NCBI GenBank assembly: GCA_973895155.1
Contig: OZ316896.1
Coordinates: 2,790,001-2,854,000, forward strand
DNA length: 64,000 nt
Origin: Marsupella aquatica
Taxonomy: Eukaryota; Plantae; Marchantiophyta
Reading direction: 5' to 3'
This document shows, piece by piece, positions 1-64,000 of this stretch (its first letter is position 1; each line of letters starts with the position of its first letter). The notes below the pieces were generated by a model that saw only the letters and a list, made by a program, of their open reading frames with translations, was not told the DNA's origin and made no database searches. A program made the translations under genes and the position numbers.

Positions 1-320
1 TATTATACATGAGTTTTCATTATAATTTGACTCAGCAATGTCAAATAAAAAATTATTGCCGGGAAAATTTTATATTTTGAATAAAATCAAAATGTAAATA
101 AAACCATTACTTTTGTCTTTTGATTTGCATGTCAGTTTTTGTTACATTCTTTTTTACGGCATGATATCCCAGTTTTTACAACAAAGTTGTCACAAACACG
201 AATGCAAAAGTTAATTCTATCCAAAAACAAGTCTCTTCCTGTTTGCAACGTGCCATGATGATGTGGTGCACTGTGGAGCCAGGAATTTTGGAAGGACCCC
301 TAATGGGGGTCTGTAAACAT
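1..320 (-). repeat. Diverged partial copy, in inverted orientation, of the TE-like repeat at 20893-21732 and 22714-23543
   Basis: gccaggaattttggaaggacccctaatgggggtctgtaaa (278-317) and acaaacacgaatgcaaaag (~192-210) match the reverse complement of 20893-21030. Confidence 0.7.
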
Positions 321-2711
321 AAATCAAGACACATGATTTCCAAATCACTTGGCACATGATATCTAAATCACTTGGTTTTGGTTTGTACATTATAAATATA
401 CTGTATTGGTTTATGTTCTGGTGTACAGACCAAGTTTATGTTCTGGTGTACGGGCCGGTGTACGGGCCAAGTTTATGTGTTGCCCCACAAGTAAACTTTT
501 CATGGTCCGTCAAGGCTAAACCGGGTGACGAGGGAATGCTCCTCTGCTTTTCAAACGCTGCAGGTGACCATTAGCTTAGGTGAGAGCATTTTAATTAAAG
601 TACCGTCAGTCGAGTGAAATTATGTACCATTTAAGCTCTGGCAGATACAGACAGCACAGATTATTCAAGGAACAAAATTAACACTCCAAATGGTTTAAGG
701 CCCGCAAATACGGAACGGGGATATCCCTTTATGTGTATGGTCTACCCACTTATGTGGGGAGACCTAACATGGGAGACTACTATATATGTCATAAAGGGAT
801 AAGTCCAACCTTAACAACATTATGTTAAGATTGTCAAACATTTACAAAACTTACTTTGCCATGTGTAATGACAACATCCTGAGCATCCAGCTATTGCTTT
901 TGCAAACATATGAGCCTAGCAGACCTTATATTCACATGGTTCATTTTTTAATGAGATAGAATCCTTGAGAAAATGTGCTGATGTGTTGGGTATGAGTGAA
1001 CCAGAGCCTGACGACCTTAACGCTCTTGGTAGTCCCCGCCTACCTCTCATGTCCTCACTTCTAGGAGTAACGTGTTCAACATTTAATGGTGTACTTCAAG
1101 TCCTGAGTGCACGTTCTGTGTGCTCCCCGACCCCGGGGTCCTCACCTCTTTTCTTCCAACCCATCATGCGCAAATAAGTATAGGGTTTTTTTATTGTGTT
1201 TAGTGAAAGAGTATTAAATTTTTGTTGAAGAACATTAGGGTTGTTTTATTTTAGTTTTGAGAATTATAAGAATCGTAGGGTTTTCTAAACCAAATTTGAG
1301 AAGATTCCAAGAATATTCCACTAAATTAGAGGTAAATACTTTATTGACTTTAGTTCTAGGGTGTTTATTCCCCCAAAACTTTGTGCATTATATGGGCTAC
1401 CCTTTGGATTGAGGTCCTTGAGTCCATGACCCAAAAGCACACCGAGTAAGACGACTATAAAATCTTTTGTCATTATACCTTGGATTTGTGAGCATCAAGA
1501 AAAATCAACCCCGTGGAGGTGTTAGCTTTGATCCAATCTTACCAGCAACTCCTCCATAGCCATGCCTGTTGTCCTGAGCTTTGAGCGAGTAGCTCTTCGT
1601 TCCAAAGACAGCTGAAAGGCCCTAGTAAACTCAAAATCTTTCAATGCTTTGTAAGTATGAGGTGATGCAAATAGACTGCAGTTTTCCAATCAATGCTGTA
1701 AAGTATTAACTAGATATACATTAACAATTATCGCATTCTGAATGCTAGGATAAGAAACTTGACCTTTTGGATACACCAGCCATATCTACCAATTAATAAG
1801 AAACTTGACCTTTTGGGATTAGTGACTCTATGGCATGTGGGGCCTCTTTGGTCTTCTTGGGGTCTTCCCTTTTTCTCATTCCCCCCTTTATTGGATCTTT
1901 TGCCTATGGGATCGTGTTTGACATGGTTTGTTCTTTGACAGTTTGATCCATACTTTGGGACCCTGTTTGGGATATGTGAGTCAGATCTCCCAATAAATAA
2001 TATAGTAGTCTTATGTTTGAGCAAGAGGAGTTCTATCATCATGATCATCATATAAATATAAATAAACAAATAAATATATAAGGACTGGGAAAATTTGGGA
2101 AAATCAAAAGAGCAAAAAAAGCCTCTGACTGAGAGCCACTAAACCCGGGAGTCATAATGGCAAAAGAAGTAAAACCTTAGTGAGCCACAAACTTAAGCAT
2201 AATTATCTAGAAAGTGTGTAATGAGTCTCTACTGAATTATTCAAATAAAAGATAGAATGATATGAATGTATTGTTATTTAGTTAGAGCTAGAACCCATGA
2301 CAAGGTTTTCCAAAGTTCCTAGTCTGTTGTTTCACCTCTTGGGGAATTGCCTAGTATACAGTCCCTAAAACTTGTGAGGGCAAACTAATAAAATTTGAAA
2401 AACTAAATTCAATTAAAAAACCCTTGTGCCCTTAATTATACAAATTTGACAATATTTTAAATACTTGGCCCCTTGCTGAATATAAAAAATTATGTTTATA
2501 CCAAAATTGAATTTTTGTATGCTTTTAGTATAAATATTTGATTATGATTATTTATTATCTCAACAATATTAAAAATAAACTTCCTATGTTTGCACACTGT
2601 TCTAATAATTCAATGAGTGATTACCTGGGGTTGCACCATGTCAACCATTTTTGCCACAACCATCCTCATTCCTGTAGAAAACTCTTCTTTCCTGAATATT
2701 CAAATTTTTTT

Positions 2712-3657
2712 TGAAGATTAATGGGACTTGTACTAAATGTACTATTGAGTGTCTCTTTTGACTATTTTCCTTAAAAGTGTTTTATCCATAAATTGTCATC
2801 AAGAGTCCCAAATTAAGAACTTGGATTTAATGTAATCAATACAAGTCCAAAGGGTGACACTTGTAAAAACTCTTCATCATTAATAAGATTCCTAGACCCA
2901 ATATTTAGGTCATTACTTAAGAACATCATATTTGATAAGGATACATGAATATATATATTATATCTAATTATTGACAAAAATTTATGTCATTTTTATAAAT
3001 TAATTATGATTATTTTTTACAAAAATTGTAAAACTTTTTTTTAAGTTAATTTGAATCGATAAAAAATATTCTATATGTCTTAAGATGTATACCATAAAAA
3101 CTTGTGTGCATCATTTTTGGTTTTATAAATTATTTTTACTCATAGTACACAACTGGTTCAAGGTATTGTTTCTTAAGATTATACCTATTCTTATAGTGGC
3201 CTAACCTTGAACTAGTGGTGTAATAGGTGAAAACAATTTAACAAACCAAAATTGATGCACACAAATTTTATTGGAATATATTGACTTATTAAATATTTTT
3301 TATCAATTGAAATCAATCTTAAAAAAAGTTTAATATTTTTTGTAAAATCTAATCATAATTAATTTATAAAAATGATATAAATTTTTTCAATAACTAAATA
3401 CAAGATATATATTCTTGTATCTTTATTAGACATAATATTTTTAACTAACTCAGACAAAAGGTGTGAAATGTTTTTCATGAGGGTGAACTTGTCTTATATA
3501 CAAGTGTCATACTTTGAATTTGTGAGTGGTTATATTTAATTCAATCCAATTTGGGTGTCTCCATGAAAATTTATGAATAAAACTAATATTATCTAATAGA
3601 AACAGTTCAAAGAAACACTCAAAAATTACATTTGAATCCCAATTACATTAATCTTAT
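2712..3657. mobile_element. AT-rich foldback element with long inverted repeats (MITE/Mutator-like), arms of about 450 bp
   Basis: Arms at ~2712-3165 and ~3205-3657 are imperfect reverse complements, e.g. tcatttttataaattaattatgatta vs taatcataattaatttataaaaatga, ttgtgtgcatca vs tgatgcacacaa, gttcaaggt vs accttgaac; no ORF. Confidence 0.8.
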
Positions 3658-4020
3658 GATTTTTAGTCAATACTTAGTACAGAAGTATTTTCTAGGAGGC
3701 CTCTCTTAACACGAGATCCCGGAGATGCCCAACTTCTAGAAATCAGGTCATAAGTCAGGGAGAGGTGTGTTTCTATTTTGGTAGCCAAAAACACGAGATT
3801 GGATGCGGCCAACATGCGCGAGATTGCAAGACACATAATTTTTTTTGTATGCAATGGTGTAACGTGAGGAGTTGTTGACTGAATGCATCCACCAGAAATA
3901 CTGACCATGACAAGAGAGTCGCAGATACCCCCGCAATGTTTTGAAAACCTCGTCTCTCATATTGAGGCTAGAGATTAATCTGAAATCTACCTAAAATTCT
4001 TACCTCAGACATCTTCTAGA

Positions 4021-4228
4021 TCAAGTATACCACTTACAATCCGACATGATCTTTCTAGCTGTGTCAAGTATTCCACTTACAAACAGATACATGCTCTCAC
4101 ACCTACGAACTTGCCATAATTGACATCTGGTTCTTGTATAGTACTGTCAAGTATACGACGACTTACAAACAAATATATGCTCGCACACGTACCTACAAGC
4201 TTTTTATAATTGACATCTGGTTCTTGTA
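4021..4228. repeat. Degenerate tandem repeat, unit about 85 bp, about 2.5 copies
   Basis: tcaagtat...acttacaa occurs three times; ataattgacatctggttcttgta occurs twice. Confidence 0.75.
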
Positions 4229-4244
4229 CGTACATTGGATTCCA

Positions 4245-7235
4245 ATTGAACTTTTAAAGGACGCTCACTGTCACTTTGATCAGGAAACGATGAGAGGATA
4301 GATAAACTGTCGACAAGGACTGAATTGGTGCTCTGCTAATTCTGATTTTCTACACTCAGGGCTGTGGATTGTCATGAGCTCCACTGACCTTGTCCATATT
4401 AAAAGTGTAGATCATACTCCGAAAGCAAATTGGGAGTGGTTTAGAGATATGGATTTGCAGCACATCTTGGTGTCCGATCTGTATACAGAATTCCATGAGA
4501 GAGTCATTTCGTCAACTCCTGTCCTATTTTACTACTATCACATATCAAATGCGGGATCGAATGTTAAAAAATTTACATAAGAAACTGTCCGGGTACGGTT
4601 TGCTTCCAAGCATAGTAAACGAACTTCGGGCGTACTTCAGCTTCTCTCCCAATATGTTTCACATGATTTCTATTCTGATGATATACTATATATGTTCCGG
4701 ACAACAGTGCACAAAAGTCGGCTATGGCAGCGATTCGATCCCGCAAAGTTACTGTATTGACCTGCACTGTCAACAGCTTTCGATGGTAAATATGTCTTGA
4801 CCGTAGGCTGCGTCTGGAACACTTCAATCACAAGCTTCTCGAAAGCTGCAATTGATCCAGACCGTTAGGCAGTAAGCTATATCTTGCTAGAAAATGGTGG
4901 AAAAACACTACTGTACGTAGCTTTCTCGATCAGACAGAACATGGAATGTACGCCATCGCTGGTCATATATGCTACCTTCCATCTGGAAGCACACTATTCA
5001 ACGATTTACAGGGTACTGCTGTTAAAAGAAAAGTAGACGAAAGATTCATCCATCCAAACAATGATGGACGATTTACCAGTGATCAAGTTGAGACTATCGT
5101 ACTCTTGTACGTCGTCATTGAATTTACAACTCTCCTTATATAATTATATAGATTTGGCAACAACAACGAATTAATAGATATTGTAGAATCGTCCCGGAAT
5201 ATATGAAGGAAGCTAGCACAAAACCTGGCCACTCTCAGTATGTTAATCGCAAAGCCACTAGTTCCCAACCTCGATCATTTCATATCCAAGGCACCTCGAT
5301 CTAATCCTATAAATTGCAGGATCGAGGAACTCTTAAATGACAGTCTGCTTTCATTACACTCGGTAGCCCAGAACCGATCATTCATTGAAGCTTACTGTAA
5401 ATCAAATGTGATCGAATCGTTGGGATATATAGCCGGAGCGTAAGCTAGTTCTCCATGTTATAAGTCATGGAGAACTTTTAAGCAAAAGTGGGAGCTTTTG
5501 GTCGCCAAGGTGCGAGCACCTTAAGCCAACCTGTGGACACGTCTGCAGATGGCCCTGGCCTTAAAAACATCTAAAAGAGAAAAGAGATTGTTGATGATAA
5601 GATTATCGAGTGGATCTAAAAAAGAAAACAGTGTAACACCATCACCTTCCTCGGTTCTGAGCACTTGGTTCCAGTAATCCAACTAGAGCTCCTCTTCTCC
5701 AGCCATATGTTGTGTAGATCTCAATTCTTCGTTGGAGACAGATTTCACAGGCCATAAGAGTCTGATCCCTCAGTGCAAACGACCTTCAACCTTAACTGGG
5801 ACGTCGGACTAGTGGTCCGATACTTCCTACCATGTTTGGCGTAAGTAGCAGTGGTGCGATATTAAAGGCGGAGCTAGGAGGTCAACGATGGCGGTTGCAA
5901 ATATTCCATCTAGTCCTTTCACCTCGAGCTCAACCCTTCTTATCGCACCTGTGCTACATCCAAAGCAAAGAGCGACTAATAAAATGCAATGTATGCATGG
6001 ACTTGAGCTTCCACAATAAGTCACCCACACCCACAGAAGGAAGAATGCAGCTCAAGTGAATTCAGAGGCTTCACCAGTCATCCGTTGATTTCGTGTCCTG
6101 CAGTCCATCAGAAGCTGAGCTCAACATTTCAGAAGATTAACTTCTGATAGAGTCCAGGTCAGGAACTAGCAGGACCGAAATTCTGAGAGGCTTTAAATCC
6201 CAATCCGTAAATTTCAGTTCCTGCATTCGACCAGAAAGATAAGCAAAGTTTCAGAAAGTTACGTTCTGATGCAGTGCAGGACAGGAACTCGATCACGAGG
6301 CGACCTAATTTCTGGCTTCGAAGGGATTCTGAGTACTTCGTCCCATCCCCGGCCCGTTCGATCAACCTGTCCGTCGCACGCTGGAAAGACCAGTCGGAAG
6401 AACCGCTAATTAAAGCGAGTTTCAGGCAGACATCGCTATTAGTCGATCAAGACCCCCATCAAGACCATCAGCAATATGATCTCCTATTGAGATTCCAACA
6501 AGAGTCGATCTGGCATGGGATGCGATAGAGCTTGAGTCGACATTGGTTGGGAAGAAGTGACGGAAATATTCGAGAAAAGAGCCAAAGATCTACCTTACGC
6601 ATGCCCTTCAGGAGAACGACCTTTTCGCTTCTTTTCATCGTTACTTCAAGTTGCTTACGTTCGACTCAGCGTTGATGAATTGAAAATCGTGCAGACAAGC
6701 CCTTGCAACTGTCTTGCTCGTGGAGCGCAAGATGTTTCAAGCTGTCGCCCTCTACTCAAGGTAGCTCGACGGTGTACACATTCGTGAACTACGCTGAACA
6801 CTCCAAAAGGTTGAGCAATATGCATCATCAAAGCCAGCACCTCCCGACCTACTGTAGCGAGTGATCGACGGTGGTAGCCAACACCTTTAGCACCCAAGAT
6901 TTCAGCTCTAATGCACAACGAGCCCAAGATCGAGCTGTACTGCAGACGGTAGAGCGCATTTGAAATCGGACAAAAGTGAAGGTGAGGTATCCTGCAGGTG
7001 CAAATGAATATCATTTCACAAACATTGACAGCGATCAAGGCAAGACAGATCAAAGTTGAACTTACAGAACTTCAAGGCACACTCTAGTGCATGCAGTACG
7101 TGTCGACGTATCTTCGGTCCCAACGTCAGTCTGGGCTCTGAGTATCGACCTTCACATCCCTCCCGCGCTCACATGAACATTTGCCATCGATCAACTTGAT
7201 GCACTCTTGCCGGCAAACAGAACACACCATATATG
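4245..7235 (-). ncRNA. Putative spliced non-coding Pol II transcript (pri-miRNA candidate), paralog A
   Basis: Colinear inverted homology to 17030-20027; conserved TATA box at 7257-7264; conserved polypyrimidine-AG acceptor at 5571-5572; no frame-preserving ORF shared with the paralog; contains the hairpin at 5835-5964; transcript ends are inferred. Confidence 0.55.
5835..5964 (-). ncRNA. miRNA-precursor-like hairpin A
   Basis: 5' arm GTAGCACAGGTGCGATAAGAAGGGTTGAGCT (5957-5927) pairs with 5845-5875 at 26 of 31 positions, with two symmetric 2x2 internal loops and G:U pairs on this strand; basal TTTGG/CCAAA stem. Confidence 0.7.
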
Positions 7236-7256
7236 CAATACAAGCAAATGCCGTTC

Positions 7257-7605
7257 TTTATATACTATCAAGACTTGAAAAGATCGCTAGAGGAGTTCTG
7301 AAAAATGGGGACAGTTTGGGAAGCCTGTGCATAGTGACTATTGAACGCGCGCTGTTCGATCAATTCCGATCCCGTCATCGTCCGGCCGTTGTATCTGCCA
7401 ATGGCCAGAGTTAACTGAATTACATAAGACCATCATGAGCTCTGTCGCCTTGTCTAGCTGTCGCTAACACTCCGTATCAACGCTTTGGCTGTTTGGCAAC
7501 AACAGCAAGACTAGCCATCCTAGCATGACATCCTAGCCTCGTCCCCAATCTTGTATTCAAGTCGTCTCCCTGAATGTTCAAAGGCTTCGACGTCACGGTT
7601 GCGTA
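7257..7605 (-). promoter_or_regulatory. Promoter of paralog A: TATA box, two TGTCGC motifs and a TTACG..TGACG pair
   Basis: TATATAAA on the - strand at 7257-7264; tgtcgc at 7443 and 7459; cgtca at 7591; same order as in 16674-17006. Confidence 0.55.
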
Positions 7606-10232
7606 ATCCAAAGCTATAGGGTAAAGGTACTAGGTTTTGACTGGAAGTCTCCTTTCGAAAAAGGCTTGGGAAGTGCGTATGACGTCATGCCAGCCACTGC
7701 ATGAATCATTTTGCCGAGTAAAGGTCCAGCTACGTTATAGCAAGAGTCGTAGGAAACTATTGCACTGACTGATGGCGTACTGTATCCGAGGTCCGACTTT
7801 TTGACATGTCCGCGCCGTGCCAGTTCCGAGAAAAGCCCATCAGAAAATCTGACGGTTCACAAGACACCTGCCTAAATAGGAAAATTGTTAGCCCTGAGGA
7901 TAATGTACACTCATAGCATACACTCTTGATTATTACGTTTGCTCGTAAACTTCCTCCACAATCTTACCTGACCTTGTCAGCATGTAAGTGAGAGACATGT
8001 GTGCATGTGCACCCAGAAGATTGATCCGGCGATTTTGGTCGATGAGCCAAATTTCGTTTGTCCGCGCTGCGGCAGGCAGCGAACAGTTGCAGGGCAGTAG
8101 TAGCTTGCTAGCTAGCGAATGCTCTGATGTAGGCTTGAACATGCCTAATATATATAAACACATTGACGAGCTCCCTTTGTAGCTATGAGTCTCCAAAAGT
8201 TAGTTAAGTTGGAACGTGGCTACTTAATTTGAATCAAAAGGTTATTTATTCTAGTTAGCTTCCAAATTAACCAATGCAAAAAATCAGCCAAGCCCTGAAC
8301 CAAAAGTCTATCAACGAAGGAAAGAACTTTCAATCGATCGACATAACGCGAGAATTTGCATCAATCTTCCGTTCATACAAAATTGAATGCTACTAAAATC
8401 AAATTAGCAAAGTGATGAATTCTCGGTTTCAATGAGAACAACGAAGACTGCTGCACAGTACGTTCTACGTGTGTTTCAACTCAATGCTGCTTTGTTTAGT
8501 GTGCACTCATCCAATCCCGTTGCCGTATTCCCGAGAGACTAGAGATGGGCTCCATTCCTTCTATTGCAAATTAAGTTTTTGAACTGGTCCGAGGAGGGGA
8601 CACTAAATTTGAGCACCTAGTATATTATTCCTTTTAAGATAATGAATGCGAGGTTGATACTGTGTCCGACTGTTCGATAAAGCGATCTTGACTCCCGTCT
8701 TAACTGTCTAATGAAACACGTGAGTATGTCTACTTTAGTCGCGTCTGGTTGGAATTTGAACTCTACTAATAAATCAATCATCCATACCAGAATTGCACAA
8801 AGGCCAACGAACGTAATTAATTAATTCTCTTTGGAACTGAGTATGATTTCGAAGTCTACCGCCGAATTGTAAACAAAGGCAGGCAGCTAATCAGTTGAAG
8901 TGTCTTGAAGTCAACCCTGCCACTCATTTCGGGAAGGATAGGTAAAGGGAACTATTTCCGCTGAACTCAGAGTGGACCGGACCTGTCTAGCTAGCTTAGT
9001 GGAAAACATTCTTGATATTTTGTTGTAGATCATCTTGAATTTGGAAACAAGGGGGGTACTTTAAACCACACCTGCCTGTAGCTCTCATTCTAAAGAGTAC
9101 AAGTTCAGAAATGTACTTTGAGCTCCACAAAAGGTGCTGATTGTAAAATCGTTTTTTGGACTCCACAATAGGTGCTAATGTTATGTTAGTGTTCACCTTT
9201 TATGGTGAGTAATGAGACATAGAATGAGGCTTTTATAGTGGGAGGTGTGGTTTAAGCCAAAATAAGGTTCGCATAGCTTTTGAAAGGTTCTCAATTCAAA
9301 GACAGCAAATCTTAATCCGACGGTATCCTAAATCAGATTACTCCATGTGGAGTGCCTGGATCGCAAAATTCTCTAAGAACACTTGATTTCAATGCAAAGA
9401 GATAATGAATGGACGCTAAGAAGACGTACCGGCCACTGCTCCAAATATCATTTGTTAGTCCAATATAACTAAGAGAGTAGATGGTCCCTGGAGATATCTT
9501 TGTTGTCATACGGTCAATCGGTACAGAAAAAATTAATTCACTGCCCCAATGATACTGACCCGAACGTTGTGGACGGGATAATGCATTGACTTCATTGTCA
9601 CAATCCAAGATCTAGCGATCGGAAACAGGTAAGAATGGGTTTGATATGTACTGTCAAGTTCTAGTGAACTCTAGTTTTTAAGTTGGAGCACGAAGTGTAG
9701 CTCGATCCACCGAGTGTTGTGCGTTCTCAATATTCTGACATGAAGTTCGCAATGGTTTTACTACGTTTTTTGAACATGATGATCATTATCAATGATACTT
9801 AAAATATCTGAGAGAGAAGGCAGCTACGACAGATCAAAAGAAATGATTATTAAGCAAAATCAAGCTCGAAAGTGCACATAAGAAAGGTAGGTGCTTATTG
9901 TCTTCCGAGAAGGCCCCAATGTTGAAATTTATATGCTTAATTAGACGCGTGCCATACCTTCCAATGTTGGCAGAATTTCGTTGCTGCTTCCAAGCACTTC
10001 TTTGACCTTTAGACATATATAGGACAAAATTTAGAATCGAGGGCTTGCCAGAGTCATGTTCGACGAGCTCCGGATCGATAATAGGTTACATTTAATTTGT
10101 GTTTGTCAGCATCTGAAATTTCTTTCTTCAAACCACGACAACCCAACCGGCGCTACTGTAGTGACGGAGTTTTAAGTCCCGCGTGGTTTTTGAGCGTCAC
10201 TTGTGACGACTACGAGTACAGTCTCCCTTAGC

Positions 10233-10338
10233 AGACACAGTGATTCATATGCATGTATGCTCGAGGAAGAGTAGGCGGACATTTCCAGCACAGTGATTCA
10301 TTCAATGCTCGAGGAAAGAGTAGGCAGACATTTTCAGC
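10233..10338. repeat. Local tandem duplication of about 50 bp
   Basis: cacagtgattcat...atgctcgagga(a)agagtaggc(g/a)gacattt occurs twice. Confidence 0.75.
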
Positions 10339-12289
10339 GCTGTTGAATGAGCATTATTGACACGCTTAGAACTCATGCGCCTACAATCTCATTCAGTATC
10401 ATGCGTTGGTTTATACGGCTAGATTCGCAAATTTGAAAGTGCGACAATGGAACTTGAATTCACAACCTCTTCATATTTGTTTATAAGCCTTGAATTTTCT
10501 TACAGCCTCTCACATTTGTTTGAGACAAGCAGACTTGACCTCTCGAAATCTTCCCTCAAGGTATCGGTTGACTTATATCCGAAACATCTGAGTGAATAGG
10601 TGCTGCTTTTGCGGACTGAGTTTTATGGAATGCTCGTCGCTATCCATGGCTACTCACCATTACACGAGTGCCCTTTAACTGTAATCTATGTGCCACATCG
10701 ATCCATTATTCTTGGGATCGAGGCTAACTACTAAGTTGCAAGCATTGTACTAATTGTCGAGGACAGAAATAGCTTGAATTTTTCGTTTATCAAAATCCCC
10801 AAATTAGATTCGCGGCTTACGTAACCACCCAAAGAAGATCATTTACCGTGGTGACTGAGTAGAAATTCATTAAAATGCCGTGAATCGTGTTCCATGCTGA
10901 ATACAATAGTAGATCGGTAGGGAGATCAGCTATCATTACTAAGTCAGCCATGACTTATATATGTCCATTGTTAAGTCGCTGGAAAGGAGTCTAGCTGGTA
11001 CCCGCACGCAAGGAAGAACAGACCCCAAGCAAGAAAGGGACGCCCCCTGATCGATCGACGTCCTCGGCAATGTTCACTCAAGTGAGAACTTCAATTTGCG
11101 GACCAGATTGAATATATTGTGGTCAATCCTGCAAAAAGGTTGAGATTTAGTCAAGGATAGAATGTGACCATGGTCCAATGTGCCTCTTGGTGGTTCACTT
11201 CTAGATTAACACGAAGAGCACAACAAAACTGCATATTTGGCAAGGAAATTTTATGGAATTACTTTTATAATGCTGCGGGAGCATACATACAAGTCAAGCG
11301 TGTAACAGATTGCACCTTGGCGGCAATCTTACCTCTTGACATCCGTTTGGTTCAAGACGAAGCGCATTGGAAGGAAATTATCATTAATCCAAACTTGGTA
11401 CGTACGCAAAACGAAGTGGGTAATTTGTCGACCCTGAGTGACTTATTCGCGCAGCTACGGGGACCCAGCGTCGATCAGTAAGGCCTTGAAGGGGACTGTC
11501 AGCGGGAACTTGAAGGGCCGCGATGATCGTGGGATCGATTGCAATATTGGCATGCATGGCGAGTACAAGACAGCTTGAGGCAACTGTACTGTAATCCGAA
11601 AAGGGCGTACGTGGCTCAGATGCGGGGCAATTGACGGTGTCAGTGCCTGATATGACGGATGCTACTCTAGACTGAGCACATCTTCAGCCCCCAGTAAAGT
11701 AAAGTATGCGTTGAATGTGGGCAACAATTCAACAAGGCTGGTCTGGTACTCTGGTCAACAAGGGCTGCACGATTCGTCGGGATCCGGCAGACTCGCGGCC
11801 TCCCATACAAGATCATCTGTGTGGTGGGCTCGGTATCTTTTCGTTATGATTGAAACCATACGAGTCCTGAATTGAATTTGATTTCAATTTGCACCTCTAC
11901 GATCGAAAACTTGGATCCATAGTCTTCAATATCGGTGCTGTGCACGAGAGTGAAACACGTCTGGCGCAAACAAGACGCGAAATGTATGGTGTGAAGATAG
12001 GGAACGGATTCCTAGTTTGCTGGCACCGAAATTGTTCTAGAATCTGTTTGTGGCAGAGGGACGGTCAAATATAGGTGTGCCTCTCTAGTGAGATTCTCTT
12101 CGATAGTAGCAATCATATCCATTAGCATGGACACTAATCGAATAGTATCTGAAGGACTAGTTTTTTCTGTTATTCATGAAAGAGCTGCCTCCAAGGCCTG
12201 GGAGGAAAATAGATGGGACCCATCCAATATTTACTTACCAATTAAATAGTTTTGAATTATATATAAAGGTGCAAACAAACAAAAATACA

Positions 12290-15200
12290 ATATACCTGTG
12301 CAGACAAACAAAAATGCCAAACCGGGTCCCAAAGTCCGTTACATATTCCCCATCTTTAGGATCCTTTTTTTTTTGGTTTTTTTTTGTGGGGGGGGGGGGT
12401 TTAGGGTGACCACCACGGCGAAGACCAGCGGGGCACAACAATACAAGCCAAGGACCAGGACACACCACAACCGACTCCAAAACGCCAAACCCACAAAAGT
12501 CCTGAAAGATTAGTTGGGGTCCTTGTTGTTAGTACCTCCTTCTTGGCAGTGCTGGGGTCACCCTTACCATTTGGCAGCTGTGCTTTGCCTTTCTTTTGTG
12601 TAGTTTCGTTTTTGGTTGTTGCTCTCTCTTCATTGGCCCTCCTGTCTGAAGATCTTTAGGATCCTTGTCAAGGAGTTTGGCTAGTTTGGTTATATTTCTC
12701 ATGCCAAACCGGGAGACAGGGTCCCAAAGCAGGTTACATATTCCCTCATCTTAAGGATCCCTGTCAAGGAGTTTGGCTAGTTTGGTTTTATTTCTCCCAA
12801 ATTGTATGTTGTATCATTTGCCAGTCCATCCAGGAGGTAAGGTTTTGGCTAATATTTGCAAACTGGAAAGTCACTGTTCCACATGTTAGGGCTGCCGGCC
12901 GGGCCAGATGAAAGGGTTGCTTTTGGGAACTTTTGATAAAGGTTTGGGGAGGGGGGAGGAACAAAATTGAGAGATCACTTGTGTTTATCTCATACGTACC
13001 TGAGACAGGTTTATTTAGAATGTCTAAAAAAAAGGGGGGGGGGGGGGGGGGGGGGGGGAAGCTTGTTGGGGACCCACTCCCAGTCCAGGAAATTTCTTGG
13101 ACAAGTGGTCTTTAGATTTCATGGAAAGCCAAAGTGGACTTGTCAAGGTTGTGATGAATCTAGCAAAATCTTGGAAGTGAGGGGTCAATTATTGTCGTCT
13201 TGTTCTTGTGAAGCACAATTAATACATTTCCTTGTTACTGTAGGGGCCGTTGAGCTAGGTCCAAAGCCTAGGGTGCCTTTTGGTGTCCTCAAATATCACC
13301 TAGGTTGAGTAAGGGCACTGTCCCGGCTTTCCTCAAGAGATTAGCTCTTTAATTAATTAATCTCCAAGAATCTTGGGCAAAATTTTAAGCCATTTCGTCC
13401 AGGGCAACCCTCAAGCATCCAGAAAGGAGTGGACGCATAACAGAATCTTCAACTATGCCTTTTATGCCCTCAATGAGTCAATGACAACTGCTTACGGGCT
13501 GAGTGATGGAATGATATTTCTAAAAGTGCCCCACTTGATATTTCTAAAAGTGCCCCCACTCACAGCATAAAATTCACCAAATTCCACCTCCCCAAACGCT
13601 TTGGACACCTTTGGCCAAAATTAGATTTTACTTCAAAATGTGTAATAATTTTTCTGTCTCATTAGCCACTGTCCCACCTAATCACAGGCCCCATTAGCCA
13701 TAATCTAATGGTCACCCCTAAATCTAGGGAGATCTGACTATCAGGAAAATAATCAGATAAAGAATATTTTGAACATCTTCTCCTTCACACACTGAACATT
13801 TGCCACCCTGGCAAAAAAGTAAAACCCTTAAAAAAATACGTGGCCCACTGACTACACCCCACCTCTTGTCCCCCACTGGTGTAGCAGGCTAAACATAAAA
13901 CAAAACGCCATGTGCATACAGTATATATTATCGTTGGATCTCATTTCAAAGGCAACAAACACTCTAGAATCTTCAATCCACAGTCTAGTTTATGGAGTTC
14001 ATAAATAATAAGTAAATGAAAGCTAAACATGTGCATGTGGTACTACGAAGGTTGTCAGTAGTTGTCCCCATTTCCTTATATATTTCAGTTCAGAAGCAAG
14101 AGGGCCCTCGGAGAACCCATCATTATCAACAAACAAAAATTCTCAACATGCAAAGTTACTAGGAAAATGCTTAATTAGTATTGCAAGACACCAATTTCTT
14201 GGGGTCCATGTTCTTTTCCACCTTGTTCATTTATTCCCAGTATGAAATTGACACCATAATCATTGTCCTTTTAATTCTCTAAAGTCCAAATAGTCTTGCA
14301 AGTTCCATACGAACATTCAGAGCCCCTCTTTATTACACTCCCAAGCTGAGCGAGTGCTCCTAATAGGAGATAAATTAGTGCTTGTGTATAGATAGGGAAA
14401 AACCATTGGTTGACAGCAAGTAGTCATAGGGCAAACTGCAACCAAGTGTGCAAAACTGTGTAATCAACCACTGTAATAGGATTCGCACCATATACTTCTC
14501 ATTGTCTCTTTAAAACACAGTGAACAATTCTTTAATGTATTATTTAATTTGACACAGTCCCTTGGATTGACCGAAATGGGTACCCAATATTGTTCTTACA
14601 ATAAGGTACAAGGTATAGTAAATGTACTGGGACCATACAATATACAAGATACATAATTATGGTGGCTATATTATATATAGCCAAAGTATAGAGTAATTTT
14701 TGGGCGTGCCACATTAAAGGGGAAATAGATTGACCTGAGATGGAGGTTTCTGGCATGGAGCAAGTAAAGGGGATTGAAGTAGATTGACATGAAATGAAAG
14801 GTTTATGCTATTCTGCTCTTGACTATGCTCTTCCTAATCTTTATCTTCTTTTTCAGTTGTGTTGGAGGGAAGAAAAAGGGGGGGGGGGGGGGGCGGGGAG
14901 GCAGTGGGAGGGCGAGCAAGAGGGAGCAAGAGGAAAGAGAGGGGGAAAATAGGGCTCCAAAAGGAGAGGCAAACAAGTAAAAGTGTTGTCTCTCAATGTA
15001 GCATTATGAAAATTTAGATCCCATGGGCATTGAACACCATGTACTCATATTTGTATTTAAACATCTTTTGTGTTATCTCTTCATTGTGATGATGACTCAT
15101 ATTTTTCAATCAATTCATTTATGCACATTAAACTTGCACACCCGACAACACGGTTGCAATGAGAACATTGCTACAACAACCTTGTGGCCAAACTAATCTC

Positions 15201-15620
15201 ATGGCGCACGCAATGACATATTCCCGGACACATTAGATGTCTCAACAACTCCCTTGCCTCAACCTTTGTTTCAGTGACCCGTCTTGTCCCCGGCCTTAAC
15301 ATCTTCTCTGCAGGGCACGGTCATCAGGATAAGGATAGTCTAACTACTGTATATAATCTCCAATAATGTGAACTTAATTCAGGGCATACTTTCTAGAGAG
15401 AACTAAGACTCTTGACCATGACTATGACTATGAGTGCTCCTGAAGTTAGAGGTGCCGCTGGAGCGGGGATGGTCTAGGGAGAAGTCTCTTGACCTTACTA
15501 TAGAGGGTTGTTGAAGTTTGGGGTTGGGGGTGCAAGTGGTAAATTCATATTGGGATATATGGGTCGATTGTTGTAATCTTGATATTAACTTTGTCGAGAG
15601 AAAATTCCTACTGAATTGCA
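12290..15620. repeat. Degenerate TE-derived block between the two non-coding paralogs
   Basis: Internal duplication (atgccaaaccggg...gtcccaaag...gttacatattccc at ~12314 and ~12701), related gggtcccaaag sequence inverted at ~1955, long G runs, CpG depletion, no credible ORF. Confidence 0.4.
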
Positions 15621-16673
15621 ACTCCTGCATCTGGAAACTCTCGACAATCTAAAGCGGTCGACCGAGCGAAGAAAACTAAGAAAAGCAGTGTTCCGGCTAC
15701 AAATTCAATTTCCCAACATATCTTGAATCATAATTTTTCGTCAAGATTGGTAGTCAGCGGTGAGGTCGTTGATGGTGGGATGCCAAACTCATCAGGCCTG
15801 GAGGAGAGTTCAGATTGAACGACCCAACATCGGATTCTTTATTAACGGACCAGCACAATGAATTACAACAAAACTGCATAAGTTGTCCTCGAATCGATCA
15901 CTTCACGAAAACGAACTTTAATCGAGCAAAATCTTTGCTGTAATTTGCAATAGATTTGGCTACAGCGCGTAGGGCTGGTCTCCCTATCAATCGGGCTATC
16001 AATTCCGGTACCTTCGATCCAGGCACACCAACTGATCGATCGAACTTTTGGAGGCCCATTCAGTGTTCGACAACTCGCAAGCTACTCGTGCTCCCGAGAT
16101 TTAGCGTGGACACTGCAACTCAACTGTCCGCCTCTCGTGATCGATCTCTTGGGTGCACATCCATCCATAGATGTCCCTTCTTTGTAGTCATGCCGCTGAG
16201 GTCGGGGTAAGGTTATAGACAGCGAGAGAGTTTTCGATTTGTAGTTATTGTTTTCGTGCTTGTTTTGAGGTCCGTCAGTTGAACAGTTCCGTTAATGAGA
16301 TCGATGCAAGAAAAACCTGACTGTAATAGAAGAAATGTTCGCCGTAGGACTTATCATGCGCTGAGAGCTAACAGTTCTTCCGTTACATCGAGTTTTTTCT
16401 TCGCATCGATCTCATCATGGAAGGACTCGATTTTCCGAATTGGTTTTGCTCGGAACTAACTTGCACGGGGCGCACACACTTCGGTTCCAAGTGCCGACAA
16501 AAGAGTCAAGTAAGTCTTGCTTAGCACCTAGAACTAATATTGCGTAGGTAGAGTTAATTTTGCTGCTATGCCGCCATGGGCTTTTCCCAGGCTTTGTTTG
16601 CGAGTGTACCTGTATAAAATTGCAAGATTTTCGGTCAAAACCTACGGTGATACCTTTCACCCTCTAGCCTGAC

Positions 16674-17006
16674 TTACGCCATCATGACGTCAACGCCGTT
16701 GAACATCCAGGGAGACGACTTGACGACGGGTTAATTCGGGTCTACAGTCAGCGACAGACGAGGGTTAGGGGGTCTCCTGTTAGCGACAGACGGGGCGCCA
16801 CATTGAGCTTATTGTGTGGTCTTACTTTCAATCTGTTAAATCTAGCCGTTGGCAGCTACAATGGCCGGAACAATGACGGGATCGTACACGCAAAAGAGGA
16901 ACCAATAATCAATTTGATCGAAATCGACAACGGGGCTCAATTCCGGAGACGTCCCCTCTCTCTAGAATTACTCTAGCGACCTGTTCAGGTCTTGAGAGTA
17001 TATAAA
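16674..17006 (+). promoter_or_regulatory. Promoter of paralog B: TTACG..TGACGTCA, two GCGACA motifs and a TATA box
   Basis: ttacgccatcatgacgtca at 16674-16692; gcgacagacg at 16751 and 16783; TATATAAA at 16999-17006; aligns with the paralog A promoter. Confidence 0.55.
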
Positions 17007-17029
17007 GAGCGGCGTTTGCTTATCACGTA

Positions 17030-20027
17030 TCCTGTGTTCTGTCCAGAGCACATCAAGTTGCCGATGGCAAATGTTCCTCATGTGAGAGAGTGACGGAAGG
17101 CATGTGAACCTCGTCGATACTCAGAGTCCAGACCGAGGCTTGAGACCGAGGATACGTTGACATCAGCAAGAGACCTCTTCATCACTTCTGTCCGATGCCA
17201 ACTCGTGTCTACTGGAGTACAGCTCATGGACAAGCTGAATTCTTGGGAGCTAAATTAAGGCGTTCAATGGCTATGACGTCGACTACTAGGGAGGGTGCAG
17301 TTTGCTGATTACATGGCTCAACCTTTGATGCTATCCATGACTCAACCAATTTGTTTGAGTGCTCAACGTACCTTGGCGAATGCCCACACCGTCGAGCTAC
17401 CTGCTGGAGAGCGAGATCCAGGTTCAAAAATCGATCGGAGATCGATCGTCCCCGGCCGCGAGCAAGACAGTTCCAGGGGCTTTGCGACATTTATCTGCGA
17501 GATTTCCAATTCATCGACACTGTCAAATCGAACTTCGGCAACCTGAATTAAGGAGAGAGAAAAGAAGGGAAAAGGTCGTTCAATCTCCTGAATGGTATTT
17601 GGTTCTTTTCTCCAGTATTTCCGTCACCTTATTCTAATTAATGTCGACCCCGCTGCAATGCTATCCCAGGTCGACTCTTGTTAGGGTCTCGATAGGAGAT
17701 AGGATTTGTGGATGGTCTGGATCGACTAATCCAGTATTGATGTTTGTTATTGATATTTGTCTGTTTGGAAACCGGGTGTAGTGAGAGGTTCTCCCCTCGT
17801 ATGATCTGTTCTTTTCATCGTGCGCGGGGAAGGTTTCAGGTCGAACGGGCTTGGATCGGACGAAGTGCTACTTGGATGTTCTTTCGAAGTGGGAATGGAG
17901 GTCAGTGTGAGTTCCTGTCTTGCACGTACTCCATCACAAACTAATCTTTTAAAATGCTGAGCTTTCTATAAGAAGGTAATCTTCGGATACGCTACTCAGC
18001 GTTCGTCTAAGAGGGCCCTGTGATGGACTTTAGGACAAGAAAGTAACACATGGGTACTTAAATCCGTGTGAATTCCTGTCCTACAATACATCAGAAACGA
18101 ATCTTTTAAAATGCAGAGCTCAGTTTCTGATGGACTGCAGGACACGAAATTAACGGATGGCCGGGTAAAGCCTCTGAATCCACTTGCTCCTTGTGTTCGT
18201 GAGTTGTACAAGCCGAAACTCAATTTTCTCCATCGTTTTTCGTGCATTTTTGCTTTGGATGTAGCACAGGTGCGATAAGAAGGGTTGAGCTGGAGATGAA
18301 GAGCAAGACTTACTACATATATATCTCCTCATCGCTGCTGCCACTTCATCTCTTGAGATCTGTACGTTAGATCACAGCGAAATCCAGGATTGAAACCAGA
18401 ACAGCCATATATCTCTGACTTCTAGCTCGGCCTTTGATATCGCACCAATGCTACGGACGCCAAACATGGAGGTAACGAACTGCTAGGACTGATCACTGAC
18501 GGATCAGACTCTTCTGACGGCGTGTGAAATCCGACGTCGCCAACCAAGAATTGAGACTACACAACATATGGCCGGAGAAAGGAGCTCTACAGTAGTTATA
18601 CTGGAACCAAGCTCTCAGAACCGAAGAATTAAGGTGATGTTCCACTCTATGACCTAGCATGAACGATCTCTTTTCTCTCGCAGGTGTTTGACACCCATGG
18701 TCATCTGCAAGACGTATGTACAGGTTCGCTTACGGTACTGGCACTTTGGCGCGCAAGCTGAGCTCCCACTTTTAATTAAAAGTTCTCCATGATTGACGAT
18801 GACATTCAGAACTAGCTTAGTTAGGCTCTGGCCATCCGAGCAATCAGTTATGATTCAGAGTTATCTGCCAATGAATAATCGAGTCTGAGCTACTGAGTAC
18901 TGTTAATGACGATCGAGCGTGACCATTAATATTCAACTACAGTCTCTCCACTGAATGATCGAGTCTGAGCTACTGAGTAGAGTGTCATTCACTCATTCAC
19001 CATAAGGTGTTTGAGTCCCTCGATCCCTCGAATTTATTACATTAGATCGATTCCCCTTGAATTGGATATGACATCTCCTGGATCATGCACAGGTTGACAA
19101 ATAATGTCATTTATATCATATACTGATCGAGAGTGGGTTTTGTTCTAGCTTTCTTTCATGTAATGTAGGACATGCTCTACCAAATCTATTTGTTGTTGTT
19201 TCATCGATCGTTCGGATTCATGAATGTTAAATTTGGTCTAGTTTTCGGTGAACAGTACCCTGTAAATTTGTACTGCCTTGTTGAATAATGTATCATGACC
19301 AGCAATGGCGTACAGCTCAGCTTCAGTGGTGAGAAGACTTCCATGAGTAGTCAATCCTGTCCTTCCATCAGTTTTTAGCTAGCTAATAGCTTCCAACTAT
19401 CAGTACCTGACAGCAGTCTAGCCCATGACCCAAGTTCATCGGCAAATGGTATGACCGAAGTATGACGAACACAGCATACGGTCCACCAGAATTTACAATC
19501 TAAAATTGCTGAGAAAGGCAGGTCAATAGTATGGTAACTATGCAGGATATGTCGCTGCCATAATTGACGGTTGTGCATTCTTATCCTACCAAGAATGTCA
19601 TCAGAAAACAAGGTTATGTGAAATTGTGCAGATAAGCTAATAAAAGTTCGTCTTCAGGAGCGTGTCAATATCGGTAGCAAAACATTTGATGTGTGAAGGG
19701 AGTAAAATACGATCAGCATTTGATTAACTGACTCTCTACGGACATGGAATATTATATGCAGATCGGACACCCTGATCAATCCTGTCAATTCATGGCTCTA
19801 AGCTACTCATAGTTCAGCATTCTGGAAAGCTACATTTTCAAAATGAAATTTTTTGGACTGCATTCGGAGTATGTTTTAATATTTTTTGATATGGAGCAAG
19901 GTGGTGAACTCCAGAGCCTGTAGGAATTCACATCCAGGAAAGAACGCCAACTAACTCTTTGTACTTCACATCTAAGTTAAAGCTCTGATCATGTTCCGAT
20001 CCCAAGTGACAGTGTCCTTTAAATGTT
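17030..20027 (+). ncRNA. Putative spliced non-coding Pol II transcript (pri-miRNA candidate), paralog B
   Basis: Colinear inverted homology to 4245-7235; TATA box upstream; conserved acceptor tctcttttctctcgcag ending at 18683; contains the hairpin at 18254-18464; transcript ends are inferred. Confidence 0.55.
18254..18464 (+). ncRNA. miRNA-precursor-like hairpin B
   Basis: 18261-18295 pairs with 18420-18454 at 31 of 35 positions, with no bulges, two symmetric 2x2 loops and five G:U pairs; basal TTTGG(18254)/CCAAA(18464). Confidence 0.75.
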
Positions 20028-20029
20028 CT

Positions 20030-20400
20030 AAATGTTCACCCATTGGGAGCCAGGATACCCTGACCTGACGTTATAACAAGCACGAGGATAAGTTTGGAAG
20101 TGTAACTCTTTTTTTTCTTTCTCAAATATCAAAAGCTGGCCCATCATCTGACCCATACTCTCCTCCAGAGAATACACTATCAACCCCAGAGCATGCACCT
20201 CTGTAGGGTAGTTAGCAAGGGGGGTCATACCCAGGACCTGGAGAGAGAAAAGGATGGACCACAGCCCCAAAGTGTACCAGCCAGGGGCCCAGGAGAAACC
20301 ATGACTCCCACCACTACACCCACACACACACTCACCCTTGCATGTGGAGGGGGGTTGAACCTGGGACCTCTAGGTTCTAGGCTTGTGTAATTCTTGACAT
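20030..20400 (-). mobile_element. Possible degenerate tRNA-derived SINE
   Basis: B-box/T-arm-like gaggtcccaggttcaacccc on the - strand at ~20351-20370; A-rich tract downstream at ~20109-20120; begins where paralog B homology ends. Confidence 0.3.
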
Positions 20401-20736
20401 AGTGAGATGTTGGAGCTAATTTTTGAATTTTTGGAAGATTTAAGAGTACTAGTCACTTAGGCTCCATAACACCCATACAAGAACAATAGCATTTACAAAT
20501 CAAAAGCTTAAATTAACATTGAATCAATCTGAGTAAACAATTGTAGATGTAAGACAGTTTCATGTGTCTTGTAACAATCACTTGTATATACATTGACTTC
20601 CTAGTTTTGCTAGTTGGGCAATATAGCACAATTACCTGTCTGCATAACTATGGCAAGGTATTAAATAATAACATACCTTTTATTGTGAGTGAAGCAATTC
20701 TAGCCAACTCAGCATCTTTGTTATATTATATATCTA

Positions 20737-20763
20737 CAAGCCCTATGCCCGTGCTTTGCACGG
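20737..20763 (-). mobile_element. Helitron-like 3' terminus
   Basis: The - strand reads CCGTGC-AAA-GCACGG hairpin, gcataggg, CTTG|T; same design as the terminus at 32660-32685 (CTAG|T); 5' end not located. Confidence 0.6.
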
Positions 20764-20892
20764 TGCAATGAGGGCTGGCCCACAGGGCCCGGGGGCTGAG
20801 AGGCAAGAGAGGGCAAGTGGTAATCGAATCGAATGGATACAAAAATCCTCTAAAATATCTAACGGCCAGTTTTGATTCTCGCCAATTCTGTA

Positions 20893-21732
20893 TTTACGGA
20901 CCCCACTAGAGGTCCCTTCCAAAATTCCTGGCACCACAGCGTGCCACGTCAACAACAACCGCAACAAACAAGACTCGTCGGTTTTGTGAATCAAATTTAT
21001 AGTTTTCATTTGTGTTTGTGTCAATTTGGGTGTAAATTTTGGGACGCCATGGCGTAAAAAGAAAAGTAAAAACATTGGAAATACAAAGAGCAAGACGGTT
21101 AAAACTATCACTATGTAACCGTTTTAGTTACATTTCCAATTTTAAAACTTAAATTCAAAGATTTATAAAAATATTTTTCATATAATAAATAATGACTAAT
21201 AACTAACTTGATAACTTCCTTGTTAAACCGCAACTCCCGGTATGTAAGGACCTCTCATATTGTACGGCCATTAATGTTGGGAAGAGCACATAGAAACCCA
21301 GGATCGGGGAGGAGGAATGGTTGGAATCTTGAAAGTTCATCGAATTTTATACTCAAAACTATTTACTCATTCTCAAAACAAAAAATACCCAGTCGTAGAT
21401 CTCATTGAGATCTTTCTTTTGCACCCTAGATCGCTTTCTAACATGGATGAATAAGATTTCTAGAGGCATTACAAAATGGACAGCAAAGATCGTAATATCA
21501 ACAAAATCGATGGCTAGGAAAGCTTGGATTTGTTTAATTTTTCATTTGAAAAATATTAACCCATTTGCAAAACGGACAGAACCCATCCATAGATCTATTT
21601 GAGATCTTTCTTTTGAGTCATAGATTGGCCATTATGATGGACGAACGAGATTTCCGGAGATAAGAAATGAAAATGGCTCAGATCGACTCTTCCCCCTGAT
21701 TTTATTAACCAAGGGGTCCACGAACTAATTCA
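20893..21732 (+). repeat. TE-like repeat unit of about 830 bp, copy 1 (MITE-like or Helitron-internal)
   Basis: Highly similar to 22714-23543; begins ggacccc and ends ggggtcc (short inverted termini). Confidence 0.85.
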
Positions 21733-22713
21733 TAACGGGATGAAGAACGAAAAAAGGCGGGATCACTTATTATAGTTGTAGATTATATCATATTTTAATA
21801 TCTTTACACTCTTAAAAACATTTATGTACAATATATCCTACATGAATAAACATCAATTGAAGGAGTATTAACAATGAAAAGAAAATGTTTACTTATTGAA
21901 TTGTATGATTTTTAATTTAAATAATTAATATTAATAATATTTGTTAAAATTTTAAAAATAAATTTATAATGATGAATGATTAATATTTGTTATATATATA
22001 TATATATATAATTTTTATAATTTTTAAATATAATTTTATTCATGAATTAATTTAACATAGTAATAATTAAAAATTAATTAAACTCAATTTTAAAATATTT
22101 TTTAAAAACATTTTCATTGAGAAGAATTTTATGTTTAGTGATCTAATTATATTGTGAGTATTCACAAATTAATCTCAATGAAATGTTTTAATAATTATCT
22201 TTTAAATGAGTTTAATTAAATTTTAATTCTAAATATTATTTATTTTTGAATAAATTTAAATATTTCAATTAATTATTATAAAAATATAATATTATTATTT
22301 ATAATAATTTTTTAATTTATATCATAATTTATAAATTTTAAGTTTAAATAATATTATTTTATTTTATTGTAAGAATGATATACTTTAATAAGAACTATTT
22401 TAAATTTTATTATTTTGGCTTTGTAAATTCAAGGATGTTTAAATCATAGAATCAAATAGATATGAAATTTATCAAACAATGATATTGATTAGGTTCTTCA
22501 TTTTGCATGATTCTAAACCATTCATTCTAATGTATATATACCTTTTGTCCATGGTTGGAAGTAAATTCTTTCAAATTCTGTTCCCTAGGAGGTGAAAAGA
22601 TGACATGGATATGGAGGAACTCATGGTGAAACTGGGTCCAAGCAATATCTTTCCAAGGTTTGAGTTACTTTCCTTGATGTCTAATTGAACTCCAAGTTCT
22701 AACAAATGGAGAT

Positions 22714-23543
22714 TTTAGTTATGGACCCCACTAGAGGTCTCTTTAAAAATTCCTGGCACCACAGCATGCCATGTCAACAATAACCGTAACAAACAAGACT
22801 CGTCGGTTTTGTGAATCAAACTTATAGTTTTCATTTGTGTTTGTGTCAATTTGGGTGTAAATTTTGGGACGCCATGGCGTAAAAAGAAAAGTAAAAACAT
22901 TGGAAATGCAAAGAGCAAGACGGTTAAAACTATCACTATGTAACCGTTTTAGTTACATTTCCAATTTTAAAACTTAAATTCAAAGATTTATAAAAAATAT
23001 TTTTCATATAATAAATAATGACTAATAACTAACTTGATAACTTCCTTGTTAAACCGCATCTCCCGGTATGTAAAGATCTCTCGTATTGTACGGCCATTAA
23101 TGCTCGGAAGAACACATAGAATCTCAGGATCGGGGAGGAGGAATGGCTAGAATCTTGAAAGTTCATCTAATTTTATATTCAAAATTATTTACTCATTCTC
23201 AAAACAAAAAATACCCAATCATAGATCTCATTTGCACCCTAGATCGCTTTCTAACATGGATGAATAAGATTTCTAGAGGCATTACAAAATGGACAGCAAA
23301 GATAGTAAAATCAACAAAATCGACGGCTAGGAAAACTTGGATTTGTTTAATTTTTCATTTGAAAAATATTAACCCATTTGCAAAAGGGACAGAATCCATC
23401 CATAGATCTATTTGAGATCTTTCTTTTGAACCATAGATTGGCCATTATAATGGACGGACAAGATTTCTGGAAAAGAAATGAAAACTACTCAGATCAACTC
23501 TTTCCCCTGATTTTATTAACCAAGGGGTCCACGAAACTAATTC
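22714..23543 (+). repeat. TE-like repeat unit of about 830 bp, copy 2
   Basis: Direct repeat of 20893-21732; termini ttagttatggacccc and ggggtccacgaaactaa are imperfect inverted repeats. Confidence 0.85.
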
Positions 23544-26500
23544 AGGAGCTTTCAAACAGAAGTGCATTCTGGACCTGAAGTATGTTGCGGTCTAGTCTAG
23601 AAGTCGATCTTGGTTGGTAGAAAAAACTGTTAGTAGTGGCTGATGTGCAAGTGAAGAAGCCAAGATAAGATGCAATTTGGCCCACCGTCTCCATTTCTTC
23701 AACATGCATGTGCATATCCAGGGGAGTTTGAGTTTCAATGTTACTACAAAGAATAATGGAAAGAATATAGGAAGAGATCGAGCCTCGAGCATTGAATACG
23801 ATATCACGGAAAGTAAACTCCATACTTACTCCGCTTTTCTCTATTGTGTTCGTTTTCGCGGTTCGTTTCTCTTTTTGAACATTGTCTTCGGAGGCTCTAC
23901 GGTACTAGGTTTTGGAATTATGAAACATCCAATGCACGGACCAACGCATGTCTGGACATTCAGCCGATCTGAAGCAAAAAGGTTGTACAGTGACTCGTTT
24001 GACCAGAAAAATCATTTTATAGGCACAAAAACGATCCGATTTGTCGATTCTCGTGATGACTAGGATCAGACCAGTCAAAGAATCTGAAGTCAATCGTGTT
24101 GACCTCTTGTAAGGGTACTGTATGGTTTAGAAACACTGTAATGGCAATGATTTCTCTCTCCATCGATACTCCACCGAGCATCTTTTAGAGTCTTTCAATC
24201 CTCCTGGTCAAAATAACTTCCAAAAATAGGCTGGAAGGCTACGTATGAATGTAGGGAGCTCTTGCAGACGTGGGTATATATATCCCGCTAAATGATCATT
24301 CTGCTCATATTTAGAAGGGAAAAAATTCCGGGAGCGGAAGGCCAGGCAGGTAAAGTGCTGGCCTGATCCGTACATTTTTGAGTCAGCAACCGGAAATTAC
24401 GAAGATTGGTCAAAGCTGGGAGGAGTGTGAGATGGTGTGGGCTGTGGACCTGTCCGAATCTTGTCCGAGAGACTTGCAATCGGTTTTCGTGGTGCGGTCT
24501 ACTCTTTCTGGGCAGATGTTTATCTCTTTGCCTTTCTTTTGGTGGTTGTCCACTCTCTTTAATTCCATTGTACTCTACTTTGTTTGTCCTTTTTGGAAAT
24601 TGGTCTTTTTTTCATTTTCGTGACGGATGATCGTGAATCAAGTTCGCCCTTCAAGGCAAGCAACGTGTAGCTCTCAGTTTCGTCAAAGAATGAATTAAGT
24701 AGGTTGTTACTCCGAAACTATGGTACAATACATTCCAATTGTTTAGGGTCACAATGAGTACAGCCATGCGAACAAAGTTTTAATATCATACAGTCATTTT
24801 GGTCTTAACTTGAGCTTCTTTCAATGCCAAATCAATAACAAAGGAGAAGGTTATCGGAAACGTCATTACTTGAGATGTCACAGAAATGTACGCATTCTAC
24901 AGTAGCCGACCAAGTAATGTAGACTGACTAACTTTTGAACTATCTTTGAAAATATGCTTGACACACAGACTGAGACTTTGATTCTGGAAAGTAGTGGTGA
25001 AAATCGAAACCCCCTCCTGTTATTAATTATGTGAGCTCGCAAGCTTGGAGGTGGGTGCCCCAGAATATGAAGGATCCTTTGCACTACATCTAGGACTTTT
25101 CATGGATGTACACATCACTATGGTGCGAATCAGATTTTCTGAAAGTCTTCTCCATGTTCTCTTTCAAATAATTGACTCTAGTTGCCTTTACAATGAATCA
25201 TTACGTACGTATATGGAAAAAATCGATTGCAATAAGTAAGCAAGTCCAGGAGAGGGAGGGATGGAGAACGAGAAGGTCTACAGAATGATTTAGTGGTATG
25301 TCATGCAGGTCAGTAACGGAACAGCATCTACCATTGCGGATGTGTTGACCGGAGACTGCTAGAGACATGTTTCCAAACTCGAACAGGAATCTTATTCCCT
25401 GAGAGTGCGAGACGCCGAACTCCCACAACCTTATCTGGGACAGAACTATCGGACCATTTGATCTACGTAACTTCCTGTCAGTGAGACTACTTCAATATAT
25501 ATTTCTGCTGAACCAATTTGGATACGTACGTGACCTGTGATACATTCTCTGAAACTTCCACCCAAATACTTGTTTCGAACGACCTGCTCCTGTACTCGAG
25601 GCATCGGCCATTGTCCCCGCCTTTGTCCAGGTCGCGAGAGGTTGCAACTAAGTAAGCTGCAATCGGACGAATCGCAGGGTCTTCTATGACTCCTATTCGA
25701 GAACCATCTCTAGAAAGACGGCGGAAGATAGAACTCTTAGGCCAATGAATGTACTGATTGTCTAGAAACTTGCTCTCAGTACAAAATTGCCACAGAAAAA
25801 GACGGTCCTTGTCAACGACTACCGCACCACTACCAGTGGATAGATTTCCAGAGAGAACCCCCTGGGTAGTTCAGTCAGTGGAATCACAGTAGAAGTTATC
25901 AGATCGTTCCGCCTTTCGTGCTTCATTTTTTGCGGATGTTGCATGCTTGAAGAATTGGCAAGTACACTCACTTCAGATATCTTTCCTACCAAGGTGCAAA
26001 CTCATGGAAGGACTGGGGAATTTCGTAGATGAGCTGTGACGCCTCCGATTGGGGAATGACTTGCCATGTACGTGAATGACTCAACTGGAGTCAACGTAAC
26101 GCATGAGAGTATGTGACATACATCTGACTGACACAGAATGAAATCTTACTTTCCGCACGGGTCAGGTACCGTACCTAAGAAACGAAGGATGTGCTTTAAT
26201 TCAACATCAATACTATTGAGCTTTAACTTTAAGCTCTGCTTTAGTTCTACTGGTTATCCGTAGGCTCCAGTTAGACTAAACAAGCATGACAACTTTTGCT
26301 TCTTTGTGTGGACACTTTCTCCACCATGTCTTGGATGGCAGTGTGGAATGCCGCACATACTTCCCTTTTACCACATAGTTGGCGTTGTGTCACCCTACTT
26401 TAGATGATCCCTTGAGAAACCAAAGACAAAGACGGGGGCGAGCGAAAATTAAGTCCAAAGAAACTAAGGACGTACAAATTCAGGAGTACTATCCCGTCCC

Positions 26501-26865
26501 CGAGTCATTTAGTGAAATTCAAGCGACCACAAACCCAGTACTGCACACAACAGGAAATTTTTGTAGAAACTGATCCTACATTCATATATGCCTTTACAAT
26601 GTCCAGAAAAGGATGTGATAACAATCACTGATAAAAAGCTACGTGATGTTACAGCGGAGTTATATTCTGAGCAAAGTGTGTATTACTTACAAACTAACCT
26701 GTGCAGTATCATCTTAATTTCCATTACTAGTGTACACCACGTCAGATTGATGTCGTGACTTGTACTTCTGACCTATATTCTATTGTTCATCTGATGTTAT
26801 GCATGTCCTAGGACGGAGTGATTGACATTTGATATCTATACCAATTTCAGTAGTCTCTGAGTAAC

Positions 26866-30732
<3,867 letters not shown>

Positions 30733-31549
30733 TCAAATATAACTCATGCCGCCCTTCGCATCAGACGTGGAGTGTCGATCGAATCGAAGTACGAACGCAA
30801 TGCGAAACGGACTTGTGGCAGATTTCTCGTTTCATCTCGCTTTTCATTTCTCTCCGCCGAACGAAGAAGACGAAGAAGACGAAGAAGACGTCCATGCACC
30901 GAAAAGAAACGAAAAGAACCGACGAAAAGAAATTATGAAAACGACGGCCGAGATAAAGATGGGCAACAGAAGCGAACGTTTGGAAAGAAAAAGCAGTGGA
31001 CGCTCCTCGGGCACCCACCGCCTGCCCGCGGGCAAAGAAAAACGAATGTGTGTGAAAGAAGCAAACCGAAGGAGTGGACGATAAGGTAATAATTCAGTGG
31101 TCTACAGTAATTACTTTAGGCAGAGTCGAGATAGTAAGGGGTGTTAAAGATGAACCCAACTATGGCTGTATGGATTGTGGTGGGCTATAGGGTTTTCTTT
31201 ATCATCTTTTAATAACATTGCCACCTTTGATCTTTCCGTTACATTGCGAGTGAAGATGTTTCAATTCACAATATTGTCATTTCTTTTTTATATTTATAAA
31301 TATAAATATGTCACAGTTTTGTACATGGTTATCTTGGTTGCCTTGGTGAGTTTGTACTCAGTATACAAAAGCAGTGGCAGTATAGCAAATACGGTAAAAA
31401 TAGTGACAATACTATCATTCAGACCATCTTTAGTGGCAAAGTAGTCAGAACATGTTTTCCTTATAGCAAACCAGTAAAGGTATAGTGGACACCTTTGACA
31501 GGCAAGGTGTAGTATTAGGTACATAGGATCCCAAAAAAATTTCAAAATA

Positions 31550-32685
31550 TCTACAACTATAATACTGCATCCCGCCTCTTTTCGTCCTTCGTCCCTTTAC
31601 GAAAATCAGAAATGGCGGGAAACAATCATGACCATCCATTGAATTGATTATTTATTTCCCACCATCAGATGCACACAAACCCATATCATTATCTCTTTTG
31701 TTTCACAATAATAGGTATAGTAACACTAATAGGCGTAGTAGCATGTTTAAGGTACACCTGCCAAAAGTACATGCACATAGGACAAAAGACACCTTACACA
31801 TGCCCACAGTACATGCACATGAGACTATTATACTTGAAAGTACCATGAATGTGTGTTGTACTAGAATGTACAACCAATTATTAGGCTCCCATAAAAATAT
31901 AATGTTATGCAATTGATGGGGAGAGTAGAAAGAAACTGCTAGGGAGCAAGAAAAGGGGAGGAGGAGAAATAAAAGAAAAACAAAAGAAATTAAAGATAAA
32001 AGTTAGGATAGGAACAAATATTAGAATGTGGGAAAAGATGATAAAGGGAGAAAAAAATTAATTTAGTGTTTTTAAACTTCCCAAACATTTAAAAAATATA
32101 CCTAAATATTTATAAATATAGTGTCAAAATGATGAGATTTTCACATCCAATGTGACAAAATTCTCTATAGTTTTTAATCATGAATGTCTTACAAAATTTT
32201 CCATATATAGTTTTAAGGTCTTACTTGGAAGCAAATCTCTTTCTCACATTGCCATCTTTATCTCACCTGAGCATCTTTTATCTACTCAACATCTTTTTCT
32301 TTACTCAAGGTCTTTTTTCACCTTGACATCTTTATCACATCACACCATCTTTTTCTCAGTGTTGAAATCTTTTCTCATCTCGCCATCTTTTTCTCACCTT
32401 GATATCTTCATCATATCTCAACATTTTTCCTTCACCCTTGTCATTTTTCTCTCTCCTTGACATCTTTTTTCAACTCAACGTCTTTAATTTCCTCATCTCG
32501 ATATCTTTTCTCACCTCAACATCTTTTGTGTAACACATAGACTCTTTTTTCTCCTTGATATCTTTTTCGCACCTTGATTTCTTTCCTTCACCTTGACATC
32601 TTTTGCTCTTATTAACATATTTTTTCACCTCGACATCCTTTCCTCACCTCAATATCTTTTGTGCAACGCACAGGCATGGGGCTAG
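31550..32685 (+). mobile_element. Complete non-autonomous Helitron
   Basis: 5' end A|TCTACAACTATAATA; 3' TGTGC-AAC-GCACA hairpin (32660-32672) followed by CTAG|T; A/T target with no TSD; internal degenerate CT-rich repeats at ~32230-32660. Confidence 0.8.
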
Positions 32686-33113
32686 TCAATGTATATTAAA
32701 ACATCTCAGCTTGAAGATTGGGTGTAGGTGTTGAGCAGGCTATACCAAGATAGTAATGGTATAGATAAAGGTATCGTAAAACTAATCTCATAAGAGCAAT
32801 TTCCAACCCAAAATGTGAACACAAACTCAAAATTGACCTCTCCTAAGAAAGGTCTCAATCCAATAAAGGCAAGTTGCCATGGACAAAGAGAATGAAAGTT
32901 ATTGTTACCTCTATACACGTCCCAAGCGAGCCCATGGAGAGACACATCTCCCCTACACCCTCCTCCAATGCTCACAATTTTTTGTTGCTCGTATTTTTGT
33001 AAAAGAGAGATAGAGAAAGGCGCCACACGTCCGCCCTTCCCAAACACATCAATGTTTTAAAACAATACCTGGCCTATACCTCCATACATGTGAAGTAAAG
33101 TTATAAAACCACT

Positions 33114-33457
33114 TGTTGAGCATAGACGACATTCACAACGGCAAGCCCATGAACCATCCAACGCACAATAGTCGACACAGAGAGATACGTGGTTCACCTC
33201 CACATGAGGCTACGTCCACGGGAACACACAAGAGCTTTACTGCACTCTAGGCCGACCGGCCATACCAAGCATCCACAGCACAAGCTCTCCCTATCTCTCA
33301 ACTAGCTCCGTAACAATGAGCCTAAGTTCCACCAGGGTCTGGCATCAGCCCTGGCTATATGCACAACAGCACTACCGCTAAACTTAGCTAGGTCCTAACC
33401 CAAGTTAGCCTAACTGTGGTTAGCACAAGAGTCACAAGACTAGAGCAATATCTTACA
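33114..33457 (-). repeat. 3' LTR of the copia element
   Basis: tgttgag...tcttaca; 5 mismatches to the other LTR by manual count; adjacent PPT aactccccct at 33458-33467 (AGGGGGAGTT on the - strand). Confidence 0.97.
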
Positions 33458-33664
33458 AACTCCCCCTTGACTCTTGTCTTGGGGACTGGACTAAATGCTA
33501 TCATATGGAATCCTCAGCGGGAAGTTCTAGACAATCACCAAACCAGGTCTCCCCCTAAAAACCACAAAGGTTAACTAAGGGTTAACTAGAACTAAGTCGT
33601 AGCCTAACAGGAATGAGTAATCCATATACAAATAGTCACACATTGCTAAATAACTCTACTTGCA

Positions 33665-36600
33665 CTACAACTGCAAAACCTGCAAAGTAGCACGGTGTCT
33701 TGAGAAACTCTCCAAAGGAATCACTTTGGTAAAGGCATCAGCGGGATTGAGCTTTCCATCAATCTTGACTAGCTCAAAAGTTTTATCAGACACTGTTTGC
33801 CTGATAAAATGGTACCTGATATCAATGTGCTTCACCCTGCTATCCATCACCTGGTTAGCAGCCAAGTGAAGAGCACTCTGACTATCACAGTTTAGAGTCA
33901 TTTTTCCATGCTCTAAACCCATCTCCGCGATCAACTTATCCAACCAAATTGCTTCCTTTGCAGCTTCTGCTGCTGCAACATACTCTGCTTCTGTAGTAGA
34001 CTGAGATATGCACTTCTGCAAGGTAGATTTCCAACTGATACATCCTCCTCCAAGAGTGTATACAAACCCAGTTGTAGATCTCCTTGTATCCAGACAGCCT
34101 CCATAGTCAGAATCTACATAGCCAACTAACGTTCTATTTGATCTGTTATCAAATAGTAATCCATAGTCCTGTGTTCCCTTCACATACCTGAGAATCCATT
34201 TCACAGCTTCCCAATGTACCTTCCCTGGATTTGACATGAATCTGCTAACCTTGCCCATCGCTAGGGCCAAGTCAGGCCTAGTACAAGTCATCAAATACAT
34301 CAGACTGCCTACTGCCTTCTCATAAGGAATCTTAGCCATCAGACCTTTCTCCACAGCATCCGTAGGAGAGAAAGCTGATGATAACTTGAAATGTGAAGCT
34401 AAAGGAATACTCACTGGCTTACAGTTCTCCATGTTGAATCGTGCAAGTACTTTCCTCGCATACTGGCCTTGACTCAAGCACAACTGTCCAGTCTCAGAGT
34501 TCCTAAAAATCTCCATCCCTAAGATCCTCTTGGCCTTACCAAGATCCTTCATCCTGAATTCAGCGCTCAATTTCGCCTTGAGACTCTCAACCTCAGATTG
34601 ATCTTTAGCCACAATTAGCATGTCATCCACATAGATCACCAGAATGATGAAACCAAATACATCATTCTTGATTGATTTTGTATACACACAAGGATCATAC
34701 ACCATCCTTGTAAAACCTTGAGCAAGCTTGAAATCATCAAACCGCTTGTTCCACTGTCTGAGAGACTGCTTCAATCCATACAAGGATTTGAGCAATCTGC
34801 AAACTAAGTTCTCTTGGCCCTTCTTCATAAAGCCTAGTGGCTGTCTCATGAAGATCATCTCTTCCAAGTTGTCATAGAGAAAAGCAGTAACAACATCCAT
34901 CTGATCCATCACCAGATTAAAAAACACAACAAGCTGACACAAGATCTGAATTGTGGAATACTTAGCCACCGGTGAAAAGATCTCATTGTAGTCCACTCCT
35001 TTCTCCTGAGTGAACCCCTTGGCAACAAGCCTTGCCTTGTAGATCTTATCTCCACCCTCTGAAGGACTGTCCTTCAACTTGTAAATCCACTTGCTGTCCA
35101 CCACTTGCTGACCTCTTGGAAGCTCCACCAGCTCCCATGTCTTGTTGTCACTCAAAGATTGCAACTCCCTCTGCATTGCTGCCTTCCACTCATGCTTATG
35201 CTCTGAAGCACAAGCCTCACTGTACGAAGAAGACTCTCCTTCTTCCAAGATCAAAGCCATATCATCATCATCAGGTGCAATGTCAATGTCATCTAGCTTA
35301 GATGAGTCTGCCCATTGACCATACCTGGTAGGAGCTCTAGTAGAACGACTGGAAGTTCTTCTAGTAGATGACTCAGGCTGATTTGCTGCTGCTGCTGGTT
35401 GAATTTGAGGTACCCTAGCAACAATCTGCTCCTCTTGTTCCATCACAGGAACCAGCTCCAAGCCCGGAGCTTCTCCACCTCTCCTGTCATGAACTGCATC
35501 ATGACTAATCTCCCCCTCAACCGGGTCCGGGATGGGAGATTTCCCCTTGTCAGTATGGGAGTCCTGAGAACTCTCCCCCTCCTTTGATGATCTGGACTCA
35601 TTAAAGGACACATCTCTACTGACAATTAGTTTACAGGTTATTGGATCCCATAACCTATAACCCTTCACACCTTTCTGATAGCCAAGGAAAATGCACTTCT
35701 TCGACTTGGACTCCAGCTTGGATCGAAGCTGGGAAGGTGTAAGCACATAAGCATCAGATCCAAAAATCCTCAGATGTGAGTAATCTGCTGGACGCCCGTA
35801 CCTCATTTCATATGGCGTCTTGAATCCAATAGAACTGGATGGAGAAAAACTTACCAAATAAGCTGTAGTGTTGACAGCTTCAGCCCAAAACTCATGTGGT
35901 AAGCATGATTGACTCAACATACTCCTCGAGCGGTCCAACAGTGTTCGGTTGAGTCTCTCAGAAACACCGTTCTGCTGAGGAGTATAACTTGTTGTGAGAT
36001 GGCGGGTTATCCCCTGCTCCTTACAATACGTTCCAAATTCCTTGGAACTGTATTCACCGCCATTATCCGATCGTAGATATCTCACCTTATTACCAGTCTG
36101 ATTCTCAACTTGGGCTTTCCACTCCTTAAAAGTGGCAAAAACATCAGACTTATTGTGTAGAAAATATATCCACACATACCTTGAGTAATCGTCTATGAAT
36201 GTGACATAGTATAATCGTCCAGAATGTGAGGGAGTAGGGGCTGGACCCCACACATCACTATGTACATACTCAAGTACCTCCTTGCTGGTGTGAGTTCCAA
36301 CTCCAAAGGGTTTCCTGTGCTGCTTCCCAAGCACACAATGCTCACAGAATTCCAACTTACAAGATTGCAAATTAGAAAGTAATCATTTCTTCTGAAGAAT
36401 AACCAAACCTTTTTCACTCATGTGGCCCAAACGGAAGTGTCACAGCCGGGCCGTCTCCTCATGAGATAAGGTTACATTGGCTTCATCACAAACTACACTG
36501 CCATCCAAAACGTATAGATTGTTATGTCTCTTTCCCTTCAATACAACTTTAGTACCAATTGAAACCTGAAGGACACCATTAGCAGAACTCCACTGATGGC

Positions 36601-37938
36601 CATTTGCTTCTAAAACTCCAAGTGAAATGAGATTTTTCATCATACTGGGAATATGTCTCACATTCCTCAACGTTCTTACAACACCATCAAACATCTGAAA
36701 TCTTACAGATCCAAGTCCAACAACTTGACATGGGATTCCATTTCCCATTAACACTGACCCGTTGGAAACCGTGTAAGAACTGAAAAATCTCTCCTAGAGC
36801 AAATGTGAAAAGTACAAGCACTATCTAGAATCCAATCATCACTACCTGGATTTGACACTACATTGAGAGCATAACCTTGGCATCACAATATGCCATCATC
36901 ATCGAGTAAATCTACCTCATGCGAGCTCGATGCCTCGTTAGCAGATGCAGTAGGGACCTTTACTCGACAATCCCTTTTCATGTGGCCAGGCTTGCCACAA
37001 TTCCAACATGCAAGAGGCTTCCTCTCTTGCGATTTCCCTCTGGATTTAGATCTCCCCCGTGATGTAGATCTAAACCTGTTCTGCCCATTCGTGCGTTGCG
37101 TTGCTCTGCCTCTGTTCACATTGAGCGCAGTGCCAGAAGAAGATGCTGTCTGTGATTGACCCAGCTTCTTCTGAGCATCATCAGACAGTAAAGAGCTTAC
37201 CACCTCATTATACGAAATGGACTTCAGATCTCTGTACAAGAGCACCTGTTTCAAGCCCTGATATGATGGCGGTAAGGAGCTTAGCAGAAGCAAGGCCTTA
37301 TCCTCATCTTCAACTCCTTTTCCCAGGTTTGACAGATCAACCGCTAGACTGTCAAACTCATCCAGGTGATCCTGCATCTTGCTCCCTTCCTTGAGCCTGA
37401 GGCTCATCAAGAGAGACTTCTTGTACAGTCGGTCTGACGCATCTTCCCGGTAATACTTCTCTCTTAGAGCCTTGAACAGTGACGCGCAATCCGCATAATC
37501 ATCCAACTGCTTGATGATGTGCGGCTTGAGATATAGCATCACTGCATTGACAGCAATCACCTGCTCCTGTCTCCATTGCCTCATTGAAATCTCCTCCTTT
37601 CCATCATATTGCTCTCGCGATGAAAGCAGATGAGCTAAGCTCATGGCCCGTAGAACACCTTTCACTTGTTTCTCCCAGAGCAAGTAATCAGTACGACCAT
37701 CGTACTTCTCCACCTCAAACTTCACTCCTCCAAATCTAGCCGTCTCCCTCTTCTTCCCTACTACCGACAGCTCTAGTAGTAACACAGCTTCCTCCACTGC
37801 ACGCCGCACCGGTGATCATACCGGTGTTATAAGTTCCTCCTCAAATGGTAGCAGCTCCTCCTCAGACTCTCCGTCTGACCGTCGCGATCCTGAAGCTCCA
37901 CCGACGCCAATTCTTCTAGTATCCTCCGAGTCACTCAT
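33665..37938 (-). pseudogene. Copia gag-pol polyprotein, disrupted
   Basis: Zinc knuckle CWNCGKPGHMKRDC, protease WILDSACTFHIC, integrase HSDVWG/RSDNGGEY/GVSERLNRTL, RT YVDDML, RNase H YVDSD/TEAEY; in-frame TGA at 37816, 36883, 36440 and 36383; 1-nt frameshift at ~36785. Confidence 0.95.
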
Positions 37939-39596
37939 ATGAAACAATCACAAAAAAACGTCTTTTTTCGAAACTTCTCATAAAACTCAAAACTCAACAC
38001 CGCCGCGTAGCCCACAAAGCTAGGAGTCCAATACTAAAATCCGAAATCAAAATCAAAATTCGACGGAAAAGTTATTCAAATTTCGGTCGAGGTGGGTAAA
38101 ACCTTGGGAAACTCCCCCGTTTTGACCACCTCGGAGAATAACCGAAATACCAAGTACAACCTGTCGTCGGAATTGTGATGTGATGGGTGCGCCGCGTTGC
38201 TAACTCCAGTGGCAACGTCCTCACCGAAAAAGAACCAAAAAAGTTATCGTTCGGCGGACGGAATCTTTGTTGGACGGCCAAAAAACAGCTCTCTATTTTT
38301 TGGGAATATTCCCGCACAGTCCGACAGGTCTCACAAGGGGCCATTCCCCCTGTCGGAGCAGTTAAAACGGAGGGCGGCAGGTCCCAGCACCAAGAGGAAA
38401 AACAAGAGGAAAGAAAAAAGCTTAAAAAAGGGCCTTAAGGGGGTCAAAACGCCCTTTATAACCTAAAATACAGGTATATTAAAAAAAAGGCGCCAAGGAG
38501 TATACGCGGATCGGGCCAGGCGAATACAAGGCATAAGGCCGGGGTACGGGGTTGCGAAGGGCATAAGGCGCCGGCTGCCAAAGGTCGCACGAAGGGGGTA
38601 CGTCGGGGTGGCAGGGCGCAGGCAGGGTCGCGGCTGGCGCCGGCGGGGCGCGAGCCGGTAAGGAGGGCACGGGGGTGCGCGAGGGCAGGGTCATTCCAAA
38701 GGAGTAAACGGGGCCTTAAGAGGGGGGGCGAGGTGTGAAAAAACACGCGAATAGCGCCGGCCGGCACTGCGTGAGGCGCCGGTGCGTTTGGAGTGCGGGG
38801 GGGGAACGAACGTGTATACGGTGGGGGTATACGGGTGTATGCACCTTGTGTGTGTGTATACACACACAAGAAAGTGCCCTAAACCCCCCCAAATGAGGCA
38901 AAAAACTTCCTTAAGTTAAACGGAGATAACTCACATCAAATGTCGTTGTTTGAAACGAGAAAAGTGAACGCCGCCGATGGAAAAAGTTACCGAATTTCAC
39001 CGGCACAGTCTGCTGCTCCAGCAGAGTAAATTATTGCCATCGCGTCGCCTTCACTCTGCGTCAGGTACCAATCCCGGGCTCAAAATGACCGCCTCGCCGC
39101 GATCAAACCGTTGAGCCGTGGCACTTCGTGTTTCTTCCACCGAGTCGGACGTCATGAAGAGAAACCCGGTTCAGATGAGAACAAGCTCCATAGCTTGTGA
39201 AAAACCTGAACGCCTCCTTCACTCGTCACGTCGCACTCGGTAACAACTCGGCAGCAATCCTGCTACCGAAACGACCAGCTCGCTTCAACCTTCAACTTGA
39301 GCTATAATGTGCGATCCCTCCCGCACCGCACAGCTCACTCCGTTGAAAAATGCGAACTCTGGTCTCTTCCCCGAAATACCGTCAAACACGAATAAACCCT
39401 GAACGACGCAAACTTCGATTCCTCTGCACCACGGATACCGATCAGCGAGTTCTAACCACCGTTAGAAAGCCCTCTCACTAACCTATCCGCTCAGCCACAC
39501 ACATTCAAGTTTCATGCGACGAAACTCTGAATGTACCATCGACAATGAACGCTGGAAAAACCTGTCACGAAAAAAACCTCGTCACCTCCCAGGCAT

Positions 39597-39608
39597 GCTC
39601 TGATACCA
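39597..39608 (-). promoter_or_regulatory. Primer-binding site for initiator tRNA-Met
   Basis: TGGTATCAGAGC on the - strand, 2 nt inside the 5' LTR. Confidence 0.95.
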
Positions 39609-39610
39609 CT

Positions 39611-39954
39611 TGTTGAGCATAGACGACATTCGCAACGGCAAGCCCATGAACCATCCAACGCACAATAGTCGACACAGAGAGATACGTGGTTCACCTCCAC
39701 ATGAGGCTACGTCCACGGGAACACACAAGAGCTTTACTGCACTCTAGGCCGACCGGCCATACCAAGCATCCACAGCACAAGCTCTCCCTATCTCTCAACT
39801 AGCTCCGTAACAATGAGCCTAAGTTCCACCAGGGTCTGGCATCAGCCCTGGCTATATGCACAACAGCACTACCACTAACCTTAGCTAGGTCCTAACCCGA
39901 GTTAGCCTAACTGTGGTTAGCACAAGAGTCACAAGACTAGAGCAATATCTAACA
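39611..39954 (-). repeat. 5' LTR of the copia element
   Basis: tgttgag...tctaaca, 344 bp, adjacent to the PBS. Confidence 0.97.
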
Positions 39955-40599
39955 ACCAGGTATAGCAAAATCTACACCTATGGGCAGGCATAAGAGGCCA
40001 GTATAGGACAAGCTGATACCAGTCAGGCAGAGTATTGTACAAAGTAAGGTCAAAATTGATACCTGCTACTCAGGCCAAGTATTGCAATACCTTACCTTTA
40101 CAGGTTGGCAATACCTTGCTGTGATAGACAATATACCTCTACAACTGCTACAGACATCTGTCCTAGGTTTGGATTAGATGCTAGCGAAAAGTTTGCAGGT
40201 CCCCCTAAGCCCTATCCTGCAAGAAGAGTGCTCTTTAGTGTGTCCATCTGGGTCTCCAGAACCAAGTAACCAACCTACCTTTGTGTATATGAAAACATTA
40301 GCGGGAACCCCTGCTACAATAATGCACCCTCAAGAGGGTTTAACATTTGTTTTACATCCTATAAAACATTGAAATTTGTCCAAGAGATATCCTTAGTAGA
40401 CCTCCATCTGTAAAAAGTTTGCTTAATCAACCCCCTCTATACTTTTCCCCAATCTGGACTGTTGATGGACCTTTCAATCTCAGATTTCGACCGTTGATAG
40501 ACCTCAGGGGGTCTATCAAGTAACAAGTTTCATTTTGGATCAAGCAAATACCTCAAGTTTGTACTCGCAATCAAAACCTCAAAAAACAAGTGGAAGGAC

Positions 40600-40673
40600 T
40601 GTCATCACCGGAATTCAATCCTTCTACCTCCTGGTTTGCAGCCGGACACCCTTACCACTAGGATATGAAGCGA
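40600..40673 (-). pseudogene. Degenerate tRNA gene, Cys(GCA)-like
   Basis: The - strand reads TCGCTTCATATCCTAGTGGTAAGGGTGTCCGGCTGCAAACCAGGAGGTAGAAGGATTGAATTCCGGTGATGACA: D-loop AGTGGTA, CT-GCA-AA loop, damaged T-loop and acceptor stem; T6 run about 14 nt downstream. Confidence 0.55.
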
Positions 40674-41970
40674 TGTTCGACTAGAATGCCTTCGACTTTG
40701 TACTTATTTAAGAAATTGTTTTAGGTACTCACTAAGAACTCACCCTCAAGCATGACTTTGTGGTAGTTCACTTGAGTAAAGACTGAGGGGTCTTGGGTTC
40801 AACTATTGTGGCCGACTCTTCCGTTTCTGTGGGGTTTTCACAGATTTTCCTTAAAAAAAATTAAAAATTAAAAAACTCCCATTCAAGAACTCACCCTCAC
40901 CCTTTTCTCATCCGCCCTCAGTTGAGTTCGCTGGGGCTTGGCTTTAGGTTCCAATGGGAACCCGGGTTCCCTGCTCAGGGGTTCATATGACACTACTTTT
41001 TCAAACTCCAAAACATTTATTAGGTAATTATTTATTGTGCAAACCCAGCTAGCACTAGGCAGTCTTCGGACCACTGGTCTATTATTGACTTCTCGGCGGG
41101 CAGACGGGCAGGATTCATAAAGATATTGGCGGGAAAGAACACCAGTCTCCGAAACGCAAATCCCACATTTCGGACTCTGATGTTCCGAAACGCAAATCCT
41201 ACATTTCGGACTCTGATGTTCGGAAGAAGAATGTCTGTCAGCGAAGAAACTTGATGCAATGAAAGTCATGCCGTCGGAGGTGAGAAGAATGGATTATCTT
41301 TGGTTCACCAGTGAGGCAACCGCTACAGGATCTGGTGAAGGAATGGTTCAGTTCGGTGAAGGAATGGTTCAGTTTCAGAAAACAGACACAGACTAAATGT
41401 CGAGAGGGGTCACGAAAGAAATGCACCAGGGTTTTACGGAATTCCCCCAACATTCTGTCAACAAAGCATACATTGGAGACGATTTAGAACTGCGTAGGGA
41501 AAGCTCAAGGATTGAAAGGAACAGTTCTGCAATAGTGAATGCGAAAGAGATCAGTCCGAAATGGAGCTCGGAATTGGGTCGGCAATTTACTGTTAGATGA
41601 GGTGGGCGATGAACTCTGTCCAGAGGATGAGCGCAATGGGGGTTTTAGGAGCTGAGGAGGCGATGGAGGTGCAGGGCATGGAAATAGCAGCTTGTCAGGG
41701 AGATCGAGACTGAAGCCGTCGAATACCATCGTCACCTTCGGGAACACGGGGCTCATCACATTGGACAGATCGAAGCATAGCGAGGCTGCCGATCCCTCAA
41801 CGAGCGGGTACGTGACCAGAGATTGAATCTTTGTTACTAGGGCGGAATAAGCAGCTGGGACGAGGCGAGTGGTGGTTGTACCAGAGTCGGAGATTACTAG
41901 AGTCAGGAATTAGGTCAGCATTGACTCTTAGATGAGGCAGGCGATGGACACTGTCTAGAGGTTGTGCGCA

Positions 41971-42794
41971 ATGGGGGTTTTAGGAGCTGAGGAGGCGATG
42001 GAGTTGGAGGGCATGAAAACAGCTGCTACTGAAAAGAAGGACAAGGAATGGATGGATGTAGATACTCCTGAGTTTGGCAGCAAGCTTTCTGCAGCGCAGA
42101 AGGGAAAGGGAAAGGGAAAGGCGGTGCCGACTGCGTTGAAGAGAGTCGGCCCCTGGGTGGAGAAGTACCGACCCGCCAAACTTTCTGATGTTGCAGCGCA
42201 CAAGGATATCATAGATACCAGTACTGCCCCTTCTCTATCCCACGCTTCTATTCTCTGTTCTCAGTAATTTCGAATTGCTCCTGGCGTGTTGCTGACTGAG
42301 TCAAATTCAAATCGTAGTTTCTAAAACCTAACCAGCCTGACCTAGTCATTGGTTGAGCTTGAGAAACTAGAAATGAACTGACGTGTGCTAATTAGTTTTT
42401 CTGCCATATCTCAATTTAGGTGAAAGATTAAGTTTTCTGAACAGGATTTCGATTGGAATGCAGTTGATAGGCTTACTGGGGAGAACCGGCTACCTCATCT
42501 TTTGCTGTACGGACCACCTGGTACGGGAAAAACTTCAACCATTCTGGCAGTGGCGCGCAAGCTCTATGGAAGTCAATTCCAGAACATGATATTGGAGCTC
42601 AATGCCTCAGACGATCGTGGCATTGACGTGGTTAGGAACCAAGTGCAAGATTTTGCTAGCACTCAGAGTATTACTTTTGGGTATGTCTTTATGGCTTCAT
42701 GTTTGCTGTTTTAGTGGACTGATTGTCAGGAAACTGACTTCTGGAACGAATGTTTTCTTTGCTCAAACCATTTGGGTTGCGCAATCGGTCCTCC

Positions 42795-42833
<39 letters not shown>

Positions 42834-45625
42834 TTTTCTTTCTTTCTTTCTTTCTTTCTTTCTTGTGGGTTAGGCAAGAGTGCTTCAAAAACGTGATTTT
42901 CATCAAGCTGAAAGGTGTTTTTAATTTGTTGTGCTCATCCAATGATAATTTGGTGCCCTGCAGTATTAATATCAATGTGAAGCTTATAATTCTTGACGAA
43001 GCAGATGCAATGACCAAAGATGCCCAATTCTCTCTCCGGCGAAGTAAGCATGTCGGCCAACCTGGGAAAATGTTCACAGTTGTAGAAATTCATCCGCCGT
43101 TTACGAATTCTGCACATAATTTCTCACAAACAAACGGGGGAGTATATGTGTTCAAATGAATTTCTGGCTTTTGAAGTTTAGGAGGGGGCCATTATTCTCA
43201 GAAAATTGTCAAACTTCATTTTGATTATAGGTCATGAGGACTTTGCTGCGACTCCTCAGTTTGACTGCTCTCTTTGCTCAATTACTGGCATTGTCCTTTT
43301 GCTTGAAGAGGGCATATTTACCCGCTGAATTCTGAGGTTATGTATACGAGTATGTTGCGTTTCATATTTCACTAGGAACTCTGTCTTCTAATGCTTTCTG
43401 TTATTCTTGTTCAGTCATAGAGAAATATACCAAGAACACTCGATTCTGTCTTATTTGCAACTACGTAAGCAAGATTATCCCAGCTCTACAATCTCGATGT
43501 ACTCGATTTCGCTTCGCCCCCCTTGATCAAGCACATGTCGTCGAACGACTTCGGTTCGTCGTCAAGGAAGAAGGGTATTTACCCACCAAACCTACTTCTT
43601 ATGACTAGCCAGGGCGTTTCTCTCTTAGGTCTTTCTGTTCGATTATATGTATGTAATAGGTGAAAGTAGAGTTCATGTAAAGTGCATGGAGATGGTTACC
43701 TAGTGGAAAGCGTCTTGTGTGCAAGAATCATCAAGCAACAGAGACCTGAACGGGCTTCATTAACGCACCAGTTTGTCTGCTTCTGTTGAGGAGTCCCGCA
43801 GCTAGTAACTAGCTTGGCATGAGAGTAGTGAACCGATTTGGTTTGCTTTCTCTAAGTTAGACGTTATGGTTAGCCTCTGTCATGGTTATGTTCTGACTAT
43901 AATTAGTCAAGTTGCAGAGTATCTACTTGGTTCCTGTTGTGATTCTTTAAGCTAGATCTTCCTAAATGGACACGATCACAAATAAAGTAGCTGTGATAGC
44001 ACGCTGAGGGGTGTGAACGAAAACATACATGTAACTTGAACTGAAACTAGTCGCTTACACAGGTTTCGTTTTGTCAATAATATTTATGCAATAATTTGCA
44101 TAAATATTCTAACGGCATTGCTGTTCCTGATAACTTGAATATTGAAGAAGAGAAACGCCGTATATAAAATACTTATGGGTCTTTATGTCTGTACTGAGGT
44201 GCAATCCCACTGACCCATTTGCAAAGCCACTCAACGAGGATATTCTAAGGAATTCGCAGATCTGATTGTTTTGGTTGATCTTGTAGGGTGGATATAACAG
44301 AAGGTGGGCTCAATGCAATCGTCAGGCTTGGTGGGGGTGATATGCGTAAAGCCCTAAATATACTCCAGGTGTGATCATTATGGGCTTGTTATTTAACTGT
44401 GAAGTTGGACTTTGTATTGATCACCAATATAGCTACCATGCCATGAGAGAATTTCAAGGCATCACTTTACAACAATTGGATGTTACGTAATTTGTACGTA
44501 AAATAATTTCACAGCATTGTGACAGCATTGTGAGTCAATAATGAACATCTGCGTTCGGTATGTGTGTCTATATTGATCTGCAGTCAACCCAAATGGCAAC
44601 ACCTCATGTAACGGAGGAATCAGTGTATTTGTGTACTGGCAACCCAATGCCCAAAGATATTGAGCAGATTGCGCATTGGCTACTGAATGATTCCTTCACG
44701 AGAGCTTTTGACAGTAAGTCACTTCCATAAAGTGAACTCTTCCATATAGTGCTATTGCTGATTTCCCGTGCAAAACTTTTCTTTGAGCCGTATTCGAACT
44801 CTGTTGCTCAAGAGCAACCCCATGGAGCCCCTCCCGATCTACTGATGATCAATTTGGGCACGTACGAGATGCTTGTTGAGTCCAAACCTACCTGTTGGGT
44901 GCTCGTTTAGTGGTTCTGATTTCTTTGTTTTCCCATAAAGAGTGATGGCTGTTGTGAAAACGGTTTCATCGATGTTCTTCAGTCGGAAACATTTATGCTT
45001 GTCTGTGGATGCCCTACTTGTGGGTTGATTCTTTACTGAACTTACATTGATCTCTTTTGCAGATGTTTCAAATATGAAAACCAACAAGGGTTTAGCTCTG
45101 GTTGACATAGTGAAAGAGCTTCTTCCGTAAGTCCCCGGATTATGCTTGTTCTTGCATTCACCTCCCTATTCTTGAAGAGTCGGTCTGCCGAATGGAGGGA
45201 AGACATCGCTATCTGACCCATTTCTGTGTCAGCTGTTCTCAGCAGGCGCTTTCTGTTGAGAATATCGCTTTCAATTTTTCTTGGAATGCTTCTCTATGCA
45301 TTAAAACTGCTGTCTGGCATTGTGCAGATTCATTTTTCAAATAAGCTTGCCTCAAGATGTGAGAGTACAAATTGTTGATGCACTTGCAGATATTGAGTAT
45401 GTGCCTTTGCCGCATATTTCCACTCTATTACATCGGCCTGTGTTTAGGTTAGGCTTTTGAAGTTTTGGATTGCTTGACTGAAGGTATTTGGAACATAGCC
45501 TAACAACGACAATGTCACGATTCAGGTACCGGCTAGCGGGTGGGACAAGTGAGAAGCTGCAGCTTGGGGCACTTATCAGCGCGTTCACTCATGCCAGAGT
45601 GACGTTGGTCAAGGTAGCACGTTGA
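41971..45625 (+). CDS. RFC5: Replication factor C small subunit (human RFC5 / yeast Rfc3 type clamp-loader AAA+ ATPase); multi-exon
   Basis: [23 protein letters not shown] (Walker A), [34 protein letters not shown] (Walker B), [11 protein letters not shown] (SRC motif), C-terminal [12 protein letters not shown]; start may instead be ATG 41998; subunit numbering differs between species. Confidence 0.95.
42796..42862. repeat. (TTTC)n microsatellite in an RFC intron
   Basis: Directly visible. Confidence 0.95.
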
Positions 45626-46852
45626 CCTCAGTTTTTGTCGAGAAATTTCAAAGCACGAGTCATATGCCAAGATTATCACAGGTTGTTGACCCTTTCGAAT
45701 GGCCGAGCACCCTGGGATGGGTGGGCGCGTGTTTTGGTCCCAGCAAGCTCTGTTTTAAGACATATCTAGGAGCTCTGCACGTGGAGAGCAACTGGCACTG
45801 CATTGTTGGCAAATTGTTTAAGAGTAGCAAGTCCTGGAGGGGACACCGACTGCAGGTACGTTTTGCACTTGAGTTTCTGAGAAGGGGCCTGAAAGTAACG
45901 AGGGCCGTTGGTATTCGATGATGCAATTAGTTGTATTTCATGGCCGTGAGGGAAAATGGAGTTCTGCCTAATCGGGAAGTACGGAATTCTGCGAGGCCTG
46001 AAAGAACAGTATCTGATTGTGTCACGAAATCGTGATCAGGAAAGGAAAACACCATAGCAGATCTAGTCTTGCTGCCAAGTTGAGCGGCTCCATGTAAAGG
46101 ACCTTTCGTGATATAGTTAGTACTTCTGACGAAGGATTTGCTGCAACTTCCGAAGAATTCATAGGTACTCTGGTCACAGATGTGCCATGCAATGTTTTGC
46201 TCCTGTCCGCCCCCGGAGCATTGAAGAAGGCCCGTCAAGCGATCATCCGCTTGACAACATCACGGCGCAACCGAGCGAGAGAGGGAACATGCGAGAAAAA
46301 GAACAGAGTGACATCCACACAAAGGCACAAAGAAAGGGCGCAATCCGACAGAGGAGGGGCCCAGGAACGAATGCGAGTACTTTAATGAATGAAGAGACGG
46401 CGAAATCCCGACCAAATAGGTAGATGATAATGGAAGCACGAGACCACGAGAGAGAGGGAGAGAGAATTCCGCAGAGAGTGGTGTTGAAGTGACATGAAAT
46501 CTGGTGCTGTTTCGACCGTACAACAGAATCGGGGTGTTTTCTTAGTGTGGGACCACTTTGTTTTTTTTTTCTCATTTTGTATACAGTAAAGTCCTGTTTA
46601 CCAGAGCTTCAGTTTGAGTTTTGAGGGGGCTATTTTTACCCATAATGGTCCTGACGTCTGAACGGGGCAGGACCCCTTTTATAGTGGCAGCAGTGGTTTC
46701 AAGCTTTTCCTAAGAAAACACTCGGTCGTCGAAGATTTGCACAATGAGTTTCAGAATCGCATTTCTCAGCTTCTGAAAGGAAATAAATTGACGAGCATAA
46801 GAAGTCAATCGGGCCGTGGAATCAACTTCCAATGTCCAAGAGCATCCATAAC

Positions 46853-47332
46853 TCTGTGAGACATTCTATTTTCCAGCACTTTGAACTGGCCCTAAAAGAC
46901 TTCATAATACTCGTGAATTGTTCGACATGAAATTACTAAGATTTGTCAGCAGTGAAGAGTTGATACTAGACGCCTGAATTACGAAGATTTGTCAATAGCG
47001 AAAACTGATATTGGACTTGGGCTCGGTCGGAGGCCATGATTGTGAAGAAGTATTTTTCAATACTCTTTGCAAACAAGTCTAAAACATTGCTACTTACGAT
47101 TCATTGTACAGAAAATCCTTACAGCACTCCATAGAATACAAGTGTAAGGACATTTTTTAGCTCTGGTACTCCAAGACTGGTTAGTATCAACATTTCATAG
47201 TACAAATCGTAGTAATTCAGTCGTGTAGAACTGTTTTACAGTAGTCTCGGTTCGAATGGGTTCAAATACAATTATTCATGAAGTCTTTTAGTGGCCAGTT
47301 CAAAGTTCTGGAAAAAATCACCTTCTCACAGA
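46853..47332. repeat. Imperfect inverted repeat (MITE-like foldback), about 480 bp
   Basis: ttttccagcactttgaactggccctaaaagacttcat vs atgaagtcttttagtggccagttcaaagttctggaaaa; termini tctgtgaga and tctcacaga. Confidence 0.8.
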
Positions 47333-47490
47333 TTTAGGGGTCTCGATCTACGATAGTATATTTCGTTGGTAGTTTCCTGTGATGGCAGTGCACTTAGTCT
47401 TTTTCATTTATACTTTCCTTCCTGAATATCAAGCCTTGGATACTCTTGGACATTCTAAGTTGGTTCCACCGTTCGAAGGTTTCAATTCTG

Positions 47491-47784
47491 ATGCTCTTTC
47501 GTCGTTCCCTCTCACAAGCTGAGAAGGGCCAGACCTCTTGAACCCACAAACGACCATATTGTGTTAAGTTCAGGAGCACTGGTTAGGGAACTGGTTTTGC
47601 AGAGATCAGTAGTAAGTATTTCATCGCCATTGAATTCCACTGGGTTCTCATGCTCTTTCGTTCATTCCCTGTTAGAAGCTGAGAAGGGCCAGATTCTTGA
47701 CCTCACAGACGATCAAACAGTATCCAATGCTCTTTAGGAGAGTGAACTGGATTTGCATTGACCAGTAGCGTGTATTTCATGGCC
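47491..47784. repeat. Diverged tandem duplication with a 159-bp period
   Basis: atgctctttcgt...aagctgagaagggccaga...gaactgg.tttgca...gtatttcat starting at 47491 and 47650. Confidence 0.75.
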
Positions 47785-48096
47785 GTGTATTAAATGGCCA
47801 TTCAATTTCATGGGAAAAGGAAACTAGCAGCCTTTTTCTCCAAAGACAAATAAATTGATTGATGTCCCAGGTGTTTTTTGAACGCAATTGAACGAAGAAA
47901 CGGGGCTCGATGATCCGGCGCTCATTGGCATTCAGCAGGCTTTGATCAACCAAGGTTATTATTATATATGTAGTATAATAATTCTCTCCCTGCAACATCG
48001 ATTCATTCGTAGATCTGTTGAAAAAGTGAACGCACGGTGAACAGAAAACGGCCGGGGTGGCATCGAGTTGCGCATCCACCAATGGGACTGCGTGCT

Positions 48097-48168
48097 GGGG
48101 CATTGCGAGAATCGAACTCGCGACCTCTTGCACCCAAAGCAAGAATCATACCACTAGACCAAATGCCC
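48097..48168 (-). tRNA. tRNA-Pro(UGG)
   Basis: GGGCATTTGGTCTAGTGGTATGATTCTTGCTTTGGGTGCAAGAGGTCGCGAGTTCGATTCTCGCAATGCCCC; intact 72-nt cloverleaf; TTATATAA about 30 nt upstream. Confidence 0.97.
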
Positions 48169-49267
48169 AATCATGTCCCTGTAAAAACAGAATTCGCTTA
48201 TATAAGGTAATTAATTTGATAGTCCATAACTTTTAACGTGAGTATGACAAATTTTTACGCCAAAAGTTTTGGATTATGACTTTGATAGGCCATAAAATTT
48301 TATCTGCTTACGCTTCTACTAAGTTAGAGTCCATTAAACTTGAAGCTTTCTGGAACCCTGGTAGACACTACAAGAACGATGCAATGAGGACACATTAGAT
48401 GAATGAAACTGCTACTAAGTTATATTGAAGCTTTGAGAAGCCCTGGTAGACACACGGTGCAATGAGGACACATTAGATGAAACTGCTGCTCTGCGACTGT
48501 ATCAGTTTTGGTGTACCGTAGGCATAATTGGAGGCGAGAGACATGCATTGAAACGAGGTGAATGAGCGACAGTCTGGAGGGAATTCTAGTCGTTAGTAAC
48601 CCACATTTCATCATCCTGTTTTGTGCCTCGTTGCAAGTGGAAGTATTCAAATTGGCGAACACATTGGAGGTATGGAACTTTGACAATCTAATGTATGCTC
48701 CATTCGTCCCAAGACGAGTACCATTTCGAAGGTGTGTTCCTATCCTTTGGAGTATATGCAACATATTACTCACCCTATGCCCCAAGCCCACCTTTCTTTT
48801 TCCTGTTTTGCCTACTTTTGGATCGCAGGAACAAACAAAACTCCACCGACGAAACCCTTCTGAGTCTTAACGATAGTTAAATCAATGAAATTCGTATCAA
48901 TAGGGCGAGAGGCACGGCAGATTCATATCCATCGTCGACAGGTAAGGTTAGACAGAAAGCTCATACTCACCCGCGAATTGCTTCTTGAAATTGCACATTC
49001 TCTTACCTCAGTGAACGGATAAATGCATCCCTCCACATTAATCTATCAACCTGAATACAAATATTTGCTCTATCCCTCTAGCGGGATGTCTGAATGAGAA
49101 TAATTTAGCACTCAGTGTCGTACAATAATATTGCACAAATTGGCCCTGACGTACGGGAACCCTCGGAATCTACTTTCCGGCCTGTACCTCCTGCCTTCCT
49201 CCACCTCCTTAGCTTTACAAGATCGAAAATCGGAAAGGCCGTAATCCCTCCATGACCGCTTTCACTA

Positions 49268-52200
49268 TTAATCTCTGACATATGGAATAGTTTCATCAAT
49301 GGTATCTACTTTCTCTCCATCTTCTAATTCATCTTTATATCTATCATCTCCTGGTAAAGCACAGATTGTCACTCCCCTTTCATCACCTTCTGCAAATGAC
49401 TGACGGTCCTCAGGAATATTGCCCCTGCGCCACTTCAACTTTGACATGGCCATGCTTGGTGAAGCAGCGGAGCTACTAGAAGACTCTTCCACTGAGCCAT
49501 TTTGGGGAGTATCAATACTCGTCGTAGGAGAGCTCTCACTTGAACCAACCTTCGTGACAGTGAGACATTCAGGTTCATCCTTGCTCGAGGCCATACTGCC
49601 ATTCGTTTGTGCTTCTTTTTCCAGAATCTTCCCAGATGGAGAGGCAAGAGCAATACTCGACGTTGACAGAGAGTCCCCTCTATCAATGGTGATAGCGCTA
49701 GGAGAAGAGTTCTGACTATTACTCACACTAGACAAACGGATGGGTAGCTCATCATCTGATGTCTGGAACTGTAATACACTTCCAACGTTCTCCGCAAAGG
49801 AACTTTCTCTACTGCTGTCAGCATCCATCGTGGCGGCTGCTCGCCATGACTCATCCAAATTCAGGCACTCCTTCTCAATTAAACTTGGACTACTTGTTCG
49901 CGAACTCCAAGTCTCCCTCACCCTAGCCTTCAGGCCATTCCAAATAAGCCATTACAGAGAAATCAGCTTGGATGCAATATGATGATTAGTAAAAACAACA
50001 ATCATAACACAACCTGCATCTCTGTTAGTTGACGTAGTCTACTTGCCTCTTTGAAAGAGACCCTGTTCCTTTGCACAAACAAAATCTACACAACAAATAT
50101 ACGCAGTAGTTGGCTACTCAGTATTTTGTGTAAGGGCTACGTCTGAATTAGTGATGTTCGTTCAAACAAAGATTTACACCTTGACATGACAAGGTCTAAG
50201 GAATTGCATGATTATCTTGGCTGAGCGAACACATCTTAGCCCTACAGTTTTATTAGATGGCAGCTTAAATCTTTTTCTTTCCGTGAGAGATAATTAATTG
50301 AAGACAGCCCCATCAACTCCACAATGTAGGCAATCACCTGAAAGGTGACCACATAGTCAGCCTCTTTGCTCCCTTTCCTTTCCAAAGCCTCTTGCGCACG
50401 GAGCTCCATTGATTCACGCATCAGGCCCCTCAGGAACGACACATCATCAGACCTCACACCGAGGCCCCTGAGAAGAAGGGAACCGAGCTGTAGACTTGTC
50501 TACCAGACAGGAACAGCACCACAAGAGATGGAAATTAGTTCAATACTATCAGAAACAACGTCCTGATCTTTGAGATGATCCCATTCGAACCATCTTGTCC
50601 CGTTCAAAAGCCATGATGATGCTAATGATTCAGTCAATTTGAGGCAAGTACCTCAGTGGTCTCCAGGATGGCATCGGTAGCACCAGCAGTCTTCAACTCC
50701 AGCAGATGTTCAAGATCTAATGATCTAGCATATATTGGTATCTGAATTCCAAACCAAAAGAGTAAATCCAACGCTCATCTTCCTTGACGACTAATTGAGA
50801 CCCCCTCAACTATCTTCCCAAGTTCACCAATAGAAAGGACAGAAACAAAAGTAAAGGGGTCTCACGGGGTAAGAGAGGAAGTACGTTAGGGAAAGCACTA
50901 CGCAACCTCTCCACAGCTTGGACTGATTTCTGCCGTCCTGTATACATCACCATAACTGCCATGGGTGTTGAAATCCCAGCCGTTTGTAGCACTATAGGTC
51001 TAGATCCATCTCCGTAAAGTACGGGAAAGCCAAGATTACGTGCAGCCTGCAGACAACCCATTACAAGAGGCCCACATCATTTAGTGCACAAAGAGAATTA
51101 TAACAGCGTCCTTGGGAACAATGATCAGGTGATCAGTGAGCTCGATATGTAGTAACTACGCTTGGGACCACGTCGGCTTTGGCTAGTCCATGACATCTTT
51201 GTTCCAGACGAATTATCGAAGTCTAAAAACGCTGCGATGATGCCTCGAAAACTGGCAACGTTATGGTGCTTACGCGGATTAAAGAGTCTAGGATTACAAC
51301 AGGCGAGCTCCAGACCTACGGTGACACTTGGAGTTTAGACCGCTATACCTTAACTCGGCTTGGATCCAAATCGAATGCCACGTATGACCATCCAGCTGCA
51401 TCCCCTCCATGGCCAGATGCAAGAGGGGTGGACAGAAAGTTAGCCAGTACCTGCACACGCAGAAGGATGTCAACGGGTAGGACCCTATAGAAGAAAGCAA
51501 CGCTTTCACTGGTGCAATTGACAACGATTAAACCACATCAAAGTGGTGCTGTTCAGAACAGATATTCATTTCAATAGAGCGTGACCTAATGCTATTTCTG
51601 CAGAGCACACTGAAAGTAAACCCCCATACACAGTCATTTTGTGCAAACCAAACACAATATCATGCACAAAATATAACACCCCTACCCGTTCCACTCCAGA
51701 TATTTCAGTTGGAGGACGCGTTAAGATGGACATAAGAAGATTCTAAGAAAACTTTCTACGCGATAGTTACCACAACATAGGACCAATGACGTGTCTGGAT
51801 GCACAGAGGGAAACTAACCTGGCCCATCTGTCCAAAACCTATGATGACCACCGGCTCACTTGCCTGAAAATTGGTGACACCTTCCAACTTCTGTTTCAAC
51901 AAAAATATTAGAATTTTCCATCCAGGCTCGGCATTCTTTGTAGCATGCGTCTAGTCGAATGGTTACCGCAAATTTGGCCAGGTAAGGTACAATCTAGGCC
52001 ACCTAATTCTTCCACAATGACGCCTGACGGCTGTGTTCGGGGTTCGGGTTAAAATATGTCCCTTGTAAGTAATCTGGAATGCAATAACAACGCGTTGCCT
52101 AATTTAGAGGGTCAGGAGTCTGATAGTTACATACATCTTGCTCTCCAGGTTTGCCTTCGAGCCTCGACTCTAGGTACTCTGCAGCTGCTCGACCAACCTC

Positions 52201-55200
52201 GTTCAAGAGAGGAGTTAAAGCCATGGATAAAACAACTACTATAATTAGCAGTCGATTCAACTCCGTTGGTAACACCCCAAGTCTGCAAGGAAAAAGCTTC
52301 AGAGTGAGATGCTGCAACCTAAATGATATTCATTCTTCGAAAAGGTACCATTTAGGAACCAGACACTCTCCTTGAAGGGATATTCAACATCCTCCTCACA
52401 TTACCAACAATGAGTCAGATGCGCGTAATTTGAAAAAGACTTACTGATTGGCAAGTGAGAAAACAACAAAGGCAAACTCTCCTCCTTGCGATAGCAGTAG
52501 CCCAGTTCGCACACTCTCTGGTAGAGTGAGTCCCACTCTTGGCCCAATTGCGGTGATAATAGCTGTCTTGATGGCAATTAGACCCCCCAACAGAGCCAGA
52601 ACATTTGGCCACTCTCGGTAAAGGAGCTGTCAAAGATAGCAACAGTCAGCAAGCTTTCAAAAGCATGGAATAGAAGTCTCACACGATGACTGCAAAACAA
52701 CAACAACAAGATACATACAAGCTATCAACAACTACGACGTACCCGAAGGTCGATGGACGTTCCGGTTGTAACAAAGAAAAGACCAAGAAGCAAACCCCGA
52801 AATGGTCTTATATCTGCCTCCACTTGTGTTCGATAGTTTGTCTCTGCAAGTAATGCTCCGGCTAGGAAAGCTCCCAACTGAAAAAATGAAATCCATCAAT
52901 GAATAACAGAAAATGACAAGCGAGGTGATGGCCAACACCTGCCAGCTCAAAAATTCATCTTTGCATAAGCAAAAACTTGCAACATTAAAGGCTATTCACC
53001 TAAATTGTGCAATCCCGAGTAACAACTACATGACAACGAAAAGACCCCGCATTCTGGCGATTACTTACCGTGTCACTGAAACCAAGTTTCTGGGTAAGAA
53101 GAGACGTTCCCGTTACAGTGAGAAGACAAAGAGCCACAAATGCCTCTGAGCTTCTCGAATTAGCAACCACCTGCCAAAGGATGAGTCACATTTGGAAACA
53201 AAACAGTTTGTCTGAGCAACTATCACAAATAGACAGGTCAAAACCCTCATCAAAACCAAATACAATGGTGAACAATGAGTACCTCAAATAATCTTCGTAG
53301 TAGGAGCCGACCACCAAGAGAGAGTACTCCAAGACCAAGCAGAGCCTTCAAGCTCTCTGCCGCAAGCTTAGGCCACAGTGCTTCATTATTGAGATTCTGC
53401 AGTGCATAAGAAGACTTTAGGTCCTGTACAGATCTGATGAAACCCAGAGCTCACAAATTGCAAACTGCTATCGAACGTCAGCTAACTCATCAAGTTCAAC
53501 AGACGACAATACCAGCTGTGGGATGAAATTTTTGAACAAGGGCTTTGGAACGTAAATGAGCTTTATCACAGTCATACCCCGCTTTCCAATATGGGAAGAA
53601 TTACAAGTAATGGCACCACAGCAATATCCTGAGATTCGGACAAACTCAATGTTAGCATCTTGCGACTTTTATTGCTTCCATTCGTTATCCTGGAAGTGTT
53701 ATGAAAGTCAAGTCAACATAGAATCTTCCTGCTGCTAGTTTCTGGACAATGTTTTGTGCATCTGACCTTATGTGATAAACTGCCTAGTACACCGCGAAGT
53801 CAAAGACTCTCGATTCAATTCCATACTAGGAACCAAGTGCAACATTGATTATTTACGAAGTTCAGTTGTGAGATGCATGCATGAGACTGTTTGCAACTAG
53901 TACACGAATGAAACAGTCGTTCAGTGAAGTGACCAACCTGAAGGAGAAGAATTCCAAGGGTAGCTGAACCGAAGCGAGTTGGAAGCTCACCCTTTTCAGC
54001 CAAAAGCTGCAATGTACAGGCAAAATCATTCAGGATTACATTATATACCAGACTGGAACTCTATGTCACACATAGCTGCGTGGGGCGCACTGTGCCAAGA
54101 AGGATTTCCATCCCACACAAGAGATTCTCACCTGTAAAACAAAGGCTGACGAGGAAAGTGAGAGACCAGCTCCTATGACAACTGCTTCATCTACAGTCCG
54201 AATATTTACCTGCAAGTGTGTCACAGATGTAAATGCACAGTTACGTGAAGCTTGGTGGCAATCTAGGTTCTTCTCAATCTGTTGCAAGTAAAAGAAACTA
54301 TCCTTTGCTCTACAATCCCTTTGCCAAGAACACTCCAATAGCCATCAAGAGTAATTGGTGAAAAACTGCAAGAACCAGGCAACACAAGGTGACTCATCTT
54401 GCAGGAAAACTACCCAAGGGGAAAAAGCCAATGCAATACCCCTCAGTTTGGAAACTCTCATACGGACAATTCAGCTTCTACTACAATATGCTACATGTAA
54501 TTTGTGCTGTCACTTTGAACCAGACATTGAAGATAGGAAATAACCTACGAACCAGATCAGGTCTAGCATGAAAAAAGAATTCCAGAAGCCTTGTGCCGAT
54601 CGCACCATTTGTTGGAAGTTCAAAGGCTGTAAATACCAAAGTAGAAAGGAAGACCTGCAAAAGAGGATATCCATCAGTCTTTGGGGAAGTTCCCAAATCA
54701 ACACTTCACTAGAAATGCGCATTATCTAGCAAGCATACTTTCAAGAGCGTCAACAACTGAGACCATTTCATACATCACCACTCTCCCGAAGGTACGTAAC
54801 GTACCCCCCTGGGCATGCCTGACCAATCTGTACGTCCGAACGCAAATAGCAGCTGTACAGGAACTAAATCTGCTTGATTCAATGCCTAACCTGCATCGTG
54901 AAGTTGCCTAGGAATGGAAAATGAGGCTTACTTTGCGTGCGTCTGATACTCTGAAACCCTAAAATAAGAGAATCGAAACAGGATGCCGTTTGCCATTGAA
55001 ACCTATGTGGTTATTCCGTTAGCTCTCATTTCCTCGTTTTGCTTAATTTCTAACCTGGTACGGATATTGAAGACATTAATTTTCCGGCACAGCAAAAGTT
55101 TACCTCTAAAACCACTGAATCTCGTTCCATTTGACAGAAACAATGAGATCAGAAAAGGACAAAACATATAAAGGTAGAACGGAAGGAATGAAGACCAACC

Positions 55201-56409
55201 TGGGCAAGACCAATACCCAAGGCAAATTTTGCTAACGCTTTTAGGCGAGCTAGGGAGAGCTCCAGTCCCATCTCAAAGAGCTGCATAAAAGCACGTTCAA
55301 AATATACGTTGTCCACTTAAATTACCGAACTGTGGGTTTAGGTGCTTTAGAACGGACGGTATATTTAAATAACGCGGCACTTCAAGAATTCAGGGTAATC
55401 TCAAGTGAGGATCCAACTATCAGATGCTTTGCAGGTCAGCAAGATGGCGAATTTAACTTACAAGAAAAAGTATTCCGAGTTCTGATAAAGCCTTGACATC
55501 CGTAACATTTCGAATCAGACCCAACTGATTGAGCACAACTCCGGAAAGGAGAAACCCTAAGATCTATAATTGTCAGAAACGGCAACCTGTTGTCAGTAAT
55601 ATCGTGCGCATAAAGTAGCAGTACTTAAGGTGTTTATAATCGCTTAGACCGCCGTAGAAATTATGATTTGAAGAGAGATCAAATACAATTGTCCAACAGT
55701 AGATGACTTGTGTTGAGGGAATCTTTGTAAAGTATCAAGCTCGTTGTGCTTAAAAACAATTTTAAAAACATAATTCCCTCTCTCAAAGCACTACAAGTGA
55801 TGTGATTCAAGGAGAAGGAAAAGTTAGCCCAATGCAGACAAAACTTAAAACTCAATCCACCGAAAATTGGCGAAAGGCGATGGACGTTCAAGTTCCGAAG
55901 AGAGAGCGTACCGGACTAGCTTTCATCGCTTTGAAGGCAGGGACAACTAGAACAGTGGCTGCAAGGAAGGTCAGTGAATCCAGCCCTAGATTACTGATAA
56001 TATCCATTCCTCCTGCCAGCTCCACAGATGCTTTTGTAACCACAAATCTGCGAATCCGAGTTTGTCCGGGTTTGGCCGCCATAGAGTACCTATTTTTTGA
56101 CCACCTCTGATCTTCCAGATTCTGCAAGAAACTACCTTGAAGGGATATCCTTCGAGTTCGCCCATCGCCATGCACCCTCCGGTTGGCAAGCGCCAAATTA
56201 CTTCTAACAGATTGGGCCGTAGATATCCTACAGAATCTATAACACTGTCCAGACAACCCAGCTAAATATCCACCAGGTCTTGTGTCAGGGGTATATAATG
56301 AATGATTCTTTCCTTGAGCACTCCCTTGCGATAATGTAGGTCCCCGCATCAACTCCTGCATCACCTCAAACACATGGAATACAGCATGAAGACCAGCGCA
56401 ATCTCCCAT
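49268..56409 (-). CDS. KEA3: Thylakoid K+ efflux antiporter 3 (CPA2 family with C-terminal KTN/RCK domain); multi-exon
   Basis: Transit-peptide-like N-terminus followed by [117 protein letters not shown]; start ATG at 56409 is inferred. Confidence 0.93.
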
Positions 56410-57026
56410 ATAACAACAAACCAGCCTCATTTGACACAAATCAGTGGACCAAATCAGTGTGCCATTGGGATCGAGTGAATTTTCATGGGAGACTTGTCCA
56501 AAAGCGCACGCTATCAAGCACTTCCCCTGCTTCACTCTGGTCTAGGGACTGTGGCGACACCACGATTCATACCATTTGCAAAAGCAGAGTCCAATTCGGG
56601 CAAAGTCTCCGTTGACTGTGGATGCTTGCTCTCCCTCGACGGCATTAATTGCATTAATTGAAGAGCTCTAGCTTCTTAACTTCGTACAGGCCATTCAATT
56701 CCCCAGAACGTTCGGCTACACCATCTTTTTCTCGCCAATTGGAAAACTTATAGCTTCTACCGTGCAGCAGGCCACTAAACCATCTCTCTCGTTGTATCCG
56801 AATTCGATATAGAACCAGAGCTCTTCATGGCTCCGGCCAGAGCTTGGCAGCAACAGTAAGCAAGGCAGAATACGATAGGAGCGACCGGAATAATTATGCT
56901 GTCTTACTCATTCTCTTCTCCGTAATTCCCCAATCGCCCAGCGTGGCTAGCTCACTGCCTTCCTGTTTCTCTTCCCTTTCCGCACCGGCCAACGTCATTC
57001 TCATATCCAAGTACTCATCACTTCGA

Positions 57027-57029
<3 letters not shown>

Positions 57030-57062
<33 letters not shown>
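57030..57062. repeat. (CT)n microsatellite in the KEA3 leader/promoter region
   Basis: Directly visible. Confidence 0.95.
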
Positions 57063-57066
<4 letters not shown>

Positions 57067-60000
57067 CTCACTTCGCCATGGCGCAAGTCAAGGAATCTAA
57101 GAATAAAGAGCGATGTTAACCTTTATCCAGAAAAAGATGTGTCCCAAAATAACCATCGGTTCACAGACACCATCCGTCCACGTAGACCACCTGCCCATCG
57201 AGCAACCGCCGGTCCGTCACAAAACCCAACACTGCCCGAGAACCACCAGCGGAGGACGAGAGTACCCATCAGTCACACGAGAAAGAACTTCCATAGAAGA
57301 ACAATGGTCCACCGTGGGACACGAGAGGGCGATCGTTCGATAAGAACATCGATGCAATGAGACCCGGAGGAGGAACAGAGCGAGGAGGCAAGAACATGCT
57401 TGCAAACGAGGTTACAGTGACATTTTGTTGTGTCCCTTGACACAGAAGAAGGAGAACGTCTGCTGCTTGAGGAGAGACAAGTGTACCGGTGAACTCCTCC
57501 TGGCCAGAAGAAGTGGATGGCATTATGGCAAGGGTAGACGAGCAGAGCCACACTCATCCTGGTCCCTCACTACAGATTTTCTTTTCAATTCATCACGCTG
57601 ACTGTTCGTGAGAAATTCATGCATTAGCTCCCCTTGGGTCCCACTTGTTAGAAGCTGCCCACATTCATTGACGTGTTGGTTGTAAGGAAGTAATAATAAT
57701 CTATAGTGTATTAGTATCTAGTAGGGGGTTTCAAATCTCACTATTTCATGGACCTTTAACTTAGTTGCTAAGATATTATATATATATATATGGACAGAAA
57801 AATTATGCACTACCAAATTCATAAGAAGGATTGGTCATTGACCAAATTGTAATTTTTTTGGAGTTAGCAACGCGCCATATCGATCAAAATGTGTTTCCAA
57901 CAAAGGTGATACTTTAAAGTTATCCGCAATGTGAGTGATTAAGGGCGACTGGTCGTGACTTGTACCTAAATTAAAGGGTGAGTTAACTTAAATGGAAACT
58001 TCAAGTACTCAGGGGCGAGAAACAGGGTGAATCCCGTTTTTTGTCCTTCCAACAGTGTCGGGCCCTTCTCACCGCGAGTTAGTGTCAGCCGCGAGTTAGT
58101 GCCAGCCGTGAGTTAGTGCCAGGACGTTCTGCTCTTTCCTGCCCAGGCCCATCGTGCCTCCAATGTTGCATCGTGCCTTCCTGCTCAGGCCCGACATTGC
58201 TCAAGCCCTCCATAGCTTCAAGCTGCTGATCGAGCACTGCCTAGCTTCCTTGCCTCCATTGCTCCACACTGCATCGTGCCCCTGATTGTGCCTCCATCGC
58301 TGCTGCTCAGGCCCGACATTGCCCAGCCCTCCATAGCTTCGAGCTGCTGAGCACTGCAGCCCAGCTTTGGTTCCTCCATCGCTCCATCCTTGCCTCCATC
58401 GGGTATCTTCTAACTCAAGTGGGAGGTTAACTCTCTTAACTCACCTGCTTATTTACTTAACTCAGTTCTTACAAGGGAACTTTAGGAGAGTTTAAAGAAA
58501 CTCACTTAAAAGACCAAATAGGGACTCTGGCCTTGAGTTTGGCCCCTTTACATTAAGGATAACTTTATTGTATTTTCGTTATCTTGTGGGGGAATGTACC
58601 TTGTCTGTACTTCCTCAGCTCTACAATCATGTGGGGAATGTACCTTGCCTATACTGCAACACCGTGCTCGCCAGTGTAAGTGCCTTGCAAGTGTACTGCT
58701 ATGGTAGTTGGGGTGATATATCCCCTTAAGTGTGTAGGTTTATTGAGATAGTTACGTGAGCAAGAGACCATGCTTATAAGCCTGCAAGGAAGTCTATGTC
58801 TGATCAAACGGTTAAAGAAATCCAGTTCCTCAATTGACGGCCATAAGTTTCTTGCGCATTTTGTAATTTTCCTAGGCAGATGATGATGGGAAAATGGTGG
58901 GATCGAGCATTAATATCGTGGTTGCTCCTAGAAATTCTTAACACGTCTACAAACTAGGCCCTAAAACTCCCTTTTGTACACCTTACTACTAATTCGCAAA
59001 CAAAAGCTAGAGTTGAAGTCTAGGCTTCTAGAGTGAAGCCTCTAGACCGTAACTCTAGGGCCCCACCAAATGTATGTCAATGGAGAACAAAATGGGATGT
59101 ATGGTATGTTAAAATGATGCTCATGCATGCTGATTTTTTTATCACTCTATTGTCATACAAAGAATGGACATTCAGGCTCATGGAATGAAGAAAAACATTA
59201 CATGTTCTCTCTGTTCTTAAAAGAGTAGTTGGTCAGGTGAATGGTAGACCTTGAACAAAAGGAGAGTCTTCCTGTGCCTGCTTGCCAATTGGCATGGTGA
59301 CATCCCCCATTGTAGTGAGTAGTCCACTGAAAATTTAGCATAGAGTACTCTTATTGCACTTAACGGCAACTTTCAACTATTGTAGTTGATGTGAGGGACT
59401 GTGTAACACTTGGTTAATTGCCAAAAAAATGCAAACATGGACCTTTCGACAATACCCTATTTTGCTCCAGAGATTGGAACCTTTTGAATTGGCAAAATTA
59501 ATATGGGAATTTAACAGCCTTCTCTCATTTCCAAACTTGCTGGACGAAATATTATTGCCACAAGCAGCACCATTTAATTTTTTACATGTAATATATATAT
59601 ATATATATATATAGCTTGCAGAAAAACTATTGGGGAGGTAAACGTTTTGATCAGATCCAATGGGGAACTCAGGCTAGTGCGTTCAAATAGATCTCACTAG
59701 GTAGTAGGACCCAAGCAAAGGGGCATGCCTGTAGGTTACCAAACAGAATCATGATGTGGCTTCTGGGTCCACTTTGGTCATCTAATAGTGGATTGGAAGT
59801 GTGTAGAACAATAGTGCTGAGCAACAAACTAGAGGAAATCCCAGGAGCCATGAGGCTGGTCAGGAATCCAAACTGAAAACAGTCCCGTACAGTACCTTAA
59901 CTGTGCAATATTGAATATTATCCAAATCACTTGAGCAGCCAAGTTGGGTCTTGTAATTTATTACTCTGCACATCAACAAAAGAAATAATGAGCCCTCGAG

Positions 60001-61134
60001 AGAAAATGGCTTGAGACGAGGCCCTTTAAAAAAAATTTAAAAAGGGATTTCTGCCTTCTTCTCGCCTCCATTGCTGGATCGAGGCGAGGCCCCTTCTTTT
60101 AAAAGAGACTTCCACCCCCCTCTTCTCGCTTCCATCCCTGGCTCGAGGCAAGGCCCCTTCCATTGAAAGGGAGTTCCGCCCTCCTCTTCTCGTTTCCTTC
60201 TGTCCGTTCAGTAACATGTCATTTTGCTGGTGCCCTGAGGGGTCATTATTTTAGTCAGGCAGCAAACTATGAACCCAAAACCTCTCTAGCAATGTGCAAT
60301 CTTCATGTTGCAGAGTATGAGGAGTACTGAGGGCTCAGGGTACAGGACTGGTCAGACTCCCCATGTCCAAGCCCTCATACTGTAAGATTCTACTGGATAA
60401 CTGCATGAAACTGCTTCACATAATTCTTTGCTGCAATTATCAATAAATCATTCTTATGTATGTGTTGCACTAATTGATAAATGCATGTGTACTCTTCTGG
60501 GTGCAAATACACTAATGTATTGGTCTTCTAGTGAGGGTCTACCTGCACTTATGAAAACTGCATTTTTTAAGAAATAAATTGTTGTAATATTAGGAGACGA
60601 CATGGCCTGCCTGCGCTTAACTATGGAATGCACTTATGTGCAACTTAGTTTTACTACAAAGGACAAAGCAAAATAGGATAGGTAAAAAGCAAGCAAATAA
60701 ACACTAAAAAATAGAGCAACAGTGACAACCACACTTTATCATGGAATGCACTTACACAGGGTGCACTTAAGCAAGGCAGATTCTATTGTATCATACAAGC
60801 CAAACAAAGTACATTGGAGTAAAAGCAAACAAAGAGTACAAACACAACAAATAGAGAGCAAGGTGAGTAGGTGACAACCACGGGATGGAGTTATCACAGA
60901 TAGTAGACAGTATCATGAATGGCCAAACAGCCTACAACGAAGTGAGCAAACAAAGAGTACAAACATGAGCAAAGGTGACGTGTGTGCCTTTTTTTCATTT
61001 TCTTGTGAGATGCTGATTCTCACAAGGGAGCCTATCCATAACTTCATGCCTATGATGGTTTGTGGCATGGAAAGATTATGTTCGATTTTCTATGGAACAT
61101 TTTGTGTCATGCAAAGGATATGTTGACTTGCTGC

Positions 61135-61242
61135 CAACTCAAACATACTCCAGGGAAACCAGGACTTCTGGGGCCACAGGACCACTCCCAACTAAAACAC
61201 ACTCCAGAGAAACCAGGACTTGTGGGGCCACAGGACCACTCC
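61135..61242. repeat. Tandem duplication of about 54 bp
   Basis: actccag(g/a)gaaaccaggactt(c/g)tggggccacaggaccactcc occurs twice. Confidence 0.85.
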
Positions 61243-61758
61243 TGTGTGGTCTTCTTCCTGATATCTAAGTATAGCATAATGACTGCCGCAGTAGGGGGTT
61301 TACTAGGCTGCATGTAACTCTTTGACCTAGAAGTGAAGAAAATTTGATCTGCAAGGCAAGAAAAATTTTCCAAGCATTCTAGATTCAGACCCTCAGGCCA
61401 GACCATTTGTATATTAAGTGAATACAATATAAAGCACAGGTAACTGGTGTGTAACCATTTCTGGAGATCCTTGTTATTACTATAATCTATTGCCCGGAAA
61501 CTTGTGATAGGTAACTAGTTTACGGGCAATATTTTCTCATGATTTGAGATGTGTCTTTCAATCTTCTTTCTTGGGCATTTTCACTGGTCGCAGGAATGCC
61601 CAGCGAGGGATGAAGTTAGCATGACCAGCTCTATAGACCAACTTTTCTATCTCTGCAAAATTAAACCCACCAGAAGTTGTCTTTTGTGCACCAGAGCTTA
61701 CTTTTCTATCTTTGCAAAATTAAAACCCTGGAGCCTAGCCCACCATGAGTTTTGAGTA

Positions 61759-61990
61759 CCAGAACTGACAAGTTTGGGCACCCAGGAGTATTGCCTGCCC
61801 ATCCTTTCCCAAAGACCATAAACAACAGACCAACCCATTGTGAGACATCTGGACCACAAATGGGATTATCCTATGTGCAAGTCAAAGCACTCCCCAGAAC
61901 TGACAAGTTTGGGCATTGCCCACCCATCCTTTCCCAACTACCATAAACAACACACACCAACCCATTGTGAGACATCTGGACCACAAATGT
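61759..61990. repeat. Tandem duplication with a period of about 135 bp
   Basis: ccagaactgacaagtttgggca...accaacccattgtgagacatctggaccacaaatg occurs twice. Confidence 0.85.
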
Positions 61991-62554
61991 GATTAATGTG
62001 CATGTTAAAGCACCTCCATAAGCAAGGTCTTCTGGCAGTGACTTACCACAAATGTGATTAACCTTTAGTATGATTGATCTTTAGGGGCACATATTTAGGT
62101 AGCCTGTAAAGTTTTTGTCATTGTCAGTACTGGACCTAGTTTGACACCCCCGTTGTGACAATGGACCATCCCACTACATTGCACTATGCTCACCGGTTGC
62201 AATCAATCATGACTAAATTCTCCACCATTTAAACTTTTCATGCATTACCAATACTCACTGCTCCTGAGTTCACCAGCTCGCTACTCACGCATTGACCCAG
62301 CTGTGAATGGGGCCAACACTCAATTCAACCCGCAACTCATGGATTAGCCGACTTGTAAACAACTGGACCACACCTCACTACTCATGCATTTATCGAGTTG
62401 AGAATGGCACCACCTTTAATTCAACTTGCTACTAATGCATTAGGGCATGTCAAAGCAAGGCTGCAACTCAGCCACCTTTCAATTCAACTCACTACTAATG
62501 CATTAGGGCGTGTCAAAGCAAGGCTGTAACTCAGTTACAACTCAGAACATAAAC

Positions 62555-63030
62555 TGTTTATATGGCCAAGACAAAATCATTATGGGAGACCAAAATATGT
62601 ACCCCATAAGTATTTTACCTCCAAACATTGTTTTTACTGCCCAAAGACACAGACAAAATCGAAATGGGAGACCAAAACATATACCCCATAAATATTTTAC
62701 ATACAAACATTGTTTTTTCGGCCAAGACAAAATTGGCTTTATGGCCAAGACAAAATCAGTGAGGGAGACCCAAATATGTTCCCCATACGCATTTTACATC
62801 CAAAAACATTGTTTTTAAGGCCAAGACAAAATTGGCTTTATGGCCAAGACAAAATCAGTTTTACATCCAAACATTGTTTTTAAGGCCAAGACAAAATTGT
62901 TTTTATGGCCAAGACAAAATTGTTTTTATGGCCAAGACAAAATTGTTTCTATAGCCAAGACGAAATTGTTTTTATGGCCAAGACAAAATGAGTGAAGGAG
63001 ACCCAAATATGTACCCCATAAGCATTTTCC
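62555..63030. repeat. Minisatellite-like array built on tttatggccaagacaaaat(t/c), core about 22 bp, with higher-order units
   Basis: About 10 copies of gccaagac(a/g)aaa interleaved with gagacc(c/a)aaa(t/c)at...ccccata units. Confidence 0.85.
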
Positions 63031-64000
63031 GTCCAAACATACACATTAGACTAACTTTCACACGCCCTAATTACCCTAGTTACCCAGTTGTGAATGGCAG
63101 GACCACTGATGTGCTCGGAGAATCTCGTGCTCCATGATGGTAATGGCCGAGTCTCTCCCGACTCTCGTCCAAATTGAAGAACACTGTTCTGCACGAGTGT
63201 CAAACAGGTCAATAACAAAACCTGTAGCAGGCACGCTTGTTCGTCGTGCAGACCATCGAGGGACATTACTACTGCGATGTACAGTCGTGTGTTGCGGTCT
63301 ACGCTTGAGAGAACCCAACAGAGCGTTTATTTTTTCCCCCTGAAATTGAATAGAACGAACTCTCGGTCTTGCTTGAGAACCTTGTAAAGCAATTTCAGGG
63401 GGAGAGAATAAACGCAGGACGACCAAGAAAACCTTCTCAAGCAAAATTTCGCCGGAACACCAGAAATAACGTTCTCAGAAAGCGGACACGAAGAAGCACC
63501 GTCTCCTCAAAGATTTTGAACATGTTTTGAGAAAAAATCGACGAGGTGGATACTTGTCTTCATCCATAACTTCGTCCCTAATAATTGCCCCGATTACAGA
63601 TAAAGGTTTGGATTCTAACCCATGAAAGCTATATGTTCCCTAGTGCTCGACTTTGCATGCAAACCAGAGCGATTTGCCTACAACGTTCACAATATGCGAT
63701 CAAGCGGTCTAATTGATGGTGTCGTTTTGGGATGACACACAACCAACGCTCTCTGTATTATGGCCTGTTAGTCCATGTGCAGGACGTCAGGACATAATTT
63801 CGTTTCGCACCTCAATTTCTATGACTGAGTAACTGATGAATAAATGATGAATGGTCTTCAGTGGCGAAGGGGACTCCTTCGGCCCAATCCAATCCACCGG
63901 ACCACAAGGAGGCCTCTAGCTCCATCAATCTAAACTCATCAGATCTGATTGAGTAGGAAATTTGACCATCTCTAGGAATGATTCTATGCATACGAGTGCC

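What the first reader, a model, noticed from the sequence alone, without database searches (positions are those of the whole stretch)
18249..18465. Candidate new two-member miRNA family: hairpin B with a 43-nt block identical to its paralog
Seen: 18261-18295 pairs with 18420-18454 (31 of 35 positions, no bulges, two 2x2 loops). Five G:U pairs favour the + strand, which agrees with the TATA orientation. TTTGCTTTGGATGTAGCACAGGTGCGATAAGAAGGGTTGAGCT is the longest identical block I found between two otherwise indel-rich paralogs. Inference: a mature 5p miRNA such as UGUAGCACAGGUGCGAUAAGA or UAGCACAGGUGCGAUAAGAAG. From memory it does not match miR156/529, 160, 166, 171, 319, 390, 408, 530/1030 or 536, but it could be an already catalogued lineage-specific miRNA. 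Caveat: the block overlaps an acceptor-like tttgctttggatgtag|cacag| sequence, which could contribute to its conservation or couple splicing to processing.
Basis: partly seen in the sequence, partly recalled or inferred. Interest (0 to 1): 0.85.

Follow-up and report, generated by a model that had tools for sequence, protein, structure and literature searches.

The report
Liverwort microRNA cluster: miR8169 plus miR8177
This hairpin contains, letter for letter, a 21-base small RNA already sequenced from the liverwort Pellia (pen-miR8169, whose precursor that study did not find), and a neighbouring hairpin carries a near-copy of a second one, so it is likely a duplicated two-microRNA gene shared by distant liverworts rather than a new family.

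Summary
The hairpin and the 43-nt block are real, and a paralog lies inverted at 5969-5830. The family is not new. Bases 18271-18291, and 5947-5927 in the paralog, match pen-miR8169 of Pellia endiviifolia at 21 of 21 positions (PMC4368373 Table 2). The block ends at that RNA's 3' end. About 125 nt upstream, on the same strand in both copies, a second hairpin carries pen-miR8177 at 19 of 21. The Pellia study reports northern signals for both RNAs but lists no precursor or target. The window is from a liverwort closest to Calypogeia among named proteins. Best reading: a duplicated, probably dicistronic MIR gene, with hairpin B cut base-to-loop. No RNA data exist for this organism, so expression, processing and targets are inferred. 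One bolder lead: the lower 5' stem resembles the star arm of Pellia MIR536 (exact blocks of 10 and 8 nt), so miR8169 may have arisen from a MIR536 hairpin. Verdict: new member of a known, poorly described kind.

The parts
18271..18291 (+). Predicted mature miRNA, 5p arm, TGCGATAAGAAGGGTTGAGCT, identical to pen-miR8169
   Evidence: 21 of 21 match to PMC4368373 Table 2; 19 of 21 positions paired
18426..18446 (+). Predicted miRNA* (register for 2-nt 3' overhangs)
   Evidence: Computed from the fold; 2 mismatches at mature positions 8-9, 3 G:U pairs, no bulge; not observed as RNA
18254..18464 (+). Hairpin B fold-back; lower stem 18254-18270 with 18445-18464, 17 nt below the mature 5' end
18249..18291 (+). 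43-nt block identical between paralogs: lower-stem 5' arm plus the mature miRNA
18126..18146 (+). Predicted mature miRNA of hairpin A, 3p arm, homolog of pen-miR8177
   Evidence: 19 of 21 match in both paralogs; lies in the second-longest identical block, 26 nt
18062..18158 (+). Hairpin A fold-back
   Evidence: z -4.48 on +, -8.29 on -; 16 of 21 mature positions paired in the lowest-energy fold
17905..18050 (+). Degenerate tandem copy of hairpin A; miR8177-like stretch starts at 18019
   Evidence: z -4.02; 3 mismatches over 16 nt; repeat seen
16999..17006 (+). TATA box, probable Pol II promoter of this copy
   Evidence: Conserved in both paralogs; start site not tested
5927..5947 (-). Paralog: second exact copy of pen-miR8169
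   Evidence: 18 of 21 positions paired
5830..5969 (-). Paralog hairpin B; star 5873-5853; 53 nt between mature and star against 134 nt in the other copy
6092..6112 (-). Paralog: miR8177 homolog, in a tandemly repeated hairpin region with alternative folds
7257..7264 (-). Paralog TATA box; the two copies point away from each other, 9.7 kb apart

Best explanation
Hairpin B holds an exact copy of the Pellia small RNA pen-miR8169 and is likely its microRNA precursor in this liverwort, probably transcribed together with an upstream miR8177-type hairpin from one TATA promoter, the whole gene being present twice in inverted orientation. Shown: the sequence matches, the predicted folds, the order TATA - hairpin A - hairpin B in both copies, and the conservation pattern. 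Inferred: Pol II transcription of one non-coding precursor; a first DCL1 cut 17 nt above the stem base (18270/18271) and a second 21 nt further up (base-to-loop); loading of the 5'-U 21-mer into an AGO1-type protein; and silencing of a conserved mRNA target that is still unknown.
For: Exact 21 of 21 match in both copies, 0 matches in 100 shuffles at up to 3 mismatches. The identical block ends at the published 3' end. An independent second match, 19 of 21 to pen-miR8177, lies in the second-longest block, on the same strand, 124 and 144 nt upstream. The paper reports both RNAs as dominant 21-nt clusters with northern signals and mean counts of 52,738 and 24,212, chosen from clusters present in at least one in vitro library. 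The duplex has 2 mismatches (3 in the paralog) and no bulge. Between paralogs the 5' arm differs at 1 of 47 positions and the 3' arm at 6 of 50. A 15-17 nt conserved lower stem and a variable miR-miR* distance (134 vs 53 nt here) are the published marks of base-to-loop precursors (bioRxiv 10.1101/129684 passages). In contigs of organism B, none of 25 listed substitutions and 4 indels falls in the mature or star sequence, and the two in the stem keep pairing (18420 G:U to G:C, 18453 U:A to U:G). No reading frame is shared between the copies: aligned blocks carry stops and frame shifts.
Against: The organism-B result is weak alone: by hand, about a 13% chance of missing those 42 nt among 611. 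One paralog-type contig (X3 record 10) has one difference somewhere in 18249-18291 that the table does not place, and 9 pieces were not shown. No compensatory double change was seen between paralogs; one change turns a G:U pair into a mismatch (18429). Hairpin A is less clean: it folds better on the opposite strand in this copy (z -8.29 vs -4.48), has competing folds in both copies, and one organism-B contig differs at 18141 inside its mature sequence. In Pellia itself neither RNA has a listed precursor, star or degradome target, so their miRNA status there was provisional. The host lineage rests on one gene, with no Pellia protein to compare.
Confidence: 0.85

Rival explanations
1. Hairpin B descends from a MIR536 hairpin: the old miR536/miR536* duplex became the lower stem, and the product switched to the 5p arm just above it. 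It may be cut sequentially, releasing a second phased 21-mer (18250-18270). This adds to the best explanation rather than replacing it.
For: Pellia MIR536 primers and the text of Fig. S6 show a basal 5' arm that shares, read by eye, a 10-nt block (18253-18262) and an 8-nt block (18269-18276) with the window, 8 nt apart in Pellia and 6 nt apart here. That gapped pattern occurs only in the two paralogs, and 0 times in 100 shuffles (pattern chosen after seeing the match). The 43-nt block is 1+21+21 nt, and the upstream 21-mer starts with U. Table S3 places a Pellia MIR536 5p read at 4..25, which on my reading of the figure text ends one base from the equivalent of the miR8169 5' end.
Against: The 3p counterpart (18440-18460) matches Marchantia miR536 at only 8 of 21 ungapped positions by hand count, and it differs between paralogs at 3 of these positions. 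The upstream 21-mer would sit in a duplex with a 1x4 asymmetric loop, and an organism-B haplotype changes its third base (18252). No Rfam MIR family matched the hairpin at E up to 10. Only one MIR536 precursor was compared, and not by a tool alignment.
Confidence: 0.35
2. The hairpin is an inverted repeat or element-derived fold-back that yields heterogeneous siRNAs, and the Pellia RNA comes from such a locus rather than from a true MIR gene.
For: No precursor or star was listed for pen-miR8169 in Pellia. The window holds other palindromes and fold-backs.
Against: Identity is concentrated on one arm and stops at the mature 3' end. The paper reports one dominant length class per cluster. The stem is short and imperfect, and sits downstream of a conserved TATA box in both copies.
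Confidence: 0.06
3. The block is conserved because it contains a splice acceptor, or because of recent gene conversion between the inverted copies.
For: A T-rich stretch and two AG dinucleotides lie at 18225-18269. Pellia MIR genes often have introns upstream of the hairpin. Inverted neighbours can convert each other (general knowledge).
Against: Neither explains the exact match to a Pellia 21-mer or the second match in hairpin A. Splicing at either AG would remove most of the lower stem, whose 3' partner is conserved. The acceptor pattern did not flag the site in either copy.
Confidence: 0.07

Closest known systems
pen-miR8169 of Pellia (Apopellia) endiviifolia (Alaba et al., PMC4368373, Table 2)
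   Same: 21 of 21 nt identical; starts with U; its 3' end coincides with the end of the conserved block.
   Different: The Pellia study lists no precursor, gene, star or target for it. Here it sits in a full hairpin, in two copies, in another liverwort. Papers on Arabidopsis also use the name miR8169 (listing only); that these are unrelated RNAs is recalled, not checked.
pen-miR8177 (same paper)
   Same: 19 of 21 nt, first 16 identical, in the 3p arm of hairpin A in both copies.
   Different: Two 3'-side differences; extra degenerate tandem copies here; no precursor or target listed in Pellia.
pen-MIR536 precursor and the miR536 family
   Same: Exact blocks of 10 and 8 nt in the basal 5' (star) arm, at the same place in the stem.
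   Different: The miR536 sequence itself is not kept on the 3p arm (8 of 21 by hand); the conserved product is on the 5p arm.
Polycistronic MIR loci of bryophytes (Mpo-MIR390/MIR11676; about 25% of Physcomitrium miRNAs; PMC9291395 passages)
   Same: Two unrelated hairpins close together downstream of one promoter.
   Different: Different miRNAs. The Pellia study found no clustered hairpins among its 10 characterised genes; co-transcription here is inferred.
Base-to-loop plant precursors such as MIR172a (bioRxiv 10.1101/129684)
   Same: Conserved 15-17 nt lower stem; variable distance between miR and miR*.
   Different: No sequence relationship; a 1x4 internal loop interrupts the lower stem here.

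Membership tests
pen-miR8169 family | Mature sequence identical or nearly identical to the published 21-mer | tested here: met
   21 of 21 in both copies
pen-miR8169 family | Precursor homologous to the Pellia precursor | not testable with these tools
   Table S3 lists no precursor for it; no Pellia genome is held
pen-miR8177 family (hairpin A) | Mature sequence within about 2 mismatches, in one arm of a fold-back | tested here: met
   19 of 21 in both copies; fold, less clean than hairpin B
Plant miRNA gene (annotation criteria recalled from Axtell and Meyers 2018, not read here) | Fold-back under 300 nt; miR/miR* duplex with at most 5 mismatches and at most 3 nt in asymmetric bulges | tested here: met
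   211-nt fold-back; 2 mismatches, no bulge; paralog 3 mismatches
Plant miRNA gene | Precise miR and miR* reads with 2-nt overhangs, in replicate libraries of this organism | not testable with these tools
   No RNA holder listed; published evidence covers the mature RNA in Pellia only
Plant miRNA gene | DCL1 dependence, AGO loading and a cleaved or repressed target | not testable with these tools
   No genome held; no target outside the hairpins within the 64 kb at score up to 6.5
miR536 family | Mature 3p sequence close to miR536 | tested here: not met
   8 of 21 ungapped, hand count of 18440-18460 against the Marchantia sequence
miR536 family | Precursor homology | tested here: inconclusive
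   10-nt and 8-nt blocks shared with the Pellia star arm, one precursor, read by eye
Any Rfam 15 family (MIR, snoRNA, other) | Score at or above the gathering threshold | tested here: not met
   Only a tRNA in the whole window; sub-threshold hits only around both loci
Polycistronic MIR gene | Both hairpins on one primary transcript | not testable with these tools
   Same strand, 124-144 nt apart, one TATA box, no AATAAA or AATGAA between them; no transcript data
MITE-derived hairpin or siRNA locus | Terminal inverted repeats, target-site duplication, high copy number | not tested
   Two copies in the window; genome-wide copy number not available

The most novel reading that the evidence does not exclude
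miR8169 is an ancient liverwort microRNA born from a MIR536 hairpin by arm switching and a shift of register, with the old miR536 duplex surviving as its lower stem. It has stayed unchanged, in a cluster with miR8177, since the split of the Pellia and leafy-liverwort lineages, and so guards a deeply conserved, still unknown target.
Probability: 0.3. Interest if true: 0.7.

Novelty: new member of a known kind. Interest (0 to 1): 0.45.

Why it matters
Two small RNAs reported from Pellia without precursor or target gain a candidate gene, which turns them from orphan reads into probable true microRNAs and links them in one cluster. A 2022 review counts only three liverwort-specific miRNAs shared between Pellia and Marchantia. 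An unchanged 21-mer shared between Pelliidae and a probable member of Jungermanniidae (fossil minimum 167 Ma; molecular estimates of about 300 Ma are recalled) implies a conserved target. With the mature sequence now fixed, that target can be sought directly in liverwort transcriptomes and degradomes. The MIR536 resemblance, if it holds, would be a traceable case of a new plant miRNA arising from an old hairpin.

Tried and rejected
Genome search: no whole genome is held, so there was no copy count or target scan beyond the window. Sequencing runs: no RNA holder listed; the four runs laid are contigs of unrecorded kind. Rfam: no family at threshold; the mir-205, MIR774, mir-3132 and snoRNA hits are far below their cut-offs. 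Marchantia lists: no motif match in miRNA or precursor columns of the Lin et al. supplement (two hits lay in target-mRNA cells; long cells are cut and file 1 was not searched), and no match to the miR8169 or miR8177 motifs in 12 of 16 files of PMC11799827. Tsuzuki et al. 2016 is not held. miRBase and PmiREN could not be searched. Metagenome scan for the exact 21-mer: 0 matches. Earlier findings of this scan: nothing relevant in 3 look-ups. Protein coding: rejected, no shared frame between the copies. miR536 target or target mimic: rejected by hand pairing, because the unpaired bases fall on the miRNA side. The other 40 of the 42 Pellia sequences were compared with the conserved blocks by eye only, with no convincing match; a computed comparison was not run, so weaker matches may be missed. 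Field contamination as the source of the Pellia RNA: unlikely, since candidates came from clusters in at least one in vitro library, but per-library counts were not seen. A dated split for Pelliidae and Jungermanniidae was not found in PMC4124468 passages.

Full report
OBSERVATION. The stem is as described: 18261-18295 pairs with 18420-18454 at 31 of 35 positions, with five G:U pairs and two 2x2 loops. It folds at z -4.72 on the + strand against -2.80 on the - strand. Among 1064 tiles of the window only 4 have a stem of 25 or more pairs, and two of them are this hairpin and its paralog. The paralog lies inverted: self-comparison gives blocks of 67-78% identity from about 4430-7650 to 19810-16625, and the alignment has 70% identity over 2117 ungapped columns. 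The 43-nt block 18249-18291 is the longest identical run; 0 of 20000 column shuffles reached it. That test ignores uneven divergence: at 85-90% local identity such a run would not be surprising.

HOST. An exon of a replication factor C gene in the window matches Calypogeia fissa best (99%, best 120 of 3300 hits listed). Its variable first exon is 78% and 75% identical to the two C. fissa proteins, against 50-64% for the Marchantia, Riccia, moss and fern proteins and at most 68% for the unnamed ones among the 15 compared. A search with that exon returned only the two C. fissa proteins at E up to 1e-12. So the window is from a liverwort, probably a leafy one (Jungermanniidae), and not C. fissa itself. 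No Pellia protein was available, so a Pellia-side origin is unlikely but not excluded. Calypogeia and Pellia (Apopellia) belong to different subclasses, with a fossil minimum of 167 Ma for the split.

IDENTITY. Table 2 of Alaba et al. (PMC4368373) lists 42 new Pellia small RNAs. pen-miR8169 equals window 18271-18291 and 5947-5927 at 21 of 21 positions, with no other match at up to 3 mismatches and none in 100 shuffles. Its 3' end is the last base of the 43-nt block. The second-longest identical block (26 nt at 18125) contains a 19 of 21 match to pen-miR8177 in both copies, in the 3p arm of an upstream hairpin. The paper states that all 42 RNAs gave northern signals and a dominant length class, and gives mean counts of 52,738 and 24,212 for these two; I did not see the blots or size plots. 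Neither appears among the precursors of Table S3 or the degradome targets of Table 6. In the supplements each number occurs only in the Fig. S5 labels and the probe list.

ANATOMY. Both copies read TATA box (16999; 7264), about 0.9-1 kb of patchily conserved sequence with no shared reading frame, a tandemly repeated hairpin A region, then hairpin B 124 or 144 nt after the miR8177-like sequence. In hairpin B the predicted star is 18426-18446 (5873-5853). The duplex has mismatches only at mature positions 8-9, plus position 16 in the paralog, and no bulge. The stem begins 17 nt below the mature 5' end. The 5' arms of the paralogs differ at 1 of 47 positions and the 3' arms at 6 of 50. Four of these six lie in loops or at the helix end, one breaks a G:U pair and one lies in the upper stem; none is compensatory. 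The spacer between mature and star is 134 nt in one copy and 53 nt in the other.

RELATIVES. Four runs hold the region, none on record as RNA. Organism B carries the window's form and a diverged form. Over 17890-18500 the table lists 25 substitutions and 4 indels, pooled over alleles and paralog contigs. None is in 18271-18291 or 18426-18446, and the two in the stem keep pairing. By hand this has about a 13% chance of occurring anyway, so it is agreement, not proof. Against the reading: 18252 changes in one haplotype, one paralog-type contig has an unplaced difference within the 43-nt block, one contig differs at 18141 inside the miR8177-like sequence, and 9 pieces were not shown.

MECHANISM. 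A conserved 15-17 nt lower stem and a variable miR-miR* distance are the published footprint of base-to-loop processing (bioRxiv 10.1101/129684). I therefore infer a Pol II transcript carrying both hairpins, a first DCL1 cut at 18270/18271, a second 21 nt higher, and loading of the 5'-U strand to silence an mRNA. All of these steps are inferred. No target was found within the 64 kb, and no genome is held. Hairpin A is the weaker half: it folds better on the opposite strand in one copy and has competing folds in both.

THE MIR536 LEAD. Primers and the figure text for the Pellia MIR536 precursor show a basal 5' arm that shares a 10-nt and an 8-nt block with 18253-18276, spaced by 8 nt there and 6 nt here. 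The gapped pattern occurs only in the two paralogs and in 0 of 100 shuffles, but I chose it after seeing the match and compared by eye. The 3p arm no longer encodes miR536 (8 of 21 against the Marchantia sequence). Descent from a MIR536 hairpin with an arm switch is therefore plausible (about 0.35), while membership of the miR536 family is not met.

WHAT IS KNOWN. Of the 10 papers that hold the names miR8169 or miR8177 or the mature sequence, only the Pellia paper holds the sequence; the other nine were seen as listings only. One paper holds both 'Calypogeia' and 'miRNA', and it is on annexins (listing only). No Rfam family matches. Marchantia lists gave no match to either miRNA in the files searched. 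Subscription papers, Tsuzuki et al. 2016, miRBase and PmiREN were not searchable, so a later description of this gene cannot be excluded.

PAPERS SEEN. PMC4368373: abstract, sections 15, 17, 18, part 1 of 2 of section 19, passages, parts 2 and 4 of 7 of supplement 1, and term searches of both supplements. PMC4788410: abstract, sections 6 and 12, term searches of the supplement archive. PMC9291395: section 6 and passages. bioRxiv 129684: passages. PMC11799827: passages and term searches of 12 of 16 supplements. bioRxiv 2021.10.28.466308: passages and section 41. PMC4490709, PMC13738684, PMC10721683, PMC5569507, PMC4124468: term passages only. No figures were seen as images. The annotation criteria for plant miRNAs are recalled.

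VERDICT. This is likely the genomic precursor of an already published liverwort small RNA, in a duplicated cluster with a second one. It is a new member of a known kind, useful to specialists because it supplies the missing gene, the correct mature sequence and evidence of deep conservation. Interest 0.45.

Noticed in passing
window 63323-63415 (+): A separate hairpin with 26 contiguous pairs, z -4.91 for the 240-nt tile; could be another miRNA precursor or a small inverted-repeat element.
   Followed up: partly
window 7099-6992 (-): A GT...AG intron-like stretch of about 108 nt in the paralog that is mostly missing from the 18-kb copy. Both copies also share donor-like (18633; 5646) and acceptor-like (18683; 5571) sites downstream of hairpin B.
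   Followed up: partly
window 16625-16990 (+) and 7650-7270 (-): Conserved promoter blocks upstream of both TATA boxes, including TGACGTC and AACGG-type motifs that resemble bZIP and MYB sites (labels recalled, not tested).
   Followed up: no
window 17050-17720 and 18490-18900, with paralog 7190-6450 and 5770-5360: Many further conserved blocks of 13-17 nt between the paralogs that neither hairpin explains; some fold into stems in only one copy.
   Followed up: partly
contig X3 record 10 and an X4 contig, laid on window 18090-18186: A paralog-type haplotype in organism B appears to carry an extra tandem unit of hairpin A (joint going back 60 nt), so the number of miR8177-like units may vary.
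   Followed up: no
window 33108-39955: LTR retrotransposon with 351-nt terminal repeats 98.6% identical and gag- and pol-like frames on the - strand; Ty1/copia type by domain order (recalled, not searched).
   Followed up: no
window 41971-45622 (+) and 41570-41770: Replication factor C subunit gene, preceded by a partial duplicate of its first exon.
   Followed up: partly
window about 27600-30700 (-): Exons of an aspartic protease-like gene, recognised by eye from the translations.
   Followed up: no
window 2714-3655 and 21878-22401; 20891-21732 with 22716-23544: Two long imperfect palindromes, the second flanked by an 840-nt direct repeat of 92.7% identity; probably fold-back elements.
   Followed up: no
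window 48097-48168 (-): tRNA gene; the anticodon reads UGG (Pro) by eye.
   Followed up: no
window 41041-41280 (-): A 35-pair stem formed from short tandem repeats upstream of the RFC gene; z only -2.37.
   Followed up: partly
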